Shown here: in pieces, positions 1 through 64,000 of the stretch
Numbering within the stretch: position 1 is the stretch's first letter
How the letters are laid out: each line of letters begins with the position of its first letter
Assembly: GCA_030646995.1 (NCBI GenBank)
Contig: JAUSKF010000002.1
Location: 76,092 to 140,091 of the forward strand
DNA length: 64,000 nucleotides
Reading direction: 5' to 3'
Source: a bacterium
GTDB taxonomy: Bacteria; Patescibacteriota; Minisyncoccia; UBA6257; WO2-44-18
The notes under the pieces: generated by a model
Told to the model about the DNA's origin: nothing
Databases searched by the model: none
What the model saw: only the letters and a program-made list of their open reading frames with translations
Program-made: the position numbers and the translations under genes

Positions 1-7
1 AACAACG

Positions 8-643
8 GTGATCGCGTTGAGCTTAGAACTTACAACTAGCATGAAAACCTCCGTCTACAATTTGAAGGGTGATGTAATCGGCGAAATTGAATTGCCGGAG
101 GATATTTTCGCCCGCGAATGGAATCCTGATCTAGTACATCAGGTTCTATTGTCGCAAGCCGCTAATCGCCGTCTCCCTTGGGCGCACGCCAAGAACCGCG
201 GAGAAGTTCGTGGTGGCGGCAAAAAGCCTTGGAAACAGAAGCACACCGGCCGCGCTCGTCATGGCTCTATTCGTTCTCCAATCTGGAAAGGAGGCGGCGC
301 TACTCATGGCCCGGTAAAGACTCGTAATTATTCTCAAAAAGTTAACAAGAAAATGGCCAAGGTGGCTATCTATTCCATTCTTTCCAAGAAATTGGCCGAC
401 GGTCATCTAAAAATAGTGGATACATTAGAATTGGAAACCGCCAAAACTAAAACATTATTCGCTTCCGTAAAAAAGTTCTTGCCTGCTTTGCTGATTGCCG
501 CTAAAGAAAACAAGAATATCGCCCGCGCTTCCAATAATATTCCAAGAACCCGTAGCTTGAGTGGAGCCAATTTGAATATCGAAGACGTGACGAAATACAA
601 GAATATCTTGCTGGATAAAAAGGCCGTATCGGAAATACAATAA
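8..643 (+). CDS. rplD: 50S ribosomal protein L4
   Basis: Translation carries the L4 signature ...GGGKKPWKQKHTGRARHGSIRSPIWKGGG...; first gene of a canonical S10-spc gene order. Confidence 0.9.
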   Translation: MIALSLELTTSMKTSVYNLKGDVIGEIELPEDIFAREWNPDLVHQVLLSQAANRRLPWAHAKNRGEVRGGGKKPWKQKHTGRARHGSIRSPIWKGGGATHGPVKTRNYSQKVNKKMAKVAIYSILSKKLADGHLKIVDTLELETAKTKTLFASVKKFLPALLIAAKENKNIARASNNIPRTRSLSGANLNIEDVTKYKNILLDKKAVSEIQ

Positions 644-666
644 AAATTTAAATATTTAAAAATCAT

Positions 667-945
667 ATGAACAAGTTTTTAATAAAACATCCGGTAATCA
701 GCGAGAAGGCGACTCAAATGGCTGCTTTGAATAAATACATCTTTGCCGTTGCCGACGAAGCCACCGCCCCGGAAGTAAAAAAGGCCATAGAGGGCATCCA
801 TAAAGTTAAAGTGGCCAAAGTAAATATGATTAACGGAAAAATGAAACCGAAACACTTCGGCCGCTTTTTGAACGAGCAAGCAGGATACCGGAAAGCGATC
901 GTTACTTTGAAAGAAGGTCAGAAACTCGATATTTTACCAAAATAA
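667..945 (+). CDS. rplW: 50S ribosomal protein L23
   Basis: 92 aa, position between L4 and L2, typical L23 N-terminus and length. Confidence 0.88.
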   Translation: MNKFLIKHPVISEKATQMAALNKYIFAVADEATAPEVKKAIEGIHKVKVAKVNMINGKMKPKHFGRFLNEQAGYRKAIVTLKEGQKLDILPK

Positions 946-982
946 AATATCGAAAATTTAAATATTTAAAGATTTAAACATT

Positions 983-1816
983 ATGAAAGTTTATAAACCA
1001 ACCTCACCATCACGCAGACACTTAACCGGCATCAAGTACTCGGATATTTTGACTACCAGTAAGCCGCATAAAGCGCTGACCCAGAAACTGCGGACTAATT
1101 CCGGCCGCAATAATCGCGGAGTAATTACGATGCGTCATCAAGGTGGCGGAAATAAAAAAGTTTACAGGATAGTTGATTTCTTGCAAAACAAAATCGGTGT
1201 GCCTGGAAAAGTAGAAACCATCGAATACGACCCGTATCGCAGCGGTTTTATCGCTTTGGTTTCCTATAAAGATGGCGATCGTCGCTATATTTTGGCTCCA
1301 AAAGACCTGAAAGTAGGGGATGTGGTAATCACTGCCGAAAATGCTCCTTTGAAGCCCGGAAATCGATTGCGTATTAAAAATGTGCCGGTCGGCTATTTCG
1401 TTTTCAACGTAGAAATTCGCGCCGGTGGCGGAGCTAAACTAGCTCGCTCAGCGGGTGCCTACGTAGAAGTTTTAGCTCACGAAGGCGGCTTAACGGATCT
1501 TCGCATGGGCTCGAAAGAAGTCCGAAAAGTCTCATCTGAAGGTTGGGCATCAATTGGACAAGTTTCCAATCCTGACTATAATCTAGTGAACATCGGAAAA
1601 GCCGGCCGTTCCCGCTGGTTGGGTATCCGTCCGACTGTCCGTGGCTCAGCTATGAATCCGGTTGACCATCCGTATGGTGGAGGTGAAGGCGCACAGCCTC
1701 GTGGCACCCGCCGTCCGAAAACTATCTGGGGTAAGGTTACCGGTGGACACAAAACTCGGGATAAAAAGAAATGGTCATCCAAGTGGATTATTCAACGTCG
1801 GCCGAAAATTAGATAA
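983..1816 (+). CDS. rplB: 50S ribosomal protein L2
   Basis: 277 aa with conserved L2 C-terminal region (GGGEGAQPRGTRRP...KTRDKKK); operon position. Confidence 0.95.
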   Translation: MKVYKPTSPSRRHLTGIKYSDILTTSKPHKALTQKLRTNSGRNNRGVITMRHQGGGNKKVYRIVDFLQNKIGVPGKVETIEYDPYRSGFIALVSYKDGDRRYILAPKDLKVGDVVITAENAPLKPGNRLRIKNVPVGYFVFNVEIRAGGGAKLARSAGAYVEVLAHEGGLTDLRMGSKEVRKVSSEGWASIGQVSNPDYNLVNIGKAGRSRWLGIRPTVRGSAMNPVDHPYGGGEGAQPRGTRRPKTIWGKVTGGHKTRDKKKWSSKWIIQRRPKIR

Positions 1817-1822
1817 AAAAAT

Positions 1823-2176
1823 ATGTCACGCTCAAGTAAAAAAGGTCCATTCGTGGATCCAAAATTATTGAAGAAGATTGCCAACATTAAACCCGGTCAA
1901 AAGACGGTTGTTAAGACTTGGTCGCGAGCTTCTGAAATTGCCCCGGAAATGGTGGGGCATACTTTTGGCGTGCACAACGGAAAAACTCATATCGAAGTCT
2001 TCGTCAAAGAAGAAATGGTGGGACATCGCTTGGGAGAATTTTCACCAACTAAGAAATTCGTGAAACACGGCGGTAAAATGCAACGAGAATTGGAAGCTTC
2101 TCAGCAAGCCGCTGAAGTTGCTAAAGCCCAAGCCGCTAAAGCAACCGTAGCTCCAGCTGCCGGCGCAAAGAAATAA
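1823..2176 (+). CDS. rpsS: 30S ribosomal protein S19, with Ala/Lys-rich C-terminal extension
   Basis: Core [11 protein letters not shown]...[17 protein letters not shown]...; ~30-aa low-complexity AKA-rich tail. Confidence 0.9.
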
Positions 2177-2178
2177 TT

Positions 2179-2670
2179 ATGAATCAGCAAATTGCAAAAC
2201 TTAATTATCTGACGATTGCCCCACGAAAAGTGAGGCTTATTGCCAATACCTTAAAAGGCTTGTCGGTTCAAGAAGCGGAAGCGCAACTTTTACTTCGCGT
2301 TCAGCGTTCCGCCCCTCCTCTATTAAAGCTTCTGCGTTCCGCTATCAGCAATGCGAAAAATAATAAGATGGACGCCTCCAAGCTGGTGATTTCTTCTATC
2401 TTAGTAAACCAAGGCCCGATGTTGAAGCGATTCTTGCCTCGAGCTATGGGCCGAGCTACTCCAATCCACAAAAAAATGAGTCATGTTGTTTTGGTGCTAA
2501 AAGAATCCGACAAAAAGATCGTGAATCGTTTCGTTATTACTCCACCGGCGAAGAAATCCACCGCTCCAAAAAAGGAACGGGTGAAGCCGAAAGCCGAAGG
2601 GGGACAAGCCGAGAAACCCAAGGATCAAAGGGGTTTCTTCAAAAAGATGTTCCAACGGAAATCCGTATAA
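2179..2670 (+). CDS. rplV: 50S ribosomal protein L22, with ~50-aa Lys-rich C-terminal extension
   Basis: Operon position between S19 and S3; L22-like core, basic tail. Confidence 0.85.
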   Translation: MNQQIAKLNYLTIAPRKVRLIANTLKGLSVQEAEAQLLLRVQRSAPPLLKLLRSAISNAKNNKMDASKLVISSILVNQGPMLKRFLPRAMGRATPIHKKMSHVVLVLKESDKKIVNRFVITPPAKKSTAPKKERVKPKAEGGQAEKPKDQRGFFKKMFQRKSV

Positions 2671-2718
2671 TGATATTTAAATATTTAAACGTTTAAATAA
2701 AAAAAATAAACAACCATC

Positions 2719-3408
2719 ATGGGTCAGAAAATACAACCATTTAAATACCGCTTAGGCATCATCAAGAACTGGAATTCCCGCTGGATGCCGAAGCACTTAA
2801 ACTTCAAGAATTATCTTGAGGAAGATTTAGTGATCCGCAAAATCATTCATAGCAAAATCGGATTGGCCGGAATCGTTTCAATTGAGATTGAACGCGGCAC
2901 CGATAATTCTTTCCGTGTGTTCGTGAAGGCCGCGAAACCGGGCTTAGTGATTGGCCGGGGAGGTAAAGGTGTTGAAGAGCTCTCCAAAGCCATCGATGAT
3001 AGCTTGAGGAAGTTATTCATTAAAAGGAAAACCGAAAAAGCCAAATTTTCGGTCCGTTTGAATATCGAAGAATTAAAACGTTCGGAGCTTTCCGCTCAGT
3101 TTATCGCCCAATCAATTGCTTGGGATATGGAAAAGCGCCTTCCTTATCGCCGCACTCTGAAAAAATATATTGAGAGCACGATGCAAAGCCGCGACGTACA
3201 GGGTGTAAAAATCAAAGTTTCCGGCCGCTTGGATGGAAATGAAATTGCTCGCCGTGAGTGGTTGGCGAAAGGTAAATTACCTTTGCAAACTTTGCGCGCC
3301 AACATTGATTACGGGGAAGCTGCTTCATACAACAGCTACGGCACCGTAGGTGTGAAGGTCTGGCTATACAAAGGCGATGTATTCAATACCGTAAAACGCG
3401 ATATTTAA
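2719..3408 (+). CDS. rpsC: 30S ribosomal protein S3
   Basis: 229 aa, KH/S3-C domains (GRGGKGVEEL...), operon position. Confidence 0.9.
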   Translation: MGQKIQPFKYRLGIIKNWNSRWMPKHLNFKNYLEEDLVIRKIIHSKIGLAGIVSIEIERGTDNSFRVFVKAAKPGLVIGRGGKGVEELSKAIDDSLRKLFIKRKTEKAKFSVRLNIEELKRSELSAQFIAQSIAWDMEKRLPYRRTLKKYIESTMQSRDVQGVKIKVSGRLDGNEIARREWLAKGKLPLQTLRANIDYGEAASYNSYGTVGVKVWLYKGDVFNTVKRDI

Positions 3409-3427
3409 ATAATAAAAATATCCTACA

Positions 3428-3841
3428 ATGCTAGTTCCAAAAAAAGTAAAACATAGAAAGTGGCAGAAGGGCCGCTCCAAGACCAGAATGGTGGAAACGC
3501 GTGGTACTACCTTAGCGTTCGGTTCTTTTGGTTTGAAGGCCACAACCGCCGCTTGGATAAATTCCCGCCAAATCGAAGCCGCCCGTCGCACCATCAGCAA
3601 CTTTATGAAACGCGAAGGAAAAGTTTGGATTCGCATCTTTCCGGACAAGCCGATCACTAAATCAAGCGGCGCCACTCTTGGTGGAGGAAAAGGAGCCGTG
3701 GACTACTATGTATTTCCGGTAAGACCCGGCCGCATGTTGTTCGAAATTGACGGAATCACTCCGGCTATCGCCAAAGAGGCTTTGCGTCTGGCCAGCCACA
3801 AACTTCCGGTGAGAACCAGAATGATTACCAAAGCTAAATAA
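3428..3841 (+). CDS. rplP: 50S ribosomal protein L16
   Basis: 137 aa, MLVPKKVKHRK...GGGKGAVDYYV... typical L16. Confidence 0.9.
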   Translation: MLVPKKVKHRKWQKGRSKTRMVETRGTTLAFGSFGLKATTAAWINSRQIEAARRTISNFMKREGKVWIRIFPDKPITKSSGATLGGGKGAVDYYVFPVRPGRMLFEIDGITPAIAKEALRLASHKLPVRTRMITKAK

Positions 3842-3846
3842 CAGCT

Positions 3847-4050
3847 ATGAAAAAGAAAGAAATTCAACAACTGAAAACGAAGCCCGTCGAAGAATTGAAA
3901 AAAATGCTGTCCGAACAGACGGAAAATTTGTGGACTTTAAAGCAGAGCCTATTGAACGGCAAAGTTAAAAATGTTAAAGAGATGCGTGACGTTAAGAAGG
4001 GAATTGCCCGACTTATGACGTTCGTCAAACAAAACAATGGAACAAAATAA
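3847..4050 (+). CDS. rpmC: 50S ribosomal protein L29
   Basis: 67 aa helical protein between L16 and S17. Confidence 0.8.
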
Positions 4051-4312
4051 AGCCAAAGCTGAAGTTAAGCACCGTAAACTCCAAGGAGTGGTGGTTTCGG
4101 ATAAAATGCAGAAAACTGCAGTCGTGGCTGTGACGCATGAGCGAAAGCATTCTAAATATTTGAAATACTTTAAGGTCACTACCCGTCTTAAAGCCCACAA
4201 TGAAAATAACGAATACAAGACAGGGGAGGTAGTAGTCATTGAAGAAACCCGCCCGCTCTCTAAAGAGAAGCGCTGGAAAATCATAGAAAGAATTGTTGAG
4301 AAAAAAGCATAA
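4037..4312 (+). CDS. rpsQ: 30S ribosomal protein S17
   Basis: 91 aa, [16 protein letters not shown]...[14 protein letters not shown] typical S17; overlaps rpmC by 14 nt. Confidence 0.85.
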
Positions 4313-4318
4313 AATAAC

Positions 4319-4687
4319 ATGATCCAAGAACGAACAATCTTAAAAGTTGCCGACAATTCAGGAGCGAAAACCGTTCGTTGTTTTCGCGTTCTCGGAGGTA
4401 GTCGCCGCCGCTACGCCGAAGTAGGGGATGTCATCGTGGCTTCTGTACAGGTAGCCGAACCGAGGAAGCCGGTAAAGAAAAAGGATGTTGTGAGAGCGGT
4501 GGTAGTCCGTCAGCACAAAGCCTTGCGTCGCGCCGATGGATCCTATGTGCGCTTTGACGACAACGCGGTCGTTTTAATTGACGACAAACTTGAGCCAAAG
4601 GGCACCCGCATCTTCGGACCAATTGCCCGCGAGGTCAAAGAAAAAGGTTATGAAAGTATTGCTTCATTAGCAGAAGAATTAATTTAA
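4319..4687 (+). CDS. rplN: 50S ribosomal protein L14
   Basis: 122 aa, [17 protein letters not shown]... highly conserved L14 start. Confidence 0.95.
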
Positions 4688-4700
4688 ATACTTAAATACC

Positions 4701-5021
4701 ATGCTTAAGAAAAACGACACAGTAAAAATAATCGTAGGAAAAGATCGCGGTAAAACCGGCAAGGTTTTGCGCGTGGATGTAAAGAATGGAATGGTGCTGG
4801 TAGAAGGCTTAAACACCGTTAAAAAGCATGTCCGTCCGAAAAAACAGGGGGAAAAAGGCCAGACGATTTCCTTGCCGCAGCCTTTATATTTTTCAAAAGT
4901 TATGCTATTTTGCTCTAGTTGCGCCAAAGGCGTAAGAACCAGGGTTAGAATGACCGAAAATAAGACTTCCAGTGTCACCCTAAAAGAGAGGGTGTGCATA
5001 AAATGCCAGAACGTAATCTAG
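4701..5021 (+). CDS. rplX: 50S ribosomal protein L24 (KOW)
   Basis: KKNDTVKIIVGKDRGKTGKVLRV... KOW motif; operon position. Confidence 0.85.
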   Translation: MLKKNDTVKIIVGKDRGKTGKVLRVDVKNGMVLVEGLNTVKKHVRPKKQGEKGQTISLPQPLYFSKVMLFCSSCAKGVRTRVRMTENKTSSVTLKERVCIKCQNVI

Positions 5022-5034
5022 CTATATAGCGACC

Positions 5035-5538
5035 ATGAAAATCACACCAATAAAACAAATCGAGAAGATAGTTGTGAATACCGGAATCGGGCGTCTTTCT
5101 TCACAGCCAAATTTCTCAGATAAAGTTCTGCCGGAGATCTCCGCTAATTTCGCCGCCATTACCGGCCAGAAACCCTCGGAACGTTCCGCAAAAAAGTCTA
5201 TTTCCAGCTTCAAACTTCGCGAAGGAACAGTAGTTGGTTTAAAAGCTACCTTGAGAAAAAAGCGGATGGAATTATTTTTAGATAAAGTAATCCGTGTTGT
5301 CTTGCCCCGCGTTCGGGATTTCCAAGGAATTAGTATTAATAATATTGACGGGCATGGAAATTTGAACTTTGGAGTAAAAGATCAGCTCGTTTTTCCGGAA
5401 ATCAACCCGGAAACTTCGAAATCTAATTTCGGTCTTGAAATCACGGTTGTTCCAAGAAAACACAAAACCAAGGATGAGGCGATCGCCTTTTATAAAGAAA
5501 TCGGAATTCCATTTGAAAAAACAATCACTAAAAAATAA
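5035..5538 (+). CDS. rplE: 50S ribosomal protein L5
   Basis: 167 aa; operon position; L5-like [13 protein letters not shown] region. Confidence 0.9.
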
Positions 5539-5723
5539 TGGCTAAGAAATCAGTGGTAGCGCGGGCCCTAAAACCGCCGAAGTTTTCTACCCGGATTGTC
5601 CGCCGTTGTTTCCGTTGCGGCCGCCGCAGGGGATTTATGCGAACCTTTGGAGTTTGCAGGATCTGTTTCCGAGAATTAGCGGCTAAAGGAGAAATTCCGG
5701 GAGTTAAGAAGTCTTCCTGGTAA
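5538..5723 (+). CDS. rpsN: 30S ribosomal protein S14, zinc-binding short type (Z)
   Basis: 61 aa with CxxC...CxxC ([20 protein letters not shown]). Confidence 0.88.
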
Positions 5724-5734
5724 AAAATAAAGAC

Positions 5735-6118
5735 ATGTTAAACAATCTTTTAATTACAATTAAAAACGCCCAGAAAGCACGGAAGGAAGCCGTGAAATTA
5801 CCGTACTCCAATTTTGACTTTGCAATCGCGGAAATTTTGGCGAAAAGAGGTTTTGTGGAAAGCGTCGCTAAAAAAGGCCGCATGCCGAAAAGAATAATTG
5901 AAGTAAAGATTAAATATGATGCTAACGGGCTAGGAGCAATCACCGGCATCAAAGTATTGAGCAAGCCATCCCGCCGCTTATATTCCGGCTACGCCGAGTT
6001 AAGAGCCGTTAAGCAGGGCTACGGTGTTTCTATTGTATCCACCTCAAAAGGAGTTATGACTTCCTCTGAAGCCAGAAAACAGAAAGTCGGCGGTCAATTA
6101 CTATTTGAGATCTGGTAG
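5735..6118 (+). CDS. rpsH: 30S ribosomal protein S8
   Basis: 127 aa, operon position, S8-like C-terminus ...GGQLLFEIW. Confidence 0.9.
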   Translation: MLNNLLITIKNAQKARKEAVKLPYSNFDFAIAEILAKRGFVESVAKKGRMPKRIIEVKIKYDANGLGAITGIKVLSKPSRRLYSGYAELRAVKQGYGVSIVSTSKGVMTSSEARKQKVGGQLLFEIW

Positions 6119-6137
6119 AGTAATCACGAATAAAAAA

Positions 6138-6689
6138 ATGTCTAAATTAGCTAAAAAACCAATAATCGTTCCGGCAGATGTAGAAGCCAAATTGGCCGAC
6201 GGGTTTTTGCGATTTTCCGGAAAAGAAGGAAAATTATCAGTAAAAGTTCTTCCTTATGTATCTGCTGAATTGAAAGATGGTCAGATAACTTTGAAATTGG
6301 AAAATGCCATCAAGCAGGGCCGCGCCAACATCGGCACGCTGGCGGCTTTGATAAAAAATTCGATTGCCGGTGTCAGCGCCGGATTCGTTAAAATTTTAGA
6401 AATGGAAGGCATCGGCTTTAAGGCCAGCATGGAAGGAACAACCATAGTTCTGACCGTAGGATTCTCTCATCCTGTAAAATATATTCCGCCTGACGGAGTA
6501 AAGGTGGTGGTAGAGAAAAATGTAATCAAAGTTTCCGGAGCCGACCGAGCCTTAGTTGGCTTGGCTGCGTCAAAGATCCGCAAAGTGCACCCACCGGAAC
6601 CTTATAAGGGTAAGGGTATCCACTATAAAGGAGAGGTGGTGCGACGCAAGGCCGGTAAAAAAGTTGCAGGCGCAGGAACGGCGGCCTAG
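6138..6689 (+). CDS. rplF: 50S ribosomal protein L6
   Basis: Start moved to MSKLAKKPIIVP (internal Met of the track ORF); two-domain L6. Confidence 0.88.
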   Translation: MSKLAKKPIIVPADVEAKLADGFLRFSGKEGKLSVKVLPYVSAELKDGQITLKLENAIKQGRANIGTLAALIKNSIAGVSAGFVKILEMEGIGFKASMEGTTIVLTVGFSHPVKYIPPDGVKVVVEKNVIKVSGADRALVGLAASKIRKVHPPEPYKGKGIHYKGEVVRRKAGKKVAGAGTAA

Positions 6690-6726
6690 GTAAGATTTCG
6701 AAATATCGATATATCGAAAATTCATT

Positions 6727-7080
6727 ATGAACAAAGCACAACTAAAAAATTTAAACAGGGGATTGAGGCAGAAACGTAACCGAGCGCGTGTTTCCGGCGT
6801 CTCCGAAAAGCCGAGGCTTTCCGTATTCCGGAGCAATAAATACACCTACGCTCAACTCATCGATGATGTTAACGGCCGCACAATCGCCTCTGCCTCCACT
6901 CAAGAGCTAAAAAAGAAAGGCAAAAAAACCGAACTCGCCCAAGAATTAGGGGCTTTGATTGCCGAAAAAGCAAAAAAGGCGGGGGTTACGGAGGCAGTTT
7001 TCAATCGCTCGTTCTATAAATTCCACGGCCGCATTAAAGCAGTCGCCGAAGGAGCTAGACAAGGAGGCCTCAAAATTTAA
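6727..7080 (+). CDS. rplR: 50S ribosomal protein L18
   Basis: 117 aa, RLSVFRSNKYTYAQLIDD... typical L18. Confidence 0.85.
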   Translation: MNKAQLKNLNRGLRQKRNRARVSGVSEKPRLSVFRSNKYTYAQLIDDVNGRTIASASTQELKKKGKKTELAQELGALIAEKAKKAGVTEAVFNRSFYKFHGRIKAVAEGARQGGLKI

Positions 7081-7117
7081 ATTTTTAAATATTTAAATAA
7101 AAAAATACACAACCAAC

Positions 7118-7690
7118 ATGGAACCAGTAAAACCAACAACTCAAGCAGTAGCGCCGGCAACCGGTAAACCAGGAGCCCCACATATGGGTGCCGCCACTCG
7201 CTTTGGCCAGCATCGTCCGGGTGGACGCCGCCCAGGGCGCCCGAAAGAGCAAAATCCATTCGGAATGAAAGATAAGATGTTGGATTTGCGTCGTGTTACC
7301 CGTGTAGTAGCCGGAGGTAAAAGATTCCGCTTCCGCGCCACAATTATTCTTGGTGATGAAAAAGGAAAAGTAGCTGTTGGTGTTGCTAAGGGATTAGACG
7401 TTCAATCCGCTATCTCTAAAGCTAAGCATGATGCCGCAAAGCATATCATTACCGTTCCGCTCAAAGGACGCACGATTCCTCATGAAGTTGCAGCAAAATT
7501 CAGCGCCGCTGATGTAATTATAAAACCAGCCAAAGAAGGTCACGGCTTGAGAGCGGGAGGCGCCGTACGCGTTGTGCTGTCATTGGCCGGAATCAAAGAT
7601 GCTACCGCCAAATGCCTTGGCCGCACTCCGAATAAATTGACTAATGCCCTCGCTACAATTGAAGCTTTAAAGAAACTGAAAAAGAAATAA
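7118..7690 (+). CDS. rpsE: 30S ribosomal protein S5 with Pro/Gly-rich N-terminal extension
   Basis: Core LDLRRVTRVVAGGKRFRFRATIILGDEKGKVAVGVAKG...; ~45-aa low-complexity N-terminus. Confidence 0.9.
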   Translation: MEPVKPTTQAVAPATGKPGAPHMGAATRFGQHRPGGRRPGRPKEQNPFGMKDKMLDLRRVTRVVAGGKRFRFRATIILGDEKGKVAVGVAKGLDVQSAISKAKHDAAKHIITVPLKGRTIPHEVAAKFSAADVIIKPAKEGHGLRAGGAVRVVLSLAGIKDATAKCLGRTPNKLTNALATIEALKKLKKK

Positions 7691-7694
7691 AATT

Positions 7695-8177
7695 ATGCAA
7701 TTACACGACTTAAAACCTAACCATCCGCTAAAAGCCAAAAAGCCGCGCGTCGGCAGAGGTGGTAAACGCGGAACTATGTCTGGAAAAGGGCAAAAAGGAC
7801 AAAAGTCCCGCGCTGGCCATCGTATCCGTCCGGCAGAACGCGACTTCATTCAACGCTTGCACAAATTGCGCGGTATTAAGAATAAACCTCACGAAGAAGG
7901 AGCGGCAGTTCTTAACGTTGGAGTTTTAGCTAAAATGGCTAAAGATGGCGTTATCAGCGAAAAAGTTCTTGGGAAAAAGGTGAAGATTTTAGGAGAGGGA
8001 GAAATTAAAGTAGCGCTAACGATAATGGGCTTAGAAATTTCTAAGTCTGCGCAAGCAAAGATTGAGAAAGCCGGTGGCAAAGTAGTGGTAGGAGTAAGAA
8101 TCGTACAGCCAGCGAAGGGGATGGGTAAGACGAGGTTGCCGGGCAGAAGGATAAAAGTAGCGGAGAAGACTAAATAA
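7695..8177 (+). CDS. rplO: 50S ribosomal protein L15
   Basis: 160 aa, KAKKPRVGRGGKRGTMSGKGQKGQKSR... typical L15. It begins 4 nt after rpsE, so no L30 gene lies between them. Confidence 0.85.
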   Translation: MQLHDLKPNHPLKAKKPRVGRGGKRGTMSGKGQKGQKSRAGHRIRPAERDFIQRLHKLRGIKNKPHEEGAAVLNVGVLAKMAKDGVISEKVLGKKVKILGEGEIKVALTIMGLEISKSAQAKIEKAGGKVVVGVRIVQPAKGMGKTRLPGRRIKVAEKTK

Positions 8178-8208
8178 GATATATAATTAGTGATCAGTAG
8201 GCTGAATA

Positions 8209-9480
8209 ATGAATAAACTACTTCAAATCTTTAAAATTCCGGACCTAAGAAAGAAAGTTTTTTACGTTCTCTTGGGATTGGTAGCTTTCCGCATCCTTGG
8301 CGCAATCCCGATTCCGGGAATTGATGCCGCAAAGCTTGCCCAATTCTTTAATTCGAACCAAATTTTTGGCTTCTTCAACTTGTTTTCTGGTGGTGGTCTA
8401 ACCAATCTCTCCATCGTAATGTTGGGAGTCGGTCCATATATCACCGCCACAATCATCATGCAGTTGCTCACAATGATTTTCCCAAGCTTGAAAGTGATGT
8501 ACTACGAAGAGGGAGCGGCCGGCCGAGCTAAGTTCAATCGCATCTCCCGCTATCTCACTATTCCTCTAGCGGCTCTACAGGCATATACATTCTTAAAGTT
8601 GCTTGGTAGCCAAGGGATTCTAGGCACCCTAACACCACTAGAAGCCCTTCAAAATGTCCTCATTATTACTGCCGGTAGTATGCTCTTGACTTGGATTGGT
8701 GAATTAATCGGCGAGCAAAAAATCGGAAACGGAATCTCTCTTATTATCTTCGCCGGTATCATTAGCGCTCTTCCGACAGTCATTAAAAATACCGTCATCT
8801 CCTTTGATCCGGCGAATCTTCCTACCTACATCGCCTTCGCGATTCTTTCCGTGATTATTATCGCCGGAGTCGTCTTCGTGAACCAAGGAGAACGCAAAGT
8901 ACCGGTCTCATATTCCCGACGTATCCGAGGGAATAAAGTTTATGGAGGCTCATCCAGCTACTTACCGCTAAAAATTAACCAAGCGGGCGTAATCCCGATT
9001 ATCTTTGCCATTTCAATAATGCTTTTCCCGCAATTCTTTGCCCAAATTATTTCTCTTTTCGCGCCGGAGCCTGCGGCGACATTGCAAAACTTAATTAATC
9101 AATTCTTAAATAACCAATATATCTACAGCGCGGTCTACTTCACTTTGGTTGTCGCCTTCACTTATTTCTACACTTCGATCACTTTTGACCCCAAAGAAAT
9201 TGCAAAGAATCTCCAACAGAGCGGGGGATTCGTGCCGGGAATTCGCCCGGGCGAGCCAACCGGAGAATACATCGGCAATCTTACCAAGCGATTAACTTTG
9301 TTCGGAGCTTTATTCTTAGGCTTGATAGCAGTTTTGCCGAACCTGACCCAAATCCTTACGGGGGTGCAAACTTTAACTATCGGCGGCACCGGCCTATTGA
9401 TCGTGGTTTCGGTAGTATTGGAAACTATAAAGCAATTGGATTCGGAACTAACCCTCCGAGAATACGAGGGGATTCAGTAA
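8209..9480 (+). CDS. secY: preprotein translocase subunit SecY
   Basis: 423 aa, 10 TM, conserved SecY segments (GIDAAKLAQFFNS..., RPGEPTGEYI). Confidence 0.92.
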   Translation: MNKLLQIFKIPDLRKKVFYVLLGLVAFRILGAIPIPGIDAAKLAQFFNSNQIFGFFNLFSGGGLTNLSIVMLGVGPYITATIIMQLLTMIFPSLKVMYYEEGAAGRAKFNRISRYLTIPLAALQAYTFLKLLGSQGILGTLTPLEALQNVLIITAGSMLLTWIGELIGEQKIGNGISLIIFAGIISALPTVIKNTVISFDPANLPTYIAFAILSVIIIAGVVFVNQGERKVPVSYSRRIRGNKVYGGSSSYLPLKINQAGVIPIIFAISIMLFPQFFAQIISLFAPEPAATLQNLINQFLNNQYIYSAVYFTLVVAFTYFYTSITFDPKEIAKNLQQSGGFVPGIRPGEPTGEYIGNLTKRLTLFGALFLGLIAVLPNLTQILTGVQTLTIGGTGLLIVVSVVLETIKQLDSELTLREYEGIQ

Positions 9481-9533
9481 GGGCTCCGGGAATAGCCTCC
9501 GGCATGTTCCTCGAAACTATTCCCTGCGCTTTG
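9481..9533 (+). repeat. short (53-bp) member of a dispersed structured repeat family (GGGCTCCGGGAATAG...CTATTCCCTGCGCTTTG)
   Basis: Matches the two ends of the 141/149-bp copies at 58299-58439 and 21179-21327; starts on the nucleotide after the secY stop codon. Confidence 0.7.
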
Positions 9534-9544
9534 TATAATATTGA

Positions 9545-9580
9545 AAAGCCCCGTTTTAAACGGGGCTTTGATTTTATTTA
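9545..9580. terminator. rho-independent terminator (bidirectional) after secY and after the minus-strand 199-aa gene
   Basis: AAAGCCCCG-TTTAAA-CGGGGCTTT stem then T-run. Confidence 0.7.
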
Positions 9581-10177
9581 TTCGATCCAGCCGCGGTCAA
9601 TGTAGCGGCCGCGATCAAAGATTGCAGATTCCAAATGCACGCTTCGGACCGGGAGAACTTTCTTAGCAGCAGTGAGTTTCTCGGCAAAGATCATTTCTGC
9701 GATTCGCGGGCTCATCCCATCGCTGATTCTTTGGGTCAGATAATACTTCAGCAGGCCGTCTTCTCTCGGCAAAAGATTTCGGCTCCAAGCCATGTTCAGG
9801 TCATCCGACAACTTCATGAAGGTCTTCACCTGATCCGGCTGCAACCCGAAGATGAAGTGAGTCTCATGGTAGATGGTTTGCGGAAAAAGTGTTGCCATTT
9901 CTCCCAGCCGGCACTCCAGTTTTGTCCTCATAATCGTGAACCCGGCCTTGCGCACATCCTCTTCCAGTTTGGTAATGTAATCTTCCATCTTCACGAAGCC
10001 GCACTGCAGATTTACCGCGCACATCATCTGTATGGGATACTGGCCCTTAGACAACTCAACCAGCACCGGCTTGATTTCGTTAGCCTTGCAGAACTTGGTC
10101 CACTTCTCAATTTCGGTCGGCGGATCAACGGTGATATGAAGCTCAAAATCCATCCTAGCCTCCTCTTCTTCTTTCAA
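9578..10177 (-). CDS. hypothetical protein inserted on the opposite strand between secY and adk
   Basis: 199-aa ORF with ordinary protein-like composition; the antisense ORF is His/Gln/Leu low-complexity. No family recognised. Confidence 0.5.
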   Translation of the reverse strand: MKEEEEARMDFELHITVDPPTEIEKWTKFCKANEIKPVLVELSKGQYPIQMMCAVNLQCGFVKMEDYITKLEEDVRKAGFTIMRTKLECRLGEMATLFPQTIYHETHFIFGLQPDQVKTFMKLSDDLNMAWSRNLLPREDGLLKYYLTQRISDGMSPRIAEMIFAEKLTAAKKVLPVRSVHLESAIFDRGRYIDRGWIE

Positions 10178-10226
10178 TGAACTAGCATACTTTATATTAA
10201 ACGCCGATCGTTGTAAAATGTTTCAT

Positions 10227-10913
10227 ATGGCAAAAGCAGTAGTAATTTATGGACCGCCCGGATCTGGAAAGGGGACACAGGCCAATCTTTTGGCATGGAC
10301 AAAAAACTATATCCACTTTGATACCGGAAAAATTTTGGAGCAATCTTTGAACGACCCGGAAAATTTAAAAGATCCGGAAGTTAAAAAAGAAAAAGAAAAT
10401 TTCGACAGCGGAATTTTGGTGACGCCGTCTTTCGTTTTAAAACTCACTGCGGAGAAAACAAAAGAAATAGGGGAGTCCGGTTTCAATATTGTTTTTAGCG
10501 GTTCACCTCGCACAATGTTTGAAGCCTTCGGCGATGATCAGAATGAGGGTCTGATTTCGGTTTTGGAAAAATCTTACGGGAAAGAGAATGTGAGTTTCTT
10601 GTTTTTGAAGATCGATCCGCAAGTGGCCATCAAGCGCAACGCCAACCGGAAAGTCTGCTCGCTTTGCGCTACGGCCATTCTATACAACGACTCTACCCAC
10701 CATCACACCGAATGCCCGCTCTGCGGCGCTAAACTGCGCACCCGAGCCGTGGATAATTTAGAAGTACTCCAGACCCGCATTAAAGAATACGAAGAACGCA
10801 CTAAGCCGATAGTTGATGAATTAAAGAAGCGCGGTTACAAAATTCTAGAAGTTGACGGAACCCCCGCTCCTTATATAGTCTTTGCGGAGGTCAAAAATAA
10901 CCTGGGACTATAA
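10227..10913 (+). CDS. adk: adenylate kinase (Zn-lid type)
   Basis: P-loop VVIYGPPGSGKGTQ, Cys4 lid CSLC...CPLCG; start set at MAKAVV. Confidence 0.85.
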   Translation: MAKAVVIYGPPGSGKGTQANLLAWTKNYIHFDTGKILEQSLNDPENLKDPEVKKEKENFDSGILVTPSFVLKLTAEKTKEIGESGFNIVFSGSPRTMFEAFGDDQNEGLISVLEKSYGKENVSFLFLKIDPQVAIKRNANRKVCSLCATAILYNDSTHHHTECPLCGAKLRTRAVDNLEVLQTRIKEYEERTKPIVDELKKRGYKILEVDGTPAPYIVFAEVKNNLGL

Positions 10914-10915
10914 AG

Positions 10916-11674
10916 ATGATTCTTAAAACTAAAGAAGAAATTGAGAAGATCCGGCAGGCCGGAAAAATTTTGGCGCAGGTAGCAAAAACCATTCTCGCGC
11001 AGGTGGAAGTAGGCGTGAATCTTAAATCGCTAGACCGACTTGCCAAGGAGCTGATTACCAAAGCAGGGGGCAGTCCGGCGTTTTTGAATTACCGGCCATA
11101 CGGCGCCGATAAACCATACGCCTTTTCTATCTGCACATCGCTAAATGAAGTCGTAGTGCACGGCACTCCGAAAGACTACAAGCTAAAGAACGGCGACATT
11201 TTAAAACTGGATTTCGGGGTGGACTATCAGGGCTACAAAGCTGACGCCGCTTGGACCATCGGAGTCGGACAAATCAGCGAGCGGGCGCAAAAATTGTTGA
11301 GAGTTACCGAAAAAGCCTTGTTTGATGGAATCAAAGCGGCAAACATCGATAAACATTTAGGTGATATCGGCCACGCAATCTCCGACACCGTTAAACAACA
11401 TGGCTTTTCAGTAGTAGACGGGCTAACCGGTCACGGAGTTGGAAAAGAATTACATGAAGATCCTAGCGTCTTCAATGAAGGGAAGAAGGGGAGTGGCCCG
11501 GTATTAAAAGAAGGTCTAGTGATCGCTATCGAACCGATGGTCAGCATTGGCTCCCCTAGCATCATCCAAACAAAAGACGAGGCCTACGCGACCGCCGACG
11601 GCAGTCTTTCCGCCCACTTTGAGCACACGATTGCGCTGACGGAAAACGGCACAGAAATACTGACTCTGATATAA
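10916..11674 (+). CDS. map: methionine aminopeptidase type I
   Basis: 252 aa, pita-bread fold motifs (FSICTSLNEVVVHG, DFGVDYQGY, HGVGKELHE). Confidence 0.9.
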   Translation: MILKTKEEIEKIRQAGKILAQVAKTILAQVEVGVNLKSLDRLAKELITKAGGSPAFLNYRPYGADKPYAFSICTSLNEVVVHGTPKDYKLKNGDILKLDFGVDYQGYKADAAWTIGVGQISERAQKLLRVTEKALFDGIKAANIDKHLGDIGHAISDTVKQHGFSVVDGLTGHGVGKELHEDPSVFNEGKKGSGPVLKEGLVIAIEPMVSIGSPSIIQTKDEAYATADGSLSAHFEHTIALTENGTEILTLI

Positions 11675-11704
11675 TAAATAAGTCGTAAAAAAATAAAAAC
11701 TTAA

Positions 11705-12163
11705 ATGCCGGAAAAATCAAAATCTAAAAAAAGGACAGTCATAGCGGTCGTTTTGTTGGCCATGGTCGCAGTAGTGTTATTACTCGGTTATTACTTATGG
11801 CAAAATGGCGGATTGGACTGGAAGCTGCCCACCTTACCACTTTTATCAGAAGCGCCCTACCAAGCGGTATTTTTGACCAATGGGCAGGTATATTTCGGTC
11901 GGGCATCTAATTTAAACGCCAATTACGTCACCTTAAAGGATGTTTATTACCTCCAAGTCAGTCAGGTTTTACAGCCGGTCCAGGGCAAAAAGGCCCCGGA
12001 AACCCAGCAATCCATCAGTTTAGCTAAACTGGGCGTTACCGAACTTCATAAACCAAAAGACGAAATGAAGATTAATCGGGCGCACGTGATATTCATCGAG
12101 GATCTAGATGATGACTCACAGGTGGTCAAAGCGATAGAGGATTACAAAGCAACGTTGAAATAG
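11705..12163 (+). CDS. hypothetical membrane-anchored protein
   Basis: 152 aa, N-terminal TM helix (VIAVVLLAMVAVVLLLGYYL). Confidence 0.5.
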   Translation: MPEKSKSKKRTVIAVVLLAMVAVVLLLGYYLWQNGGLDWKLPTLPLLSEAPYQAVFLTNGQVYFGRASNLNANYVTLKDVYYLQVSQVLQPVQGKKAPETQQSISLAKLGVTELHKPKDEMKINRAHVIFIEDLDDDSQVVKAIEDYKATLK

Positions 12164-12195
12164 AATAACGAATCAAGAATCATGAATTATGGAAA

Positions 12196-12218
12196 GGCGT
12201 CCACCCGGACGTTTTTTC
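12196..12218 (+). terminator. rho-independent terminator
   Basis: CGTCC-ACCC-GGACG followed by TTTTTT. Confidence 0.6.
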
Positions 12219-12355
12219 ATTCGTCAGGGGAGTGGCTTTCTGATTTATGAGGTACCTGTCGCAAAACCCTTCTTGTGCGACACTACCACTAATTCAAGCT
12301 GGGCGCTCCCCGACCTACTAATGCCGGTTTTTTCCTGTTATTATTTAGATGTTTT

Positions 12356-13666
12356 ATGAAGCAAGAAAAAAGAAACAGAGTTCATTTCATCGGCATCGGC
12401 GGGATTGGTATGAGCGCTTTGGCGCGATATTTTTTATCCGAAAAATGGCAGGTCTCCGGCTCCGACCTCTCCCCTTCATCTATTACCGACGAATTAAGAA
12501 AGGAGGGGGTGAAATTTTTCTCTGGTCATAAGGCTGCGAATATTTCTACAAACATCCAACTCGTCGTCTATAACAATGCGATTCCCGTCAGTAATCAGGA
12601 GTTAAGCTACGCTAAAGAGCTTGGACTCGCCTGCCGCACCTATCCGGAGGTCGTGGGTGAATTAACTAGAACTTACAAAACCATTGCCATCGCCGGCTCA
12701 CACGGGAAAAGCACTACCACCGCAATGACGGCGCTGATTCTTATTGAAGCCGGAATCGATCCGACAGTAATCGTAGGCACAAAATTGAAAGAGTTTGGTC
12801 CGCCATCCGCCCCTTCTGGCGGAGGCGGAAAAAATTTCCGTAAGGGAAAAGGCGGGTATCTGGTGCTCGAGGCCGATGAATGGAAGGCCGCCTTCCACCA
12901 CTACTCCCCTTTTGTGGCGACTATCACCAATATCGATGCCGAGCATTTGGATTTTTATAAGACTTTCGCCAACGTAAAAAAATCTTTTGAGAAATTTAAA
13001 TCACAGTGCCATAAAATCGTGGAGCGTCCGACCGACAAAAAAATTGCGGAAAAGATTCGCCGCGTCTTAAAAATACCCGGAGAGCACAATGTGCAAAACG
13101 CCTTGAATGCCTACGCGGTGGCTAGTTTTTTGGAAATCCCAGAAAAGATAATTTTGTCGGCTCTGGGTAAATACCAAGGCGCTTGGAGGCGAATGGAGTA
13201 TCGCGGAAAACTCGGGAATGCCCTCGTTTATGATGACTATGGCCACCACCCCTCCGAGATTAAGGCTACCCTAGCCGGATTTAGGCAGAAATGGCCTAAA
13301 AATGCCCTAATTTGCGTCTTTCAGCCCCATCAGGCCAAGAGACTAGTTGCGCTCTATGATAGCTTTAAAACGGCGTTTAAGGACGCTAGTCGGGTGGTTA
13401 TTCTACCTACCTATCAGGTAGCGGGCCGGGAAGCGGAAAAAACCAACAACCGACGACTAACAACTAACGACAAAACGGCGGAGGGGCTGGCTAAGGACAT
13501 CGGGGCCACTTACGTTCCCCATCCCGAAATAGACCTGAAAAAAGTCTTACTTTCCCTAGTCGCCCGGTCGTCAGTCGTAGGTCGTCAGTCGCCCCCCGTT
13601 ATCGTAATGATGGGCGCCGGAACTATTAACGAACTAACCCCCAAGCTACTAACTACTAACTACTAA
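12356..13666 (+). CDS. murC: UDP-N-acetylmuramate--L-alanine ligase
   Basis: N-terminal HFIGIGGIGMSALA, Mur ligase middle domain GSHGKSTTTAM, YGHHPSEI motif. The 3' end sits in a CTACTAA heptanucleotide repeat. Confidence 0.8.
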   Translation: MKQEKRNRVHFIGIGGIGMSALARYFLSEKWQVSGSDLSPSSITDELRKEGVKFFSGHKAANISTNIQLVVYNNAIPVSNQELSYAKELGLACRTYPEVVGELTRTYKTIAIAGSHGKSTTTAMTALILIEAGIDPTVIVGTKLKEFGPPSAPSGGGGKNFRKGKGGYLVLEADEWKAAFHHYSPFVATITNIDAEHLDFYKTFANVKKSFEKFKSQCHKIVERPTDKKIAEKIRRVLKIPGEHNVQNALNAYAVASFLEIPEKIILSALGKYQGAWRRMEYRGKLGNALVYDDYGHHPSEIKATLAGFRQKWPKNALICVFQPHQAKRLVALYDSFKTAFKDASRVVILPTYQVAGREAEKTNNRRLTTNDKTAEGLAKDIGATYVPHPEIDLKKVLLSLVARSSVVGRQSPPVIVMMGAGTINELTPKLLTTNY

Positions 13667-13678
13667 CTACTATTTTGT

Positions 13679-14452
13679 ATGGATTATTTTACAAACGTTG
13701 AACAATTCAAAGAGCAGTGCGGTTACACGATTGATGGAATTTGGTATCCGCGGGTCACAAAGATTGTTGGTATAAAAAATAAACCTGCCCTACTTTTCTA
13801 TTACGCCGAAGCTCCTAGCTATGCCGCCGCGCTGGCGCAGACGAAGATCTCGGCCGAGGAAGGCACTTTAATCCACCAGACAATGGAAAAAATATTCGTG
13901 GGAGAATCTCCGGAAATTCCGGAAAGTATCGCTCCGGCCATTAAGGCCGCCAAAGAATTAATTGCCCAAAAAGGAATCCAGATAGATGCGGCGAACATTG
14001 AGCGGAGAATATTCGACCATGAGCATCGATACGCCGGCACAATCGACGGCCTCGCTCTTATCGGCGGAAAATTTGGCGTGCTGGATATTAAAACCTCGCA
14101 GGCGATTTATCGGGATTACAATCTGCAAACTTCAGCGTATATGTTCGCCCTCTGCAAAGACCCAATCCTTTCGGGATTAAATACCCGCTGGATCTTCCGT
14201 ATCGATCAGCAAAAACAATGCTACCGATGCGGCGCTTCAATGCGCCCGAAGGGAGGACGGGAAAAAATCCGTGGCGCTAAAAAAGGAATTTGCCCGAATG
14301 ACGACAGCCATGAATGGTCCCCTCTTACCGGTATTGCCGAGCTACAAGAATTTCCGCTCTGGCGCGGGGATTTTGATGCGTTCTTGGGCGCGAAAAAATT
14401 GTGGGAGTGGGAGAATGAAGTATGGCTTCAGAAGACGGGATATTTAAAGTGA
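13679..14452 (+). CDS. PD-(D/E)XK (RecB/Cas4-like) nuclease-fold protein with C-terminal zinc ribbon
   Basis: Motif order ...GTIDGLALI...VLDIKTSQ...QTSAY (D, D/ExK, QxxxY), then CxxC...C...H. Confidence 0.45.
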   Translation: MDYFTNVEQFKEQCGYTIDGIWYPRVTKIVGIKNKPALLFYYAEAPSYAAALAQTKISAEEGTLIHQTMEKIFVGESPEIPESIAPAIKAAKELIAQKGIQIDAANIERRIFDHEHRYAGTIDGLALIGGKFGVLDIKTSQAIYRDYNLQTSAYMFALCKDPILSGLNTRWIFRIDQQKQCYRCGASMRPKGGREKIRGAKKGICPNDDSHEWSPLTGIAELQEFPLWRGDFDAFLGAKKLWEWENEVWLQKTGYLK

Positions 14453-14455
14453 TAT

Positions 14456-14506
14456 AAAAAAAGCCCCGCCACCCGCCAACATCTGCGAAGTTGTGGCGGG
14501 GCGGGG
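14456..14506. terminator. bidirectional GC-rich terminator hairpin between convergent genes
   Basis: GCCCCGCCAC...GTGGCGGGGC 10-bp stem; A/T runs on both sides. Confidence 0.65.
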
Positions 14507-14513
14507 CAGAACT

Positions 14514-14723
14514 TCACTTCCAGCAGTGGATCCGGAACAGCCGGATGCGGGCATCGGACACCTCGCTGACCATCGGATCAAGAATCTGGCGTCCGATTAC
14601 GACATCCTCCCCCTTGGTCTTCGCTTCCGTCAGATCCACGGCCTTGATTGTTTCGGCCGTGGAAACAATGTTTCCCGTGGGGTTGAGAAACTCGTAACTC
14701 ACCAGGTACTCGTTGTGGGGCAT
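14514..14723 (-). CDS. small hypothetical protein (69 aa)
   Basis: Start chosen at MPHNEY, preceded by AAGGAGAG RBS and a TTGACA-17-TAAACT promoter-like sequence. Confidence 0.4.
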   Translation of the reverse strand: MPHNEYLVSYEFLNPTGNIVSTAETIKAVDLTEAKTKGEDVVIGRQILDPMVSEVSDARIRLFRIHCWK

Positions 14724-14898
14724 AGCGCTCTCCTTGTTTGAGATGCGAACTAAAAAGAACTTAACGGCACAGGGGAAGTTTAGCATAAATATCGTGTCTT
14801 GTCAAGCCCGAAAACTTTGACAGCCCGAGCTTAGCCCCTCGAATTAACCATCAAAAAGGTTTATAATCTGGAAAGCGCAACTTGATCGGGGTCCGAAA

Positions 14899-15093
14899 AT
14901 GCTCAAGAAAAAAACCTTCTACAAAAACGGTCCGAATGCCGTCAAAGAGCTGGAAGAGGCGGTGGAAGATTGGCTGGATGAAATGGACGACAAAATTGAG
15001 ATTGAAGATATTCAGGAATTTGAAGACGAAAATGCGCAGGGAAAGATTACCATCACGGTAATTTCTTATAGAGATTTACCGGCCGACGGATAA
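14899..15093 (+). CDS. small acidic hypothetical protein (64 aa)
   Basis: ORF followed directly by a terminator; Asp/Glu-rich. Confidence 0.4.
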   Translation: MLKKKTFYKNGPNAVKELEEAVEDWLDEMDDKIEIEDIQEFEDENAQGKITITVISYRDLPADG

Positions 15094-15095
15094 AA

Positions 15096-15118
15096 CTGCC
15101 CCACTAGGGCAGTTTTTA
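15096..15118 (+). terminator. rho-independent terminator
   Basis: CTGCCC-CACTA-GGGCAG + TTTTT. Confidence 0.6.
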
Positions 15119-15122
15119 ATAG

Positions 15123-15950
15123 CTAGGCAGGCCTCCCTGATTTTTCAAATATCTTCAAGAATCTTCCGTAAGCGGCTTTTATATCGGGATTAACCGCAGG
15201 ATGTTTTGAAAAGCTTTCCGCCTGTTCTTTTAACTTTCCAATCAATCTCATCGAAGACTCGACGAGCTCATCAGATTCCACTCCTCCGGCCAAGTCGCGC
15301 ATCATACCCTCTAACTCGTCGCCGTCAAAAGAAATTATAAAATACGGAAGCTTTTGATTAGCTTTTTTTACCGCTTTATATCCGGGAGCCTCTTTTGTTT
15401 CCTCCAACGCATAGCCATATTTTACTTCCGCACCGTTTAATACTTTCTGAATTATTTCTTTTTGATCCTTTAGTTTAGCGGCCTGATTAGTGGTGGCATC
15501 AATAGCGGCCAATGGTTCGCGGGTAATCGTATCAAAAATTAAATTATCTACCTTATTACCGCACATATCATCATATTCAGAAGAGCGGACGGCAATGAAT
15601 CTTCCGCCAAACCAATGACTGTTTACCCCGGAAGTCTTTGTAACTTCCAACGCCTCCCCTACCGCCTTTTCAGCTTTCTTCTCCGGACTCGCGGCTGATT
15701 CTTTTTCAAATTTTGCCTTCAATTTTTTGGTTAGCGTCAGGTCGTCTTTTATCTCTTTTATCGGCACAGGGCCCAAAAACGCCTCCATTTTGACTCGGCA
15801 GTTTTCGTCCACATCAAAACCGAACTTATTCAACTTCTCCGCCTGCATTTTTAACTCCGGAGCCAATTGCTCTAATTTCTCCTGAAAAAACTCTCCCCTG
15901 TCTAATTTCTCGGTTTTAGATTCCGGCCGGCCGAATTTCATAGTAATCAA
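15123..15950 (-). CDS. hypothetical protein (275 aa)
   Basis: Long ORF, protein-like composition, no recognised family. Confidence 0.5.
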   Translation of the reverse strand: MITMKFGRPESKTEKLDRGEFFQEKLEQLAPELKMQAEKLNKFGFDVDENCRVKMEAFLGPVPIKEIKDDLTLTKKLKAKFEKESAASPEKKAEKAVGEALEVTKTSGVNSHWFGGRFIAVRSSEYDDMCGNKVDNLIFDTITREPLAAIDATTNQAAKLKDQKEIIQKVLNGAEVKYGYALEETKEAPGYKAVKKANQKLPYFIISFDGDELEGMMRDLAGGVESDELVESSMRLIGKLKEQAESFSKHPAVNPDIKAAYGRFLKIFEKSGRPA

Positions 15951-15981
15951 ATTATAACAGAACTGCTGGTTCAGCCGCTTA

Positions 15982-16010
15982 TTGACATTTATCTAGTTTT
16001 TTGCTATATT
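15982..16010 (+). promoter_or_regulatory. sigma70-like promoter (TTGACA-17nt-TATATT) for the 199-aa gene
   Basis: Near-consensus -35/-10 with 17-nt spacer, ~45 nt upstream of AAGGAG RBS and ATG at 16059. Confidence 0.5.
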
Positions 16011-16058
16011 ACCTGAAGTTGCACATCGACATCCCTCTTCCCCTTAAGGAGTCAGGCC

Positions 16059-16658
16059 ATGAATAACGGACCTACGGTTTTCACGTCGGAACTTCTCTGG
16101 AGGTTGGCAGATATCGGAAAGCATCTCCGCGACTGCACGGAAGACATCGTGAAATTCTCCAACATTTTCGGCGATCAGTTGGTTGCCGCAGGAGAATCCG
16201 AAATCCAGCCGAAAAATTTCGTCCTAAATTGGATCATCGCCCGCCGTAATTTCGCCGGACGCACTTCCCCGGAGCGCGCCGGTGACATAGAGCAGAAAAT
16301 GCCTATGTTTGCCGAAGATCTCTGTGGTAAAGAATTTGCGGCCGAAGTCCAGTTAATTCGTTCGCAAATCTATCCACCTTTCTCTATTGAAAGAGAGCGC
16401 CAGAGGCTTTCTGCTTCTGCCGCCTGCTACCCATTCCTTCCCGAAAAACCAGTAATGGTGACGGAGGCCGAACAAGGTATTCCCCAGAATGACGACGGAT
16501 CGCGGCAGACCGACTGGGCGGGCTTCACGAAGCTCGGCGAACGCCAGCCGGAAACGCCTACGGACGAGGAGGAATTCAAACCGGCAAGCCAATTACCACC
16601 CAATTATCGATTCAAGGAGCAACTCACCGACGAACATTCTTTTGACGGAATCGAATAA
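16059..16658 (+). CDS. hypothetical protein (199 aa)
   Basis: ORF with RBS and promoter upstream, terminator downstream. Confidence 0.5.
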   Translation: MNNGPTVFTSELLWRLADIGKHLRDCTEDIVKFSNIFGDQLVAAGESEIQPKNFVLNWIIARRNFAGRTSPERAGDIEQKMPMFAEDLCGKEFAAEVQLIRSQIYPPFSIERERQRLSASAACYPFLPEKPVMVTEAEQGIPQNDDGSRQTDWAGFTKLGERQPETPTDEEEFKPASQLPPNYRFKEQLTDEHSFDGIE

Positions 16659-16671
16659 CCCACAACCCAAC

Positions 16672-16698
16672 CCGCGCACGGTGCGCGGGTTTTTTGTC
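16672..16698 (+). terminator. rho-independent terminator
   Basis: CCCGCGCA-CGG-TGCGCGGG + TTTTTT. Confidence 0.7.
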
Positions 16699-16743
16699 TT
16701 GAATTTTTGTCCTTACTACTTACTACTCGCTACTTACTACTTT

Positions 16744-19101
16744 CTACCCCCTAAGCCTCTTCAAAATATCCAACTCCACCATCTGCCGATTGCGGCCGTA
16801 AACTTCCCGGGATAGATTCTTTGCTTTATCAATCATATTCAAATTGCCTTTTGCCGGAGGGAAAATATGGATATTGAAAGGCCTGGCGGTCTGCCCTTTA
16901 ATTAAAAGCTTCGCGAAGGCGTTGAAGTTATCGATATTCAACAAGTCATTTTTCGTAAAGACCGGCTCGAATTGCTTCACCAGAAATTCCGCATCTTCGG
17001 CGCCAACACGGAAGACAATCTGCGAACCGACGTTACCAAAAACCGCGTCGCGGATTTTTTCGGTCAACTGGCCGATAAACTGATGCGCGATTACCAAATT
17101 CAAACGATATTTCCGGGCTTCCGACAAAATCGTGGCGATAGAATCAGTGGTAAAGTTTTGGAACTCATCAATATACAAAGTAAAATCTTTCCTCTCTTCC
17201 TGCGCTGTGTCTACTCTAGAAAGCGCGGCAAGCAGAAGCTTTCCAACCACGACCATACCCAATAATCCGGCGTTAATATCCCCTATCTTACCTTTGGATA
17301 AATTCACCAACAAAATCTTCCCTTCATCCATAATCTTCCGGAAATTCAACGAAGAATTTGGCTGACCGATAATCGGACGTATATAATCATTCGAAGTGAA
17401 ATTATTAAACTTAGAGGTGATGTAGGGCGTCATATTCGCCAGCGAAGCCTCTCCTCCCGCCTTGATGGCTTCCTTTTCCCAAAAATCAATCACCGTCGGG
17501 TTAGTCGCTTTTTGTAAAAGACGCTTCCGATAATCCACGTCGGTAAAAACCCGCGGCACTTCCATAATAGTGGCGTGCTCATTCGGGTCATCCATAAGCA
17601 GTAGCAAGGCGTTCCGCATATACTGCTCAAACATCGGACCCATTGTTTCCGGATTGAAGAGTTTATTAAAAATACTCTGCATCTCATTGACGATAAAAGT
17701 CTTTTCTTCGGGCCGATTCGCATCGTATTCAAGCATATTCAAACCCAAAGGATGCTGGAGATCCCCCGGATCAAAAATCACCACATCTTTAAGGCGTTCT
17801 TCCGGAATTAAACCGAGCATATGCTCAATTAAATCTCCGTGCGGATCCACCACTGCTATCCCCTTTCCCGCCTGAATATCCCCTGTGGCCATATTAAACA
17901 TCGCCGTGGATTTACCGGTACCGGTCTGACCGATAACGTAAACGTGGCGGCGACGGTCTTCATCGGTAATAAACACTGGCCTTGATTCTCCACGGAATAC
18001 ACTTTCTCCTATCAACATTCCTCTATCCGGCAAAACAGACGGCGGTGGCGCGGACTCTTTCGACTTTACCCATTTCAATCTTGGAATTTCCGTCAGAGAA
18101 GTCGGGAGGTGCCAGATGCTCGCAATCTCGTCGGCATTCAAAATCATACTTTGGCTTTCATCGAATTCACGAAAAACAAATTTAAAAACCAAATCTTTCG
18201 GGTTACGCAGTTCGGATACTTTAAATTCGTTTCTCAAAGGAGCGGCAAATTGACTAAACGAGCCGGTTAGGGCGTAGAGCAATTCCTCCGCGCGATAGGC
18301 AGACGGGGCCGAAGAGACCAGCCGCACATTCACTTCAAATAACGGCTTAGAAACCTTCTGATTCAGAAGCTTCACCGCTTCTTCGTCTATCACCACAGGT
18401 TCCGGTTTATCTTCGGGTTTGGGCGGAGCTTTAGGAAGAATTCTACTAAGCAATTTAGTGTGGAAAAGATCACCCAACTTCTCTCCCTTCTTCAAACGAC
18501 CGATATAACTGGAAATACTTTTCCTTGCGGATTCGGGTGCCGGACGCACTAAAACTTGGAGCGCTATGCCTTCACCCGCCAACTCTACTTTGGAAAAATT
18601 ACTCAACATCGGCAAAAAGGTATCAATGTTCGCCTCGGCAAAAGTCCGCACCGGAGTGGCGTAATGTTGTTTTAATTTTAGAAAAGCCGCTTTTACTGCT
18701 CCCTGCGAATTAAAGATTGTGTAATCGTCGCATTTAGTCACCTGCGCGTCGGGCCAAAGCCCTTGAACCTGTTTCGCGGCGAACTCCATTGATTCCTCCG
18801 GCACAGCGACATAGAAATGAATATCCTCGCCTACGTTATGTACCGCCACCTCCAAGGAAAACGGTATCTTCAAGCCGGACAGGAGGCCGAAAAGCTGGCT
18901 GGAAGAATTAATCTCCTGCAGCATATCTTTCTTCTCCCGCTCGTCCATTTTTTGCGCCAAGCGTACGGATAAAAGCCGCAAGCGCAAAGTCTTTAGAAAT
19001 TGCCTACGTCGATTTTTTAGAAAACTCAAAACCGCCAAAACCATTGCCACAATTAGCAATGGAATGCCAAAAGAAACTGCTAACGCAATGTATCGGTCCA
19101 T
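16744..19101 (-). CDS. membrane-anchored P-loop ATPase of the HerA/VirB4/TraG (type IV secretion / conjugative coupling-type) superfamily
   Basis: N-terminal TM; Walker A VIGQTGTGKST, VVDPHGDL, Walker B LYIDEFQNF, then RKYRLNLVIAHQFIGQL. Confidence 0.5.
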   Translation of the reverse strand: MDRYIALAVSFGIPLLIVAMVLAVLSFLKNRRRQFLKTLRLRLLSVRLAQKMDEREKKDMLQEINSSSQLFGLLSGLKIPFSLEVAVHNVGEDIHFYVAVPEESMEFAAKQVQGLWPDAQVTKCDDYTIFNSQGAVKAAFLKLKQHYATPVRTFAEANIDTFLPMLSNFSKVELAGEGIALQVLVRPAPESARKSISSYIGRLKKGEKLGDLFHTKLLSRILPKAPPKPEDKPEPVVIDEEAVKLLNQKVSKPLFEVNVRLVSSAPSAYRAEELLYALTGSFSQFAAPLRNEFKVSELRNPKDLVFKFVFREFDESQSMILNADEIASIWHLPTSLTEIPRLKWVKSKESAPPPSVLPDRGMLIGESVFRGESRPVFITDEDRRRHVYVIGQTGTGKSTAMFNMATGDIQAGKGIAVVDPHGDLIEHMLGLIPEERLKDVVIFDPGDLQHPLGLNMLEYDANRPEEKTFIVNEMQSIFNKLFNPETMGPMFEQYMRNALLLLMDDPNEHATIMEVPRVFTDVDYRKRLLQKATNPTVIDFWEKEAIKAGGEASLANMTPYITSKFNNFTSNDYIRPIIGQPNSSLNFRKIMDEGKILLVNLSKGKIGDINAGLLGMVVVGKLLLAALSRVDTAQEERKDFTLYIDEFQNFTTDSIATILSEARKYRLNLVIAHQFIGQLTEKIRDAVFGNVGSQIVFRVGAEDAEFLVKQFEPVFTKNDLLNIDNFNAFAKLLIKGQTARPFNIHIFPPAKGNLNMIDKAKNLSREVYGRNRQMVELDILKRLRG

Positions 19102-19102
19102 C

Positions 19103-19369
19103 TCAGTGATGCCTGAATGCCCTCCTTTCCCAATTGAAGGCAGCGACCTTGTGGTGATTTATAGGCGCGCTTGCGAGCGATATAAACATATCGCGAGTAT
19201 GCGTAACACCTAAATCAGCCAAGTGTCGCGCCTCCCGAAGGGTAAGGAAATTTTTATCAACTCCTTCGTTGCTCGGGCTGGAAGTAGAGTCTACATCTGC
19301 GCTCTCGCGCCTTGGAGATTGAGTAAAAATTTCTCTTATCAATTGGGAAAAAGGGTATTCAGGCATCAC
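19103..19369 (-). CDS. hypothetical protein (88 aa), translationally coupled upstream of the ATPase
   Basis: Stop/start adjacent to neighbours; operon with 19372-19788 and 16744-19101. Confidence 0.45.
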   Translation of the reverse strand: MMPEYPFSQLIREIFTQSPRRESADVDSTSSPSNEGVDKNFLTLREARHLADLGVTHTRDMFISLASAPINHHKVAAFNWERRAFRHH

Positions 19370-19371
19370 CT

Positions 19372-19788
19372 TCAGTTTAGCAAACCACGCTTCTTGAGCT
19401 CTGGGTACAACTTATCAATTAGCGCATCATGAAAGGCATCTAAGACCAACGGACCCGAAATAGCCGCTTCTTTAGCGGCATGTTGAATGCCTTTATGCCA
19501 AGCAAGGTCGAGTAATTTCTCCACTTTTAGCTTCACGTCTGCCGGCTCCGATTGCATATACTCGGGAAGGGGGCTATTGGCAGATGGCGCTGGAGTCGCA
19601 GGCTGAGGCGCTGTTGGCTGGCCGGCCGCTCCCGATGAAGAAGACATTTTTTCTTTCAGGACTGATTGCAAAGCCTGTCTCCCCTGCTCGGAAAGCCCGC
19701 GTTCTTTTATCTCGCTGGTGAGTTCTTTGATATCCTGCTCGATTATTGAATGCTCTGTTGGTTCTGCAAATTTTTCTGCCATACGCAA
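19372..19788 (-). CDS. hypothetical protein (138 aa, Pro/Ala-rich linker), first gene of the ATPase operon
   Basis: ORF; operon context. Confidence 0.45.
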   Translation of the reverse strand: MRMAEKFAEPTEHSIIEQDIKELTSEIKERGLSEQGRQALQSVLKEKMSSSSGAAGQPTAPQPATPAPSANSPLPEYMQSEPADVKLKVEKLLDLAWHKGIQHAAKEAAISGPLVLDAFHDALIDKLYPELKKRGLLN

Positions 19789-19811
19789 ATTATAAGTTTT
19801 CTAAAAATTTT

Positions 19812-19858
19812 AAGCAAAAGAAAATCCCCATAGCATCTTTGATACTATGGGGATTTTA
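19812..19858 (-). terminator. rho-independent terminator for the small membrane-protein gene
   Basis: AAATCCCCATAG...CTATGGGGATTT 12-bp stem, T-run on the minus strand. Confidence 0.65.
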
Positions 19859-19879
19859 CGGCGCCTACGCTGGCGTGTT

Positions 19880-20068
19880 TCATTCGGCCTCCTTTTTGGA
19901 AAAAAAGCACCAACCGACCCAGCAACCGGCGACTCCGCCGATTACCGCTCCGATCACGATCCCCACCCACGGCATCGGGTAGCTGTAGGCCAGCGGCTTT
20001 GCCGCGGCCATCAGCGCTCCGCTCGCCGCGCCGAGCACCGTCAACATCACCTTCAGTTTGCGTCTCAC
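19880..20068 (-). CDS. small membrane protein (62 aa, Gly-zipper TM helices)
   Basis: Two hydrophobic helices; GGGAGAG RBS upstream. Confidence 0.4.
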   Translation of the reverse strand: MRRKLKVMLTVLGAASGALMAAAKPLAYSYPMPWVGIVIGAVIGGVAGCWVGWCFFSKKEAE

Positions 20069-20434
20069 ACGAGTCTCTCCCTAGATAAAACTCTGTTTTG
20101 TCGGGCGACCAATCCACAATGGATTGGTTTAGCCTTTCCTAATTACTGTTTGCAAGTATAGCGGAAAATTTCCCCCTTGTCAAGGGCTCATCGGCATTTC
20201 TTTCAGGAACCCGGTCCGGCTAGAAAAAATAGATTCGCTCCGGTTGATTTTTGGGATAAATTGAACAGCTCCCGTTCCTCCCTTCGGGATTTTCCGGCCA
20301 TTCAATTTTTTAACCAAAAATCTGTCCTGCGCTCATTATTTTGGGCTAGCCTCCCCTTGTGGTTCCTTACAAAGAAATGCCGATTCGCTTTGTTCTATAA
20401 ACGACGCCCTAATCGCTAGTGCCTGCCGCAGTTT

Positions 20435-21085
20435 TTATTTGCGCCGCATTACATAAAAATGCACCGAAGCTCCTTGCTGATTGCCACTCTTGTGAACAAT
20501 TCTTTCCAGTATCTCAAAGTAGCTTCCATACAACACCTCCACTTGCTGTGGCGATACGGCAATTTTTTTGATCCACTCCTCCACCCCCGGCATTGGATCA
20601 TCTTCGCTTTCTTTGCCGAACGTTTCAAAAAAGTAGTACCCGCCACTAGCTTGAACCTCCGCCAACTGCTCGATAAAAGAACTTTTCTCGTCGCCAATTA
20701 AAAATTGCGAACTTAAAAGGTCTAAAACAACGTCATATCTACGGGCCGCAATTTCTTTAATTTTTGCGAGGGCTGAAAAGTCTCCAACGAAAAACTCACT
20801 TTTTGCTCCCGCCGACTTAGCTTTTTCTCTTGCTTCAGTAATTGCAACTTCGGAAATATCTATGCCAACTGTTTCAAATCCATTTTTAGCGAAAAAAATT
20901 GATTTATCACCCACGCCACAACCGATATCCAACAATAATCCGCCTGATAATTTATATTTTTTTATCAGTTCTAGAAAAAAATCCGCTCTTTCGCCGCCCC
21001 AAACCGCAACCCCCTTTTTCTGCTTGTAGAAATCATTCCATATCATAACCTTGGTAACGTCCACTTTCGAAACGGCAACCAACAT
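20435..21085 (-). CDS. class I SAM-dependent methyltransferase
   Basis: Motif I LLDIGCGVGDKS; start uncertain (track ORF starts 21142, internal Met at 21085). Confidence 0.65.
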   Translation of the reverse strand: MLVAVSKVDVTKVMIWNDFYKQKKGVAVWGGERADFFLELIKKYKLSGGLLLDIGCGVGDKSIFFAKNGFETVGIDISEVAITEAREKAKSAGAKSEFFVGDFSALAKIKEIAARRYDVVLDLLSSQFLIGDEKSSFIEQLAEVQASGGYYFFETFGKESEDDPMPGVEEWIKKIAVSPQQVEVLYGSYFEILERIVHKSGNQQGASVHFYVMRRK

Positions 21086-21178
21086 GCAACTTCCTTTCAA
21101 AGTTTCTAGCAAGATTATAGCCACGATAAGGAAAAATGACAATGGCTCGGTCTAATTACTTACAAGAACTCGATCCTC

Positions 21179-21327
21179 CAAAGCGCAGGGAATAGTTTCG
21201 AGGAACATGCCGGAGGCGATTTTGCTTGGTTCGTTTGTTAATACAAACGAAAAATCGCCGAGGGAGAGGCAAATTTGCTCGCTGGAAGCAAATTATGCCG
21301 TTTCCGAGGGGCTATTCCCGGAGCCCC
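21179..21327 (-). repeat. 149-bp full-length member of the structured repeat family
   Basis: Reverse complement aligns end to end with 58299-58439 except for a different-sequence central hairpin; abuts the ychF stop codon. Confidence 0.7.
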
Positions 21328-22346
21328 TATCCGTGACGGAATTCGGTAACGTCCCCATCCTGAAACACATATTCTTTTCCTTCTAAGCGGAGCCAGCCTT
21401 TTTGCTTGGCAGAGCTCCAAGAACCGGCTTCTAATAGTTTTTGCCAGTTGATGACTTCAGCTCGGATGAATTTCTTTTCAAAATCGGTGTGAATAGCGCC
21501 GGCGGCTTGCGGAGCTTTGCTTCCCTGTCGGATCGTCCAGGCGCGAGATTCATCTGGTCCGGTAGTGAAGAAGCTCATTAGGCCGAGGATTTCATAAGCT
21601 TTTTTCACCAGCTCTGGAATTTCAGCGGCAGAAGAAAGATCAGACACCACATATCCCGCTCCCCTTTCGGCAATCTTTCCCTTCAAATCTTCAGACACAT
21701 CCTCCGGTTTGCCGTTCAATAAATAAACCTGCTTTTTCGCGGTGAGCAAATTTAGAGCGGAAACTTTTTCATTCTCCAAAGCCTCGGCAAATTCCGGAGT
21801 AGCCAAATTTTTCCCGGACTCCAATGCTTCTTTAACTTTTTTAATTGCTTCAAAATCTTTGATTGCCTGCTTTTGCGCGGGCCCGCCGGTTTTCGTGTCG
21901 CCTTCCGCTTTTTTATAAACTTTTTCTATTGAATCCAAATCTTTCAACCCCAGCTCGGCGTTGATAATCTCCATATCCCGAATTGGGTCAACCGAATTTT
22001 CCACGTGAATAATTTCACTACTCTGAAAAACACGAAGCACCATCAAGACCGCGTTGGTTTCGCGGATGTGGGTCAAAAATTTATTTCCCAAACCCTCTCC
22101 AGCACTCGCGCCCTTCACCAAACCGGCAATGTCGTAGAACTCCACTATGGCAGGAATGGTTTTCGCTGACTTACTCATTTCTGTAAGCTTGCTCAAACGC
22201 TCATCAGGAACGGTAACCACGCCTACATTCGGATCAATTGTGCAAAAGGGATAGTTGGCAATATTTACGTCATTTTTCGTGAGTATTTTAAAGAGCGTGG
22301 ACTTCCCCACGTTCGGCATCCCCACGATTCCGATAGATAATTTCAT
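21327..22346 (-). CDS. ychF: redox-regulated ATPase YchF (Obg-like GTPase family)
   Basis: MKLSIGIVGMPNVGKSTLF...NYPFCTIDPNVG; start set at the internal Met. Confidence 0.85.
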   Translation of the reverse strand: MKLSIGIVGMPNVGKSTLFKILTKNDVNIANYPFCTIDPNVGVVTVPDERLSKLTEMSKSAKTIPAIVEFYDIAGLVKGASAGEGLGNKFLTHIRETNAVLMVLRVFQSSEIIHVENSVDPIRDMEIINAELGLKDLDSIEKVYKKAEGDTKTGGPAQKQAIKDFEAIKKVKEALESGKNLATPEFAEALENEKVSALNLLTAKKQVYLLNGKPEDVSEDLKGKIAERGAGYVVSDLSSAAEIPELVKKAYEILGLMSFFTTGPDESRAWTIRQGSKAPQAAGAIHTDFEKKFIRAEVINWQKLLEAGSWSSAKQKGWLRLEGKEYVFQDGDVTEFRHG

Positions 22347-22419
22347 TCGCTTGATTATAGCCGATTTCAGTGGCAAAATAAAGCACGTTCGTTGAAAACT
22401 ACAAAGAACAGGAGGCGGG

Positions 22420-23532
22420 ATGAAACGAATCGTTCTGACTGGCGGACCTTGCGGTGGAAAAACCACAGGGAAAGAATATGTACGGGAAAAGCTGTTGAAT
22501 TATGGCCGCTCCCCTATCTTCGTTCCGGAGGTGGCAACACTAATCATTGGGTGCGGATTGAATCCTGGAGAACTGTCTCCGGAACAATATTTCGAATTCC
22601 AAAAACTTATCTTCAGCACCCAAATGAAATTTGAGGATGATATTTTCCTCAAAGCAGTAGAGATTAAAGCATCAAAAAAACCGATGATTATAATGGATCG
22701 GGGATTGATGGATGCCAAGGCTTATATGACTCCGGAAATGTTTGAGGCAGTGCTGAAAGATCACGGAATGGACGAAGTAGAGGCGCGGGATAAGCGTTAT
22801 GATGGCGTATTTCATTTGTCTACTGTAGCTGATGGCAAGCCAGAACTTTATAGTCAGGCAAATAATCCCTCCCGATTGGAAAAAACCCCGGAAGAAGCGG
22901 TATCTGCCGATCACAAGACGCGCAATGCCTGGCTTGGCCATCCGCATTTGCGAGTCATCGACAATTCCACAGACTTTGATCAGAAGATGAATCGTCTGTT
23001 GAACGAAATTCGGAGGTTGCTGGGAGATCCGGTTGCAATCGAAACCGAACGCAGTTTCGTGGTTCACGGAGGATTTCAGCTTCAGAAAATTCCTATTCCG
23101 TTCAAAAAAATCCACATCGAACAAGTTTATCTGAAGGGGAAAGCGGGAGAAGAAAGCCGGATACGCAGACGCAGTCAGGAAGATGCCGGTTCCGTCTACT
23201 ACGAAACCAGGAAACTGCCGGCCATTTCCGCCGCTTCTCGGCCGGAAAATGAATGGCAAATCTCCGCGAGGGAATACGCCAGCAAGCTTAGCTTGGCGAG
23301 TCCGGACCACGACATTGTCCGGAAAAATCGCTTCTGCTTCTTGTACAAAAATCAGTACTTTGAACTTGATAGGATTTTGGAACCGAAGCGACTATTTGGA
23401 CTCGTGCGCTTGGAAATTGAACTCACCGAAGAGAACGATAAGGTGGAAATTCCCGACTGGCTCGGGAAAGTCGAGGAAGTAACCGGCAATCCGAAGTGGA
23501 GCAACTACGAACTGTCCCGAAGGCCGAAGTAA
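22420..23532 (+). CDS. fusion protein: N-terminal P-loop nucleoside/nucleotide-kinase-like domain + C-terminal CYTH (triphosphate tunnel) domain
   Basis: IVLTGGPCGGKTT Walker A; C-terminal IETERSFVV...LEIELTE matches the CYTH ExExK start and closing acidic strands. Confidence 0.5.
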   Translation: MKRIVLTGGPCGGKTTGKEYVREKLLNYGRSPIFVPEVATLIIGCGLNPGELSPEQYFEFQKLIFSTQMKFEDDIFLKAVEIKASKKPMIIMDRGLMDAKAYMTPEMFEAVLKDHGMDEVEARDKRYDGVFHLSTVADGKPELYSQANNPSRLEKTPEEAVSADHKTRNAWLGHPHLRVIDNSTDFDQKMNRLLNEIRRLLGDPVAIETERSFVVHGGFQLQKIPIPFKKIHIEQVYLKGKAGEESRIRRRSQEDAGSVYYETRKLPAISAASRPENEWQISAREYASKLSLASPDHDIVRKNRFCFLYKNQYFELDRILEPKRLFGLVRLEIELTEENDKVEIPDWLGKVEEVTGNPKWSNYELSRRPK

Positions 23533-23540
23533 AAAAACAA

Positions 23541-23566
23541 CCCCCTCATTGAGGGGGTTTTTGTTG
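23541..23566 (+). terminator. rho-independent terminator
   Basis: CCCCCTC-ATT-GAGGGGG + TTTTTGTT. Confidence 0.7.
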
Positions 23567-23629
23567 CCAAAGCTATTTTTTTCTGGTAAAATAACTCCGG
23601 TTACTTTTACAAGAAAAGAGGAGGCTAGA

Positions 23630-24910
23630 ATGAACCGCGCAGTAATCGTGGACGGAGTACGAACTCCTTTTATGAAGGCGGGCTCGCTGACGAGTCTGCG
23701 GGCAACTACTCTGGGATGCGACGTAATCGAACATTTGCATCTGAATCTTCATGGGTTCCGGCTCGAGGACATTGATTTGGTAATTGGCGCCAACGTCGGC
23801 AACCAAGTTCTCCCCCCCGACGGTTCTAATCTGACCCGCCTGATTGCCTTAAAAGCAGGGATTCCAATAAAAGTTCCGGCTTTTACGGTAAATATCAATT
23901 GCGCTAGCGGCCTTCATGCCATTTTGACAGCGGTGAAAGAGGTGGAGCTGGGTCTGGCGAATTGCGTATTGGTGGTAGCGGTAGAAGTAATGTCGGATTA
24001 CACCGCCGCCTACAGCCGTAAACAGCGGCAGAAATTCGCTAATCTCCTGACAGCATCGAGAAGTAAATCGCTTTTGAAAAAGCTTTCATCCACCGCTTCA
24101 GCGCTTGTGAAAGTAAAGATTATGAAGCATGACCCGCAGTGGATGATTAAACTCGGTTTGACCGATCCGTCCTGTAATTTGAGTATGGATAAGGTTTCCG
24201 ACAAGATTGCCGAGAAATACAAAATTTCCCGAGAAGAGCTGGATCTCTATGCTCTGGAGTCTCACCGAAGAGCAAATAATGCATCAGATCGTTTGCGCGG
24301 AGAAATGTGTTCATTCACCCTGAATGGAAAAAAAGAGCTGCCGTGGTTCTATGATGACGGCGTTCGGCCAAATCAGACTTTGGCGGCACTCGCGAAATTG
24401 AAACCGCTGAATGAAGGCGGGGTCACGACCGCAGGAAATTCCTCCCAGATCACTGACGGCGCCGTGGCATTCCTAATCGCCAACAAAGAATGGGCAGCAG
24501 CAAGAAAGCTTCCTGTGCTAGCCGCGATGAGTTCTAAAAATTCTGCGGCCTGCGGCTGTGAACCCTCGATGATGGGTCTCGGGCCGGTCGGCGCTATCTC
24601 TAAGTTGAGGGCGCAGGGTTGGACCAAGATGAGTGATTTCTCTGTTGTGGAGACCAATGAAGCTTTCGCTTCTGTGGTGCTCGCTCAGTCGAAGATGCTC
24701 AAAGAGATTGGAATGGGTCCGCTTGATTGGGATCGCACCAACGTAAATGGCGGCGCGATCGCTATCGGCCATCCGATCTCCGCAAGTGGTGCCAGACTGG
24801 TGTTGACCTGCGCGAAAGAACTTCAGCGACGCAATCAGCAATATGGCCTCGTGACACTTTGTGTCGGTGGCGGCCAGGGTGTCGCGGCAGTGATTGAAAA
24901 CAATGAGTAG
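23630..24910 (+). CDS. fadA: acetyl-CoA C-acyltransferase / 3-ketoacyl-CoA thiolase (FadA-type)
   Basis: Thiolase N-terminus VIVDGVRTPF, active-site region NINCASGL, C-terminal NVNGGAIAIGHP and CVGGGQG; GAGGAGG RBS. Confidence 0.8.
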   Translation: MNRAVIVDGVRTPFMKAGSLTSLRATTLGCDVIEHLHLNLHGFRLEDIDLVIGANVGNQVLPPDGSNLTRLIALKAGIPIKVPAFTVNINCASGLHAILTAVKEVELGLANCVLVVAVEVMSDYTAAYSRKQRQKFANLLTASRSKSLLKKLSSTASALVKVKIMKHDPQWMIKLGLTDPSCNLSMDKVSDKIAEKYKISREELDLYALESHRRANNASDRLRGEMCSFTLNGKKELPWFYDDGVRPNQTLAALAKLKPLNEGGVTTAGNSSQITDGAVAFLIANKEWAAARKLPVLAAMSSKNSAACGCEPSMMGLGPVGAISKLRAQGWTKMSDFSVVETNEAFASVVLAQSKMLKEIGMGPLDWDRTNVNGGAIAIGHPISASGARLVLTCAKELQRRNQQYGLVTLCVGGGQGVAAVIENNE

Positions 24911-24916
24911 CCCCAT

Positions 24917-24951
24917 CCCCGTGTTCAACGCGTTGAACACGGGGATTTTTT
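24917..24951 (+). terminator. rho-independent terminator, member of the CAACGCGTTG hairpin family
   Basis: CCCCGTGTTCAACGCGTTGAACACGGGG perfect 28-nt palindrome + TTTTTT. Confidence 0.75.
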
Positions 24952-24953
24952 AT

Positions 24954-24989
24954 ATAACACTTATGTCCTGGTCAGGATATAAGTGTTAT
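24954..24989. promoter_or_regulatory. 36-bp near-perfect palindrome (candidate operator) between fadA terminator and fadB start
   Basis: ATAACACTTAT-GTCCTGGTCAGGAT-ATAAGTGTTAT, nested inner palindrome TCCTG..CAGGA. Confidence 0.4.
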
Positions 24990-25064
24990 ATTTTCATTCT
25001 TGATTTTTCGTTGAGTTCCTGTTATTTTAAGTTCGGTTCGTTCACAAACGAAAGGGAGAAAATA

Positions 25065-27080
25065 ATGAGTAAGTTCTGGAAATGTTCGACCGACGAAGAA
25101 GGAAATATGGTTGCCGAGCTTGATCTCGGACCGGATGAAAAGCAAAACCTTTTGCGGGCGGAAGTTCTGAAGGAATTGAACGTCATTTTGTCTACGAACA
25201 ACCCGAAGTGTCTGATTATCACGACTGCCAAGCCGCACAGTTTCTGCGCGGGCGCGGATGTCGGAGAAATCAACGCTTTGGCGAACGGGAAACAGGAACA
25301 TCTGGTAGCAGCTCTCGAGAGTATGCATGCGCTTCTGCTGAAGATTCGCAATTCCTCTTATCCAATCGTGGCCGCGACTTCCGGAGAATGTCTGGGGGGC
25401 GGAACCGAACTAGTACTCGCCTGCCACAAGCGCATTGCCGCAAGACACCCTAAGACGCGCTTCGGCTTGCCTGAAGTGATGCTGGGAGTGATTCCCGGTT
25501 TCGGTGGAACACAGCTGTTGCCAAAGTTGGTCGGAGTCCGGAAAGCAATGGAAGTGATTGTTGGCCAGAGGAAGCTCTCGGCTGATGATGCTCTCAAATG
25601 CGGATTAGTGGACAAAGTTGTGATTCCGGAACTGCTAATCGTGGAGGCAAAAAAAATTGCGTTTGAAGAAACGGAACGTAAGAAACTTTCGTGGGTAGAC
25701 AGAATCGGCGCCGTTCGTGATTTCGTGATGAGAATGGCAAAAAAGCAGACTCTGAAAGCCACGAAAGGTGTCTACCCTGCTCCGATGAAAGCCATCGAAG
25801 CAATCGATTTCAGCGACGCCAATCTGGAAGACGGTTTGGCCCGTGAAGGCCAACTCTTCCTCGAATGCGCCGCGACGATGGAGTCCGCCAGCTTGCGGGA
25901 TATTTTTCTGAAACAGCGCGAGGCAAAATCCAAAGATTGGATTGGTGTCAATCCGCCATCCGCCCATTCTGGCGGAGGCGGAACTCCTCCGGAAAAAGTA
26001 CTTATGCTCGGTGCCGGCGTAATGGGACGCGCAATCGCTTACGCCGTTCTGGCGGGAGGCGTGAGGGTGAACCTGCACGATATGAGTTCAAAAGCGATTC
26101 ACGAAGCGGTATTGTTCATCGAAGGACAGCTCGCTAAAGAAGTCAAAAAGAGCAAGCTCTCGCTTGAGAAAGCGCAGGGCATGCGCGATCGGCTGATTGT
26201 CAGCTACGGCGATGAGCCGACGATCGATGGCGTGGATTTCGTGATTGAGGCGATCGTGGAAGATCTGACCATCAAGCCGCGGGTTCTAGCCGAGCTGGAA
26301 AAGAAACTTCCGGAGAATGCGGTCATCGCCACCAACACTTCTTCGCTCCTGCCGAGCGATATTGCCGCTCCCCTGACTCGCAAAGACAAGTTCTGCGCGA
26401 TGCACTTCTTCAACCCGGCCCACAAAATGGACCTGGTAGAGATCGTTGGCACGGCGGAAACTTCCAAAGAAACTCTGGCAAAAACGCTGGCGCTCATCAA
26501 AGCGATGGGTAAGACCCCGATCCTTTTGGATAAGGAATGCGCCGGCTTGCTGGTGAATCGAGTACTGGTGCGTGGAATGGCTAAGGCGCTTGATTGTCTA
26601 TTGTCGGGAGAAGATCCTTGGGAAATAGACATGGCGCTCGAAGGGGCCGGAATGGTTATGGGTCCGTTCAAAACCATCGACCTCGTCGGCTTCGACATTG
26701 CCTACCACGTGATGAAGATGATGGGCCACTACTATCCGGAGATTTACGGGAAAACAGAAGTCGGCAATCTGGAGCTGCACAAGTTTAAGGACATACTCGG
26801 TCAGAAAACCGGTAAAGGTTTCTATGTCTGGGAGAACAACAAAGCCGTAAAGCCCAACAAGGAAATTTTGAAGAAGTTCGGCTGGGAGTTGTTCCCACAT
26901 GACAAAGAAATCGGAGCATTGGACTGCTGTCATTTGATCCGCAAAGAAATGAACGAAGAAGCGATGGCGCTCGTTAGCGAACGCATCTGCTCCGATCCGA
27001 ATATGATTGACCTCTCGCTGGTACTGGGTGCCGGACTCTTCCCGAACCGGCGCGGACTGCTGAAAAATCCGATCATCTAA
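25065..27080 (+). CDS. fadB: multifunctional fatty-acid oxidation protein (enoyl-CoA hydratase + 3-hydroxyacyl-CoA dehydrogenase, FadB/FadJ-like)
   Basis: N-terminal crotonase fold, then GAGVMGRAIA Rossmann NAD site, 3HCDH C-terminal domain; AAAGGGAG RBS. Confidence 0.8.
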   Translation: MSKFWKCSTDEEGNMVAELDLGPDEKQNLLRAEVLKELNVILSTNNPKCLIITTAKPHSFCAGADVGEINALANGKQEHLVAALESMHALLLKIRNSSYPIVAATSGECLGGGTELVLACHKRIAARHPKTRFGLPEVMLGVIPGFGGTQLLPKLVGVRKAMEVIVGQRKLSADDALKCGLVDKVVIPELLIVEAKKIAFEETERKKLSWVDRIGAVRDFVMRMAKKQTLKATKGVYPAPMKAIEAIDFSDANLEDGLAREGQLFLECAATMESASLRDIFLKQREAKSKDWIGVNPPSAHSGGGGTPPEKVLMLGAGVMGRAIAYAVLAGGVRVNLHDMSSKAIHEAVLFIEGQLAKEVKKSKLSLEKAQGMRDRLIVSYGDEPTIDGVDFVIEAIVEDLTIKPRVLAELEKKLPENAVIATNTSSLLPSDIAAPLTRKDKFCAMHFFNPAHKMDLVEIVGTAETSKETLAKTLALIKAMGKTPILLDKECAGLLVNRVLVRGMAKALDCLLSGEDPWEIDMALEGAGMVMGPFKTIDLVGFDIAYHVMKMMGHYYPEIYGKTEVGNLELHKFKDILGQKTGKGFYVWENNKAVKPNKEILKKFGWELFPHDKEIGALDCCHLIRKEMNEEAMALVSERICSDPNMIDLSLVLGAGLFPNRRGLLKNPII

Positions 27081-27089
27081 TAACCTCAA

Positions 27090-27116
27090 GCCCCCTTTTC
27101 AAAGGGGGTTTTTTGT
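27090..27116 (+). terminator. rho-independent terminator
   Basis: CCCCCTT-TTCAA-AGGGGG + TTTTTTGTTTT. Confidence 0.7.
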
Positions 27117-27153
27117 TTTAAAATAGCTTCGGTTCCTTAATAAGGAGAAAGAC

Positions 27154-29139
27154 ATGGACGTTGCCAAGTCTTTGGGAGCGGGAGTGGCGATTGCAGAAGC
27201 AAGTCGCGACAAAGAAAAGCTGGCCAGTCTGATGCCGGATATTTTCCGGGGAAAGTTGGATGTCAGTTATTTCGAAGATCTTCCGAAAGACACTTTGTGC
27301 GATTTGAAGTTCCAGGCGAACTATCGAAAACTCGAGGAATTTTTGAAAACGGAAGTCGATCCGAATGAGATCGAGAAAACCAATGAAGTTCCGAAAGGGG
27401 TCTTGGATTGGCTTTGTGAAAATGGCTACTTCGCTCTGAAGTTGCCGGAAAAGTATGGCGGTATGAATCTGTTGCAGTCCCAGTATATGGCGCTGCTTCA
27501 GCTGACTGCCACGCGTTGCGGAGCGCTCGTTGCTTTGCTTTCTGCCTCCAACACCATCGGTGTCGGTTGGCCGATCATGGCTTTCGGCTCTCCGGAACAG
27601 CAGGATACCTGGCTTCCATTGGTTGCTAAGTCCCCTTCCGGATTCGCCTTCACTGAAGAAAAGGCCGGTTCCGATCCTTCCAGTATGGAAACCCATGCTG
27701 TGCGGGTTCGCGAAAACGGTAAGGTGGCCGGTTACCAGATTAGCGGTCGCAAGTGGTGGACCACTAACGGCCCGGCCAGCGACAATTCCTATCTTTCCAA
27801 GGTGATCATTGTGATCGCCAAGATCGTGGATTATCCGGATCAGCTTTCCGATTTGGAATACAAAAAGAATCCCGTTTTCGGAGCTTTTATTGTTCCGACT
27901 GGTTCTCCGGGAGTAAAGGTTGTTCAGAGATGTGAGTTCCTCGGTTTGAGGGGCATCTACAACGGCATCACGGACTTCGAAAAAGTCTACATTCCGCTCG
28001 AACAGCTGATCGGGAAGAAGACCGATTCCAGCGGAAAAACCGAATACTATCAGGAAGGTTCCGGTTTCCGGATCGCTTTGCAGGCGCTCAACAGCGGCCG
28101 AATCACGGTCTCCGGTTGTTGCTCTGCAACTGCCAAGATCGCTCTGCAAGTCGAGCGTTGGTGGGGTCTTACCCGCCATCAGTGGGGAAAGCAGATCGGC
28201 CAGCATGAACTTGTTGGCACCGGAAAGCTTGCCGAAGGCGTCGCGAAAGCTTTTACGATGGAAGCGATGACCTGGTTTGCCGCCGGTCGCGCTGATAAGC
28301 ATCTGGATTGCCGGATGGAGGCCGCGACTGCCAAAGTCTTCAATTCCGAACAACTCTGGCAGATCGTTGATGATCTGGCGCAGATCCGTGGTGGACGAGC
28401 CTACGAAACTCCGGAATCTCTGAAGAAGCGAGGCGAAGCGCCGATCCCAGTTGAAAGAATGATCCGCGATGCTCGGCCGAATCGAATCTTCGAAGGCGAA
28501 TCCTCGATCCTTGGACTGTTCGTAGTTCGTGAAGGAGTTGAGGAATACAAGGCGCAGGGTGAAATCTTCTTTGAAAAAGGCCGGTACGGAAAGAAAATGA
28601 AGGCCGCTGTTGGCTTCGCGAAAGAACTCGCTAAGCTTTCTATCCCGAACTTTAAAATGCGTTCACAAATCAAAAAGTTCTCGAAGGATTGGCCTCAGCT
28701 TGCGAAGCACCTACTTCACGCAGATAAGTGCGCGCGGAAGCTGGCAAAAGCGATCATTATCATTTCCGGTAAGTACCAGGCCAAGCTGATGCATAAGCAG
28801 CTGACCCTTACCCGGTTCTTCAATATCGCCACCGAGATCTACGCGATGGCCGCTGTTTGCGGATACGTGATCAAGGAGTGGCCGGTCCACGCAAAGGCTG
28901 ATCTGGCTGACTTCTATTGCCAGGGAGCCCGCCGTAGGATCGAAAAAGAATTCGCCGCCTTGTCGGACAACAGTGATGCGCTCGGTCGCAAAATTGCCAA
29001 TCTCACTCTAATGAATGGCTACGAAGATTTCCTTACGGACGGCACCATTCCGATGGTTGAGATGCTGGATCTGAAAGATCCCCAGCCTCCGAACCTCATG
29101 CCGCTGCCGCACTCACGCCGTGTTGATCGTAAAGCCTAA
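27154..29139 (+). CDS. long-form acyl-CoA dehydrogenase
   Basis: ACAD N-, middle and C-terminal domain motifs (GYFALKLPEKYGG, FAFTEEKAGSDPSSMET, WWTTNGP, QIRGGRAYE), ~250-aa extra C-terminal domain. Confidence 0.75.
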   Translation: MDVAKSLGAGVAIAEASRDKEKLASLMPDIFRGKLDVSYFEDLPKDTLCDLKFQANYRKLEEFLKTEVDPNEIEKTNEVPKGVLDWLCENGYFALKLPEKYGGMNLLQSQYMALLQLTATRCGALVALLSASNTIGVGWPIMAFGSPEQQDTWLPLVAKSPSGFAFTEEKAGSDPSSMETHAVRVRENGKVAGYQISGRKWWTTNGPASDNSYLSKVIIVIAKIVDYPDQLSDLEYKKNPVFGAFIVPTGSPGVKVVQRCEFLGLRGIYNGITDFEKVYIPLEQLIGKKTDSSGKTEYYQEGSGFRIALQALNSGRITVSGCCSATAKIALQVERWWGLTRHQWGKQIGQHELVGTGKLAEGVAKAFTMEAMTWFAAGRADKHLDCRMEAATAKVFNSEQLWQIVDDLAQIRGGRAYETPESLKKRGEAPIPVERMIRDARPNRIFEGESSILGLFVVREGVEEYKAQGEIFFEKGRYGKKMKAAVGFAKELAKLSIPNFKMRSQIKKFSKDWPQLAKHLLHADKCARKLAKAIIIISGKYQAKLMHKQLTLTRFFNIATEIYAMAAVCGYVIKEWPVHAKADLADFYCQGARRRIEKEFAALSDNSDALGRKIANLTLMNGYEDFLTDGTIPMVEMLDLKDPQPPNLMPLPHSRRVDRKA

Positions 29140-29143
29140 AAGC

Positions 29144-29172
29144 TCACCGCCCAGAAATGGGCGGTTTTTATT
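29144..29172. terminator. bidirectional terminator
   Basis: CCGCCCA-GAAA-TGGGCGG + TTTTTATTT. Confidence 0.65.
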
Positions 29173-29551
29173 TATCTTTAGCAAACCAAGCCTCTTTAAT
29201 CTCGGCCATCAATTCATCCGAAATAGGCAATCGCTTTCCGGGCTGACTTTTGCCGGGGTAACGCCAAGTAGAAATCATCACTCTTGTTGAACTTTTTACT
29301 TTCAACTTTTCACTATTCAACTCCCCCGAGCCAATTGCATACATCAGCCAAATCTCCTGCTTCCGCTTTGGTGTATCATTCCGCATCATCACCGCCAAAG
29401 TTCCTTCGGCGACCCCCTCTTCCTTGCGGGCGGGGTTTTTCAAAATAGTTTTAATTTTTTGCTCGGAAATGCCGTAAAAAAGCATCTTATCTTTTATATG
29501 CTGGGTCCACCGGAAATTCTTGTCGTTTTTAGGAAACTTCACGAAAGACAT
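29168..29551 (-). CDS. hypothetical protein (127 aa)
   Basis: ORF convergent with the ACAD gene; no family recognised. Confidence 0.45.
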   Translation of the reverse strand: MSFVKFPKNDKNFRWTQHIKDKMLFYGISEQKIKTILKNPARKEEGVAEGTLAVMMRNDTPKRKQEIWLMYAIGSGELNSEKLKVKSSTRVMISTWRYPGKSQPGKRLPISDELMAEIKEAWFAKDK

Positions 29552-29592
29552 AGAAGCGCCGTTAAGGCGTAGTTGTTATATACTAAAGGTAA

Positions 29593-31416
29593 ATGAGGTA
29601 CTTATCTACTCTGGTCCGGATCATCCTACTCTCCTTCATAGTTTTCTTAGCCGGAGTCTTAATGGTCAAAAGCTCCCTTGGAGACTCTCCTATTAGCCAA
29701 GAACCCGCCAATTTAGCCGCCGGCTATGGCTATATAAGACTTCTGGACTATCGACTTGGTGTGGAGCAACCGCCACTCGGCAAGGCTTTATCTGCGGTGC
29801 CACTTTTATTTCAAAAATTAACCTTCCCAATCGCCAGCTTGAACTGGCAACGAGATATTAATAGCTCGCAAGCCGTCGGCCGGCAATTTCTGTACGAATC
29901 AGGAAATAGCCCGAGTCAGATGATTAACGCCAGAAGAATCGTGCCGATTATTTTTACTTTATTATTAATCCTCGCAATTTATTGGACATCTAAAGAATTA
30001 ATCGGAAAATGGTGGGCGCTTTTGCCCGCTTTTCTTTTTGCCTTTTTCCCAACCGCGCTGGCCTACGGGCACTATGCCACCACTTCAGCCGCCTCCACTC
30101 TAGCAATCTTTGGAGCGGTAATAAGTTTTCTGTGGTTCCTCAATCAACCCTCCAAGCGAAAAATGCTCTGGGCGGCCGTCGCTTTCGGATTAGCTCAACT
30201 AACCACCTTCGCGGCTTTAATTCTTATTCCCTATTTTCTGATAATTTTGACAATTTTCTATCTGGCAAGCGTAACACGAGATTACCGGATGACTGACCCG
30301 CGCGAGCGCTTGCGACGCTTTGGCTTGCGGGCCTTTCGTTATTTTCGGTCACTGATGGTTATTTTCACAATTGGTTTCTTGTTGGTTTTTAGCATTTATT
30401 TGCTTTTCACTTTGAGCTACCCGCTTGAGAAACAGCAATCCGACACCACTTTCATCCTCGATCAATTCCAACCGCAATGGCTGGGCGACTTCGTAACACA
30501 AATTTCCGGCACGCCCGTCTTGCGGGCTGCCGCGCATTATCTTTTGGGAATTACATTGAATTGGCCGGTAGAATCCAACTCTGCAGAAGGGTCGCTCTTG
30601 ATAAGCGCGGGCCTCAAAACCCCAATCGCTTTGCTATTGCTGATACTCATCTCCTTAGTATTTTCTCTGATGAACATTGGCAAAGCCCTTTGGAGCATGC
30701 TCCGCCGCCGCACAAAGAACTTTTCTGATTATTTAAATACCGACTTCACTGAATTCGCGATGTTAATTTTCACTGGAACCTACTGGGCCGGTAGCCTAGC
30801 ACTGGGCGCGACAGGGTTAGAAAAAATACTACCCACACTCCCCTTCTTGTTCATCTTAATCAGCAACGGAATCAGAAAGTGGTCTGCCGGCACAGAGCTC
30901 GCCAATGCCCGCAATTTGGTAATCAAAATATTTCTAGTATACGAAGAATTTCTCCAACTTTCTTTAAAATCCGCAGCTTTGATAATTCTGGTAGTCGCCT
31001 ATTTCATAACTCCTCTGATTACCTATCCTCATTTTCTATCATTCTCTAATTTGCTGGCCGGCGGCACAAAAAACGGCCATCGACACCTCACCGATTCAGA
31101 TTATGACCTCGGCCAAGATTTAATCCGCCTTAAAACTTGGACTGTGGCTAACCTACCCGAATTTGATAAAATTGCCGTGGACTATTCCGGCGGCGGGGAT
31201 ATAAAAATCATAGCGCTAGCCGAAGAGTGGGAGTCCGCAAAAGGCGACCCGATTAATGATGGAATCCGCTGGCTTGCAATCTCCGCAACTACGCTCGCCA
31301 ACGCAAAAAAATCTGCCAATGCCGAAGATCAATATATCTGGCTAACCGCGTCCGCCAGCTGGCGGATTTACGCCCGCGCCGGAACTTCGATATTTATTTA
31401 TAAACTGGTGGAGTAA
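29593..31416 (+). CDS. large polytopic membrane protein, possibly GT-C-fold (PMT/ArnT-like) glycosyltransferase
   Basis: 607 aa, >10 predicted TM helices; family assignment by architecture only. Confidence 0.4.
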   Translation: MRYLSTLVRIILLSFIVFLAGVLMVKSSLGDSPISQEPANLAAGYGYIRLLDYRLGVEQPPLGKALSAVPLLFQKLTFPIASLNWQRDINSSQAVGRQFLYESGNSPSQMINARRIVPIIFTLLLILAIYWTSKELIGKWWALLPAFLFAFFPTALAYGHYATTSAASTLAIFGAVISFLWFLNQPSKRKMLWAAVAFGLAQLTTFAALILIPYFLIILTIFYLASVTRDYRMTDPRERLRRFGLRAFRYFRSLMVIFTIGFLLVFSIYLLFTLSYPLEKQQSDTTFILDQFQPQWLGDFVTQISGTPVLRAAAHYLLGITLNWPVESNSAEGSLLISAGLKTPIALLLLILISLVFSLMNIGKALWSMLRRRTKNFSDYLNTDFTEFAMLIFTGTYWAGSLALGATGLEKILPTLPFLFILISNGIRKWSAGTELANARNLVIKIFLVYEEFLQLSLKSAALIILVVAYFITPLITYPHFLSFSNLLAGGTKNGHRHLTDSDYDLGQDLIRLKTWTVANLPEFDKIAVDYSGGGDIKIIALAEEWESAKGDPINDGIRWLAISATTLANAKKSANAEDQYIWLTASASWRIYARAGTSIFIYKLVE

Positions 31417-31518
31417 TCACGAATAATGCAAATTAATTAACTAAATAATGCGAATGGTAATCCGCACTTCTTATTCGCAATATTACCTCCCCCAATTCGT
31501 ATTATTAGCGATTACTCC
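31405..31518. repeat. 114-bp intergenic element bounded by inverted copies of the GGAGTAATCRCGAATAA motif, each overlapping the stop codon of a convergent gene
   Basis: Left CTGGTGGAGTAATCACGAATAA (+), right TTATTAGCGATTACTCC (-); internal partial copies GGTAAT..GCGAATAA. Confidence 0.6.
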
Positions 31519-32256
31519 TTACCTGCTTTTAAGGTAAATCCGGTTTTCTACAGTAAAGTCTACGTATTCAGAAGTCCGCAGTTTGCCGGACAACATCAAA
31601 TCCTGAAGATAAGAAAATATTTTTAGAGAAGGTAAAAATCGGACGCTAAAAATTAACTTTTCCCCGCGCACGCCAAAAGCAGTCAGTTCCTGTAGACGCG
31701 CGTCAAAACGATATTCGCTGACTCCCAACACCAACCCATTCAATCCGGCCATAATCCTTTGCACGTTCTCAAAGGCATCAACCGCCATCACAGAATCTCC
31801 AATTCTGACAATTTTGCCGGCCGCATCCACAATCTTAGGAATGGCCGAACCCTCGGTGTCGGGGGCTTTCTCTATTAACTGCCCGCCTCGGCTAATCCAA
31901 TAGCAATCATTACTGCACCAGATTGCAAACCTATCAGCCGCTCTGGCCACTATTCGCAAAGTGCCGGTCAAGAAGTCCTTCTCTACCTTAAATCCTGAAA
32001 CCGTGGACGGCCAAGAAAGGAAGTTTCCGAAACCTAAAAATCTGGCTAAGTCGCCATTCAAAAGCTCCCCGCGAATCTCCTCGAAGTCCGCAGAGCCGGA
32101 AACATCAAATTTCTTAATCCGAAAAAAATCAAAATTTAAAAGAGTGTACAAAATGCCTAATCCTAGAAAAGTCAGCAGGCCTGCGTAGCAATAAAGTTTT
32201 AATCTAAGTCTGCGGTAGTATTTTCGCTTTTGAATTTTAGAAAGAGGTAGAGCCAT
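31519..32256 (-). CDS. FtsQ/DivIB-like cell-division protein (TM + POTRA)
   Basis: N-terminal TM, then FRIKKFDVSGSADFEEIRGEL POTRA-like; downstream of alr. Confidence 0.45.
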   Translation of the reverse strand: MALPLSKIQKRKYYRRLRLKLYCYAGLLTFLGLGILYTLLNFDFFRIKKFDVSGSADFEEIRGELLNGDLARFLGFGNFLSWPSTVSGFKVEKDFLTGTLRIVARAADRFAIWCSNDCYWISRGGQLIEKAPDTEGSAIPKIVDAAGKIVRIGDSVMAVDAFENVQRIMAGLNGLVLGVSEYRFDARLQELTAFGVRGEKLIFSVRFLPSLKIFSYLQDLMLSGKLRTSEYVDFTVENRIYLKSR

Positions 32257-32267
32257 CCGGTCATTAT

Positions 32268-33383
32268 TTACTTAATAATGCGTTCAATTAAAGGATTAAT
32301 CCGAGTTAAAACTTCATAATAACTCGCTCCACCGGCGCGACGGGCAACTTCGTAAGCGCTCATTTCTTCAGTTTTCTGCCTGCCTATCAACGTAACGGAA
32401 TCCCCTCTTTTTACAGAAATTCCTGTCACATCCACCACTATCATATCCATAGAAACGCGGCCCAAAATTCTAGCTCGCTTGCCTCCCACTAATACTTCAC
32501 CAACACCGGAGAGTGAGCGCGGATATCCATGCCAATAACCAATCGGAATTACGGCAATTTTAGATTTTTTGGAAACCCGCTCGGTTAGGTCGTAGCCCAC
32601 AAAATCACCGGCCTCCACTTCTTTCACCTCGCTGATCAACGCGCGCCACGATAGAACCGGTTCCAGTTTAATTTTTTCCATCTGAATGCCAAGCTCGGTA
32701 GAAGGCCATAAACCATAAAGCCCGATACCAATGCGGACCGCATCCAAATGGTATTTTTTATTCACTAAAGTGCCGCCGGTTGCCGCCGCGTGACGTAAAA
32801 GATTCTTCAGGCCGGCTTTTTCCAGAACCTCAACAGCTTTCTGAAATTCCGCGAATTGCTGATCAGTAAAGGTCGGGTAATTAATGTCTTTGGCGGAAGC
32901 GAAGTGCGTATAAACACCGGTGCAATCGGCTTTCATTGCATCATTCATTAGTTTCAAAGCGCCCGGTAAATCTTTTGTATAGAAACCTTGGCGATGCATT
33001 CCGGTATCAATCTTCAAATGAAACTCGGGATGATATTTTGAAGTCTTTAATTCTTTCAATGCCTCTAAGCTGGAGATAGTTATAGTAATTTCATTTTCCG
33101 CAGCCGCTTTTAGAAGATTCGTGAAGGTCGGGCCAAGTACCAAGATTGGCTTAGTGATCCCTTCTTCACGTAAGCGAACTCCTTCTACTACGCTATCCAC
33201 ACAAAAACCATCAACCCCCAAAGAATCGGCTATTTTAGAAAAGGTTACGAGACCATGGCCGTAGGCGTTGGATTTCACAACCGCAAAAAGCTTGGTCTTG
33301 GAACCAACCAAATTGCGGAAGATTTTCAGATTGCGCTGAACCGCCTTTCGGCTTATTTCTATCCAAGTCTTGTAAGTATTCAT
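32268..33383 (-). CDS. alr: alanine racemase
   Basis: PLP-lysine motif AVVKSNAYGHG; start set at internal Met (MNTYKTW). Confidence 0.8.
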   Translation of the reverse strand: MNTYKTWIEISRKAVQRNLKIFRNLVGSKTKLFAVVKSNAYGHGLVTFSKIADSLGVDGFCVDSVVEGVRLREEGITKPILVLGPTFTNLLKAAAENEITITISSLEALKELKTSKYHPEFHLKIDTGMHRQGFYTKDLPGALKLMNDAMKADCTGVYTHFASAKDINYPTFTDQQFAEFQKAVEVLEKAGLKNLLRHAAATGGTLVNKKYHLDAVRIGIGLYGLWPSTELGIQMEKIKLEPVLSWRALISEVKEVEAGDFVGYDLTERVSKKSKIAVIPIGYWHGYPRSLSGVGEVLVGGKRARILGRVSMDMIVVDVTGISVKRGDSVTLIGRQKTEEMSAYEVARRAGGASYYEVLTRINPLIERIIK

Positions 33384-33470
33384 CAATGAGCTTAATTTAT
33401 CACAAAAATTGCGTTTTGCATAGGTTCGTTGTAAAATAATTCTAGTTTTGTTGATAGATGAGGAGGCTGG

Positions 33471-33995
33471 ATGGCACGCTTTAAAGTTTGGCGGCCATTC
33501 AAAGAGTGGCCTCCGGTAATGAAAGCGGCGGCGTTTATGCTTCCGGCCACGCTGACCGTCATTCTGCATCAGTGGCTAATGCCCATATCACCCGACACTC
33601 GGGAAATATTGGCGCGCTACTATCGTAGCGAGCTGCAGTCTTGGATGAATATCGTGGACTTCATCATCTTTATTCCCTTTAAAGAAGAAGCCCTCTATCG
33701 CTGGCCATCGCTAATGCTCCTGCTTTGCTTGTTCGGTCAGATTCATAGGCGAGACCCAGCCAACAGGAGAAGCTGGGTGATAACGGCCTACGTTCTATCC
33801 ATCTCCACCCTGGTCGCGATGACGGCTTATTGGGCAAGCTTCCATGATTACCCGCTTACGGTTTTCTGCTACGGGCTAGTCTGGGGCTGGCTGATATTCA
33901 AAACCAGAAACCCTTTCTATTCCTGGCTCTTCCACTCCCTAAGCAACGCCTTCTCAATTCTCTTCATCGTTTTGGGCTATCACCTGATCTACTAA
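33471..33995 (+). CDS. CPBP (CAAX-protease/Abi) family intramembrane protease
   Basis: Motifs FKEEALYRW (EExxxR), FHD, HSLSN (HxxxN). Confidence 0.55.
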   Translation: MARFKVWRPFKEWPPVMKAAAFMLPATLTVILHQWLMPISPDTREILARYYRSELQSWMNIVDFIIFIPFKEEALYRWPSLMLLLCLFGQIHRRDPANRRSWVITAYVLSISTLVAMTAYWASFHDYPLTVFCYGLVWGWLIFKTRNPFYSWLFHSLSNAFSILFIVLGYHLIY

Positions 33996-34024
33996 TGACT
34001 AACAACAACTTACGACGAACGACA

Positions 34025-34053
34025 AAGCCTCCGAGAAATCGGGGGCTTTTTTA
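34025..34053 (+). terminator. rho-independent terminator
   Basis: AGCCTCCG-AGAAAT-CGGGGGCT + TTTTTT. Confidence 0.6.
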
Positions 34054-34074
34054 TTCGCGATTACTCCACCTGTC

Positions 34075-34175
34075 CGTCATTGCGAGGATTCACCAGAATC
34101 CGTGGCAATCTTACTATAGTGCGATTTATAAATAGCTTTTCTGCTAGATTGCCGCGGGATTACCCTCGCAATGAC
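34075..34175. ncRNA. 101-nt nested long hairpin element flanked by direct copies of TTATTCGCGATTACTCC (34051-34067 and 34185-34201)
   Basis: Outer 12-bp perfect inverted repeat GTCATTGCGAGG / CCTCGCAATGAC, inner CCGTGGCAATCT / AGATTGCCGCGG; lies between CPBP and serS 3' ends. Confidence 0.4.
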
Positions 34176-34184
34176 AGCCGGGAC

Positions 34185-35498
34185 TTATTCGCGATTACTC
34201 CTGATTTCTTTCTTGCCAACCAATTTTCTCAAAACTTTCGGTACCATCACCGTCCCCTCTTTAGTCTGATAATTTTCCAGAATCGCGATAATGATACGCC
34301 CGATGGCGAAAGCAGTAGCGTCGTTCATATGCACGAACTCGGTCTTCCCATCTTTCCGGCGGACCTTCGTCGATAATCGACGAGACTGGTAATCGGTCAT
34401 CAAATCAGAAGTATGGGTCTCGCGATATTTATTCTGACCGGGAAGCCAAGCCTCAATATCAATCTGCCGATAATCTGGACCGCCCATATCGCCGGTGCAA
34501 ACCGAAACCACCTGATATGGAATCTCCAGCTGCTGCATCAGATACTCCTGAATACCCACGATAAAATCTTGCTCCTTACGGGAATTTTCGGGAGTCGTGA
34601 AAGACTCCATTTCCAACTTATCGAACTGATGCATCCGCAAGATTCCCTTTACGTCTTTTCCGTGGGAACCGGCCTCACGGCGGAAGCTAGTGGAATAGCC
34701 GATATATCGTAAAGGAAACTTATCCTCCTGAATCGTAGAATCCATATGAATCGGACCGAGTGTATGCTCGGCGCTTCCAACAAGATAGATGTCGTCTGTC
34801 TGCAAATGATAACGCTCTTCTTCTTGGCCGGGATCTAATCGAGCCATTCTCTTAAATACTTCCGGCTTAATCATTACAGGAGGAAGGACCGGCACAAAAG
34901 GCTTCGCCGAATATCCTTTTTCAACTTGGTTAGCAATCTTTTTTAAAACTTTTTCATTTCCCAGCGTATCAAATACGAATTTGATGATTGCCATCTGCAA
35001 TAAAGCCGCATCCCCTTTCAGGTAAGCAAAACGGCTGCCGGAAACTTTTCCGGCGGTTTCAGTATCAATGATTCCTAGCGCTTCGCCGAGAGTCAGATGA
35101 TCTTTCGGTTCGAAATTAAATTTAGTCGGAGCGCCTTCACCCGCCTGGGCGGGCCACTGGCGGATTGGTTTATTCCCCGATTCATCAGGCCCCACCGGCA
35201 CATCGTCAGCTGGTAGGTTTGGGATTTTTACCCAAGCCAAATGCCTTTCTTTCTCCAATTCCGGCAGTCCCACTTCAGCCGCTTTCATTTCTTCTTTCAC
35301 TTTTTTCGCCTCTTCGATATTCCGCTCTTTACTGAACTGATTCAGTTTCGCGCGTAAATCCTCAATTTTCTTTACCGCCTCACGCCATTTGGTATCTTTT
35401 TCTAATAATAAATCCACGGCAGCAGCCGGCACATTCTTTTTGGCAACGCCATCTTTAACTAAATCTGGATTTTTGCGAATGAGTTCGATATCCAACAT
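34185..35498 (-). CDS. serS: seryl-tRNA synthetase
   Basis: MLDIELIRKNPDLV N-terminal coiled coil, class II motifs; start moved to the internal Met at 35498. The track ORF is extended upstream through the heptad repeat. Confidence 0.9.
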   Translation of the reverse strand: MLDIELIRKNPDLVKDGVAKKNVPAAAVDLLLEKDTKWREAVKKIEDLRAKLNQFSKERNIEEAKKVKEEMKAAEVGLPELEKERHLAWVKIPNLPADDVPVGPDESGNKPIRQWPAQAGEGAPTKFNFEPKDHLTLGEALGIIDTETAGKVSGSRFAYLKGDAALLQMAIIKFVFDTLGNEKVLKKIANQVEKGYSAKPFVPVLPPVMIKPEVFKRMARLDPGQEEERYHLQTDDIYLVGSAEHTLGPIHMDSTIQEDKFPLRYIGYSTSFRREAGSHGKDVKGILRMHQFDKLEMESFTTPENSRKEQDFIVGIQEYLMQQLEIPYQVVSVCTGDMGGPDYRQIDIEAWLPGQNKYRETHTSDLMTDYQSRRLSTKVRRKDGKTEFVHMNDATAFAIGRIIIAILENYQTKEGTVMVPKVLRKLVGKKEIRSNRE

Positions 35499-35504
35499 AC
35501 AAAT

Positions 35505-35545
<41 letters not shown>

Positions 35546-35548
35546 TCG

Positions 35549-35575
35549 GAACAAAAATCCATATGTCCAACGCGT
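35549..35575 (-). terminator. second of two tandem rho-independent terminators (CAACGCGTTG family)
   Basis: CCATATGTCTAACGCGTTGGACATATGG on minus strand followed by ATTTTTGTT. Confidence 0.65.
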
Positions 35576-35587
35576 TAGACATATGAA

Positions 35588-35615
35588 AAATAAAAATCCC
35601 CATGTCCAACGCGTT
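35588..35615 (-). terminator. first tandem terminator (CAACGCGTTG family) after the 88-aa gene
   Basis: CCCCATGTCCAACGCGTTGGACATGGGG perfect 28-nt palindrome, followed on minus strand by ATTTTTATTTTT. Confidence 0.75.
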
Positions 35616-35632
35616 GGACATGGGGATTCTAG

Positions 35633-35899
35633 TTAACAGCCGTTTTCCGGAGACCACTTCTTGTCGGCCGAAGTCTCTTCTGCTGTCTTTATCAGCCTCC
35701 TGGTTTCGGCATGAGAGTCAATTGGCTTTGGGGATTCCACTTTCGGAGTGAAGGGATAAGAGACCTCATTGAGCATTTCTACTGACCCTTCGCTGGTTTC
35801 CAGCAAAAGGTATCTTCCGCAGTCTTTGACCTTTACCCCATGACTCTGAAACAGGGCCGCGAGCTGTGCGACATCAATTTCCATGGCTTTCCTCCTCAA
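35633..35899 (-). CDS. hypothetical protein (88 aa)
   Basis: GAGGAGG RBS, TTGCTT-16-TAAAAT promoter-like element upstream. Confidence 0.45.
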   Translation of the reverse strand: MRRKAMEIDVAQLAALFQSHGVKVKDCGRYLLLETSEGSVEMLNEVSYPFTPKVESPKPIDSHAETRRLIKTAEETSADKKWSPENGC

Positions 35900-35946
35900 T
35901 AGTGCTGTGGGCTATTTTAGCACAACCGGCCCCAAAAGCAACCCCC

Positions 35947-35984
35947 CAACTTAAACATCTTACGACCGCAAGATGTTTAAGTTG
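35947..35984. other. perfect 15-bp stem hairpin (CAACTTAAACATCTT / AAGATGTTTAAGTTG, 8-nt loop) downstream of lysS
   Basis: Seen directly; no T-run follows, so not a canonical terminator. Confidence 0.5.
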
Positions 35985-36059
35985 AGGTGCGCAAATAGAA
36001 ATAAAATTTTTTGCAATCAAATTTAGCCCGTAATTCTACTATTGGCTTTTGGCTAAACC

Positions 36060-37400
36060 CTACCCCTTAGGCCTTAAAGTCGGAAACAAAATAATCTCCT
36101 TCACCGCGTGCGCTTTAGTGGCGATAGCTACTAAGCGATCAATCCCAATACCCAAACCAGCGGCGGGAGGCATACCGTATTCAAGGGCCTCCAAGAAATC
36201 CTCGTCTTTGCGGGAAGCTTCCTCGTCCCCTGCTCTGAATGCCTTCTCTTGCCGCTCCATCTGCTCACGCTGAAAAACCGGATCATTCAGTTCGGAAAAT
36301 CCTTTAACCACTTCCGCTCCGTTTACAATCAACTGGAAGCTTTCGGTCAGGGTTTTGTCTTTCTCATGCAATTTCGCCAAGGGCATTAATGACTCCGGAT
36401 AATCAGTCACAAAGGTAGGCTCCACAATCTTCGGACGTACAGAGCGCTTAAACGCCTCATCCAACTCTTTCGCCGGAATAGTCTTATAATCCTTGCCGGA
36501 GTGCTGTTTGAAAATTTCTGCAAAAGTAACTGTCTTCCATTTTCCGGGTATAAGTTTTTTCAATAATTTCTGAGTGAATTTCATCAAACCCTGATAATCC
36601 TGATAAGCCCAATAGAGCTCAAGCTCGGTGAATTCCGGATTGTGGTCGCGATCCATTCCTTCGTTGCGGAAAACTTTGCCCAGCTCAAAAACTTTCTCCA
36701 TTCCGCCGATCAACAATCGTTTCAGGTAAAGCTCCGGGGCGATACGCAGGAAAAAATCCACATCCAAGGCGTTGTGGTGAGTTTTAAATGGCCGAGCTTT
36801 GGCTCCGCCGGGAATCGGCTGAAGAGTTGGGGTTTCTACTTCCAAAAATCCTTCCTCGGCCAAAAAGTCTCGGATGTATTCAATTATCTGCGAACGCTCA
36901 ACCAACTGCTGGCGGACTTCGGCATTCAGCATTAAATCCAGGTAGCGTTTACGAAAACGTTCTTCGGTGTCGCTTAGGCCATGCCAGACGGATGGCAAAG
37001 GACGCAAAGTCTTCGTTATCACCCTCATCGATTTTGCCTCTACGCTCTTCTCCCCTCTTTTCGTCTTAAATAGCGGGCCGGCAACTTCCACAAAATCACC
37101 GATATCTAAATTATCTTTGAGGGCCTGAAAATTACCCAAATTAGTTTTGCTGAAAACAATCTGGATTTTTTCTCTCGAGCCATCAGTAAGATCGGCAAAA
37201 GCCACGCCACCCTGCACGCGAAGGCCAAGCAAACGGCCGGTCAACCAAACTTTAGTTTTCTTTTTAGATAACGCAGCGAAATCCTTTACCACATGAGCCA
37301 CCAGATGGGTGCGCTTAACTTGCGATGGATAAACGTTTACGCCCAGCTTCTCCAGCTCGGCCTTCTTTTTAAGGCGCTCTTTAATAAGGTCTTCCAACAT
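36060..37400 (-). CDS. lysS: lysyl-tRNA synthetase (class II)
   Basis: N-terminal OB anticodon-binding domain, class II motifs, C-terminal GIGIDRLV. Confidence 0.9.
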   Translation of the reverse strand: MLEDLIKERLKKKAELEKLGVNVYPSQVKRTHLVAHVVKDFAALSKKKTKVWLTGRLLGLRVQGGVAFADLTDGSREKIQIVFSKTNLGNFQALKDNLDIGDFVEVAGPLFKTKRGEKSVEAKSMRVITKTLRPLPSVWHGLSDTEERFRKRYLDLMLNAEVRQQLVERSQIIEYIRDFLAEEGFLEVETPTLQPIPGGAKARPFKTHHNALDVDFFLRIAPELYLKRLLIGGMEKVFELGKVFRNEGMDRDHNPEFTELELYWAYQDYQGLMKFTQKLLKKLIPGKWKTVTFAEIFKQHSGKDYKTIPAKELDEAFKRSVRPKIVEPTFVTDYPESLMPLAKLHEKDKTLTESFQLIVNGAEVVKGFSELNDPVFQREQMERQEKAFRAGDEEASRKDEDFLEALEYGMPPAAGLGIGIDRLVAIATKAHAVKEIILFPTLRPKG

Positions 37401-37416
37401 TTATATATAAAGAATA

Positions 37417-37869
37417 CTACTTAACAGACACAATCTTGTAAGTCATTTCGCCAGCCGGAGTTTTTACCTTAACGGAATCTCCTTTAGATTTATGCATAAA
37501 AGCGGAACCCATAGGCGATTCATTGGAAATCTTGCCACCAGCTGGATCGGTTTCATTATGGCCAACGATTTTGAGTGCTAATTTTTTACCGTCTTTTTCG
37601 ACTTCAATCTCGGAACCAATCTGCACCTTGTCTCCCTTAACTTGAGTAATCAAAATAGCGTTCTTAATCATGTCTTCCAGCTCAAAGATGCGGGTCTCAA
37701 CTTGCACCTGCTCATCGCGGGCCTCCATATATTCGGCGTTCTCGGAAAGATCGCCCAACTCTTTGGCGCGCTTCAAGCGCTCGGCAACCTCTGCGCGTTT
37801 CTGAGTTTTTAATATTTCCAATTCTTTCTTCAATTCCTCAAGCTTCTCGGATGATAGATGATATTCCAT
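37417..37869 (-). CDS. greA: transcription elongation factor GreA
   Basis: Coiled-coil N-terminus with acidic tip (LSENAEY), FKBP-like C-domain. Confidence 0.85.
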   Translation of the reverse strand: MEYHLSSEKLEELKKELEILKTQKRAEVAERLKRAKELGDLSENAEYMEARDEQVQVETRIFELEDMIKNAILITQVKGDKVQIGSEIEVEKDGKKLALKIVGHNETDPAGGKISNESPMGSAFMHKSKGDSVKVKTPAGEMTYKIVSVK

Positions 37870-37883
37870 TGTTGTATATTCTA

Positions 37884-37945
37884 ACTATTTAAACATTTAA
37901 ATATTTAAATATCAAGCAAAAATTTAAATATCAAGAATTTAAATC
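37884..37945. repeat. cluster of ATTTAAATATTTAAA-type motifs upstream of greA
   Basis: TATTTAAACATTTAAATATTTAAATATCAAG...AATTTAAATATCAAGAATTTAAATC. Confidence 0.6.
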
Positions 37946-38665
37946 ATAAGACTTCCTCCAGAGCCACCAGCGAACTTTCACCGCCTCAAAAAGCACCTGG
38001 AAATACGAGTACCATCGGACATGGGAGCGGGCGTCATTCACCCAATGCACCGGCATTTCACGAATCTGATAGCCAAGTGACCGAGCTAAAGCCAGAGCCT
38101 CCACGTCGGACCCCCAGCGATTCAGCCGGGCCAAAGAAAAAATCTTCTTACTCGCCTCTTCAGAAAAACATTTAAACCCACACTGACTGTCCCAAATACC
38201 CCGCAACAACAAAATCTGCACAAATAAATTACCCAACTTACCGGCGAGTTGCTTTAAAATATTCTGCGGCGGATTGAGCTTCGAGCCCTTCACTGCGCGC
38301 GAACCGATTACTACTTCATAGCCCTCATCAAGAGATGGAATCATTTTATTGAACTCGACGATTGAGGTGGAATTGTCGGCGTCCATAAATACCCGCCAGT
38401 TGCCTTTTGCAGCCAACATCCCCTCCCGTACCGCCGCTCCTTTCCCTTTATTTTCTTTCAGCCTGATTATTTTTAAATTTTCTATCAACGGCTTAAACCG
38501 CTCCGTAATCTCTGCGGTGGCATCAGTGGAGCCATCGTCAATCACCAGAATTTCATAGGAATACTCCTGCTCAGAAAGATGCCGGTCAACGTCAATCAAC
38601 GTCAAAGGAAGCCTTTTGGCTTCGTTGTAAGCGGGAATAATAACGGACAGATATGGTTTTGCCAC
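37931..38665 (-). CDS. family 2 glycosyltransferase (polyprenol-phosphate sugar synthase-like, DPM1/ArnC type)
   Basis: SVIIPAYNE...VIDDGSTD...FMDADN DxD region. Confidence 0.7.
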   Translation of the reverse strand: MAKPYLSVIIPAYNEAKRLPLTLIDVDRHLSEQEYSYEILVIDDGSTDATAEITERFKPLIENLKIIRLKENKGKGAAVREGMLAAKGNWRVFMDADNSTSIVEFNKMIPSLDEGYEVVIGSRAVKGSKLNPPQNILKQLAGKLGNLFVQILLLRGIWDSQCGFKCFSEEASKKIFSLARLNRWGSDVEALALARSLGYQIREMPVHWVNDARSHVRWYSYFQVLFEAVKVRWWLWRKSYDLNS

Positions 38666-38694
38666 TACTCTTAGTATATCAAAGCAACGAGATG

Positions 38695-39027
38695 CTAATT
38701 AAAAAAATCTAAGCCTATTTTATTCAGCACAAAATAGAATACTGAAGAAATTATGCCGAGCATCCAGTCAAAAATTTTAGCAAAAAATCTAACCACTATC
38801 ATCACTATCTTCCAAACCCCTGCCAAAAATCCCTTAGCCTGCTCTTCTGTGGGCAGTGCCTTATTAATCTCTTGCGCTACCGGAGCGATGTTAATCTTTT
38901 TTTGAATCTCCTGATTAACGGTTTTAGCGGCATCTAAAGCTTTATCAAAATTTACTTCGGCCAAGACGGGCGTGGCAGAAAGTAGTAAGTAGAAAATAGA
39001 TAGTAGAATAATTCGAAAAGGTATCAT
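38695..39027 (-). CDS. small secreted protein (110 aa)
   Basis: Signal peptide IFYLLLSATPVLA encoded by the AGTAGTAAGTAGAAA repeat; overlaps next gene start by 4 nt. Confidence 0.45.
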   Translation of the reverse strand: MIPFRIILLSIFYLLLSATPVLAEVNFDKALDAAKTVNQEIQKKINIAPVAQEINKALPTEEQAKGFLAGVWKIVMIVVRFFAKIFDWMLGIISSVFYFVLNKIGLDFFN

Positions 39028-40283
39028 AGGTAATTTCTAGGATTTAAATCTCCACCAAAGGGCATTGACCCGCAGACGCGACTCGCTCCCATATAGAAGG
39101 TCTGCGCGGCGTAAACTGTGAAATGAAGGTGTGGGCCGGTAGCGTAACCAGTGCGCCCCACATAGCCGATGAGTTGACCTCTCTTAACTATATCCCCTTT
39201 CTTGATTAGTTGTCCGTCCACACTTCCGAACCTGGAAAGATGCGCGTAAAGAGTGGTGAGGTTATTATCGTGCTGAACTACGATGAATTTTCCGTAAGCT
39301 CCCCGATAACAAAGCTGGTCCTGGTCTCCTATCGCCACTACCGTGCCATCTTCAGCAGACCAGACCTCCGAACCAATCGGCGCCCCAATATCTACTCCAT
39401 TGTGAAATTGCCCTTTGTACCCATATTTTGCGAAAGCAGTCGCGCCGTAATCCTGCGTCATCACTCCGGCGGCAGGCATCGCCAGCACTCCCGGCCTAGG
39501 GATTGGCAGCAACGAGGGATCAATACTTGCTCGCAATTCTTTTTCAATTTTTTCTATTTCCGCGGAAATATCCGCCTGTTTTTTAGATAAATCATCTAAA
39601 ACCAGCGCGTAAACCTTTTCCTGACTTTTTGTCTGAGTCAAAAGCTGCTGCCGCTCGGTTTTTTGATCGGCAACGATATTCTTGCGATTTTTTAGAGTGC
39701 TATTTTCTACTTCTATTTTTTTCTTTTTAGAACTAGTGGTTTGAAACTTACCATCCAGCTGCTGGCCCAATTCTTTCAAATTCGTAACTTCGGTGGAAAT
39801 TCCGTTGTTTAAGCTGGCGATACTTTCATTCTCCAACACACTCTCCGCCAAACTGCGGTTCTTCAATAACATCATCAGCGACCCCTCGCCGTCCTTTTCA
39901 TACAACTCACGCATTAATATAATCAGAGCAAGTTTTTTAGTGCCTACTGAGGCATTGATTTGGTTGATATCCAACTGAACTTCCTGTAATTCCAATCCCA
40001 ATTTTTCAATATTTATCTGACTAGACTTAATCCCCAAATTTAACTGATTAATGCCGTAATCTATGGTCTTGATCTCCTTACTCAAACTCTTTTGCTGACT
40101 CTGTGTCTGCTCTATTTGTTTCTGCGTAGCCTGAATCTGATTATTGATTTCCAATAATCCTTTGGCCTTCTCTTCAATGGCCTTACGTAAATCATCGGCG
40201 GCTGAAGCGCCCGCTGGCGCGGCAGAAAGTAGTAAGTAGAAAGTAGTAAGTAGAAAAACTGTAGCTAAAATAGAGCGTTTCAT
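39024..40283 (-). CDS. M23 family metallopeptidase with N-terminal coiled coil (EnvC/LytM-like)
   Basis: Signal peptide TFYLLLSAAPAGA; HxxxD and HxH M23 motifs (HNGVDIGAP, GPHLHF). Confidence 0.75.
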   Translation of the reverse strand: MKRSILATVFLLTTFYLLLSAAPAGASAADDLRKAIEEKAKGLLEINNQIQATQKQIEQTQSQQKSLSKEIKTIDYGINQLNLGIKSSQINIEKLGLELQEVQLDINQINASVGTKKLALIILMRELYEKDGEGSLMMLLKNRSLAESVLENESIASLNNGISTEVTNLKELGQQLDGKFQTTSSKKKKIEVENSTLKNRKNIVADQKTERQQLLTQTKSQEKVYALVLDDLSKKQADISAEIEKIEKELRASIDPSLLPIPRPGVLAMPAAGVMTQDYGATAFAKYGYKGQFHNGVDIGAPIGSEVWSAEDGTVVAIGDQDQLCYRGAYGKFIVVQHDNNLTTLYAHLSRFGSVDGQLIKKGDIVKRGQLIGYVGRTGYATGPHLHFTVYAAQTFYMGASRVCGSMPFGGDLNPRNYL

Positions 40284-40301
40284 ATCCTCTTTAATAATAG
40301 C

Positions 40302-41756
40302 TTACTTACCGAGCAATTTAATGGCTTCCGCAACCCGCACTAAAGTCTCTTTTTTTCCTATAACTTCCATAATTTCAAATGGGCCGGGAGATTTTTCCAA
40401 GCCGGACAAAGCGATTCTGATAGGCCACAAGAAATCCCCCTTCCCTCGCGCTTCCGCAATCGGCATTAAAACCTTATCCAATTTATTTTTCGCGAAATCA
40501 TCACTGATAATCGCGGAAATAATCTGCTCCGCCTCTTTGAGATTAGCCAGGGTCTTTTCTTTAGTGGAAGTTTTCCAAATTAAAAGCGCCGGATTATATT
40601 CGGCCACCTCCACAAAAAATCCCGCCATCTCCTGAAAATCAGAGAGTTTCTTTAGCCGCTCTTTCGTGGCTTCCACGATGCGCAAATTCTGTTCGGTATC
40701 TTTCACTTTCAAAAGCTTGGCCAAGTCTTTCGAGTCCATCTTCTTTATATACTGGGCGTTCAGCCAATCTAATTTATCCACGTTGAAAATCGCACCCGCT
40801 TTTTGGATGCGATTGATATCAAATTCTTTAACCAATTCTTCGGCGGTAAAAATTTCCTTCTCAACAACAGCGGACTTGCCCCGTGCCTCAACCGAAGGTT
40901 GTGGTGCGGGGTGCCAGCCAAGCAAAGCCATAAAATTCACCATCGTTTCCGGCAGATAGCCTTTTTCGCGATATTCGTTGATTGAAGTCGCCGAGAAGCG
41001 CTTGGACATCTTGCTTCGGTCGGCGTTCAAAATAAGCGGGATGTGGCCGTATTCGGGAGAGCCGAAACCTAATGCTTTCTGAATCAAAATTTGCTTAGGG
41101 GTGTTGGCAATATGATCTTCTCCGCGGATTACATGAGAAATCGCCATCTCCTCGTCGTCTACCACCACCGCAAAATTATATAAAGGCACCCGAGGGTCTT
41201 TAGCGATTGCTATATCCCCCATTAGGGCGGCATCAAAGGTAATGTCGCCACGGATGATATCGGTAAAAGTAATCTTGGTTTCCGGAACCTTCAAACGAAT
41301 AACATGACTGGCTGTGGATTTTAAATTTTCTTTTACCTGCTCGGCGGTTAAAAGCCGGCATCGCCCGCTATATTTTGAGCCGAACCCCTGCGCCAACATC
41401 GCCTGCCGCTCTTCTTCCAGCTGTTCTTTACTGCAGAAACAATAATAAACCGAGCCTTCGGCCAATAACTGATTAAGATATTTTTCATAAACCTCCAGCC
41501 GGTCAGTCTGCTTGATTGGACCTTCGTCCCAATCCAAACCAAGCCATTTTAAACTTTCAATAATATCTTTCTCATACTTTTCTTCCGAGCGTTCAAGGTC
41601 GGTGTCCTCAATACGTAAAACAAACACGCCATTGTTTTGCTTAGCAAAAAGCCAGTTAAAAAGCGCCGTGCGGGCAGTGCCGATATGCAAGTAGCCGGTC
41701 GGCGAAGGGGCGATTCGAACCCGAACCTGTTTTTTATTCGTTGGACTCATAAACAA
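40302..41756 (-). CDS. gltX: glutamyl-tRNA synthetase
   Basis: HIGH motif RIAPSPTGYLHIG, KMSKR at KMSKRF. Confidence 0.9.
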   Translation of the reverse strand: MFMSPTNKKQVRVRIAPSPTGYLHIGTARTALFNWLFAKQNNGVFVLRIEDTDLERSEEKYEKDIIESLKWLGLDWDEGPIKQTDRLEVYEKYLNQLLAEGSVYYCFCSKEQLEEERQAMLAQGFGSKYSGRCRLLTAEQVKENLKSTASHVIRLKVPETKITFTDIIRGDITFDAALMGDIAIAKDPRVPLYNFAVVVDDEEMAISHVIRGEDHIANTPKQILIQKALGFGSPEYGHIPLILNADRSKMSKRFSATSINEYREKGYLPETMVNFMALLGWHPAPQPSVEARGKSAVVEKEIFTAEELVKEFDINRIQKAGAIFNVDKLDWLNAQYIKKMDSKDLAKLLKVKDTEQNLRIVEATKERLKKLSDFQEMAGFFVEVAEYNPALLIWKTSTKEKTLANLKEAEQIISAIISDDFAKNKLDKVLMPIAEARGKGDFLWPIRIALSGLEKSPGPFEIMEVIGKKETLVRVAEAIKLLGK

Positions 41757-41759
41757 AAA

Positions 41760-42899
41760 CTAAGATATAAACTCAAGAATATCAACCGCAATGCGGTCGG
41801 CGGCATCGGCTTGGTAGAACGCGGTGGCGGCGGAAGACATTTTTGCTTTCACTTCCGGATCCAAGACGATTTTCTCAACTTGGTCTAAAAATATACTGGG
41901 CAATAGATTGTCCTGCTCAATCACTACCGCCGCCCCTGAAGAAGCATAGGCATAGCCATTTTCTTTTTGATGATCAGCGGACGCTTCGGGAAACGGCACA
42001 ATAATCGCCGGTTTCCCTTTCGCGGCTATTTCAAATATCGCTCCGGCTCCGCCCCGCGCCATAATCAAGTCGGCGGCATCCATTGCTTTACTCATTTCAA
42101 CCCCGAGATAATCAGAAAATTTATAGCTGGCGAGCAGAATCGGGGAAAAATTCTTAGTCAAAAAATCATATTGATTCTTATAATCTTGGAACTTTTCCCG
42201 GCCAATCACATGCATCACCTGAAATTTCAATAAAATTGCTTCAAGATTGCCGAGGATAAAATCGTTCATCCGATTGGAGCCCTGCGAGCCGCCAAAAATC
42301 AAAATCAGCGGTTTAGCGGGATCAAAACCTAACGCTACCTTGGCCTGCTCCGGAGAGGTTTTAATCAATAATTCAGAGCGGACCGGATTTCCCACTACAT
42401 CCAATTTCGCCGTAGTTCTCGGAAAACGCTTTGCGGCCGAACCGAAAGCTAAACCGATAACTCTGGCGAATCTGCTCGCCAGACGATTCGCTAATCCGGG
42501 AACTGAATCCGATTCATGGATAACTATAGGGGTAGCGTAGAGAAAGCTAACTAAAACCACCGGCAAAGAGCCCGGTCCGCCCTTAGAAAAAACTACATCC
42601 GGCATAAACCAATATATTTTCCATAAACACTGCAGTACGGAAAAACCGAATTTAAAAATATCCAGAAAGTTCAGCAAAGAAAAATAACGACGCCACTTAC
42701 TTTCCGCAACCCGAGAAATTCGAATAGCGTTAGCGGATAAAGCCTCCCGAAAAGCGCCGGGGTTTCCAAAATATCGGAAATCGGCCTGCACGCCGTTTTT
42801 TTCCGTCCAAGCCCGCAGTTTTTCTGAAACGGCGATAATCGGATAGATATGTCCGCCCGTTCCCCCTCCAGTAAAGATAATCCGAAGCTTTTTAGCCAT
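41760..42899 (-). CDS. murG: undecaprenyldiphospho-muramoylpentapeptide beta-N-acetylglucosaminyltransferase
   Basis: FTGGGTGGHIYP N-terminal G-loop; GT28 architecture; next to ftsW. Confidence 0.85.
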   Translation of the reverse strand: MAKKLRIIFTGGGTGGHIYPIIAVSEKLRAWTEKNGVQADFRYFGNPGAFREALSANAIRISRVAESKWRRYFSLLNFLDIFKFGFSVLQCLWKIYWFMPDVVFSKGGPGSLPVVLVSFLYATPIVIHESDSVPGLANRLASRFARVIGLAFGSAAKRFPRTTAKLDVVGNPVRSELLIKTSPEQAKVALGFDPAKPLILIFGGSQGSNRMNDFILGNLEAILLKFQVMHVIGREKFQDYKNQYDFLTKNFSPILLASYKFSDYLGVEMSKAMDAADLIMARGGAGAIFEIAAKGKPAIIVPFPEASADHQKENGYAYASSGAAVVIEQDNLLPSIFLDQVEKIVLDPEVKAKMSSAATAFYQADAADRIAVDILEFIS

Positions 42900-43041
42900 T
42901 AATGAAATTATATCAGAATTACTAAAGTAAGCTCTAAATTCTAAACCCTAAATCCTAAACAATGTCTTAATTAGAAAATTTCAAAATTTTGGTATTTGAA
43001 TTTATTTAGAGTTTAGAAATTAAGATTTAGAATTTTTAGAC

Positions 43042-44130
43042 TCAAGAGTGTTTGCTTATATTCGCCACAATCCCGCCCATTGTCATAAATACCGCAAGGG
43101 CGGTGCCGCCATAGCTAATAAACGGCAAAGGAACCCCAGTGAGCGGCAAAAGGCCAGAAATAGCGCCGATATTGATAAAAACCTGCAGACTAATCAGCGT
43201 ACCGAAGCCCACCAGTACTAATTTTCCGAACTTATCCTTAACGGATCTAGCCAAAAGTAGGATTCGCAAAACCAACAATAAAAACACTGATACCAAGCCG
43301 ACCGAACCAACAAACCCCAACTCTTCCGCCACTACGGCAAAAATTGAATCCCCGATTGGCTCCGGTAAATAACTTATTTTTGTAGTTGATTGCCCATAGC
43401 CAACACCAAAAATTTCTCCGGCTCCAATAGCCATTTGCGCCTGATTGATATGATAGCCTCCACCCAAAGGGCTGGCATCCGGATTTAAAAAATTAGCAAT
43501 ACGTTGAAAGCGATAAGGGGTCATGGCAACGGCAACAGCCAAAGCCAGAACTCCGATTACGGCCACGCCTCCTACATAAGAAAGTTTCGCCCCGCTCACA
43601 AAATAAAGCACCAGCGCCGAAACGGAAATAATCACTACGGTAGTGGTAGTCGGCTGCTTGAGCAGAAGACCGGCGACCGCCCCCAACACAATAAAAAACG
43701 GAAAAAAGCCCTTCCAAAAACTTCGGCTACGCTCACTCTGGCCGGCCAACCAAGCCGCGAAATAAATAATGACCGTCAATTTCAAAAATTCCGCCGGTTG
43801 GAAGGTAATCGGCCCAATCTGCAGCCATCGCTCCGCCCCGCCGGCTTTCAGTCCAAGCGGAGTGAATACTAGGGCAGTCAGCACTATACTCGCCAGCAGT
43901 AAAATCAGGGCAAATTTCTGATAGCGCCGATAATAGATATTATAAGCTAAGAAAAATCCTGCCAGTCCCACGATTAACCCGGTGAAGACCTGATGCTTCA
44001 GATAATAGAAGCTGTCGTTGAATTTTGCCTGCCCGAGATTGGAAGAAGCGCTCGCCAACGCCAGTAATCCGAAAATTACTAAGAAGAGCAGGCAGAGAAG
44101 AATTATATAATCCGGCCGATGACTTCTCAT
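43042..44130 (-). CDS. ftsW: SEDS family peptidoglycan polymerase (FtsW/RodA)
   Basis: 10-TM protein with conserved SEDS C-terminal region; dcw-like context. Confidence 0.8.
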   Translation of the reverse strand: MRSHRPDYIILLCLLFLVIFGLLALASASSNLGQAKFNDSFYYLKHQVFTGLIVGLAGFFLAYNIYYRRYQKFALILLLASIVLTALVFTPLGLKAGGAERWLQIGPITFQPAEFLKLTVIIYFAAWLAGQSERSRSFWKGFFPFFIVLGAVAGLLLKQPTTTTVVIISVSALVLYFVSGAKLSYVGGVAVIGVLALAVAVAMTPYRFQRIANFLNPDASPLGGGYHINQAQMAIGAGEIFGVGYGQSTTKISYLPEPIGDSIFAVVAEELGFVGSVGLVSVFLLLVLRILLLARSVKDKFGKLVLVGFGTLISLQVFINIGAISGLLPLTGVPLPFISYGGTALAVFMTMGGIVANISKHS

Positions 44131-44135
44131 CGCAA

Positions 44136-45641
44136 TTATATCTTCCTCAAAATTTCGCCCGATAAAATATTCTGGTACTGCCTATCCTTGACCGCCAACT
44201 GCCCATTAACAATGACATGTTCAACCTTAACTCCATGCCGAGTGGAGAACAACACCAAATCCGCAACCGCTCCTTCGGCAATCAAGCCGCGATTCTTCAA
44301 GCCGAACTTTTGCGCCGGTTCGGACGTAATCTTACTGATGGCCTGCGCCAAAGAAAGCATTTTTCTCTGGGTAACCACCTCGATAAATCTTGGGAAGGTA
44401 TTGGTGAATCGCTCATGCTTCAGCGAACGAGTATCATCCGGCAAGCTGGCGCCGTTGGAGGCGATTAATGCCTGCTCGCGCTCCAAATTCTGCAAAGCGA
44501 GATCCAAATTGATGTTGCGATAAAATACCAAAGCTCGTAATCCGGTTAAGCTCATCAGCTTCATCAAAGCTTCCGCCATATTCAATTCCTGATTTTCCGC
44601 AAAATCCTGCAAAGTTTTTCCAACCAGATAATCTTGGCCGGCTGCTTGCGCTATCCGAATATCTTTCCCTTTGATACCGGCAAAGTCTTTCAGAAGACGA
44701 GCCGCCAAGTCGGGATTTTTTAAATATGAAAGCATTATTTCCAAATTTCCAACCTGCGCCCAAGCCGGTAGTAGTGTGTATATCGGAATAATTGTTTCGC
44801 CAAAAGGATAGCTATCAAAATGAATATCCAGCGAAGCGGCGGAGCTATGGATTAACTCCACGGCTTTTTTATAATCTTGCTCGAATCCGATAATCGGCTT
44901 GAAATGGCTGATTAAAGTTTTAGCTTTAGTTTCTTCGGCAATTTTAATTGTTTCTTCCACCGCCGCCAGCACGCCCTCTTTATCGTCGCGCAAATGAGTT
45001 GCATAGACTCCCCCTTTTTCTGCCACTACCTTCACCAGCTCTTTAATCTCTGAATAAGGAACGCGGCGGGAATGCGCGTAACCCAAACCCGTAGATAACC
45101 CGAAGGCGCCTTCTTTAATGGCGTCTCTGACTATTTTTTTCAAAGCCTCCAACTCCGGCAGAGTAAGATCGCGGGCGTCTTCCTGCACTAAACCACGGCG
45201 AATCGTGGAGTGCCCGACCAAAGTTCCGAAATTAACTCCCAATCCCCTTCTTCCCAAAACTTTCAAAAACTCGGCGACGGTATGCCAATCAATATTTACC
45301 TGCTTGGTATCAGTCCACTTACGGATAGAATCCAAGCTTCCCGAAAACAACGGGGCAAGAGAGGCGCCGCAAACTCCGCCGAAGATAGTCGTGACTCCCT
45401 GAAGCAAAAAATCCTGCTGTTGCGGGTTAGTGAAAAGCGAAAGATGGTGGTCGGAGTCGGTGTCTACATCTATAAATCCGGGAGCAAGATAAAGGCCGAG
45501 GGCTTCTATTGTAAGCTGGGATTTCTTGGTCGGAAATTTGCCGATAGCGGCTATTTTATTACCCTTCAACAAAACATCGGCGGTAAAAACCGGCCGCTTC
45601 CCGGAACCATCCAGAATTTTCGCGCCTTTTATTAGAATCAT
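44136..45641 (-). CDS. amidohydrolase superfamily protein (D-aminoacylase / dihydroorotase-like)
   Basis: N-terminal GFIDVDTDSDHH metal-binding region, TIM-barrel amidohydrolase layout. Confidence 0.6.
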   Translation of the reverse strand: MILIKGAKILDGSGKRPVFTADVLLKGNKIAAIGKFPTKKSQLTIEALGLYLAPGFIDVDTDSDHHLSLFTNPQQQDFLLQGVTTIFGGVCGASLAPLFSGSLDSIRKWTDTKQVNIDWHTVAEFLKVLGRRGLGVNFGTLVGHSTIRRGLVQEDARDLTLPELEALKKIVRDAIKEGAFGLSTGLGYAHSRRVPYSEIKELVKVVAEKGGVYATHLRDDKEGVLAAVEETIKIAEETKAKTLISHFKPIIGFEQDYKKAVELIHSSAASLDIHFDSYPFGETIIPIYTLLPAWAQVGNLEIMLSYLKNPDLAARLLKDFAGIKGKDIRIAQAAGQDYLVGKTLQDFAENQELNMAEALMKLMSLTGLRALVFYRNINLDLALQNLEREQALIASNGASLPDDTRSLKHERFTNTFPRFIEVVTQRKMLSLAQAISKITSEPAQKFGLKNRGLIAEGAVADLVLFSTRHGVKVEHVIVNGQLAVKDRQYQNILSGEILRKI

Positions 45642-45676
45642 TTGACTTACCCTAAAATTATAGCATTTTGCTAATT

Positions 45677-45823
45677 AGTGCTGCCGAATAGCTTTCTCGG
45701 ACACAGCGTTGCTGGCCTCCGGCGGGCCAGCCCGCTTCTCTCTCGACAAGTTGTTTCGGCTAATCGCCGAAAACCAATCCAACTTGCCTCCGAGATGTTC
45801 CTTAAAAGCCATTCGGCAGCACT
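45677..45823. repeat. 147-bp element with 16-bp terminal inverted repeats (AGTGCTGCCGAATAGC / GCCATTCGGCAGCACT) and internal hairpins
   Basis: Seen directly; GC-rich relative to flanks, between a terminator and the amidohydrolase start. Confidence 0.5.
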
Positions 45824-45837
45824 AGCGAATCAAACAA

Positions 45838-45865
45838 AAAACCTCCCTTGCGGGAGGTTAGTCTT
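45838..45865 (-). terminator. rho-independent terminator after the 130-aa gene
   Basis: CCTCCC-GCAA-GGGAGG followed by TTTTTTGTTTG on minus strand. Confidence 0.65.
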
Positions 45866-45872
45866 GTTGCTG

Positions 45873-46265
45873 TTACTTCTTACATGCCACCCAGTAGTAG
45901 GTGGTGACGCCCGTATTGCCCTTCTGGTTGGCGGGCGCGGACGAAACAGAAACCATGCAATCAGCGTGATCCTTGCAGAACTTCACCAGCGCGGCTTCAT
46001 AGTCTTCGCGAGAGTCAGCGGAAGTCTTCACCTCTACCCGATAAACACCGCCTCCGAGGTCCTTCATTTCCACGTCACTCTTATCTACCGGATCAGCCAG
46101 GAGCTCCGGCTTCACATCGTCCGTCATGGGCCTTTCATCGGCTGGAAGGACAGGCGCAGGAGGATCGGCATAGAGACTCTGCGGAGAGAACCAAGCGAGG
46201 CAGAGCAATGTCAGCGCGGCGAGACAACAAACGGCGGCAAGAGCGTTACCGAGGAAATTCTTCAC
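45873..46265 (-). CDS. small secreted Cys-containing protein (130 aa)
   Basis: Signal peptide then ...YADPPAPV...; the overlapping plus-strand ORF is judged spurious. Confidence 0.45.
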   Translation of the reverse strand: MKNFLGNALAAVCCLAALTLLCLAWFSPQSLYADPPAPVLPADERPMTDDVKPELLADPVDKSDVEMKDLGGGVYRVEVKTSADSREDYEAALVKFCKDHADCMVSVSSAPANQKGNTGVTTYYWVACKK

Positions 46266-46342
46266 TGGAATACTCCCTTCATGAAATGAACGTACTAAAG
46301 GGTATTATAACAAAAAAAGCCCCCCAAAACAAGGGGGCTAAT

Positions 46343-47944
46343 CTATGCCGACACTACCAGATGATCATATGCCGCGAGCGTAAGGAACTCGGGGAACTTT
46401 TCGGAAAATACCATCTCCCGGAAAATCTTTTCGGCGAGGTTAAACTTCCCGCCCGCCCAGGCGGGCAAGCCCCGCAAATCCTGCATCACTTCCTTAATCA
46501 CTTCATCCAAAGCCTTAGCCGAACACATTTCCACGTTGTGCTTCCGCCACTGCCAAATCTGTGCGCGAGAAATCTCTGCCGTCGCCGCATCTTCCATTAG
46601 GTTGTTCAAAGTGACACAACCGACGCCCCGCAGCCAAGCCTCCAGATACTGGATGCCGATACTGACATTACTGTATACGCCATCGCCGCTAATTGCCCCC
46701 TTCGGAACGCGGAGCAAATCTTCCGCGGTGACATGGACATCTTCACGCAAAACATCCAGCTGATTCGGCCCGGGCATTCCCAGATCGAAAATTTCTTTCA
46801 CATCCGGAACATACGCCGGATGAGAAACCCATTTACCATCAAAGCCCAACCCTATCTCACGCGCAGAATCAGCTTTAACTTTCAGGCTATTTGCGATGTT
46901 AACTTTCTCATCCTTGCTGGGACTCTGCGCCGCCATTCCGCCCATCGCGAGAGCTCCCCGCTTATGACAGGTCTCCACCAGAAGATCAGCATACGGAGCG
47001 AGAAAACCTCCGTCCATTTTCAAAGTGGAGCGGTCCGGCAAAACAAAACGCGGATGAGCAGAAAGCTTCTTGATGTAGCTGAAAATGTAGTCCCAGCGGC
47101 CGCAATTCAGGCCAGCCGAATGCTCGCGAAGAGCATAGAGAATTTCTTCCATCTGGAACGCCGCCGGCAAAGTCTCAATCAGCACGGTCGCGCGGATAAT
47201 TCCCCGCGGCAAACCAAACTGGTCTTCAGACCACCGGAAGATTGCATCCCAAAGCATCGCTTCGACAGAGCTCTCCATTTTAGGAAGGTAGAGATAAACT
47301 CCCGTACCTTTATCTACGAGTGCCTGAGCGTTATGGAAAAAATACATTCCGAAGTCGAACAAACTCGCCGACATCGGCTTGCCGTCCACCAGCACGTGCT
47401 TCTCCGGCAAATGCCAGCCGCGAGGACGGAAAAACTGCACAGCTGTTTTTTCTTTCAGCGCATACTTTTTCCTGCCGGTCTCAAAATCAATCTGCCTTCT
47501 TACAGCGTCAAAAAGATTAATCTGCCCGTTGACGATATTCGCCCAAGTCGGAGCATCGGAATCTTCCGAGTCCGCCATGTAGCAATTCGCCCCGGAGTTC
47601 AAAGCATTAATTACCATCTTCCGGCTTGATGCCGGCCCGGTAATCTCCACTCGCCTATCTTCCAGATCTTTCGGAGCCGGAACAACTTTCCATTCGGAAG
47701 TACGAATAACCGTATTGCCGAAAGAAAGGCTACGGAAATCGCCGGTGTCTAGCCTGCGCTGGAAAACATCTCGCCACTCCAAATTTTTCCTGCGAATATC
47801 TCCGAACTCTTTATTAAGTTCGCCAACGAAGCGCAGGGCTTCAGGCGTCAGAATTTTCTCGTCCCCTTCTACCTTCGGACCTCTGACTCGGACGTCAGTA
47901 TTCACAAACCTCTCCTTTTCAATGGACCGAGAAGAGCATATCAA
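46343..47944 (-). CDS. aceB: malate synthase A
   Basis: Contains the malate synthase signature region ...REHSAGLNCGRWDYIFSYIKK...; 533 aa, typical of the A form. Confidence 0.85.
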   Translation of the reverse strand: MICSSRSIEKERFVNTDVRVRGPKVEGDEKILTPEALRFVGELNKEFGDIRRKNLEWRDVFQRRLDTGDFRSLSFGNTVIRTSEWKVVPAPKDLEDRRVEITGPASSRKMVINALNSGANCYMADSEDSDAPTWANIVNGQINLFDAVRRQIDFETGRKKYALKEKTAVQFFRPRGWHLPEKHVLVDGKPMSASLFDFGMYFFHNAQALVDKGTGVYLYLPKMESSVEAMLWDAIFRWSEDQFGLPRGIIRATVLIETLPAAFQMEEILYALREHSAGLNCGRWDYIFSYIKKLSAHPRFVLPDRSTLKMDGGFLAPYADLLVETCHKRGALAMGGMAAQSPSKDEKVNIANSLKVKADSAREIGLGFDGKWVSHPAYVPDVKEIFDLGMPGPNQLDVLREDVHVTAEDLLRVPKGAISGDGVYSNVSIGIQYLEAWLRGVGCVTLNNLMEDAATAEISRAQIWQWRKHNVEMCSAKALDEVIKEVMQDLRGLPAWAGGKFNLAEKIFREMVFSEKFPEFLTLAAYDHLVVSA

Positions 47945-47952
47945 AAAACCTT

Positions 47953-47982
47953 AGATTTAAAAAGCCACCCTCATGGGTGGCT
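47953..47982 (-). terminator. terminator/attenuator hairpin overlapping the nrdJ stop, 36 nt upstream of aceB
   Basis: AGCCACCC-ATGA-GGGTGGCT + TTTTTAAATC on minus strand. Confidence 0.55.
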
Positions 47983-50290
47983 AAATTTCACAAACTCCTC
48001 CGGCACAAGCTGCTTCCTTCGCGCCCTTGGTTTCATCATCCTGCTCATAAAGCACGATATCAGCGAAGTTAATTTCCGGAAGCTTGGCCTTCAACTCCCG
48101 ATATTTTTCTTCAGCGGTTTTTACTACCACCATTTCTCCGGTTTTTTCATTCACGGCTACATCATCCATAATTTCCTCATAAGGAGATTGCACGTAAACG
48201 TTCTGCTCGGAGAAGAAAGCCAGACCACCCACCATATCCCAATTTTTCCTCACCCAATGCACTGCCTCAATCCACTCTTCGGGCTTGATGTAAATCGAAG
48301 CCGAGGGATTGTGCTCGGTATAATTCTCTTTAAGAATTTTCCAATAATCCAGCTGCTGCACGACATTTTTATCGCGGCGGGTAATTGCTCCCTCTGGAGC
48401 TTTGACCACGAAAGTAATCACATAATTCGCCAGAGCACCCGTGCTCTGATAAGCATCAGCTTCATACGGGTATTTCTGCTCTTTAAGCATCTCAAAAATC
48501 GGATCGGTCGCGGACAAACGAGTGCGGCGAAGGTAGTACTTAGCATAGCGGGTATGCAGGCCGGATGCCGAATTGACCAATTGGGAAACAGTTCCGGACG
48601 GCTTCACACAAGTGATTGCCGTCGACTGATTGATGCCAAATCGCTTGGCATATTCCTTATTAACCTCAACGGCCCTTTCCTTAAGCTTTCGCAAGGTCTC
48701 AGGATTACGCACGGCAGGGCAATCCCACTGACCGGTTAGAGAAACGCCAAGAAGGCGCTCTTCGTCACAATTCTCCTTCCACTCTTTGGACAGATATGGA
48801 AAATTAGTAAGGGTCGCCTGATAGGTGCCCATAATGGTCGCCAAGCGTACCTTTTCCAGCAAAGTTTCCTCGGTATCTTCCGCCCGACAAATAACCTCCG
48901 TAAGGTTACAAAACTGTTTGGACTTCAACACAATTTCACCACAAGGATTAGTGCCGCTAGTGGCGGCATCCTTCTCAAAAATTTTCCAGCGCCGAGGAGG
49001 CAGCTGATCTTTCAGGCCCGCCCGATTAAATATGCCCCGTTCACCGGTTCCGCCTTCAGCCAATTGCTGCCATTCTTTCATCAAAACGACGTCAGTCGGC
49101 TTAGAAGCGTAGGCAACCGAGTTGTTGGCCATATGCCGCTGTTTTTCATCTCTCTCCCAAAAACGCTTATCTTTAGCAACGCGCATTTCCAAATCATCAA
49201 GATTGGACAAAGAAAGCATCGCGCTACGACGCACACCTCCCATTTCTACAATCTCTCCGACCTTACAGGCAATATCATGCACATCAATCGGCTTCAATCG
49301 CCTGTCCTGCCGCTCCAAAACTTTGTCGCGGGCAAACTCCATCAATGCCTTCAATGGTCCGGGGCCGGAACTTCTTCCGCCCATGGTATGCAATCTCGCT
49401 CCCATCGGGCGCAGTTCAGAATAATCAACTTCCACGTCCTTACCGTCATACCAATGTCGCATGCACTTCACAAACGCATCCGCCCATCCTTCTTTGCTGT
49501 CTTCTACGACAATTTTTACCTTAGGCTTCCCGGTCTGACGCTTAATCTGCGGAAGTTTTTCAATACTCTGATACTCCACAGAAAAACCGACTCCGGTACC
49601 GCACATCGAGAGATACATGATTTCACCGAAATCCTGAAGCTCCGAAATGGCGATAAACGAACAATTGTATCCGGAAACGTTGGTGGATTCAGCTGCCCCG
49701 CCGGCGCTCCAGAAAAGCCGCATAGACGGCATAACTCGCATATTGAGAACCGCCTCTTTCAAATCACCATATTCTTGGTCGATCATCTTGTTGCCAAGAT
49801 TTTTAAACATGAAATCGAAGTAGCGTTGAACGCTTTCAATCCAAGTTTCACGCCTTCCTTCCGATTCTATCCATCTGGAATACCGGCTAAAAAAAATGTA
49901 CTCGCTAAAATCATCAGAAAAGAATTTTTTACTGTCAGCTACGAGCTGTTTAACTTTCTCGGGCACTTCTTTTTTCTTTTCCCGGACTTCGGCTCGTTTT
50001 TCCCGATAAAGAATGTAGGCCTTGGCGGTCTTGGTATAGTCCAAAAGCATCAAAGTGCGCTCAACGTAATTTTGAATCGTTTCGATATCCAAAATCTCCT
50101 TCGCGGAATGCTCTTTTTTAAGCGCTTTCAGCACCTTGTCGGAAACACGAGCAGCTTCCTCCTCGCCACCTTCTCCTGTGGCATTTAGCGCCTTAAAAAT
50201 AGCGCTGGTAATGCGGCTCTGCTCGAAATCGAGGATTGATCCGTCCCGCTTACGAACTTTGGTAAACATCGTAGTTTCTTTTTTCATCAC
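47981..50290 (-). CDS. nrdJ: ribonucleotide reductase, class II (B12-dependent NrdJ-like) with N-terminal ATP-cone
   Basis: ATP-cone VRKRDGSILDFEQSRITSAI; RNR 10-stranded barrel motifs; C-terminal Cys pair ...ACAGGVCEI. Confidence 0.7.
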   Translation of the reverse strand: MMKKETTMFTKVRKRDGSILDFEQSRITSAIFKALNATGEGGEEEAARVSDKVLKALKKEHSAKEILDIETIQNYVERTLMLLDYTKTAKAYILYREKRAEVREKKKEVPEKVKQLVADSKKFFSDDFSEYIFFSRYSRWIESEGRRETWIESVQRYFDFMFKNLGNKMIDQEYGDLKEAVLNMRVMPSMRLFWSAGGAAESTNVSGYNCSFIAISELQDFGEIMYLSMCGTGVGFSVEYQSIEKLPQIKRQTGKPKVKIVVEDSKEGWADAFVKCMRHWYDGKDVEVDYSELRPMGARLHTMGGRSSGPGPLKALMEFARDKVLERQDRRLKPIDVHDIACKVGEIVEMGGVRRSAMLSLSNLDDLEMRVAKDKRFWERDEKQRHMANNSVAYASKPTDVVLMKEWQQLAEGGTGERGIFNRAGLKDQLPPRRWKIFEKDAATSGTNPCGEIVLKSKQFCNLTEVICRAEDTEETLLEKVRLATIMGTYQATLTNFPYLSKEWKENCDEERLLGVSLTGQWDCPAVRNPETLRKLKERAVEVNKEYAKRFGINQSTAITCVKPSGTVSQLVNSASGLHTRYAKYYLRRTRLSATDPIFEMLKEQKYPYEADAYQSTGALANYVITFVVKAPEGAITRRDKNVVQQLDYWKILKENYTEHNPSASIYIKPEEWIEAVHWVRKNWDMVGGLAFFSEQNVYVQSPYEEIMDDVAVNEKTGEMVVVKTAEEKYRELKAKLPEINFADIVLYEQDDETKGAKEAACAGGVCEI

Positions 50291-50532
50291 TGCTCCTTTG
50301 CTGGATTCGAATTATTAAACTGCTAAACGGAATTATACAGTTTGGGAACGAATTGGGCAACGAGTGATATCTAAATTTTTATATCTTCAGTCTACTCCCG
50401 CTTTTCAAGATTATAGAAGTGCATAAGTACTTTGTCGGTTGTTTTATCCCGCTACGCGGGATCCCGCCTTATTTATATTTAAAAATAGTGCGGCGGGACA
50501 AAATTCGGATTTCATGGTATCATCCAGGCAAT

Positions 50533-51240
50533 ATGGACAATGAAATTTTCCCGATGCGTCTCAATAAATATCTCGCTTGGAAAAAACTGGCTAGCCGCCG
50601 TGAAGCGGACAGGTTGATTTCAGACAAAAAAGTACTCATCAATGACAGGGTGGCGGTTTTGGGTGATAAAGTTTCAGAAAAAGACGTTGTAAAAATCATC
50701 GAAAGAAAGGGTAAAGAAGAACTTCCAAAATTAACCGTCGCACTAAACAAGCCACGCGGTTTGATTTCGGCCATTAATGAGAAGGGCGGCGAAACAATCT
50801 TTGATTATCTACCTCAATACAAACACCTCAACGCCGTCGGCCGGCTAGATAAAGAAAGCGAGGGTTTAATTCTGCTTTCCAACGATGGAGTTCTCACCGC
50901 CGTCGTTACCAGCGAAAAACATCTAATTGAAAAGGAATACGAGGTTCAGGTTTGGGAAAAAATTCAACCGTTGAGTCTTAGGCGCTTAGCGGAAGGCGTT
51001 CTACTGGATGGCAAAATGACTCTGCCGGCCGTAGTAGAGCAGCTAAATGACATGTCTTTTTCGATAGTTTTAAAAGAAGGACGCAAACATCAGATTCGCC
51101 GGATGGCCGCCGAGACACATCTGACAATTAAAAATTTGAAAAGAATTCGTATAGGGAAAATAACACTCAAAGAAATTGAAAAACCCGGCGAATATCGGGA
51201 ACTGAAGCCGGAAGAAGTAAATAAACTAAAAAACGCCTAA
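50533..51240 (+). CDS. rluB: pseudouridine synthase, RsuA/RluB family (S4 + catalytic domain)
   Basis: S4 domain MRLNKYLAW..., catalytic VGRLDKESEGLILLSNDG; start set at internal Met. Confidence 0.75.
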   Translation: MDNEIFPMRLNKYLAWKKLASRREADRLISDKKVLINDRVAVLGDKVSEKDVVKIIERKGKEELPKLTVALNKPRGLISAINEKGGETIFDYLPQYKHLNAVGRLDKESEGLILLSNDGVLTAVVTSEKHLIEKEYEVQVWEKIQPLSLRRLAEGVLLDGKMTLPAVVEQLNDMSFSIVLKEGRKHQIRRMAAETHLTIKNLKRIRIGKITLKEIEKPGEYRELKPEEVNKLKNA

Positions 51241-51257
51241 GGCGGTTTTTAGTTTTG

Positions 51258-51466
51258 GTGCCGCGGGAGGGAATCGCCTACAACTCTCGCCTCGCCGTCG
51301 CTCGGTTCGGTCGCAGGCCGCCCCTCGCGACCCCGCAAGCTTGCGGGGTATCGCTGCGTTCTTCAATATCCCTACGCGAGCCAAACAATTGGCTCGCTCC
51401 CGCCGCTACAAACAAAAAATAAAGCGCCTTTTCGTGGCGCTTTATTTTTCTGTTGTGCCGCGGGAG
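51258..51466 (-). ncRNA. GC-rich multi-hairpin segment ending (minus strand) in a 17-nt duplicate of the tRNA 3' end plus templated CCA (ATTCCCTCCCGCGGCAC-CA)
   Basis: Closed by a 12-bp helix 51262-51273 / 51395-51406; internal perfect hairpins ACCCCGCAAGCTTGCGGGGT and GCGAGCCAAACAATTGGCTCGC; terminators on both sides. Confidence 0.45.
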
Positions 51467-51761
51467 GGAATTGAACCCCCGACGCCAGCCTCTTCCAAAG
51501 GCTAGTTGGACTATCTCATTCCCGTTCTTAAAAACTTAAGAGTGCGGGATCGGGCGCTATTGCAGGATTATTGTTGGGACTCACCTGCTAGTCTCTACAC
51601 CTTCCAGAAAACTTAAACCCTTTCTGGCTCGGCTCGGGATTGTCGTATGCATATTTTACTATACATCCGGTTTTCCCCGAATTCACCCAATTTTTCGATC
51701 CGCATTACTACGGAAGGCCCCAAAGATCTAGGGCTGCGCTCTACCACTGAGCTACCGCGGC
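51467..51761 (-). tRNA. tRNA (inferred Phe, anticodon GAA) interrupted by a group I intron after U33; CCA not encoded
   Basis: Exons fold as canonical cloverleaf (acceptor GCCGCGG/CCGCGGC, D arm TAGCTCAGTGGTAGAGC, T arm GGGGGTTCAATTCCCTC, A73). Spliced anticodon loop is CU|GAAGA. Confidence 0.6.
51507..51729 (-). ncRNA. group I self-splicing intron (223 nt) in the tRNA anticodon loop
   Basis: P1 pairs 5' exon GCCCU with intron GGGGC (U.G at splice site); final nucleotide is G; P/Q/R/S-like elements GAATTCGGGGAAAA, CAATCCCGAGCC, GTAGAGACTAGCAGG, GAGATAGTCCAAC (P7 GACTA/TAGTC). Confidence 0.65.
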
Positions 51762-51764
51762 ATA

Positions 51765-52481
51765 CTAACTAAAATTGTGGTTCTTAACGCCATCTATCCA
51801 GCCAATTATGCGATGGAATAGCTTGGTATCACTTATTCTAACCTGCAAAACCCCATAAGGCAAGCGATTAAATGGCCTCTTTCCCATACTGGATTTACTA
51901 ATTCCAAGATAGGTTTTATTAAAGTTCTCCCTGGGAATACCGGTTGTCTTAACCCAATACTTCAGGGTCGCCTCAGCATTCATATGTTGAAAAATTCTTA
52001 AATTGGCTTTTATTTTCTCGACCGGTACTTTACAAATCTTTTTAATAAACGCCAAGAAGACATTGATTAAAACCGGATCAGCATTAGTAAGACTAATGGG
52101 GTGATATGTGACTTCCCTTCCACCTCTCACAATCGGCCGCTTATACCCCTCCGCCCAGTACAACGCCAAACCGATAAAAAATAGATTCTGAATAGAGATA
52201 TTTGCAATCTCGCCGTGCGCTAATTTCTGGATTTCTTCTTTTCTTTGCAGAGCCAAATGAGTTTGATTTTTATTTCTTTTCAAAAGGCCTTCCAACGATT
52301 TTTGTTTGGACCGATTCTCAATTTTTTCCCTTGCACTCGCGGATAAAACTATGTTTTTCAACCATAGCGACAAAGTAGACTTAGAAATACCAGGCAAGGT
52401 TTTCTGGATTTCGCTATAACTCTTGCCCTGCAACCGTAGCTTAATGGCCGAGAATTTATCATTACGCATTATATATATCAT
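51765..52481 (-). CDS. HTH + LAGLIDADG-like domain protein; candidate free-standing homing endonuclease ending 4 nt from the intron-containing tRNA
   Basis: N-terminal HTH KSYSEIQKTLPGISKSTLSLWLKN; motif FIGLALYWAEGYK resembles a LAGLIDADG helix ending in E-G. Confidence 0.3.
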   Translation of the reverse strand: MIYIMRNDKFSAIKLRLQGKSYSEIQKTLPGISKSTLSLWLKNIVLSASAREKIENRSKQKSLEGLLKRNKNQTHLALQRKEEIQKLAHGEIANISIQNLFFIGLALYWAEGYKRPIVRGGREVTYHPISLTNADPVLINVFLAFIKKICKVPVEKIKANLRIFQHMNAEATLKYWVKTTGIPRENFNKTYLGISKSSMGKRPFNRLPYGVLQVRISDTKLFHRIIGWIDGVKNHNFS

Positions 52482-52529
52482 AGCGCCGTCGTTCGATTAT
52501 ATCAACCCTCCCGCGACACAAAAATCAAT

Positions 52530-52600
52530 AAATAAAAATCCCCGCCACTATGCCATAGCATAGTGGCGGATATAAAAAACAGGCCCTAGGGCCTGTTTTA
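52530..52600 (-). terminator. two tandem terminator hairpins after the SemiSWEET-like gene
   Basis: ACAGGCCC-TA-GGGCCTGT + T-run, then CCGCCACTATG-6nt-CATAGTGGCGG + T-run on minus strand. Confidence 0.6.
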
Positions 52601-52870
52601 TTTTTCCCGATACAAAATGAATTTTTGAGTACAAATGATACCAATCATCACCAAAGCAAAAACGTTGACCCAAATCAAATGAGGATTGTCGAGAACCAAA
52701 CCATAAGCGCACCAGAGGATATGACTGACTAGTGGCCAAGCGGCATAGAAAGCCGTCAGACCAACCTTCTTTTCCCGATAGTGCTTAATAATTTGCGTCG
52801 GCGAAGCCACTGAAAAGAAAATGAAAGTGGCCACCGAAGCCGACCATCCGAGCATATCGGCGAGGGTCAT
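52598..52870 (-). CDS. SemiSWEET / PQ-loop family small transporter (3-TM)
   Basis: 90 aa, three TM helices, PQ-loop-like SPTQIIK. Confidence 0.45.
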   Translation of the reverse strand: MTLADMLGWSASVATFIFFSVASPTQIIKHYREKKVGLTAFYAAWPLVSHILWCAYGLVLDNPHLIWVNVFALVMIGIICTQKFILYREK

Positions 52871-52917
52871 CCGGACTCCTTTTTATAACCAAAGGGTTCT
52901 GCTCGTATTTTAGCTAT

Positions 52918-54093
52918 TTACCGCTCTTTGGCAATCTTCTCGCGGATTTCTTTCAAAAGTTTTTCCATAAAAGAAAGATTGTGGATAGTGGTCAGAATCG
53001 GGCCAAGCATTTCCTTGGCGTTAAAAAGATGGCTAATGTAAGCGCGGGAATAATTGGCGCAAGTATAACAACCGCAATCTTTATCAATCGGATTCTTATC
53101 TTTTCCATAGCGGCCGGATTTTATATTCAAGCGTTCGCCGCGCAGTAAAGCTCCTCCATTCCTTCCTAAGCGAGTCGGCGCTACGCAATCGAAGGTATCT
53201 ATCCCCCGCTTCACCGCTTCCCAAATATCTTCCTCCGAGCCGATTCCCAACAAATGCCGCGGTTTATTTTCCGGCAATAATGGAATCGTCCAATCCAAAA
53301 TCTTATACATATCTTTTTTAGACTTACCCAAGGAACCACCGATGCCAAAGCCATCAAATCCCATTCCGCCAATTAGTTTCGCGCTTTTCAAACGTAAATC
53401 CTTATAAGCTCCACCCTGCACGATACCGAAAAGAGCCTGACTTTGGACTAACGACTTTGGACTAACGACTTTGGACTTGAATGCCGCTAAGCAACGCTTA
53501 GCCCAATTATGTGTGCGCTCCAAAGATTTTTTAGTATATGCGTAGTCATGTAAAGGGGAAGTGCATTCATCAAAGGCAAAAATCAAATCAGCGCCTAGAT
53601 TCTCCTGAATTTTTATAGATTTTTCAGGAGTGAAGAAATGCTTTGAGCCGTCTAAATGCGAACGAAATTCAACTCCGTCATCGGTGATAGTGGTCAAACT
53701 CTGTCCGCGCGGAGAATTTTGCTTGTGCGCAAGCTCGGCTTCCGACGGGAAGATATTCGCAATCTTGCTCACGCCATGTTCAATTGCCGCCCCTAAGCTA
53801 AAGGCCTGAAAGCCGCCGCTGTCTGTCCAGATCGGCCGATCCCAGTTCATAAACTTATGAAGCTTACCAATTCTTTTCACCGTCAAATCTCCCGGCCTCA
53901 AGTAAAGGTGGTAGGTGTTACAAAGCAAAGATTCAGAGCCGATGGCTTTTAATTGATCGGTGGTTAAGCCCTTAATCGCCGCCTGCGTCGCTACGGGAAT
54001 AAAAGCCGGAGTATTAATCACGCCGTGCTTTGTGTGAATTTCTCCAAGTCTTGCGCGGGACTTTTTTGATTTCTTTAAAATCTTAAATTCCAT
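52918..54093 (-). CDS. tgt: queuine tRNA-ribosyltransferase
   Basis: TGT catalytic and zinc subdomain motifs (CGCYTCANYSRAY); contains a 15-bp tandem duplication at ~53447-53490. Confidence 0.88.
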   Translation of the reverse strand: MEFKILKKSKKSRARLGEIHTKHGVINTPAFIPVATQAAIKGLTTDQLKAIGSESLLCNTYHLYLRPGDLTVKRIGKLHKFMNWDRPIWTDSGGFQAFSLGAAIEHGVSKIANIFPSEAELAHKQNSPRGQSLTTITDDGVEFRSHLDGSKHFFTPEKSIKIQENLGADLIFAFDECTSPLHDYAYTKKSLERTHNWAKRCLAAFKSKVVSPKSLVQSQALFGIVQGGAYKDLRLKSAKLIGGMGFDGFGIGGSLGKSKKDMYKILDWTIPLLPENKPRHLLGIGSEEDIWEAVKRGIDTFDCVAPTRLGRNGGALLRGERLNIKSGRYGKDKNPIDKDCGCYTCANYSRAYISHLFNAKEMLGPILTTIHNLSFMEKLLKEIREKIAKER

Positions 54094-54140
54094 AGAATAC
54101 TTAATACTAGCTACTTTCTACTAACTACTAAAATTGTGCG

Positions 54141-54704
54141 CTAGGCGCGCACGATTTTATAAGGCTTCTTTGTCAAGTCTACTATCTTAGAGCCTTTTGT
54201 CTTTTTATTGATACCTGCATGGATAACCGCATCGATCATTTCCGCCGTTTTCTTGAACATTTCCTTATATTGGGAAGGGTCCCTCAACGGATCTTTTCCC
54301 GCAACGTTAGCGCTGGTCGCTATGATTGGCCTATCGAAGTAACGAAACAATTCCTTGGTCCAACGATGTTTGGCCAAACGAAAAGCGCCGGTGTGCTTCA
54401 TCGCCGCCAACGGAGAAAGATTTTTAGCTTTTAAAATGAAAGTGGTCGGCTTCTTAGACTTAGTCATCGCTTTTTTCTGGTCGGGACTAAAAGAAGCGTA
54501 CTCCGCCAACATATTAAAATCTTTAACCAGAATCGGAAAAGCCTTACCAATCTGGCGGCCTTTTATCTGATAGATCTTCAACAGCGCCTGCGGATTAGTG
54601 GCATCACAGCCGAGTCCATACAGAGTTTCAGTCGGAAAAATCATCACGCCGCCGGCATTAAGGATTTGAGTGACTTCTTGAGGTTTTAAGCTTATTTTAG
54701 GCAT
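54141..54704 (-). CDS. tsaC: L-threonylcarbamoyladenylate synthase (YrdC/TsaC domain)
   Basis: VMIFPTETLYGLGCDA...KGRQIGKAFPILV typical YrdC. Confidence 0.8.
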   Translation of the reverse strand: MPKISLKPQEVTQILNAGGVMIFPTETLYGLGCDATNPQALLKIYQIKGRQIGKAFPILVKDFNMLAEYASFSPDQKKAMTKSKKPTTFILKAKNLSPLAAMKHTGAFRLAKHRWTKELFRYFDRPIIATSANVAGKDPLRDPSQYKEMFKKTAEMIDAVIHAGINKKTKGSKIVDLTKKPYKIVRA

Positions 54705-54772
54705 AAGTTAAGTTAACAATGGAAATTATAGCAAAAATCCGCTTAGGTGTCAACCCTAAGCGGATTTGGTGA

Positions 54773-55270
54773 TTACCAGCAAAAAGCGATGAGTCTGATA
54801 ATGAAAATATTGTATAGGAAGTGGCTGAACGATACGGCCGCCAAGGCCTTGAACTGAAACTGGCTCTTGGCGTCCACGCACTTAACAAACAAAAGGCCCC
54901 AAACGAGAAAGAGCACTCCTTGCAAAGCCGCCGCGCAAACAATTGCCATGTTGCGCCCGGCAAAATCACGAAAAAGTTCGTAATGGGCCATTCCAAAATA
55001 AAGACTAGCGGGCAGAGCAACCATCAGCAAAATCCCTACCCTTTTCCGTCCGCAAAGAATTACGGTCAAAGCGATAAGCCACCACTGCGCAATAGCGGTC
55101 TCGCCCAACACGCCCATCATCTGCCCCACCAAATGCATCGCCGACGGAAGATTCCAGTTGATCTCTGGGGGCTCCAAAGAGTAACTCCGAATAATAATTC
55201 CGGTAACCATCAGACCCCAAAGCAAGGAAAAAATCGTAACTGCAAAGCCGATCTTCAACCAAGAGCGCAT
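54773..55270 (-). CDS. polytopic membrane protein, weak CPBP/Abi-like features
   Basis: Hydrophobic 5-6 TM protein, C-terminal SHFLYN (HxxxN-like); start uncertain. Confidence 0.3.
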   Translation of the reverse strand: MRSWLKIGFAVTIFSLLWGLMVTGIIIRSYSLEPPEINWNLPSAMHLVGQMMGVLGETAIAQWWLIALTVILCGRKRVGILLMVALPASLYFGMAHYELFRDFAGRNMAIVCAAALQGVLFLVWGLLFVKCVDAKSQFQFKALAAVSFSHFLYNIFIIRLIAFCW

Positions 55271-55411
55271 ATCGCTCGGGGGACTCTCTAGACAACTCAT
55301 CGCTTCCGACCAACAACTCTTCAACTTGCACATAACTCACCTCATTTTTAATGAACAAATCCAGTATAGTCAGTTGCTCGTTAATAGCAAATATTGTATC
55401 GTTTCCTCATT

Positions 55412-55484
55412 GGTCTCATCGTCTAGTTGGTCAGGACATACGGTTCTCATCCGTAAAACATGGGTTCGAATCCCATTGGGACCA
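55412..55484 (+). tRNA. tRNA-Glu (anticodon CUC), CCA not encoded
   Basis: Cloverleaf with acceptor GGTCTCA/TGGGACC, D arm TCGTCTAGTTGGTCAGGAC, loop TTCTCAT, T arm ATGGGTTCGAATCCCAT. Confidence 0.8.
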
Positions 55485-55649
55485 CAAAACTCAAAATAAA
55501 TCTGGGATTCGAACCCAGCAGCACACCGTGTTGGAAGGCGCTCGGAAACCAGAAGGTGTCCGAGACGGGGGTCGGGGTGCTGCGATAGTGGTTCGGCAAA
55601 CATTAGGCGGCAGCCTCAATGCGCAGCGAAAATCCCATTGGGACCACCA
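55485..55649 (+). ncRNA. structured GC-rich segment ending in a 17-nt duplicate of the tRNA-Glu 3' end plus templated CCA (AATCCCATTGGGACCAC-CA)
   Basis: 7-bp helix GCAGCAC/GTGCTGC enclosing hairpin CTCGGA..TCCGAG; T-arm-like TGGGATTCGAACCCA on the opposite strand. Confidence 0.45.
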
Positions 55650-55652
55650 AAA

Positions 55653-56615
55653 TTACGAGATCAACTTCTTCAACTCTTCCACCATCGGAACATTTTCCGG
55701 GTCAGCTCCGTATGCTTCAGCTAGGTAAAAAGCGGTCCAATCCGCCAAAAGAGTGCTGGAGAATATTTTCTCCCAAACATTACCGCCGGTCATTTCAATT
55801 TCTTCAACACCAAATCCCCTGTCCCGATAAAGCTTAGCGGTCACTGCCATCCGCTTTCCGATGCGCGGATGATCTTCTGAATCGCGCAGGAAAATAAAAT
55901 GGAAATTTTCCGCGATTGGTTTTGCTTTTGGCGCGCAATCAAAGCCGGTCATTTCGTTGTGATTCAATTCCGGAAACCGGTTGGCGAACGCCGGAATTTT
56001 CGCCGTTTCGTTAAATTTTATTTTCCAATTATAAGCGACGGGCATATTCACCCGCGAAGTATAAATAACCGGAACTTTTCCCACCAACTTCTCCGCCAGC
56101 TTCTTTCCGGCAACTTCGGACGGCTTGGTATTCAATTTCGCCACGGCGGCGATCTCTTTCAACGCCTCATCCATCCCCAATAGCGCCAAAATCGCCTTTA
56201 TGCTGAAGCCCGTAGCCATTCTGGGCTGGATACCGTCCGCCGGCAATTCAACGTAAGGCAAACCTAACTCCTTCGCTTTCGCCAGCAACTTCCCTCCCGC
56301 GGCCACCACTGCAACCGCCAAGCCAAATTCTGTCGCCGTCTCCATAGCGCTCAAAGTTTCTTCAGTATTTCCGGAGTAAGAACTGGCGATCACCAAAGTG
56401 CGGCTCAAATCGGCTTCAGCAATTTCCGGCAGGCCATAATCGCGATGGATCACCAGGTCCAGCAATGGATTCCAAACTTTCAAAAGATCCGCTCCCAAAC
56501 TGGAACCGCCCATTCCGGCAACTACAAATTTGCTGTATTGATGCAGTAAATCTTCGTTCTCTATTTTCGGCGCCCAAGCAAACTGCTTGGGGAAATTTTG
56601 GATCGCTTCTTTCAT
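55653..56615 (-). CDS. bifunctional phosphoglucose/phosphomannose isomerase (SIS-domain, archaeal-type PGI/PMI)
   Basis: SIS motif VVAGMGGSSLGADLL, two SIS halves, ~320 aa. Confidence 0.6.
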   Translation of the reverse strand: MKEAIQNFPKQFAWAPKIENEDLLHQYSKFVVAGMGGSSLGADLLKVWNPLLDLVIHRDYGLPEIAEADLSRTLVIASSYSGNTEETLSAMETATEFGLAVAVVAAGGKLLAKAKELGLPYVELPADGIQPRMATGFSIKAILALLGMDEALKEIAAVAKLNTKPSEVAGKKLAEKLVGKVPVIYTSRVNMPVAYNWKIKFNETAKIPAFANRFPELNHNEMTGFDCAPKAKPIAENFHFIFLRDSEDHPRIGKRMAVTAKLYRDRGFGVEEIEMTGGNVWEKIFSSTLLADWTAFYLAEAYGADPENVPMVEELKKLIS

Positions 56616-56629
56616 TGCCTAATTATAAC

Positions 56630-56660
56630 AAAAAGCCTCCCTCTTGCGAGGGAGGCGCTA
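56630..56660. terminator. bidirectional terminator
   Basis: GCCTCCCTC-TTGC-GAGGGAGGC. Confidence 0.65.
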
Positions 56661-56663
56661 AAG

Positions 56664-58238
56664 TTACTTCGGATTCTGATCGTCCTTCTTTTCCTGTTTT
56701 TGGTTCTTCACCATCCACTTCATCAGGTTGCCCATCATTCCTTCGTTATCGCCGCTCCCACCCCAGAAAGTGCCCTCGTTGGAAGGCATCCAGACGAAGG
56801 TGGTATTAGCCGCGATGGCCTTCGCGAACTCATAGCGAGCCAGCGATTCACCGCCTCCGAAAGCCTCGGTCATCACCTTGGTGCCGTCAGCGTCCGCCTT
56901 CTTCTTGAGGAAGATGACGTCCGCTTCAGCCGTGCCTCGGGCAACCGTGTTTTCGGCTTCCTTCTTGGCGGTCTGAAGATCAATTTCCGCCACCGCCAGC
57001 TTTTGCTTCGCCTGCGTCTCGGCAACCATCTTTGCCGTCTCGGCCTCGATCTGCTTCTTACGCTGATCGATCTTGGTCTCCTCTTCCATCCGCGCCGCGT
57101 CCGCTTTCGCCTTCTCCATCTGCTCCTTCGAGCGGAGGGTTTCCTGACGAGCGACCTCGGCTTCCCGGACCGGCTTGCGTAGTTCTTCCGGAACCTCGAT
57201 TTTCCGCACAAGGCAACGCAGAATTTCAATACCCTTCTCCACGCACACCCTCTTCATCTCTGCCAGGAAGGCGTGTTCAAACTTCTCACGACCGATGCCC
57301 TGGATGAATTCCTTGGCGCCATACTTCGATCCCTCGACTCGAGAGATCGAGCGGGTGTTCTGCACGATCACCTTACGATCCAGCGCCGCGATGTCGCCCT
57401 GATCCTGAAAAACCTTGGCGATCAGATGCTCGTTCACCTGCCACTCGACGGCCACGTCGAATTCGATCGTGAATCCGTCGTTGGAGGGGAACTCGATTGC
57501 ATCGTTAGCAGGGCCGGTCCCGTCGCTGTGAAACTCGGTCACCTGCGTCTGGGTACTCATTTGTGTGACCTGATACATGTAGGGGTTCATGAAGTAGGTG
57601 CCCGAACCGAGCACTTTTCCCTGAACACCTTTCTGTCCCTCGGTGGCCAGCTCCTGATCTTCTGGCGTTTTCTCACCAGACTTGGCAGTCACCACGCCCA
57701 CGAAGCCGGCGGGAATCTTGATCGAGTCCACCTTCTCCAGCTTGTACATCGTCGGATGGACACGATACCTGCCGGGGCCAAGCACCTGGGCCAACGGGCC
57801 CTGATAGTCGCTTTCCGGCAGACCGAATTCATTGGCCTTCTTTACCGGGGCCACGACCATTCCATTGGGCATCGTAGCTCCGAAACGCTGGTGCAAGACG
57901 CCGATCTGTCCTTCCGAGATCTCTTCCATCTTCACCGCTTCGGCTCTCCGACCCCAACGGAAGTAAAGAGTAAAGCCCTGTGAATGGATCTCTTGGGTCG
58001 GGCCGCGCTGGCCCGCCTGAGCCAGGTTCTGGCCCGCCGGCAAGCTCTCTCCGAACCGATTTACGAAGTAGTAGAACTCATCCTGATCGGGAAGGAGCCA
58101 GCCGACCGGACTCGCGACCACGAGGATCAGGAGCAGGCCAAGCAGGGTTCCACCGAAAACAGCAAGCTTCTTCTGCAATGAGGTCACTGCAATCTCCTTG
58201 AAAAGAACGGCTTCTGCGCGATTAACCCATCGCGCCAT
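56664..58238 (-). CDS. SPFH/band-7 (flotillin/YqiK-like) membrane protein with long coiled-coil C-terminus
   Basis: N-terminal TM, SPFH core, Ala/Glu/Lys-rich coiled coil; start set at MARWVNR. GC-rich alternative-frame ORFs inside are judged spurious. Confidence 0.75.
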   Translation of the reverse strand: MARWVNRAEAVLFKEIAVTSLQKKLAVFGGTLLGLLLILVVASPVGWLLPDQDEFYYFVNRFGESLPAGQNLAQAGQRGPTQEIHSQGFTLYFRWGRRAEAVKMEEISEGQIGVLHQRFGATMPNGMVVAPVKKANEFGLPESDYQGPLAQVLGPGRYRVHPTMYKLEKVDSIKIPAGFVGVVTAKSGEKTPEDQELATEGQKGVQGKVLGSGTYFMNPYMYQVTQMSTQTQVTEFHSDGTGPANDAIEFPSNDGFTIEFDVAVEWQVNEHLIAKVFQDQGDIAALDRKVIVQNTRSISRVEGSKYGAKEFIQGIGREKFEHAFLAEMKRVCVEKGIEILRCLVRKIEVPEELRKPVREAEVARQETLRSKEQMEKAKADAARMEEETKIDQRKKQIEAETAKMVAETQAKQKLAVAEIDLQTAKKEAENTVARGTAEADVIFLKKKADADGTKVMTEAFGGGESLARYEFAKAIAANTTFVWMPSNEGTFWGGSGDNEGMMGNLMKWMVKNQKQEKKDDQNPK

Positions 58239-58242
58239 CGGG

Positions 58243-58262
58243 TTGTCCCGCAAACGGGACAA
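58243..58262. promoter_or_regulatory. perfect palindrome TTGTCCCG-CAAA-CGGGACAA 4 nt upstream of the SPFH start codon
   Basis: Seen directly. Confidence 0.4.
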
Positions 58263-58298
58263 TGGCAATAAAGTAGCAAGAAATCTTATTAAAGTCAA

Positions 58299-58439
58299 GG
58301 GCTCCGGCCAATAGCCCCTCGGAAACGGCATAATTTGCTTCCAGCGAGCAAATTTGCCTCTCCCTCGCTTCGCCACTTTAGATAAGACCAAGCTGGCGAA
58401 GCTCCGGCATGTTCCTCGAAGCTATTGGCCTGCGCTTTG
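58299..58439 (+). repeat. 141-bp full-length member of the structured repeat family, in the divergent SPFH / membrane-protein promoter region
   Basis: Shares both ~50-bp arms with 21179-21327. Central hairpin differs in sequence but keeps pairing. End pairing GGCCAATAGC/GCTATTGGCC covaries with GGGAATAG/CTATTCCC of the other copies. Confidence 0.7.
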
Positions 58440-58458
58440 TTATAATTAAGCGATACCG

Positions 58459-59994
58459 ATGAAAAAAATTAGCGCCGCTTTGTTAATTTTAGGAGCTTTA
58501 GCGGTTTTTTGGCATTTTGTATCGCCGAACATACCCGATCTGGATAGTTTTTTTTATCTCGGAAAGGCCTTATTGATGCGAGAGCAGGGTTTGGCGGAAG
58601 CAACCTTCCCATGGGCCCAGCTGTCGGTCATTAAAGAAACTTCATCTTCCTTATGGTTCGGCTTCAGCTTATTGATGCTCCCCTTTTCTTTTTTGCCGTC
58701 ACCCTCTCTGGCGATTAAAATATTCGGAATCTTGGTCACCCTTTTCGCCTTGGGGTCGTGCTATTTCGTGGCGCGGCGGCATCAATTCCACTGGCCGATC
58801 TTTTGGCCGCTCCTGATGTTTTTTTCCGCGCCTAATGTCACGGCGCAGCTCCTGATGGTCCGCCCGCAAACTCTGACAGTCGGCCTCGGTTTGCTTTTGC
58901 TGTCGTTTCTGATCCGTGGCGGCTGGATGCCGGTCTTTATAGTTTCCTTTTTCATCTCTTGGATTCATTTAAATTTTTCCTGGATAGCCATCGCTATTTT
59001 GGGCATAGTAATAGTTGGCCGAATAATTATTGATAGAAAAGTAGAATGGCTGAAAATCATCGCGGTACCCGCGGCTTTATTGCTTGGCTGGGTAGCCCGC
59101 CCGAATCCGATCGGCGCCGCAAAACTTTTTTATATCCAGGTAGTCCAACAAATATTAGAGAAGCAAAGTGGGCTTCCCCTTCTTTTTGGCACCGAAAACC
59201 TTCCCCTTGGTTCAGCGACGCTCTTCCGTAACTTTTCGCCATTCCTGGCCATCTGGATATTCGCCGGTCTAATGCTCGCTTGGTGGATAATCAAAAAACA
59301 GCTAGTGGATAAACAAAAAATTCTGATTGCCTCGTCGTCAGTCTTCTTGTCATTGGTGTTTTTCTCGTTAAGCATCCTGATAGCGCGCCGGAGTTATAAT
59401 TTCTGGATTGCATTTGGAGTTCTGGCCATCGCCCTAGCCTTCAGTTGGATATTAGATTTAGCCAGGCAACGTTATGATTTAAAACCCCTAAAAGACTGGG
59501 CAGCCGGAATTGCTGTCTTCTCTTTAATATTTCTGACCTTCTTCTCCGGGTTAAAAACTCTGAATAGTCTGGCGAAAAGCTACCCGCCGGACCTAATGAA
59601 AGAATCTGCGGAATGGCTGGCAAAAAATTCCCAACCCGGAGATTTAGTGTTCAATCTGCATTGGAGCCATTTTTCTCCTTTATTTCTCTGGAATCGCTCT
59701 AATTATTACATCGGGGGGCTGGATCCAATTTTCCAATACCGCTACAACCCCGAACTTTACTGGCTTTTCCACTATCCGTCAGCCGGCATAAGCACCTCCG
59801 TGACCTGCCGATACCTAGAATGCACCAATGACTCAGTAGAAAGCACCTATTCTGCTCTGAAAAACGACTTTCGCGCGAAATATATTCTGGTCAGCAAGCC
59901 GCACAATCCAAACTTCAATAAATTCGCGGCCTCCGACCCAAGATTTGAAAAGGTGTTTGAGGCTGTCAATGAAGTCGTTTATCTAATAAAATGA
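58459..59994 (+). CDS. large polytopic membrane protein, paralog A (candidate GT-C-fold glycosyltransferase)
   Basis: ~10 TM + C-terminal soluble domain; D-x-D-S-F-F/Y motif in first extracytoplasmic loop (IPDLDSFFY); paralog of 60014-61579. Confidence 0.5.
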   Translation: MKKISAALLILGALAVFWHFVSPNIPDLDSFFYLGKALLMREQGLAEATFPWAQLSVIKETSSSLWFGFSLLMLPFSFLPSPSLAIKIFGILVTLFALGSCYFVARRHQFHWPIFWPLLMFFSAPNVTAQLLMVRPQTLTVGLGLLLLSFLIRGGWMPVFIVSFFISWIHLNFSWIAIAILGIVIVGRIIIDRKVEWLKIIAVPAALLLGWVARPNPIGAAKLFYIQVVQQILEKQSGLPLLFGTENLPLGSATLFRNFSPFLAIWIFAGLMLAWWIIKKQLVDKQKILIASSSVFLSLVFFSLSILIARRSYNFWIAFGVLAIALAFSWILDLARQRYDLKPLKDWAAGIAVFSLIFLTFFSGLKTLNSLAKSYPPDLMKESAEWLAKNSQPGDLVFNLHWSHFSPLFLWNRSNYYIGGLDPIFQYRYNPELYWLFHYPSAGISTSVTCRYLECTNDSVESTYSALKNDFRAKYILVSKPHNPNFNKFAASDPRFEKVFEAVNEVVYLIK

Positions 59995-60013
59995 GAGCAT
60001 AGACACCGCTGAT

Positions 60014-61579
60014 ATGTCGCCCGAATTCAAAAAAATAATTTATTGGCTCTTGCCCCTGGTCTTAATAGTCAGCTTCGCTTTTTTTATTCACGGAAGACTG
60101 GTTAATTTCTCCGATGCGGACAGTTTTTATCACATCCGTCATTCCTGGGTCTACCGCACGACGGGACTGTTTAATACTTCTTTTCCCTGGGTGCAATATT
60201 CGGTAATCAATCAGTACGCCGCGGATATTTGGTACGGCTTCCATATGCTGATTCTACCCTTCACTTATTTCCAAAATCTGACGGATGGAATCAACTGGGG
60301 AGCTTTGTTTGTGACCACGATTGCCGCCTCGCTTTTCTTTTTATCGCTTCTTAAGCTAAAAATACGCTGGCCCCTGCTCTGGCTGGGTGTATTTTTATTT
60401 GCCTCTGCGGATCTTCTGTATCGGATAACTATGCTCCGTCCCCATCCCCTCTCCCTTGGATTAAGTATGCTGCTGTTTGCCTATCTCTCCACAAAAGAAA
60501 CCAGCCGGTCCCGCTGGGTGATTTTCTTTCTTGCCGCCGGCCTATCTTGGCTCCATCTTTCTTTGAGCTGGATGGGCCTGCTGATAGTCGGAGTAGTTTC
60601 TATGATTGAATTCATACAACAACGAAAAATATCCATCTGGAAATATCTTACCGTGATTCTGGGACTACTGACTGGTCTGATTCTGCGACCAAATCCGATA
60701 GGTGCCACCAAGCTGGCCTATATTCAGGTGGTAAAATTGCTCTTTGAAAAACAAGGCGATGCACCTCTCCGATTTGGACGCGAGCTTACTCCGTTTGTAT
60801 GGGAAAATTTTGCCGACCAGCTTGTGCCCATCGCTATCCTAATCTTGATCGCCGTCGGATTCGTTATTTGGCTAATCGCGACTAAAAAATGGCGGGCTGT
60901 CCCTATTGATTTCCGCTCCCCGATCATCTCCAGCCTCGCGTTGGAAATAATTTTTTTCCTGCTGACTTTCGGGGTGGCTCGCCGCTCCAATGAAATTTTC
61001 ATCGGTTTCGCGGTTTTGTTTGTGGGATTGACCTTCTCGCAAGTAAAAATTTGGATATCAAAATATGAATGGCAGCACTACGCGCTCGGCATCGCGATTT
61101 TTATCGCCCTGATCTATATGCCATTTAAAACAATGTACCGCTTTGACACTTACATGGCCGGCACTTTCCCAGTTGACCGCTTCAAAGAAGTGACGGACTG
61201 GCTGAAAGCAAACACGCAGCCGGAAGAAATAGTTTTCAACATCCACTGGGACCGCTTTGCTCAACTGTTCTATCACGACCAGCATAATTATTTCATTAAT
61301 GGCATGGATCCGATTTTTGAATATGCGTATGACCCGAGTTTATATTGGAAAACGCATTTCCTTGCGATTGATGCCGCTACTTCACATACTTGTGGCAAGG
61401 TGCGTTGCACAGCGGAAGAAGTGGAACCGATCGCTCAAGTCTTGAAAAAAGACTTCAAAGCGTCGTATATTCTAGTAGAAAAGCAACGTAGCCCAAAATT
61501 ATCCGCATATCTGAACAGCGCTCCGGAATTTAATAAGGTTCTGGACACCGACCAAGACGCCCTCTATAAAATATTGTGA
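60014..61579 (+). CDS. large polytopic membrane protein, paralog B (candidate GT-C-fold glycosyltransferase)
   Basis: Same architecture; SDADSFYH loop motif; conserved C-terminal block NIHWDRF...GMDPIFEYAYDPSLYW matches paralog A. Confidence 0.5.
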   Translation: MSPEFKKIIYWLLPLVLIVSFAFFIHGRLVNFSDADSFYHIRHSWVYRTTGLFNTSFPWVQYSVINQYAADIWYGFHMLILPFTYFQNLTDGINWGALFVTTIAASLFFLSLLKLKIRWPLLWLGVFLFASADLLYRITMLRPHPLSLGLSMLLFAYLSTKETSRSRWVIFFLAAGLSWLHLSLSWMGLLIVGVVSMIEFIQQRKISIWKYLTVILGLLTGLILRPNPIGATKLAYIQVVKLLFEKQGDAPLRFGRELTPFVWENFADQLVPIAILILIAVGFVIWLIATKKWRAVPIDFRSPIISSLALEIIFFLLTFGVARRSNEIFIGFAVLFVGLTFSQVKIWISKYEWQHYALGIAIFIALIYMPFKTMYRFDTYMAGTFPVDRFKEVTDWLKANTQPEEIVFNIHWDRFAQLFYHDQHNYFINGMDPIFEYAYDPSLYWKTHFLAIDAATSHTCGKVRCTAEEVEPIAQVLKKDFKASYILVEKQRSPKLSAYLNSAPEFNKVLDTDQDALYKIL

Positions 61580-62280
61580 ATAAAGAAATGAAATTTTCCG
61601 TAATCATCCCCGCCTACAACGAAAAGGACACGCTTCCGGTTATTTTAGAGCGCGTCCAGAAGCAGAAACCAACTGAAATAATTATTGTTGATGATGCCTC
61701 CACCGATGGCACGGAGGAATTCCTGAAGACTTATCAGGCTAAAAACGTAAAAATTATCCGCCATCAACAAAACTCCGGCAAAGGAGCGGCGGTACACACG
61801 GGCATCAAAAATGCCACACAGGAAGTAATTTTGATACAGGATGCTGATTTGGAATACGACCCGGAAGAATACGAGAAATTACTCAACCCGATTGAAAGCG
61901 GGCTGGCAGATGTAGTTTATGGCTCACGCTTCATCGGCTCTTCTCCGCACCGCGTAATGCTTTTCTGGCATTTCACCGGAAATAGATTCTTAACCCTACT
62001 CTGCAATATCGCCGCCAACTTGAATCTCACCGATATGGAAACGGGCTTTAAAGCTTTCCGAAAAAAAGCTCTGGACTCCATAACTCTTGAAGAAACTGAT
62101 TTCGGATTTGAGCCGGAAGTCACGATTAAACTGGCGAAAAGGGGCTGGAAATTCTATGAAGTAGGAATTTCCTATCACGGCCGGGATTACGATCAAGGGA
62201 AAAAGATCCGTTGGACTGATGGCCTAAAGGCGATTGGTATCATTTTAAAACACTGGCTCAATCCCAGCGCTCAAAAATAA
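61576..62280 (+). CDS. family 2 glycosyltransferase, polyprenol-phosphate hexosyltransferase type (DPM1/GtrB/ArnC-like)
   Basis: SVIIPAYNE, IIVDDASTDGT, QDADLEYDPEE (DxD) motifs; overlaps previous gene by 4 nt. Confidence 0.75.
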   Translation: MNKEMKFSVIIPAYNEKDTLPVILERVQKQKPTEIIIVDDASTDGTEEFLKTYQAKNVKIIRHQQNSGKGAAVHTGIKNATQEVILIQDADLEYDPEEYEKLLNPIESGLADVVYGSRFIGSSPHRVMLFWHFTGNRFLTLLCNIAANLNLTDMETGFKAFRKKALDSITLEETDFGFEPEVTIKLAKRGWKFYEVGISYHGRDYDQGKKIRWTDGLKAIGIILKHWLNPSAQK

Positions 62281-62283
62281 CAA

Positions 62284-62318
62284 ACAAAAATCCCGCGACA
62301 CAAACGCGGGATTTTTGA
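62284..62318. terminator. bidirectional terminator between GT2 and pilin genes
   Basis: ATCCCGCG-ACACAAA-CGCGGGAT + TTTTT. Confidence 0.65.
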
Positions 62319-62335
62319 TTGCTATCGCTACCGAA

Positions 62336-62794
62336 CTAGCGGGAAACGGAAAGTGAAGTGGAGGCTTGTCCGGAAATTGTTTCTCCGTATTTTCCTTCCA
62401 CAGTAACTCGCCCAGCGTTATTCGCGATATCGTAATTAGTATCGTAATCGGTGCCACTAGTGAATGAACCGGCCGAAGGATCAAATGGCAAGCTGGTCAT
62501 ATAGGTAGGCACGAGACACTCATAGATGTCATATCCGCCGGTAGACTGCATCGTAGTAGTCGCAGTCGGAAGCGCAGCGCAATCGCCGGAGGTCTCCCAA
62601 ACACCGCGGTTATCAGCCAAGCGCTGGCCAACCGCGTTCAAGATGGCGTTGATGTTGGCGGAGCGTTGAGTGTTCCGAGCCTGGGCAAATTGCCGAGCCG
62701 GGTTCAAAGCTACGATAACTACTCCAGCCAAGATCGCGATAATGCCGATAACAACCAACAATTCGATCAAAGTAAAACCTTTTTTGTTTTTCAT
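62336..62794 (-). CDS. type IV pilin (prepilin with N-terminal cleavage/methylation motif)
   Basis: MKNKKGFTLIELLVVIGIIAILAG class III signal peptide; C-terminal Cys pair; start set at internal Met. Confidence 0.7.
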   Translation of the reverse strand: MKNKKGFTLIELLVVIGIIAILAGVVIVALNPARQFAQARNTQRSANINAILNAVGQRLADNRGVWETSGDCAALPTATTTMQSTGGYDIYECLVPTYMTSLPFDPSAGSFTSGTDYDTNYDIANNAGRVTVEGKYGETISGQASTSLSVSR

Positions 62795-62851
62795 AGTAAA
62801 TAATGTAATTTTCACGACCTTTCTTGATACACAATCACTTCAATTATTATA

Positions 62852-63253
62852 TCAAAGAGTAGGTAATTCTTCGAGGGAGACTGTGGATAAGCTAGTAGAA
62901 TTGACGGTTAGCTTCAAATTCGTAGTTGCTCCGTTGATGATAGCCTTGGCTTGAATTATTTTATTAGGCGCCGAAGTGGTAATTGCAGACAGCGTGCAGG
63001 CCCTGGAAGAGATCATCAAAGTTTCATTTCCGGTATAAGAAGATGAATCTGCCAACTTTAATAGCGCTTCGTTAAGGCAGGATCGGGCAATAAAATAACT
63101 CAACTGCTTATTGCCGAAATCAGCAACATTGAGCCGTGTAAATAGACTGGAAGACCCGAGTGATATTGCCACTACCATAAGCACCAGGGAAAGAACGATT
63201 GAGGACATTATTGCGATATACCCACCTCTGGGATTTTTTCTATTCATAATCAT
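62852..63253 (-). CDS. pilin-like / minor pseudopilin candidate
   Basis: Basic N-terminus then hydrophobic helix (GGYIAIMSSIVLSLVLMVVAISL), Ser/Thr-rich; degenerate prepilin motif. Confidence 0.35.
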   Translation of the reverse strand: MIMNRKNPRGGYIAIMSSIVLSLVLMVVAISLGSSSLFTRLNVADFGNKQLSYFIARSCLNEALLKLADSSSYTGNETLMISSRACTLSAITTSAPNKIIQAKAIINGATTNLKLTVNSTSLSTVSLEELPTL

Positions 63254-63771
63254 TTAGTGAGTATTACCGTGTTTAAATCAATTGAAGTGGAAGCAAAGGC
63301 GTTATACATCGTCCCGCTAATCTGGATTGCCGGGCGACCCGAGAAATCATAATTATGGAACTCCAGATTCTGAACCACAACATATTCATTAGTGATTGGA
63401 TTGGCTGCGTTACTTCCCAATTTTAATGTGACAACTCCATTGTTCACTGCCACTATCACCGGATTATTGACGTAGCTAAGTTTATTTACCGACAAGCTGG
63501 TGGTTGTAGCCCCGGTGGATGGGGAATTAATCGCGGACAAGTTCTGAAGAACCCAGTAGATTTTCTGTTCAAAAAATTTTTTATTCTCCGCCACCTCTTT
63601 GTGATGTCGTATTGTATCGGCAGAATCAATTAACTGATAGGAAGCGAAAATCGAAAAAGTAATCATGCCCGTTACGATAGCGGCATAAATTAAAATTTCT
63701 ATTAGCGTGAAAGCTTGCTCGCCTATGGAGAGCCGCTTATTGCCCCGCTGTGATAATTCTAAGCGCATCAT
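63250..63771 (-). CDS. prepilin-type N-terminal cleavage/methylation domain protein (minor pilin)
   Basis: GEQAFTLIEILIYAAIV motif; start at internal Met uncertain. Confidence 0.55.
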   Translation of the reverse strand: MMRLELSQRGNKRLSIGEQAFTLIEILIYAAIVTGMITFSIFASYQLIDSADTIRHHKEVAENKKFFEQKIYWVLQNLSAINSPSTGATTTSLSVNKLSYVNNPVIVAVNNGVVTLKLGSNAANPITNEYVVVQNLEFHNYDFSGRPAIQISGTMYNAFASTSIDLNTVILTK

Positions 63772-63994
63772 TGCTTCGCACAGACATAAATACCATATTA
63801 TCAGCATAATCGATTCCCGTGCCGACCTGCGGGAAATTCAAAGAGGCATATTCGGTCATGGCGTCGGGGTTAGCCACGTTAACCACAAGAAATTCTTTGC
63901 CGGTGTTCGTAGTAGATAGAAAAGCCAAATCTCCAGTCGCACACACGATATCATTCACCTCTCCGCCAACGTTTAACCGGTCGCGGACATACAT
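63737..63994 (-). CDS. hypothetical protein, N-terminal part outside the window
   Basis: ORF running off the window edge; overlaps the upstream gene start region. Confidence 0.3.
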   Translation of the reverse strand: MYVRDRLNVGGEVNDIVCATGDLAFLSTTNTGKEFLVVNVANPDAMTEYASLNFPQVGTGIDYADNMVFMSVRSNDALRIITAGQ

Positions 63995-64000
63995 CTGAGT

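Follow-up and report, generated by a model that had tools for sequence, protein, structure and literature searches.

The window, a 64-kb stretch of DNA, carries an aceB gene on the minus strand (46343..47905) that encodes a malate synthase A (MSA) of 520 aa and runs from a GTG start to a TAG stop. It lies within an uninterrupted open reading frame (46343..47944, minus strand) that contains HSAGLNCGRWDYIFSYIKK. The product scores 660.2 bits against TIGR01344, the malate synthase A equivalog (cut-off 594.5), over model positions 1–510 of 511, and the 533-aa translation of the whole ORF holds the Pfam domain set of malate synthase A (PF20656, PF01274 and PF20659) in the normal order, with MS_N at residues 17–69, MS_TIM-barrel at 171–412 and MS_C at 420–529. 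The isoform is A and not G, as NF002825 gives only 21.8 bits with the protein. Alignments to the solved enzymes from B. anthracis (PDB 3CUX, E = 5.5e-162) and E. coli (PDB 3CUZ, E = 4.5e-146) run continuously from end to end. The malate synthase identity given in an earlier note on this DNA is therefore right, and the hidden frameshift or truncation that was feared there does not exist, the frame being continuous over its full length.

The active site appears to be complete. The motifs LIETLPA, NCGRWDYIFS and RPRGWHL are identical or conservatively changed relative to the E. coli and B. anthracis enzymes; we take these barrel motifs to supply the Glu and Asp that bind Mg2+ and the Arg that stabilises the enolate in MSA and MSG structures. 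The catalytic-base motif MEDAATAEISR is also kept, and Asp439 (520-aa numbering), located in LMEDAATAEISR, aligns with Asp447 of E. coli MSA, the catalytic base of that enzyme (PMC3112382). The E. coli and B. anthracis AceB proteins are slightly longer (528–533 aa against 520) and share the same three domains, catalytic Asp and active-site motifs, with no structural difference; what sets the present gene apart is its CPR host and its location outside any aceBAK operon. Judged from its sequence, the ORF is an intact, ordinary malate synthase A, and there is little new about the gene itself. The enzyme is most likely functional, converting glyoxylate, acetyl-CoA and H2O to (S)-malate and CoA.

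Translation very probably begins at the GTG at 47905 and not at the in-frame TTG at 47944. In tblastn comparisons the similarity to relatives starts at the GTG and not at the TTG, and the 520-aa product read from 47905 is 100% identical to GenBank MDO8466737.1. A Shine-Dalgarno sequence, AAGGAGAGG (47909..47917, minus strand), sits 3 nt before this GTG, and its motif GGTCCATTGAAAAGGAG is kept in relatives. The extension up to the TTG (47906..47944, minus strand) is probably an untranslated 5′ region that holds the Shine-Dalgarno sequence and overlaps a −10-like element. With the start at 47905, the spacer between aceB and the upstream nrdJ measures 75 nt, and not 36 nt as had been stated.

That upstream gene (47981..50290, minus strand; corresponding to MDO8466738.1) encodes an nrdJ-like class II (RTPR-type) ribonucleotide reductase with an N-terminal ATP cone. 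Its Pfam domains (ATP-cone, RNR-II_ins_dom and RNR_Alpha) bear out the class II-type assignment made previously, and the product scores 272.6 bits against TIGR02505, below the cut-off of 340. The spacer begins with a terminator-like hairpin, AGCCACCC-ATGA-GGGTGGCT followed by TTTTT (47958..47982, minus strand), which has 8 pairs, 6 of them GC, and is the best match of a terminator scan. Its GC-rich stem (47982..47963) shares 2 nt with the TAG stop of nrdJ (47983..47981). The claim that the spacer is only a hairpin lying on the nrdJ stop thus holds as to the overlap but not as to the sole content, since the T-run, a −10-like element and the Shine-Dalgarno sequence are there as well. The predicted extended −10-like element of aceB, TGATATGCT (47935..47943, minus strand), belongs to a hexamer column that is aligned in all seven nrdJ–aceB spacers compared. 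The region reads TGnTAT[AG]CT in loci L085, L087 and L002, and the spacers of L082, L090 and L092 contain TTGAAA-N17-TAAG[CA]T, with TAAGAT in L090 and L092 and TAAGCT in L082. A conserved 5′UTR with a Shine-Dalgarno sequence follows the hexamer in each of the seven, and the hairpin with its T-run recurs after nrdJ in six of the seven related genomes. On the other side of aceB, a second terminator-like hairpin, AGCCCCCTTGTTTTGGGGGGCT followed by TTTTTTT (46311..46339, minus strand), is the second-best match of the terminator scan.

Because a terminator-like hairpin is followed by a conserved −10-like element and a Shine-Dalgarno sequence, transcription of aceB on its own is more likely than the read-through or attenuation from nrdJ that had been proposed. 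The gene would be transcribed alone, flanked by the two terminator-like hairpins, from the predicted promoter in the 75-nt spacer, and some transcripts may read through the nrdJ terminator. A model in which aceB has no promoter and depends on read-through from nrdJ, with the stop-codon hairpin as an attenuator, would fit the co-orientation of the two genes, the short spacer, the overlap of hairpin and stop codon, and the adjacency of nrdJ and aceB in at least nine genomes. It would also fit a standard −35/−10 scan, which found no promoter in the spacer, although this has to be set against the −10-like hexamer in all seven spacers, the full promoters (TTGAAA-N17-TAAGAT) of L090 and L092 and the conserved 5′UTR. 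Moreover, the hairpin and T-run have the shape of an ordinary terminator, the 75 nt contain no alternative antiterminator pairing or leader peptide, and an Rfam scan at gathering thresholds over the whole 64 kb returned only tRNA-Glu, with no riboswitch or leader in the nrdJ–aceB spacer. A T-run leading into TGnTAnnnT is found before the next gene too (46312..46304), and we know of no function that would connect the making of deoxyribonucleotides with that of malate. We therefore regard dependence on nrdJ as quite unlikely.

The surroundings of aceB are conserved on one side only. About nine related CPR genomes keep the order Tgt–(pseudouridine synthase)–nrdJ–aceB–[canonical isocitrate lyase (ICL) or short ICL-family lyase]–LOG. 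In the window, the upstream block (50419..58391), consisting of pseudouridine synthase, an HTH protein, a semiSWEET-like ORF, Tgt, TsaC, tRNA-Glu, PGI/PMI and a Band 7 protein, matches L082, L090 and L092 in the same order at 70–91% identity (tblastn). Directly after aceB, the relatives have either a canonical ICL (L085/L086, L090, L092, L002 and L089, in which the contig ends within aceB) or a short ICL-like gene (L082–84 and L087). In 10 further metagenome loci an ICL-like gene is directly preceded by aceB, and overall at least 12 populations show this arrangement; the coupling is not obligatory, as some 6 populations have the ICL-like gene without an adjacent aceB. The window has no ICL adjacent to and co-oriented with aceB, unlike the relatives. 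When the 64 kb were searched by tblastn with the canonical (L085 and L002) and short (L082) forms, neither an ICL nor a remnant of one was found and all matches had E > 1, which agrees with the earlier statement that the window has no isocitrate lyase. An ICL pseudogene in the window is rejected on the same searches with the three relatives' proteins, nothing falling below E = 1.

The slot that holds the lyase gene in relatives corresponds here to a 77-nt spacer after aceB (46266..46342, minus strand), which is the synteny breakpoint and contains TGTTATAAT, an extended −10-like element for the next gene (46312..46304). This next gene (45873..46265, minus strand; GC 0.56) sits where relatives have the lyase gene and encodes a 130-aa hypothetical protein with a hydrophobic N-terminus, which has no match in Pfam or NCBIfam and no homologue among the relatives' loci compared; mraY, ftsW and the amidohydrolase gene are likewise in none of these loci. 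The relatives' downstream block (LOG, ABC transporter, DUF5671, FAD oxidase, cupredoxin, Ham1 and AP endonuclease) is absent from the window. We infer that a rearrangement breaking in the 77-nt spacer parted aceB from its ICL-family gene, and the split could go back to one inversion by which the mraY...ftsW-murG cluster was cut as well. The gene looks stand-alone because this rearrangement would have moved its partner and because the view is limited to 64 kb.

As in an aceBA(K) operon, the gene directly after aceB in relatives is a canonical ICL in the same orientation. In L090 and L092 the pair is contiguous or overlapping, which argues that these two shunt-specific enzymes form one module. 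The present arrangement differs from that operon in that the pair is split over two contigs and no aceK is seen. In this genome and its closest relatives a short ICL-family protein replaces the canonical ICL, and in most relatives aceB and the lyase gene are separated by a terminator and a promoter-like element.

A CPR host is indicated by the missing L30 gene at the S5–L15 junction (the S5 gene runs to 7690 and L15 begins at 7695), the lack of L30 reportedly being a CPR hallmark, and by relatives with 70–91% identical housekeeping proteins, which carry the labels Patescibacteria group, Parcubacteria group or Paceibacterota. These two observations uphold the reduced-genome background that had been assumed. 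Among GTDB species representatives the best match, at 60%, is to a MAG with the label 'Saccharibacteria', which is at odds with the Parcubacteria and Paceibacterota labels of relatives that are just as close. In a neighbour-joining tree of 128 MSAs, the aceB protein falls in a supported 9-member clade; other CPR sequences form separate basal branches, so that the tree does not show the CPR aceB genes as a whole to be monophyletic. Compared with typical bacterial MSAs, the CPR clade has diverged further, with a mean distance of about 0.65 as against 0.45 among the others.

This placement bears on whether aceB belongs to the genome at all. It could have been mis-assembled or mis-binned, possibly together with the beta-oxidation genes described below, from a bacterium with a larger genome, or have arrived by very recent horizontal transfer. 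Its GC content of 0.517, like that of the 130-aa ORF (0.562) and of the beta-oxidation genes (0.505–0.522), is above the window mean of 0.466, and the closest non-CPR homologues (55–58% identity) are only slightly more distant than the CPR ones. The 9-member clade, however, contains only the genomes of this group, the nrdJ–aceB junction and its spacer motifs are kept in at least nine CPR genomes from different samples, and L001, a Logan assembly made independently from the window's sequencing run, has the identical join of pseudouridine synthase, nrdJ, aceB, 130-aa ORF, amidohydrolase and FtsW. An origin of this kind is extremely improbable.

The lyase that is missing from the window has a candidate counterpart elsewhere. 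MDO8466839.1 (P0249), a short ICL-family protein, is encoded next to LOG and after mraY on a 181-kb contig (181,176 bp), and it stems from run SRR13727527, the same run as the window's aceB. One accession series covers L2 (...685), aceB (...737) and nrdJ (...738) on a 162,177-bp contig and the ICL-like protein (...839), MraY (...841) and ScpA (...844) on the 181,176-bp contig. In tetranucleotide composition the partner's locus (L093) correlates best with the window (r = 0.933), and its LOG shares 89% identity with the LOG of L082, which is also closest to the window in housekeeping genes. The promoter-like leader of the ICL-like gene is conserved in L093. We place the partner gene in the same MAG on the basis of accession order, sample, composition and phylogenetic consistency, and not of the assembly record. 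Among the best matches to a relative's canonical ICL, none bore the naming or contig sizes of this MAG. The short MDO8466839.1 is the only ICL-family protein found, the genome sequence covered being 64 kb plus 6.7 kb. The description of aceB as stand-alone is accordingly accurate within the window, whereas the genome as a whole does not bear it out.

The partner is not a canonical ICL, but its homology to ICL is secure at the level of sequence profiles and motifs. A profile–profile comparison with canonical ICL (hhalign) gives a probability of 99.75% and E = 2e-27, and the protein keeps GGW, DAETGFG, EDQ, the catalytic-loop Cys (RRCGN), RTDA, NYSPNKDW and an aligned Thr. Its AlphaFold model has a pLDDT of 92.9, and the best query coverage of that model is obtained with ICL structures (TMq 0.72–0.74). 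The catalytic loop, TRRCGN, has Asn for the His of KKCGH, and close homologues from L082 and L087 score 42.9 and 54 bits on TIGR01346, for which the cut-off is 275.9; by the TIGR01346 or PRK15063 cut-off and the KKCGH loop, the partner does not count as canonical ICL. The partner shares its TIM-barrel fold with the lyase branch of the ICL/PEP-mutase superfamily (ICL, PrpB 2-methylisocitrate lyase, 2,3-dimethylmalate lyase and oxaloacetate acetylhydrolase), with Foldseek E values of 1e-19 to 1e-17 against 3FA3, 7CMY, 6C4A and 9HHY. It also has the Mg-binding DAETGFG and EDQ and the catalytic-loop Cys of that branch, and ICL-type NxSPxxxW and RTDA. Identity to any solved structure is only 17–23%, however, and the loop reads RRCGN in Paceibacteria-type members as opposed to KKCGH/KRCGH in the lyase branch, while deeper members keep CGH. 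With 367 aa, against about 430–480 for ICL, the partner is without the ICL insertion and the C-terminal tail, and it falls below every NCBIfam equivalog cut-off. The short ICL family is tiny: 1.84 billion proteins, clustered at 50%, yield about 6 full-length representatives.

With the partner still in the genome, we find it very unlikely that aceB is a decaying relic on its way to becoming a pseudogene after selection ceased with the loss of the lyase. The partner is no longer adjacent, and aceB is evolving faster than its neighbours, with 50–70% identity to relatives compared with 72–91% for nrdJ, Tgt, TsaC and the pseudouridine synthase. Yet the ORF is full-length and intact, with every catalytic motif kept, and the signals around it (Shine-Dalgarno, −10 element and terminator) show no damage. 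Of the 134 columns with a conservation of at least 97%, the protein differs at 6, inside the range of 3–27 for relatives that have the lyase next door, and its distance to non-CPR enzymes is 0.648 against 0.58–0.80 for relatives, a comparison biased by an outgroup picked for its similarity to the aceB protein. Relaxed selection on aceB is rejected, neither the conserved-column count nor the outgroup distance showing an excess. At 70% amino-acid identity, synonymous sites are saturated.

The conserved order of aceB and lyase, together with a partner elsewhere in the genome, leads us to view aceB as half of a lineage-wide two-gene glyoxylate module that is split here. The explanation that we consider probable is that of a working aceB with its own transcription, belonging to a lineage-wide module of aceB and an ICL-family gene that a rearrangement has split, with the partner on another contig of the same MAG. 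The ICL-family protein MDO8466839.1 would supply glyoxylate to the malate synthase. This largely resolves the source of glyoxylate, which the earlier note had given as unknown: relatives pair aceB with an ICL or ICL-like gene, and here the short form, located elsewhere, is the candidate source. We further propose, tentatively and at somewhat less than even odds, that a CPR-restricted ICL subgroup (~355–390 aa, mostly with an RRCGN loop, and with NYSPNKDW) took the place of canonical ICL beside malate synthase as the enzyme that forms glyoxylate in a Paceibacteria-type lineage.

Alternatively, aceB could be a true orphan, functional but fed by a source other than ICL, with the ICL-like protein doing something unrelated. 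That protein lacks the His of KKCGH and falls below all NCBIfam cut-offs, and several genomes have its gene without aceB; on the other hand, it keeps the glyoxylate- and succinate-contacting motifs of ICL, and its gene directly follows aceB in at least 12 populations. In sister genomes the canonical ICL and the ICL-like gene share the exact slot after aceB, the pattern expected for functional replacement. Candidate sources would be a GlcD/YdiJ-like FAD oxidase acting on glycolate or a 2-hydroxy acid, purine or ureide breakdown, or glyoxylate from the host. A GlcD/YdiJ-like FAD-linked oxidase does lie 3–5 kb downstream in the same block of relatives, and the non-CPR homologue L088 adjoins allantoicase and ureidoglycolate lyase, which implies that ICL-independent use of MSA exists. 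In E. coli, the glcB/glc operon ties malate synthase to glycolate catabolism. Such ureide- or glycolate-linked enzymes (L088 and E. coli glcB) work without ICL when glyoxylate comes from elsewhere, but the window has no allantoicase, ureidoglycolate lyase, glycolate oxidase or GlcD/YdiJ-like oxidase, and its malate synthase is isoform A and not G. We judge a true orphan unlikely and retain the split module as the better account.

For the second substrate, a beta-oxidation cluster on the plus strand (23549..29139) is a plausible source, which would supply acetyl-CoA. Pfam and NCBIfam identify a thiolase (23549–24910), a FadB/FadJ-like hydratase-dehydrogenase (24894–27080) and a long acyl-CoA dehydrogenase (27154–29139), bearing out the earlier report of such genes near aceB. 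These genes are in none of the CPR relatives' loci compared. Enzymes of the TCA cycle that make isocitrate or consume malate or succinate are absent from the 64-kb window. If the replacement of canonical ICL is true, the lyase, aceB and beta-oxidation would together form a minimal route that leads from host-derived fatty acids, plus a tricarboxylate that is imported or salvaged, to C4 acids, a capacity that, to our knowledge, is generally thought to be absent from CPR, and the window's aceB would be the still-working half of a module after a genome inversion. The presence of a thiolase, FadB-like and acyl-CoA dehydrogenase cluster contrasts with a survey of freshwater CPR in which fatty-acid beta-oxidation was detected in no group (PMC9166423), so these genes are indeed as odd for CPR as had been supposed.

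Full-text literature searches yielded no description of this malate synthase/ICL module in CPR, Patescibacteria, Parcubacteria or Saccharibacteria. In pathway calls of the KEGG type this genome would come out as 'aceB only', since its partner protein does not pass the ICL models, and this blind spot may also lie behind 'partial glyoxylate shunt' calls made elsewhere (e.g. PMC12114108). The small CPR-restricted ICL-family subgroup found beside aceB is the more interesting by-product of this analysis than aceB, and its short ICL-family protein makes a cheap and well-defined target for enzyme assays. That one CPR lineage keeps a module of malate synthase and an ICL-type lyase beside nrdJ is relevant to the metabolic modelling of CPR/Patescibacteria.

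The minus-strand open reading frame that the earlier note placed at 46343..47944, directly downstream of the class II ribonucleotide reductase gene nrdJ, is present along with the malate synthase motif quoted for it, and by every sequence criterion tested the gene (aceB) belongs to the malate synthase A family. It encodes three malate synthase domains in the correct order (Pfam), and its product scores 660.2 bits over its full length against the NCBIfam malate synthase A equivalog (cut-off 594.5) and only 21.8 bits against the isoform G model. The alignment to the crystallised enzymes of B. anthracis (E = 5.5e-162) and E. coli (E = 4.5e-146) is unbroken, and the gene carries neither of the faults considered earlier, a hidden frameshift or a truncation. 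The product keeps the catalytic base, which in the E. coli enzyme is Asp447 (PMC3112382), together with the LIETLPA, NCGRWDYIFS and RPRGWHL motifs. The first position homologous to aceB of relatives is GTG 47905, preceded by AAGGAGAGG at 47917..47909, and the 520-aa product from this start is already annotated in GenBank (MDO8466737.1, 'MAG: malate synthase A [bacterium]', on a 162,177-bp contig). The enzyme call and its context were thus right; because of the corrected start, however, the spacer from the nrdJ stop (TAG 47983..47981) is 75 nt long rather than the 36 nt first given.

Across 121 homologues, 134 alignment columns reach at least 97% conservation; the aceB product departs from the conserved residue at 6 of them, and relatives whose lyase gene is adjacent do so at 3–27. 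Its mean distance to enzymes from outside the Candidate Phyla Radiation (CPR) is 0.648 (relatives 0.58–0.80), in a comparison biased by an outgroup that was picked by similarity to the aceB product. A neighbor-joining tree places it in a 9-member clade with P0002–P0007 and the proteins of loci L090 and L092. Faster evolution of aceB (50–70% identity) than of its housekeeping neighbors (72–91%) is a trait of the whole lineage and not of this genome in particular.

The two best terminator-like sites within 45.5–51 kb, both on the minus strand, lie on either side of aceB. The hairpin after nrdJ (47982..47958; AGCCACCC-ATGA-GGGTGGCT followed by TTTTT) overlaps the nrdJ stop by 2 bases, and the one after aceB spans 46339..46311 (AGCCCCCTTGTTTTGGGGGGCT followed by TTTTTTT). 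When the nrdJ–aceB spacers of six related genomes and the window were compared (n = 7), a GC-rich hairpin with a T-run was found directly 3' of nrdJ in the window and five of the six relatives, and a -10-like hexamer column was common to all seven. The window element is predicted from the alignment as TGATATGCT (47943..47935, minus strand); in L085, L087 and L002 it reads TGnTAT[AG]CT, and the spacers of L082, L090 and L092 carry a full TTGAAA-N17-TAAG[CA]T. A conserved GGTCCATTGAAAAGGAG leader comes after the hexamer in the aligned spacers, and an Rfam scan of the nrdJ–aceB spacer returned no match. From these sequence features we predict that the hairpin terminates nrdJ and that aceB is probably transcribed from a promoter of its own; the read-through or attenuation from nrdJ proposed previously is not supported. 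The nrdJ product itself (47981–50290, minus strand) has an N-terminal ATP cone, matches the monomeric RTPR model only below its cut-off (272.6 vs 340 bits) and is named merely 'ATP cone domain-containing protein' in GenBank. All relatives keep this arrangement.

Context look-ups show a single gene order shared by all close relatives, (Band 7-PGI-TsaC-Tgt)-pseudouridine synthase(-)-nrdJ-aceB-X-LOG(-), where LOG is the gene beyond the lyase slot, X. This slot holds canonical isocitrate lyase (ICL) in L085/L086, L089, L090, L092 and L002 (KKCGH loop; TIGR01346, 487 bits) and a 355–390-aa ICL/PEP-mutase-family protein in L082–84 and L087. In relatives, aceB is half of a conserved two-gene module; this genome has aceB without an aceBA operon, although its lineage has one. 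Upstream of aceB the window follows the relatives' order throughout, and downstream nothing matches: none of ICL, LOG, the ABC transporter, DUF5671, FAD oxidase, cupredoxin, Ham1 or AP endonuclease occurs within the 64 kb, in line with the absence of ICL noticed earlier. The genes next to aceB on that side encode a 130-aa hypothetical protein, an amidohydrolase, FtsW and MurG, and assembling the same sequencing run independently gives the same junction (L001). The 130-aa ORF (45873–46265, minus strand; GC 0.56, hydrophobic N-terminus) lies precisely on the synteny breakpoint, with a consensus TGTTATAAT element upstream (46312..46304), and has no family match and no homologue in the related loci.

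At L087, an inserted GIY-YIG endonuclease ORF (4846–5211, 121 aa) separates aceB from the ICL-like gene, overlapping the 3' end of aceB; this mobile element occupies the junction that is disrupted in the genome of the window. Relatives also carry, a few kb beyond aceB-ICL-LOG, a minus-strand GlcD/YdiJ-like FAD-linked 2-hydroxy-acid oxidase (L082 15020–16618, L090 15953–17584, L092 15790–17421, L002 ~11533–13170) accompanied by a cupredoxin and a Gmad2 protein. This block, which the window lacks, could supply glyoxylate by another route or act as an outlet for electrons. In a non-CPR genome (L088 8400–11593), a 58%-identical malate synthase A comes after allantoicase and ureidoglycolate lyase, an example fed by ureide breakdown and not by ICL. 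The 811-aa JGI metagenome protein P0151, with precomputed matches to hemerythrin, ICL, and the malate synthase TIM-barrel and C-terminal domains, is possibly a natural ICL–malate synthase fusion or a gene-calling artefact.

A search using two short ICL-family proteins as queries revealed a tight family (about 100 clusters at or above 273 bits, next matches at 111 bits). One member, P0249, is MDO8466839.1, 'isocitrate lyase/PEP mutase family protein [bacterium]', and comes from the same source run as the window's aceB (SRR13727527). Its locus on another contig, L093, reads ScpA-ScpB-S11 peptidase-MraY-two small ORFs-ICL-like-LOG(-), with the ICL-like gene at 4719–5822. A single accession series covers L2 (...685), aceB (...737) and nrdJ (...738) on the 162-kb contig and the ICL-like protein (...839), MraY (...841) and ScpA (...844) on a 181,176-bp contig. 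The tetranucleotide correlation of L093 peaks with the window (0.933), and the LOG encoded there is most similar (89%) to the one in L082, which is the relative closest to the window. The missing half of the module is elsewhere in the same genome. As the ICL-like gene keeps the relatives' leader (TTTAGAATATTCTCAGTTC vs TAAGATATTC[CT]ATAGTTC), the breakpoint lies beyond the aceB terminator and ahead of the lyase promoter. The new joins, aceB|...ftsW-murG and mraY...|ICL-like, are the pattern that a single inversion cutting the dcw cluster would leave. The description of aceB as stand-alone thus holds within the 64 kb but not beyond it, and the glyoxylate source, left unknown by the earlier note, has its most likely specific answer in this ICL-family protein on a neighboring contig.

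The short family aligns with canonical ICL over 304 columns (probability 99.75%, E = 2e-27). EDQ and RTDA are shared; SGW, DAEAGFG, KKCGH and NCSPSFNW of canonical ICL become GGW, DAETGFG, RRCGN and NYSPNKDW, and the Thr of TLAG is matched by an invariant Thr. The catalytic-loop Cys is invariant and CGH is kept by deeper members; the motif positions listed are those that contact glyoxylate and succinate in the M. tuberculosis ICL structure. An AlphaFold model (pLDDT 92.9) matches lyases of the superfamily, with query coverage highest for ICL structures (TMq 0.72–0.74), the lowest E-value for 2,3-dimethylmalate lyase, and 17–23% identity to any solved structure. The subfamily is sharply delimited, with the RRCGN loop in most members and the NYSPNKDW motif, and falls below every NCBIfam lyase cut-off, which means that it will go unrecognised as ICL in pathway pipelines. 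An exhaustive 50%-representative search gave only about six full-length representatives, and the family is therefore rare. The short-family gene often follows aceB directly: a metagenome scan gave 10 loci with this order and about 5 populations without it. Short-family genes also occur at L082 11677–12744, L087 5286–6458 and L094–L113, and were seen in CPR-type contexts only. From the slot-for-slot replacement of ICL and the retained motifs, we infer that the short-family protein makes the glyoxylate.

The window is an ordinary chromosome stretch, with a ribosomal protein operon (SecY, Adk, Map), a Mur ligase, YchF, Alr, SerRS, Asp/Asn-tRNA synthetase, GreA, GluRS, MurG, FtsW, Tgt, TsaC, an archaeal-type PGI/PMI and pilin-like proteins. 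No L30 gene separates S5 (7118–7690) from L15 (7695–8177), and a missing L30 is the ribosomal-operon hallmark of CPR bacteria. Relatives sharing 70–91% identity with the window in nrdJ, Tgt, TsaC, PGI and pseudouridine synthase are labeled Patescibacteria group, Parcubacteria group or Candidatus Paceibacterota, and one Saccharibacteria; given these labels and the absent L30, the presumed reduced-genome background is real. The Band 7/SPFH protein (56664–58391, minus strand) has 575 aa and a very high GC3 (0.705), and its syntenic homologue in L092 only 308 aa; the difference may reflect an extension of the window copy or a start set too early in the listed ORF. A VirD4/TraG-like type IV coupling-protein ATPase (16744–19101, minus strand, 785 aa) stands beside ORFs lacking family matches (15123–15950, 16059–16658, 19372–19788). 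A semiSWEET-like ORF (52601–52870, minus strand, 90 aa), below the 120-aa threshold of the ORF list, is 69% identical to the L082 MtN3_slv protein.

On the acetyl-CoA side, the beta-oxidation genes cited earlier form a complete-looking trio about 17 kb from aceB (23549–29139, plus strand): a thiolase, a FadB/FadJ-like bifunctional enzyme and a long acyl-CoA dehydrogenase with an ACAD9/VLCAD-type C-terminal domain. Their GC is 0.505–0.522 vs a window mean of 0.466, with GC3 up to 0.60, and an AAA_28 ATPase adjoins them (22420–23532). The trio is unusual in CPR, as a survey of freshwater CPR reported beta-oxidation capacity in no group (PMC9166423). Tentatively, and with more doubt than conviction, we suggest that a small CPR-restricted ICL-family lyase replaced canonical ICL as the glyoxylate-forming partner of aceB, that with beta-oxidation the pair would convert host fatty acids and an imported or salvaged tricarboxylate into C4 acids, and that aceB would be the working half left here after the inversion. 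The lyase, encoded outside the window, belongs to a small CPR-restricted ICL-family subgroup that standard pathway models overlook.

Follow-up and report, generated by a model that had tools for sequence, protein, structure and literature searches.

Small gene-less inserts behind tRNA genes of Patescibacteria, candidate insertion elements specific to tRNA 3′ ends

Two tRNA genes with repeated 3′ ends

The 64-kb window, by which we mean the whole stretch of DNA that was analysed, is chromosomal DNA of a Paceibacteria-like bacterium of the Patescibacteria (CPR). Among its housekeeping genes are tgt, sua5 and those for ribonucleotide reductase, aminoacyl-tRNA synthetases and the cell wall. The best relatives in genome collections are uncultured Patescibacteria, whose Tgt is at most 71% identical. 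There are two tRNA genes, one for tRNA-Phe(GAA) on the minus strand and one for tRNA-Glu(CTC) on the plus strand (Table 1). ARAGORN and Rfam detected only the latter, and ARAGORN missed tRNA-Phe because a 234-nt group I intron splits its anticodon loop. This intron had been overlooked in the first-pass annotation. It scored 41.4 bits (E 3e-8) against RF00028, which is below the gathering score of 50, and its boundaries are those of a group I intron, since the 5′ exon ends ...CCCU, which is able to pair with GGGG, and the intron terminates ...UUUG. Homologous introns with the same gene layout were found in tRNA-Phe genes of related loci (70 bits in L120, L121 and L123; 47.6 bits in L127). The exons of the window are identical to the intron-less tRNA-Phe of locus L083. 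The intron is a separate mobile layer and lies outside the 3′ insertion described below.

Upstream of tRNA-Phe lies a gene for a 238-aa protein with an HTH domain and a LAGLIDADG-like domain, for which a Foldseek search against the PDB gave no match. The same module, in which this gene ends 3 nt before an intron-bearing tRNA-Phe, is present in the window, in L120, L121 and L123 and in L127. The gene belongs with the intron, and any tie to the 3′ insertion would be speculative. In L120, a 30-nt 3′ remnant of a different tRNA-Phe was seen just downstream of the intron-bearing one.

Table 1. Features at the tRNA-Phe and tRNA-Glu loci, in positions of the window
Feature	Position	Strand	Basis or remark
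Phe distal 17-mer plus CA	51256..51274	-	tRNA positions 58-76 with CCA; 17-mer itself 51258-51274
Phe insertion, 180 nt	51275..51454	-	linker with terminator-like hairpin, 5′ arm, GC-rich hairpin region
Phe insert 5′ arm GCGGCGGGAG	51397-51406	-	complementary to the distal tRNA copy
Terminator-like hairpin in Phe linker	about 51413-51449	-	direct reading of the sequence
Phe proximal 17-mer ATTCCCTCCCGCGGCAC	51455..51471	-	tRNA positions 58-74; followed by AACAG, no CCA
tRNA-Phe exon 2	51456..51495	-	G34 to A73; C74 at 51455; read from the sequence
Group I intron in anticodon loop of tRNA-Phe	51496..51729	-	RF00028; CT|GAA split
tRNA-Phe(GAA) exon 1	51730..51761	-	positions 1-33, ends ...CAGCCCT; read from the sequence
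238-aa protein, HTH domain and LAGLIDADG-like domain	51765..52481	-	ends 3 nt upstream of tRNA-Phe
tRNA-Glu(CTC)	55412..55484	+	C74 at 55485; ARAGORN and Rfam, 65 bits
Glu proximal 17-mer AATCCCATTGGGACCAC	55469..55485	+	tRNA positions 58-74; followed by AAAAC
Family-B element at tRNA-Glu	55496..55649	+	model R1, 118 bits, E 6e-27; alignment, pair counts, motif match
Glu distal 17-mer plus CA	55631..55649	+	tRNA positions 58-76 with CCA; 17-mer 55631-55647

Behind both tRNA genes a copy of the tRNA 3′ end recurs, as the first-pass annotation had observed. Here, we found that the copies are perfect and comprise tRNA positions 58-74 (A58 to C74) in either case. The earlier reading of the distal Phe copy, ...CACAAAAC, was one base off and should be GGCACCAAAAC. 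At tRNA-Glu the architecture is the same, with a second 17-nt repeat pair and CCA after the distal copy. The distance from proximal to distal copy is 197 nt at tRNA-Phe and 162 nt at tRNA-Glu, and the CA that completes A73-CCA follows the distal copies only (51258-51256; 55647-55649). The distal Phe copy is flanked by AAAC and then by a terminator-like hairpin that it has in common with a convergent pseudouridine synthase gene; the distal Glu copy ends 3 nt ahead of the stop codon of a convergent phosphoglucose isomerase (PGI) gene. In the whole window, there are five families of direct repeats of at least 15 nt within 400 nt, and two of them are the tRNA repeats. By chance, only 0.0017 such repeat pairs are expected per window, and for one particular 17-mer to recur behind one particular tRNA the expected number of copies is 2.6e-8.

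The segments between the repeats are non-coding and measure 180 nt (Phe) and 145 nt (Glu). Their GC content was described before as higher than that of the surroundings, and we determined values of 0.64-0.69 for the Phe segment and 0.60-0.61 for the Glu segment compared with about 0.38-0.47 in the flanks. The calculated folding energies are -79.3 kcal/mol for the Phe segment (z -4.1 vs shuffled controls) and -59.4 kcal/mol for the Glu segment (z -2.4). A perfect hairpin reported for the Phe segment is present, the palindrome ACCCCGCAAGCTTGCGGGGT being exact at 51330-51349. The 12-bp closing helix proposed for this segment is less regular than had been stated: GCGGCGGGAG and CTCCCGCGGC pair with one mismatch and form 2 + 7 pairs in the minimum-energy fold. 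As to the terminators that were said to bracket the segment, a consensus scan calls none, but two sites with a hairpin and a T-run can be recognised by direct reading. The inserts begin and end with AAAACTC...GCAGCGAA (Glu) and AACAGAAA...GTAGGCG (Phe). Terminal inverted repeats, including a TGT start, are absent from both, and the left ends vary within families.

The empty site and the native gene end

Exact-protein look-ups gave mostly short contigs that end within the tRNA or the insert, and therefore few complete sites from close relatives were recovered. The closest relatives obtained are loci L088 and L089, in which the neighbouring pseudouridine synthase gene is 92% identical to that of the window. 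There, the stop codon of this gene is followed by a terminator and by the reverse complement of an intron-less, uninterrupted tRNA-Phe, which ends GGCA-CCA-AAAC. The end of this tRNA gene together with its flank is collinear with the distal copy of the window and its flank, and the divergence between the two sequences begins exactly at T-loop position 57/58. In this comparison of relatives, akin to the comparison of strains that the first-pass annotation had recommended, the tRNA-Phe site is empty.

At both loci of the window the insert lies directly after C74 of an intact tRNA gene and is followed by a second copy of positions 58-74. The sequence past the distal copy is the original downstream flank, which here includes a genomically encoded CCA, and the new trailer of the tRNA, usually AA, is supplied by the insert. 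L088 could also have lost an insert by recombination between the two 17-mers, in which case its site would be a deletion product.

Because the intact tRNA-Phe of L088 and L089 encodes CCA and has the same flank, the distal CCA is most simply the ancestral gene end and not a mimic. Across loci, CCA is encoded by 8 of 31 element-free tRNA genes and by none of 16 proximal copies (p 0.025, the loci being related), and six of 17 distal copies carry it, which is not different from the element-free genes. From these counts it can be seen that the flank of the distal copy behaves as a native tRNA flank and that of the proximal copy as insert sequence. The suggestion that the CCA is a templated imitation of a mature tRNA end is therefore not supported, as a relative's gene encodes it and there is no excess among distal copies. 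For the same two reasons it is unnecessary to invoke a reverse-transcribed mature tRNA, stopped at m1A58, as source of the CCA. An intron in the T-loop, which would join position 57 to the distal position 58, likewise appears unneeded from the sequence, since the tRNA is already complete with the proximal copy, behind which there is usually a hairpin with a T-run.

A structured insert family behind many tRNA types

The insert behind tRNA-Glu is a member of a larger family, here called family B. When metagenome contigs were scanned with an exact pattern that specified 22 bases of the core, 24 loci were obtained, and a covariance model (R1) was built from 16 distinct copies. In CPR loci totalling 877 kb, this model had 28 matches, about 20 of them distinct; other loci, 732 kb in all, contained none. 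Besides the window, L092, L086 and two adjacent copies in L111 are among the matches. All of the matches are in Patescibacteria and all but three are visibly located behind a tRNA gene. Family B was found behind at least 11 tRNA types, or behind 12 if the tRNA-Phe site of L092 is included. The tRNAs from the pattern scan are Ile, Met, Arg, Val, Lys, Ala, Gly, His and Ser, and Glu and Phe are further hosts.

At almost all of the loci from the scan, N73-C-AA is followed by a hairpin with a T-run, which is usually present and differs between loci, then by the element and finally by the copy of the tRNA 3′ end. When we considered the 15 distinct loci in which tRNA and distal copy are both readable, the block of identity began at position 58-60 and ended with C74, a length of 16-18 nt, in 12 of them. 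The trailer hairpin with its T-run occurs in most family-B copies elsewhere and in the Phe insert of the window; in the Glu insert there is merely a linker rich in A. Linker and terminator sequences are wholly different even among copies whose cores are nearly identical, which is unexpected for a recently mobile unit that includes the linker. In L098, the element is separated from the tRNA by a spacer of only 3 nt and must therefore be co-transcribed with it.

The Glu element consists of a 5′ motif, a helix P2, an invariant hairpin (TCGGAAACC..GGTGTCCGA), a further hairpin (hp3) and the distal tRNA copy, and it matches R1 with 118 bits. Read as reverse complement, its 5′ motif, TGGGATTCGAACCCA, agrees exactly with 15 nt of the T-arm of tRNA-Glu. 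In the family this motif (GGGAnTCGAACC) is antisense to T-arm positions of about 52-65, and its antisense match to the T-arm of the upstream tRNA is exact over 9-15 nt in 12 of 13 distinct loci. Its partner inside the element is the 3′ part, made up of GGTTCG, hairpin hp3 and A58-C63 of the distal tRNA copy. The distal tRNA copy thus forms the 3′ strand of the closing helix, and positions 64-74(76), which make up the acceptor 3′ strand and may or may not include CCA, stay unpaired as a free tail.

In the family-B alignment, four of six pairs of the closing helix are changed on both sides, and helix P2 (GCCGCACCCCG / CGGGGTGCGGC) has undergone swaps from C-G to A-U. No variation is seen in the hairpin UCGGAAACC..GGUGUCCGA; at two fixed points the copies contain additional hairpins that vary. 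Pairing was observed in 87.7% of the cells of the alignment, compared with 31-49% when the partners were slid by 1-3 columns. G-U pairs occur on the tRNA-sense strand only. Taken together, the alignment shows that family B has a conserved predicted fold of about 135-200 nt on the tRNA-sense strand with compensatory changes. At the level of sequence, such a pattern is the signature of a selected fold, either in RNA or in single-stranded DNA of that polarity. The G-U pairs and the model scores favour the tRNA-sense strand, which speaks against a primer-binding site on the opposite strand. A tRNA-like gene or a tmRNA on that opposite strand was also rejected, since there is no acceptor pairing and no match by ARAGORN or Rfam.

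Searches of Rfam 15 gave no match over either segment of the window (E up to 5) or over four full family-B copies (E up to 1). No match to the family-B core was found in viral contigs, no conserved protein gene lies next to family B in 25 loci, and the neighbouring small proteins had no match in NCBIfam and PHROGs. In the literature searched we found no described equivalent of these tRNA-linked inserts. Family B is an undescribed, widespread, structured element family that is in no RNA database.

Two family-B loci have distal copies that differ from the upstream tRNA, with three mismatches in L098 and five in L101. The distal copy in L101 corresponds to the 3′ end of a tRNA-Ala(GGC) gene located about 900 nt away, and the 5′ motif of this element matches the distal copy, not the upstream tRNA. 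These mismatches indicate that the distal copy can travel with the element instead of being made from the target. The tRNA-Ala(TGC) genes of L101 and L111, which are syntenic and divergent loci, carry orthologous family-B copies. These elements look old and vertically inherited, and maintenance of such old copies suggests selection on a function beside any mobility.

The first-pass annotation had advised a look at further tRNA loci, and small inserts with copies of the 3′ end were found behind many tRNAs in related genomes. Occupancy of a given site varies. Among relatives, the tRNA-Phe site holds the orphan insert of the window, no insert in L088, a family-B element in L092 (65 bits) and an insert of a further family (family A) in L083, which is unrelated to that of the window. 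The distal copies in the latter two loci are decayed, with a 4-nt deletion in L092 (ATTCCCGCGGCA) and one mismatch and no CCA in L083, and this is consistent with displaced, unused gene ends. Family A is located behind tRNA-Phe in L083 and behind tRNA-Glu in L087, the two copies being 94% identical over 67 nt, to the contig end; the PGI proteins beside them are each only 82-83% identical to that of the window. The Glu insert of the window recurs behind tRNA-Glu in L086, and the tRNA-Glu genes of L085, L083 and L001 have no insert. Inserts behind tRNA-Val in L093 and tRNA-Gly in L096 possess the anti-T-arm motif and the 3′ copy, and their cores are different from that of family B. Family A has only the repeat in common with other insert families. 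Here, it is shown that the inserts form several mutually unrelated sequence families with a common layout. As a separate observation, both tRNA genes of the window are flipped in orientation relative to their neighbours when compared with L001 and L083.

For the Phe segment, no homologue was detected in any of the loci, and its palindrome was not found in viral contigs. The family-B model reached at best 5 bits over this segment (an 11-bit match lies on the tRNA itself), so that a visual motif match, which had made it look like a degenerate family-B copy, is not supported. Since homologues were not detected, the segment can be assigned by its layout alone, which includes a linker with hairpin and T-run, a 5′ arm against the distal copy, GC-rich hairpins and a native distal flank. 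It may be regarded as an orphan, or as a degenerate version of this layout. Judged from this single sequence, it can close into a minihelix-like end with an ACCA overhang, the helix being imperfect and about 10 bp long.

Origin, possible spread and related systems

tRNA genes are classic landing sites of large integrative elements. The first-pass annotation had offered three explanations for the repeats, decayed att scars, miniature elements that insert into tRNA 3′ ends with a 17-bp duplication, and tRNA-linked structured RNAs. The second of them fits best, because a relative has an empty site, the tRNA-Phe site carries one of three inserts or none, and families occur behind different tRNAs. 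We therefore lean towards the view that the two segments represent miniature, non-coding elements which insert specifically at tRNA 3′ ends in a Patescibacteria (CPR) lineage. Of the third explanation, the structured RNA is retained for the Glu type, with a covarying fold whose closing helix uses the tRNA copy, and the CCA mimic is not.

Our proposal for their movement is considerably more tentative than the classification. The elements may spread by a recombination that relies on the tRNA sequences to the left and right of the insert, either by Campbell-type or site-specific exchange or, alternatively, by a homing-like repair in which a break in an empty tRNA gene is repaired by copying from a filled one. 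The distal copy would then act as right-hand homology or specificity segment, and its capacity to travel with the element fits recombination by tRNA homology on both sides. Such a spread would proceed without a transposase that recognises terminal inverted repeats. The tRNA should stay functional because the proximal copy completes the gene, and the displaced native tRNA end may have been recruited as a structural strand of the element. A mobilising enzyme, a circular form or an autonomous copy was not found, and none of the 39 larger ORFs scanned in the 64-kb window has an integrase or transposase domain.

According to the first of the three explanations, which is the weakest of them, the repeats are attL/attR scars of a prophage or island that targeted the tRNA by means of a tyrosine integrase acting in the T-loop and was then deleted to about 150-200 bp. 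T-loop-type att sites, reportedly described by Williams in 2002, carry a repeat that starts in the T-loop and runs as far as the 3′ end of the gene. The repeats analysed here have the same extent, the proximal copy has foreign downstream sequence and the distal copy a native flank, and the insert sequences differ among relatives. tRNA-targeted integrative elements and CIMEs resemble our inserts in these respects, in that a 3′ tRNA site is used, the insert completes the gene and the native end is displaced. However, at about 30 sites there was neither an integrase gene or pseudogene nor an insert longer than about 230 nt, the insert sizes are uniform, viral contigs gave no match, and a core that is conserved and covaries behind 11 or more tRNA types would not be expected of random deletion remnants of site-specific elements. 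A full-size integrative element, which would have made the repeats trivial, was not seen at this site in the relatives recovered, which have only other small inserts or none. In contrast to integrative elements and CIMEs, the inserts are gene-less, measure 145-230 nt and show no integrase, and one family has a structured core; classical integrative elements use one tRNA each, whereas family B is found behind many tRNA species and family A behind Phe and Glu. Hence, we regard an origin as att scars as quite unlikely.

It is unlikely, too, that the inserts are resident, host-beneficial genes of tRNA-linked small RNAs, which arose from trailers by in-place duplication of the 3′ end and are inherited vertically without mobility. 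The strong conservation and covariation of family B, the G-U pairs on the sense strand, the orthologous copies at tRNA-Ala(TGC) in L101 and L111, and the co-transcribed element of L098 would all be explained in this way. On the other hand, most copies are preceded by a hairpin and T-run that would restrict co-transcription, and the matching of tRNA-specific motif and copy at 11 or more tRNA types requires either repeated assembly or movement. The presence of three inserts or none at one tRNA-Phe site of close relatives and the high identity of family A behind Phe and Glu, in genomes whose PGI proteins are each only 82-83% identical to that of the window, also argue against residence. tmRNA, YrlA and viral tRNA-like structures resemble the inserts in ending with a T-stem and an acceptor 3′ strand, sometimes with CCA, and the Phe helix of about 10 bp with its ACCA overhang is comparable. 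They differ in that family B lacks an acceptor 5′ strand, that most copies have no CCA and that ARAGORN and Rfam give no match.

The repeats might also be target-site duplications of non-autonomous elements mobilised by a DDE transposase with 16-17-bp staggered cuts, as in the ISTde1 subgroup of the IS1202 family. ISTde1-type insertion sequences make 15-17-bp repeats (bioRxiv 10.1101/2022.12.17.520857). In our inserts a repeat of 16-18 nt directly flanks the insert, and where the seryl-tRNA synthetase gene of the window ends there is a palindromic, MITE-like insert of 117 bp (34068-34184) with a perfect 17-bp duplication. Its duplication length equals that at the tRNAs, and we take the connection to IS1202/ISTde1 as a lead only. 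Insertion sequences and MITEs of this kind share the length of the flanking repeats with our inserts, which differ by the lack of terminal inverted repeats and by strict specificity for tRNA 3′ ends. TGT...ACA ends are missing, left ends are unconserved within a family, no transposase domain was seen among the scanned ORFs, and the mismatched distal copies of L098 and L101 are unexpected from target duplication. We thus consider a DDE origin very unlikely. Other identities were discarded: an integron attC-like site (paired boxes in the wrong order), IS200/IS605, IS91 and casposon (no end signatures, terminal repeats or Cas1, and an unfitting duplication rule), and a group II intron fragment behind the terminator (far too small and without domain V).

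Homing group I introns are similar in that they spread among conserved RNA genes and vary in presence, and one of them resides with a LAGLIDADG-like gene in the same tRNA-Phe. The 5′ motif of family B is complementary to both sides of T-loop position 57/58, like an internal guide with a P10 part followed by a P1 part. Unlike these introns, family B lies outside the mature tRNA, needs no splicing and has no group I core according to Rfam; a linked endonuclease was not found. The ωRNA/reRNA of TnpB, with its 3′ guide, and the bridge or seek RNA of IS110 may be compared with the inserts by analogy only: a structured scaffold of about 150-200 nt ends in about 16-19 nt matching the insertion target, and a second segment is antisense to the other strand of this target. 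In contrast to such guide RNAs, no TnpB, IscB or IS110 is adjacent or in the window, and the first 6 nt of the putative guide are paired internally.

It is conceivable, though improbable, that family B represents a class of guide-bearing mobile RNA, or folded single-stranded DNA, free of protein genes. The region from T-loop to acceptor of a tRNA gene would then be specified jointly by the 5′ motif, antisense to T-arm positions 52-65, and by the 3′ tail, a sense copy of 58-76. The ends might align both sides of position 57/58, similar to P1/P10 of group I introns, or address both strands in the manner of a bridge RNA. An unlinked host enzyme or an enzyme acting in trans would insert or copy the element, and the conserved core could serve as enzyme-binding or catalytic scaffold.

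In practical terms, tRNA-linked inserts break short-read assemblies at tRNA genes and create false tRNA fragments in annotation, and where a tRNA gene lacks CCA, a CCA encoded further downstream can indicate the ancestral gene end. The dispersed repeats that come with the inserts may explain the flips of tRNA-gene orientation between close relatives, and the tRNA-specific, guide-like ends of family B make its target directly testable. The occupants of the tRNA genes described here are tiny and gene-less, and one family has an RNA-like fold that is built in part from the displaced end of the tRNA gene. If this fold is that of a functional RNA, family B would be a class of RNA that annotation has missed, located behind many tRNA genes and observed to date in Patescibacteria loci only. 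If the inserts are mobile, they would have found a way to colonise essential single-copy RNA genes of very small genomes harmlessly.

Group I intron and encoded tRNA 3' ends

The tRNA-Phe(GAA) gene of the window is split by a group I intron (see table) and this is why ARAGORN overlooks the gene. In its close relatives L083 and L088, we found an intron-less tRNA-Phe, the exons of which are the same as those of the window gene. The related locus L120 contains a 30-nt remnant of another tRNA-Phe allele (approximately positions 44-73), which is located 10 nt after the intron-bearing tRNA-Phe (L120 5018-5049). It looks as if the resident tRNA-Phe of L120 had been ousted by an incoming endonuclease-plus-tRNA cassette.

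When the encoded 3' ends were compared for the 47 distinct tRNA genes listed from the loci L093-L116 and the window, all 47 carried C74 after the discriminator. For most of these genes AA comes next, and the full CCA is encoded in only about a quarter of them.

Coordinates of the intron-bearing tRNA gene and of the MITE-like insert in the window
Feature	Window position	Strand	Details
Group I intron in tRNA-Phe(GAA)	51496-51729	-	234 nt; between positions 33 and 34 (CT/GAA)
Exons of tRNA-Phe(GAA)	51730-51761 and 51456-51495	-	flank the group I intron
Palindromic MITE-like insert	34051-34201 (region)		117 bp; perfect 17-bp direct repeat on both sides
Inner inverted repeats of the MITE-like insert, GTCATTGCGAGG	34076-34087 and 34164-34175		

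Duplicated gene ends

The MITE-like insert is present as a single copy within the window, and the direct repeat around it duplicates the final codons of the seryl-tRNA synthetase gene together with its stop codon. The length of this duplication (17 bp) is equal to that observed at the window tRNA genes, each of which is followed by a small non-coding insert and a distal copy of its own 3' end.

Duplicated tRNA 3' ends were also detected in other loci. On the minus strand of L097, a 28-nt unit, which consists of the last 11 nt of a family-B element (the conserved structured family that includes the window tRNA-Glu insert) and the 17-nt tRNA copy, is present twice at a distance of 14 nt just downstream of this element (649-825). 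The sequence that comes next is CCA for the first copy and CAA for the second; in L116, the sister locus, the unit is present only once. The tRNA-Lys gene of L002 (3540-3590, minus strand) shows a tandem duplication of its final 19 nt (C56-C74), with one filler base and no insert between the copies. This arrangement could be an excision footprint or an abortive event.

Gene orientation, contig ends and a recurrent heptamer

Relative to the same neighbours (phosphoglucose isomerase, Sua5, Tgt, MtN3, pseudouridine synthase), both tRNA-Glu and tRNA-Phe of the window are reversed when compared with L001/L083. The genes for tRNA-Phe and the pseudouridine synthase are convergent in the window, L088 and L092, and co-directional in L083 and L090. 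tRNA genes or inserts are recurrent end points of the short-read (Logan) contigs of this clade (L081, L082, L086-L092), and the overlap of L081 with L082 is limited to about 15 nt inside the family-B core. Such contig ends would fit with the sequence at these sites being multi-copy or polymorphic.

Many family-B copies in our alignment (A1) carry the heptamer GCGAAGC at two places, the P3 loop and hp3. GCGAAGC forms an unusually stable DNA mini-hairpin, and its recurrence in family B would fit a putative single-stranded DNA stage.

What the first reader, a model, noticed from the sequence alone, without database searches (positions are those of the whole stretch)
51467..51761. tRNA (probably Phe-GAA) split by a 223-nt group I intron inserted after U33
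The exons 51730-51761 and 51467-51506 (minus strand) assemble into a canonical 73-nt cloverleaf. It has a perfect 7-bp acceptor stem, G18G19, a TTCAATT T-loop and A73. The intervening 223 nt have group I hallmarks. A 5-bp P1 has the U.G wobble exactly at the 5' splice site (exon GCCCU paired to intron GGGGC). The terminal nucleotide is G. There are P-like GAATTCGGGGAAAA, Q-like ATCCCGAG, R-like AGAGACTAGCAGG and S-like GAGATAGTCC elements, giving the universal P7 core GACTA/TAGTC. Bacterial tRNA group I introns are known for Leu-UAA, fMet, Ile and Arg, always within the anticodon loop but at other positions. A Phe-GAA insertion between nucleotides 33 and 34 would be an unusual site and host tRNA. 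The anticodon assignment depends on my splice-site choice.
Basis: partly seen in the sequence, partly recalled or inferred. Interest (0 to 1): 0.72.

Follow-up and report, generated by a model that had tools for sequence, protein, structure and literature searches.

The report
Group I intron splitting tRNA-Phe gene
A phenylalanine tRNA gene really is interrupted in its anticodon loop by a self-splicing-type (group I) intron, but this intron/tRNA combination has already been described and is common in ultra-small Patescibacteria, so the find is genuine yet ordinary.

Summary
On the minus strand, 51761-51456 encodes tRNA-Phe(GAA), split between U33 and G34 by a 234-nt group I intron (51729-51496).

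ARAGORN in intron mode calls this exact gene. Rfam Intron_gpI matches over its full length (41.4 bits, E 2.7e-9), but that is below the gathering score of 50. One internal guide, UCUUU-GGGGC, pairs with both exon ends, forming P1 with a U.G wobble and P10. I aligned 96 distinct homologous tRNA-Phe introns; 92% of the proposed pairs form, against 36-50% in slid controls, with many compensatory changes.

The novelty claim fails. The classical tRNA-fMet intron also sits at 33/34. A "Phe.2Ug" intron that is 80% identical to this one is in the seed alignment of Williams 2020. Phe(GAA) 33/34 is listed in a 2026 Patescibacteria survey. One capped genome scan returned 57 such loci.

One side lead may be new. 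The 238-aa ORF ending 3 nt upstream has an HTH domain and a LAGLIDADG-like fold. Its homologues lie next to tRNA-Phe in 64 of 65 assessable metagenome loci.

The parts
51730..51761 (-). tRNA-Phe 5' exon, nt 1-33: acceptor 5' strand, D arm, anticodon stem 5' strand CAGCC, then C32 and U33. The last 5 nt (GCCCU, 51734-51730) form the exon strand of P1.
   Evidence: ARAGORN -i; sequence
51496..51729 (-). Group I intron, 234 nt, with no ORF. It starts AGAUCUUU and ends UUUG; the terminal (omega) G is at 51496.
   Evidence: ARAGORN -i; Rfam RF00028 41.4 bits, E 2.7e-9, model 1-253; 80% identical to the Williams 2020 seed Mba55.Phe.2Ug
51456..51495 (-). tRNA-Phe 3' exon: G34 A35 A36 G37 A38, anticodon stem 3' strand GGCUG, variable loop GCGUC, T arm, acceptor 3' strand and A73. 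CCA is not encoded; the next bases are CAACAG.
51717..51726 (-). Internal guide sequence 5'-UCUUU GGGGC-3'. GGGGC (51721-51717) pairs with exon GCCCU to form P1, with U33.G at the 5' splice site. UCUUU (51726-51722) pairs with 3' exon GAAGA (51495-51491) to form P10.
   Evidence: Across 96 homologues the guide tracks the exon sequence: GGACU:GGUCC, GGAUU:GAUCC, GCCCU:GGGGC, GGCCU:GGGCC; GAAAA:UUUUC versus GAAGA:UCUUU.
51699..51714 (-). P2 hairpin UCCGUA-GUAA-UGCGGA, closed by a GNRA tetraloop.
   Evidence: helix 3: 97.4% of cells paired, and all 6 pairs show compensatory changes.
51684..51690 (-). P3 5' strand UUGGGUG. It pairs with 51556-51550 (CGCCCGA).
   Evidence: helix 4: 99.3% paired; the two outer pairs alternate between U-A and C-G.
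51634..51680 (-). P4 (UCGGGG 51680-51675 with UCCCGA 51639-51634), enclosing P5 (51674-51640). The J3/4 junction AAU lies just upstream.
   Evidence: helix 5: 99.8% paired and nearly invariant.
51599..51633 (-). P6 (GCC/GGU) and the P6a hairpin (CCAGAAA...UUUCUGG).
   Evidence: helices 7 and 8: 98.6% and 96.3% paired; all 7 P6a pairs show compensatory changes.
51589..51595 (-). P7 5' strand G-A-GACUA, including the bulged A. It pairs with 51513-51508 (UAGUCC). P7 is the guanosine-binding helix.
   Evidence: helix 9: 99.4% paired; these positions are invariant across the family.
51562..51588 (-). P7.1-type hairpin GCAGG-[UGAGUCCCAACAAUAAU]-CCUGC, inserted between P7 and the P3 3' strand. The 17-nt loop is highly conserved.
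   Evidence: helix 10: all 5 pairs covary.
51550..51556 (-). P3 3' strand CGCCCGA.
   Evidence: helix 4
51520..51549 (-). P8 hairpin UCCCG...CGGGA.
   Evidence: helix 11: all 5 pairs covary.
51508..51519 (-). J8/7 (AUGAGA) and the P7 3' strand UAGUCC.
   Evidence: invariant columns
51496..51507 (-). Short 3' tail AACUAGCCUUUG, with no P9 hairpin. Its CUAGCC(UUU) can pair with the 3' exon (AGA)GGCUGG, which is the 3' strand of the anticodon stem. The Rfam model aligned this intron-exon helix as P9.
   Evidence: Of the 96 family introns, 34 have a short tail. Their mean best tail-exon helix is 6.0 bp, against 4.8 +/- 0.2 with exons permuted, and the pairing changes in step with the exon (UAGCC/GGCUG, UAUCC/GGAUG, CGCUC/GAGCG).
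51413..51447 (-). Terminator-like hairpin AAAUAAAGCGCC-ACGAAAA-GGCGCUUUAUUU followed by a U run, starting 9 nt after the tRNA.
   Evidence: Sequence. It matches the 3' hairpin of sraL. The consensus terminator scan did not list it.
51765..52481 (-). 238-aa ORF whose stop codon ends 3 nt before tRNA position 1. It has an N-terminal homeodomain-like HTH, a long helix, and a C-terminal LAGLIDADG-like domain carrying the motif GLALYWAEGYK. It is linked to tRNA-Phe, but its function is not established.
   Evidence: domains and fold. Linkage.

Best explanation
The locus is a tRNA-Phe(GAA) gene whose anticodon loop is interrupted between U33 and G34 by a 234-nt group I intron with no ORF. It belongs to the class already described as 'Phe.2Ug' or 'Phe(GAA) 33/34', which is widespread in Patescibacteria.

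Inferred mechanism (standard group I chemistry, not assayed here):
1. In the precursor, the internal guide 5'-UCUUUGGGGC-3' pulls exon nucleotides G29-U33 out of the anticodon stem to form P1, with the U33.G wobble marking the 5' splice site.
2. An exogenous guanosine bound in P7 attacks that site.
3. The terminal G (51496) then occupies the same pocket.
4. P10 (UCUUU with GAAGA) aligns the 3' exon, and the freed U33 3'-OH attacks. This ligates CU|GAAGA and restores the 7-nt anticodon loop.

This copy has no P9 hairpin. Its 12-nt 3' tail instead pairs with the 3' strand of the anticodon stem, so the intron holds both strands of that stem until ligation (inferred).

The gene is probably transcribed together with, or from inside, the upstream ORF, and it ends at a hairpin terminator (inferred).
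For: - ARAGORN in intron mode calls tRNA-Phe(gaa), 73 nt, with a 234-nt intron and the junction 'gccct-Intron-gaaga'.
- Rfam RF00028 matches over the whole model (1-253) at 41.4 bits, E 2.7e-9, and aligns P1-P9.
- P1 and P10 are both formed by one contiguous guide. Across 96 distinct homologues the guide changes in step with the exons.
- The hand-drawn P1-P10 structure was counted on the 96-sequence alignment A2. 92.4% of cells form standard pairs, against 36-50% when the 3' partners are slid. There are 964 cells with compensatory changes against 282 +/- 25 in shuffles, with 0 of 500 shuffles reaching the observed value on any measure. P2, P3, P6a, P7.1 and P8 covary; P4, P6 and P7 are nearly invariant.
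- The window copy carries every family-invariant core position.
- It is 80% identical to Mba55.Phe.2Ug in the Williams 2020 seed alignment.
- Phe(GAA) 33/34 is listed in PMC13011429 Table 1.
Against: - No splicing assay or RNA-seq read covers this locus, so catalysis is inferred from conservation.
- The Rfam score of 41.4 bits is below the gathering cut-off of 50, so the default Rfam scan of the window reports nothing.
- Only 64 kb of the genome is available, so a second, uninterrupted tRNA-Phe elsewhere cannot be excluded.
- P1 and P10 score lower in the MAFFT-based count (79% and 77% paired), because MAFFT misaligns the variable 5' end.
- The structure counted was drawn from the window sequence, which inflates the percentage paired relative to the slid controls.
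Confidence: 0.93

Rival explanations
1. The intron is a group I ribozyme that depends on a protein. The adjacent HTH plus LAGLIDADG-like protein would act as its maturase, binding the intron RNA to stabilise the P9-less core.
For: - The ORF ends 3 nt before the tRNA.
- Homologues flank 31 of 49 assessable intron-bearing tRNA-Phe loci.
- This copy lacks P9.
Against: - 18 of 49 assessable intron-bearing tRNA-Phe loci have no such ORF within the locus.
- 15 of 64 ORF-linked tRNA-Phe genes have no intron at all.
- Related ORF-less Patescibacteria IA introns self-splice in vitro without protein (PMC13011429).
Confidence: 0.1
2. The intron is a decaying, non-splicing relic and the interrupted tRNA-Phe is a pseudogene. 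The cell would use another tRNA-Phe copy.
For: The Rfam score is below the gathering cut-off. There is no P9 hairpin. The rest of the genome was not available.
Against: - Every helix is intact, and all family-invariant core nucleotides, P1, P10, U-1 and the terminal G are retained.
- The P9-less form is shared by 34 of 96 relatives, including the Williams 2020 seed sequence.
- The exons form a flawless cloverleaf.
- Patescibacteria typically carry a single tRNA-Phe. The two genome rows visible from the supplementary table of PMC13011429 both show 1 under Phe.
Confidence: 0.04
3. The resemblance is a chance one: two tRNA-like halves happen to flank an unrelated structured region.
For: Default ARAGORN and default Rfam report nothing at this locus.
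Against: E is 2.7e-9 against RF00028. The core motif is expected 0.00 times by chance. There are 95 further distinct homologues with covariation.
Confidence: 0.005

Closest known systems
'Phe.2Ug' tRNA introns (Williams 2020, bioRxiv 10.1101/2020.01.27.920355; seed Mba55.Phe.2Ug), also listed as 'Phe (GAA) 33/34' in PMC13011429 (mSystems 2026)
   Same: Same host tRNA, same insertion site, and U-1 with a terminal G. The guide is identical (UCUUUGGGGC). The P3, P4, P6 and P7 strands are identical, as is the conserved P7.1 loop. Both have the short P9-less tail. Overall identity is 80%.
   Different: It is a different genome. P2, P5, P6a and P8 differ by compensatory substitutions and length changes. 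There is no difference in kind.
Cyanobacterial tRNA-fMet(CAU) group I intron (classical 'fMet.2Ug')
   Same: It is inserted at the same position, between nt 33 and 34 of the anticodon loop, with U33 as the -1 nucleotide.
   Different: The host tRNA differs. It is assigned to subgroup IC3 and some copies encode a PD-(D/E)XK endonuclease. The present intron has an IA-type P7.1 and no ORF.
[quoted passage not shown]
   Same: They share the core motif GAAUUCGGGGAAA...AAUCCCGAGC...GUAGAGACUA, which retrieved 29 Asn introns in the same scan. They come from the same phylum, are assigned to subgroup IA, and self-splicing has been shown experimentally for that group.
   Different: The insertion site (35/36) and host tRNAs differ. 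Some Asn copies carry HNH endonuclease genes.
Azoarcus tRNA-Ile and Anabaena tRNA-Leu(UAA) IC3 introns
   Same: They are small ORF-less self-splicing introns in bacterial tRNA anticodon loops. P1 is built from anticodon-stem nucleotides, and P10 aligns the 3' exon (established knowledge).
   Different: The sites are 36/37 and 34/35. They are IC3, with P9 and P9.0 and no P7.1.
Free-standing homing endonuclease next to an ORF-less intron ('collaborative homing': F-CphI with cyanophage psbA, mobE with T4 nrdB); WhiA as a domesticated LAGLIDADG plus HTH protein
   Different: The known cases are in phages and use HNH- or Endo VII-type enzymes. Here the host is a cellular tRNA cluster, no cleavage site is known, and the ORF also flanks intron-less tRNA-Phe genes.

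Membership tests
Group I intron (Rfam RF00028) | P1 helix formed by the 5' exon end and an internal guide, with a U.G wobble at the 5' splice site | tested here: met
   Exon GCCCU (51734-51730) pairs with GGGGC (51721-51717), giving U33.G. The guide covaries with the exon in the homologues.
Group I intron (Rfam RF00028) | Terminal (omega) G, and P10 pairing of the 3' exon with the guide | tested here: met
   G51496 precedes GAAGA. UCUUU/GAAGA gives 5 of 5 pairs, and it switches to UUUUC/GAAAA in relatives with A37.
Group I intron (Rfam RF00028) | Conserved core: the P4-P6 domain and the P3-P8 domain, with the P3/P7 pseudoknot and the P7 G-binding helix with its bulged A | tested here: met
   Full-length model alignment. 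Pair counts on 96 sequences: P3 99.3%, P4 99.8%, P6 98.6%, P7 99.4%, with covariation in P2, P3, P6a and P8.
Group I intron (Rfam RF00028) | Score at or above Rfam's gathering cut-off of 50 bits. This is a curation threshold, not a biological feature. | tested here: not met
   The score is 41.4 bits, E 2.7e-9. Williams 2020 notes that none of the 12 Rfam seed sequences was bacterial, and used a threshold of about 18-20 bits for tRNA introns.
Group I intron (Rfam RF00028) | Guanosine-dependent self-splicing | not testable with these tools
   This needs an in vitro transcript with GTP and Mg2+, or RNA-seq.
tRNA-Phe(GAA) 33/34 intron class ('Phe.2Ug') | The spliced exons form a tRNA with anticodon GAA and Phe-type features (A73, 5-nt variable loop) | tested here: met
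   ARAGORN -i calls tRNA-Phe(gaa). Isotype-specific scoring with tRNAscan-SE was not available.
tRNA-Phe(GAA) 33/34 intron class ('Phe.2Ug') | Insertion between nt 33 and 34, with U-1 and a terminal G | tested here: met
   This is the only U-1 / terminal-G combination that restores a 7-nt loop (my reading of the sequence).
tRNA-Phe(GAA) 33/34 intron class ('Phe.2Ug') | Sequence homology to described members | tested here: met
   80% identity to Mba55.Phe.2Ug, and 73-78% identity to the closest 20 relatives among the 57 genome loci.
Subgroup IA group I introns | Extra P7.1/P7.2 element between P7 and the P3 3' strand | tested here: met
   The hairpin at 51588-51562 covaries at all 5 pairs (helix 10). 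A sister variant in the family has two hairpins at this position.
Subgroup IA group I introns | Best score with a subgroup-specific covariance model | not tested
   Subgroup models are not available here. PMC13011429 reports that nearly all Patescibacteria tRNA introns are IA.
LAGLIDADG homing endonuclease / maturase (for the neighbouring ORF 51765-52481) | LAGLIDADG alpha-beta-beta-alpha-beta-beta-alpha fold | tested here: inconclusive
LAGLIDADG homing endonuclease / maturase (for the neighbouring ORF 51765-52481) | LAGLIDADG motif with a conserved acidic residue at the end of the first helix | tested here: inconclusive
   GLALYWAEGYK lies at the end of helix 96-110, and E110 and G111 are invariant in 43 homologues. 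I aligned it to the canonical motif by eye only.
LAGLIDADG homing endonuclease / maturase (for the neighbouring ORF 51765-52481) | Site-specific DNA cleavage or intron RNA binding | not testable with these tools
   This needs biochemistry.

The most novel reading that the evidence does not exclude
The conserved HTH plus LAGLIDADG-like gene that abuts the tRNA could be a free-standing homing endonuclease, or a derivative of one. Its homing site would be the tRNA-Phe gene, and it would move or persist together with the ORF-less intron. That would be 'collaborative homing' in a cellular tRNA cluster rather than in a phage. It would explain how ORF-less tRNA-Phe introns spread and persist in Patescibacteria, whereas the published survey (PMC13011429) inferred limited mobility because so few tRNA introns carry endonuclease genes inside them. 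A second, smaller novelty would be that the P9-less intron uses the 3' strand of the anticodon stem as a surrogate P9 partner.
Probability: 0.25. Interest if true: 0.55.

Novelty: new member of a known kind. Interest (0 to 1): 0.27.

Why it matters
For annotation: this is very probably the genome's tRNA-Phe gene, and default tools miss it. ARAGORN without intron mode and Rfam at its gathering threshold both return nothing, so the MAG would look as if it lacks tRNA-Phe.

Biologically it adds one more instance to a class that is already catalogued, so on its own it changes little.

The part worth following is the neighbour. In a sample drawn without reference to the intron, an HTH plus LAGLIDADG-like gene sits within 250 nt of tRNA-Phe in 64 of 65 assessable loci. 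If it is an active or domesticated homing endonuclease, it would bear on how ORF-less tRNA introns are kept or spread in reduced genomes.

Tried and rejected
- Default ARAGORN and Rfam at gathering thresholds found nothing at the locus. Intron mode and an E-value threshold were needed.
- A BLAST of the locus against phage records found no match.
- I considered alternative splice sites. U33 is the only U in the last 12 nt of the 5' exon. Shifting the 3' site by one nucleotide gives a 6-nt loop. A CUAGAU|...G|A reading would give an A34 'Ser' anticodon in a class I tRNA body. All were rejected in favour of CU|GAAGA, which is also the only choice with both P1 and P10.
- I considered tRNA-Leu(UAA), the classical intron host, and rejected it because the variable loop is only 5 nt.
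- An exact look-up of the NCBI-annotated 234-aa form of the ORF found no contig. The 238-aa form found only a 3.8-kb Logan contig that stops just before the tRNA.
- Profile and sequence searches of the ORF against PDB sequences matched only the HTH, weakly. Foldseek against the PDB gave no significant match. The afdb50 library was not available.
- The table of intron types in Williams 2020 is an image, and Table S5 of PMC13011429 was cut when stored. I could therefore not read published counts for the Phe class.
- I did not establish the host phylum directly. The source record says only 'bacterium'. Patescibacteria is inferred from the nearest tRNA, intron and ORF relatives.

Full report
**What is in the sequence**

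Read on the minus strand, 51761-51730 is GCCGCGG UA GCUC AGUGGUA GAGC G CAGCC CU. That is a tRNA 5' half ending at U33. 51495-51456 is GAAGA GGCUG GCGUC GGGGG UUCAAUU CCCUC CCGCGGC A, a tRNA 3' half from G34 to A73. Between them lie 234 nt, 51729-51496.

ARAGORN without intron search finds nothing here. With intron search it reports tRNA-Phe(gaa), 73 nt, with 'Intron Length: 234' and 'gccct-Intron-gaaga'. Its 3' exon coordinates (51506-51467) are shifted by 11 nt, so it gave 223 nt instead of 234 and its interval cuts off the end of the acceptor stem.

**Is it a group I intron?**

At gathering thresholds Rfam reports only tRNA-Glu (55412-55484) in the window. With an E-value threshold on 51380-51840, RF00028 Intron_gpI matches 51739-51486 on the minus strand over the whole model (1-253). 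The score is 41.4 bits, E 2.7e-9, below the 50-bit gathering score. Williams 2020 explains why bacterial tRNA introns score low: none of the 12 Rfam seeds was bacterial, and he worked at about 18-20 bits.

One contiguous guide, 5'-UCUUU GGGGC-3' (51726-51717), pairs with both exon ends. GGGGC pairs with exon GCCCU, giving U33.G at the splice site (P1). UCUUU pairs with 3' exon GAAGA (P10, 5 of 5 pairs). This fixes the splice sites. No other U-1 / terminal-G choice restores a 7-nt anticodon loop.

**Relatives and covariation**

The core motif GAATTCGGGGAAA-N-AATCCCGAGC-N-GTAGAGACTA occurs once in the window and is expected 0.00 times by chance. ARAGORN -i placed 117 of the 120 motifs inside split tRNAs. 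Of these, 57 are tRNA-Phe(GAA) at this site, 29 are Asn(GUU) and 16 are Thr(UGU).

Adding metagenome loci gave 96 distinct Phe introns with U-1, a terminal G and GAA. I aligned them as A2. I drew P1-P10 from the window sequence and counted the pairs.
- 92.4% of cells pair, against 36-50% when the 3' partners are slid by 1-3 columns.
- 964 cells carry changes on both sides, against 282 +/- 25 in shuffles. None of 500 shuffles reaches the observed value on any measure.
- P2, P3, P6a, P7.1 and P8 covary. P4, P6 and P7 are almost invariant.
- P1 and P10 score lower in this count because MAFFT misaligns the variable 5' end.

The check, which does not depend on alignment register, shows the guide following the exon: GGACU:GGUCC, GGAUU:GAUCC, GCCCU:GGGGC, GGCCU:GGGCC and UGCCU:GGGCA. 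P10 switches from UUUUC (with GAAAA, A37) to UCUUU or UCUUC (with GAAGA, G37). This is a conserved and almost certainly functional ribozyme. Catalysis itself is inferred.

**Anatomy particular to this copy**

A covarying hairpin with a conserved 17-nt loop sits between P7 and the P3 3' strand (51588-51562). This is a P7.1-type element, as found in subgroup IA. PMC13011429 classifies nearly all Patescibacteria tRNA introns as IA. I did not run subgroup models.

After P7 there are only 12 nt (AACUAGCCUUUG) and no P9 hairpin. 34 of the 96 family members share this short tail, and so does the published seed sequence. In these copies the tail is complementary to the 3' strand of the anticodon stem. 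In the window, CUAGCCUUU pairs with AGAGGCUGG. The mean best helix is 6.0 bp, against 4.8 +/- 0.2 with exons permuted. The pairing changes in step with the exon: UAGCC/GGCUG, UAUCC/GGAUG, CGCUC/GAGCG and UCACGC/GCGUGG. Rfam aligned this intron-exon helix as P9. The longest version of the helix overlaps P10 by three nucleotides, so only the inner roughly 5 bp can coexist with P10. That last point is inference.

**Comparison with what is known**

Neither is.
- Williams 2020 names the classical fMet intron 'fMet.2Ug', where position 2 means 33/34, and expands the four classical types to 21.
- His seed alignment contains 'Mba55.Phe.2Ug'. I aligned it to the window intron: 191 of 239 positions are identical (80%), with the same guide, core strands, P7.1 loop and short tail.
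- PMC13011429 (mSystems 2026) states that 33/34 is the common fMet site. Its Table 1 lists 'Phe (GAA) 33/34', detected by all three methods compared. It also shows in vitro self-splicing for related IA introns.

Together with the more than 100 loci found here, this makes the locus a new member of a described and common class.

**Host and context**

The neighbours are chromosomal housekeeping genes: tgt, tsaC, a pseudouridine synthase, a B12-dependent ribonucleotide reductase, malate synthase A and a phosphoglucose/phosphomannose isomerase. The source record says only 'bacterium' (MDO8466740.1, a 162-kb contig). The closest exons (92-94% identical), introns (74-78%) and ORF homologues (52-57%) come from Patescibacteria/Paceibacterota MAGs. 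The host phylum is therefore inferred, not shown. CCA is not encoded. A hairpin followed by a U run lies 9 nt after the tRNA.

**A side lead: the neighbouring ORF**

The 238-aa ORF at 51765-52481 (minus strand) has its stop codon 3 nt before tRNA position 1. Pfam sees only an N-terminal homeodomain-like HTH (HTH_23, E 2.4e-5; HTH_SB, HTH_28 and similar models across members).

- *Against the fold call.* Z stays below 8. Foldseek against the PDB has no significant hit. No LAGLIDADG Pfam model matches.
- *Linkage from the ORF side.* I took 80 metagenome loci chosen only for encoding a homologue. In 64 of them a tRNA-Phe lies within 250 nt: 49 carry the intron and 15 do not. In 15 of the other 16 a contig end is too close to judge.
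- *Linkage from the intron side.* Of 49 assessable intron-bearing tRNA-Phe loci, 31 have the ORF adjacent and 18 do not. No Asn or Thr intron locus has it. The one apparent exception, L034, is called tRNA-Val(aac) by ARAGORN. I suspect that is a miscalled tRNA-Phe but did not check it.
- *Arrangement.* The ORF lies either upstream or downstream of the tRNA, usually on the same strand, inside tRNA gene clusters.
- *What the pattern fits.* The ORF is almost always beside tRNA-Phe, while the intron often occurs without it. That fits a free-standing homing endonuclease or a domesticated descendant (compare collaborative homing, PMC3984707, and WhiA) better than an obligatory maturase. The intron-less neighbours and the uniformly intact reading frames argue against a simple selfish-element cycle.
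- *Prior description.* Three of my full-text searches were relevant, and none turned up a description of this gene.

I report this as an open lead, not a finding.

**Verdict**

The claim of an unusual site and host is wrong. The locus is an ordinary member of the known tRNA-Phe(GAA) 33/34 group I intron class. Its practical importance is for annotation, since default tools miss it.

Noticed in passing
window 51765-52481 (-); homologues in L016, L034, L086, L101, L116 and L122-L201: A 238-aa ORF with an HTH domain and a LAGLIDADG-like fold ends 3 nt before the tRNA. Its homologues lie within 250 nt of tRNA-Phe(GAA) in 64 of 80 metagenome loci; 49 of those tRNAs carry the intron and 15 do not. 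15 of the remaining 16 loci are contig-edge cases. In the other direction, 18 of 49 assessable intron-bearing tRNA-Phe loci lack the ORF. It may be a free-standing homing endonuclease or a domesticated derivative. I found no description of it in the literature searched.
   Followed up: partly
window 51496-51507 with 51484-51493 (-); also L041, L099, L108, L135, L150, L161: This intron and 33 of its 95 relatives lack a P9 hairpin. Their short 3' tail instead pairs with the 3' strand of the anticodon stem in the 3' exon, and the pairing changes in step with the exon (UAGCC/GGCUG versus UAUCC/GGAUG). The mean helix is 6.0 bp, against 4.8 in permuted controls.
   Followed up: partly
window 51492 (-), tRNA position 37; alignment A2: The mature tRNA-Phe would have G37 (loop CUGAAGA), not the A37 usual in bacterial tRNA-Phe (my own knowledge). 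The family splits into a G37 group and an A37 group (CUGAAAA), and the P10 part of the guide changes accordingly (UCUUU versus UUUUC). The intron-less tRNA-Phe genes next to the ORF also have G37.
   Followed up: partly
alignment A2 columns 226-275 (window 51588-51562): The family has two alternative elements between P7 and the P3 3' strand. One is a single hairpin with a nearly invariant 17-nt loop, UGAGUCCCAACAAUAAU, as in the window. The other is a pair of hairpins beginning UCCC-GNRA-GGGA. The function of the conserved loop is unknown.
   Followed up: no
L034, L122, L127, L139, L144, L167: In related loci ARAGORN's intron mode calls what may be the same kind of split tRNA-Phe as Val(aac), Ser(gga), Phe(aaa), Pro(agg) or Leu(taa), probably by misplacing the intron boundary or choosing the wrong stem partner. 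I did not verify these calls. Its boundary is also shifted by 1-2 nt wherever the intron starts with G.
   Followed up: no
L006, L010, L040, L059, L083, L105, L112 (labelled Gammaproteobacteria); L022, L082 (labelled Bdellovibrionales); L110 (labelled Nitrospirota): MAGs labelled as non-Patescibacteria carry tRNA-Phe exons and introns that are identical or nearly identical to those of Patescibacteria MAGs. For example, L006 and L105 have the same exons as L051 (Falkowbacteria). This points to either mislabelled bins or horizontal transfer.
   Followed up: no
L198:183-707: One tRNA-Phe(GAA) intron next to an ORF homologue is 451 nt long, about twice the family norm of 195-271 nt. I did not check whether it carries an insertion or an ORF.
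   Followed up: no
window 51805-51863 (-): Two sigma-70-like promoter matches (TTGCCT-17-TAGAAT and GTGATA-16-CATAAT) lie inside the 3' end of the ORF, 45-100 nt upstream of the tRNA. The tRNA could therefore be transcribed on its own or together with the ORF.
   Followed up: no
window 55412-55485 (+): This uninterrupted tRNA-Glu(CUC) is the only other tRNA in the 64-kb window. Many related loci instead place tRNA-Phe inside dense tRNA clusters (Val, Leu, Gly, Pro, Arg).
   Followed up: no
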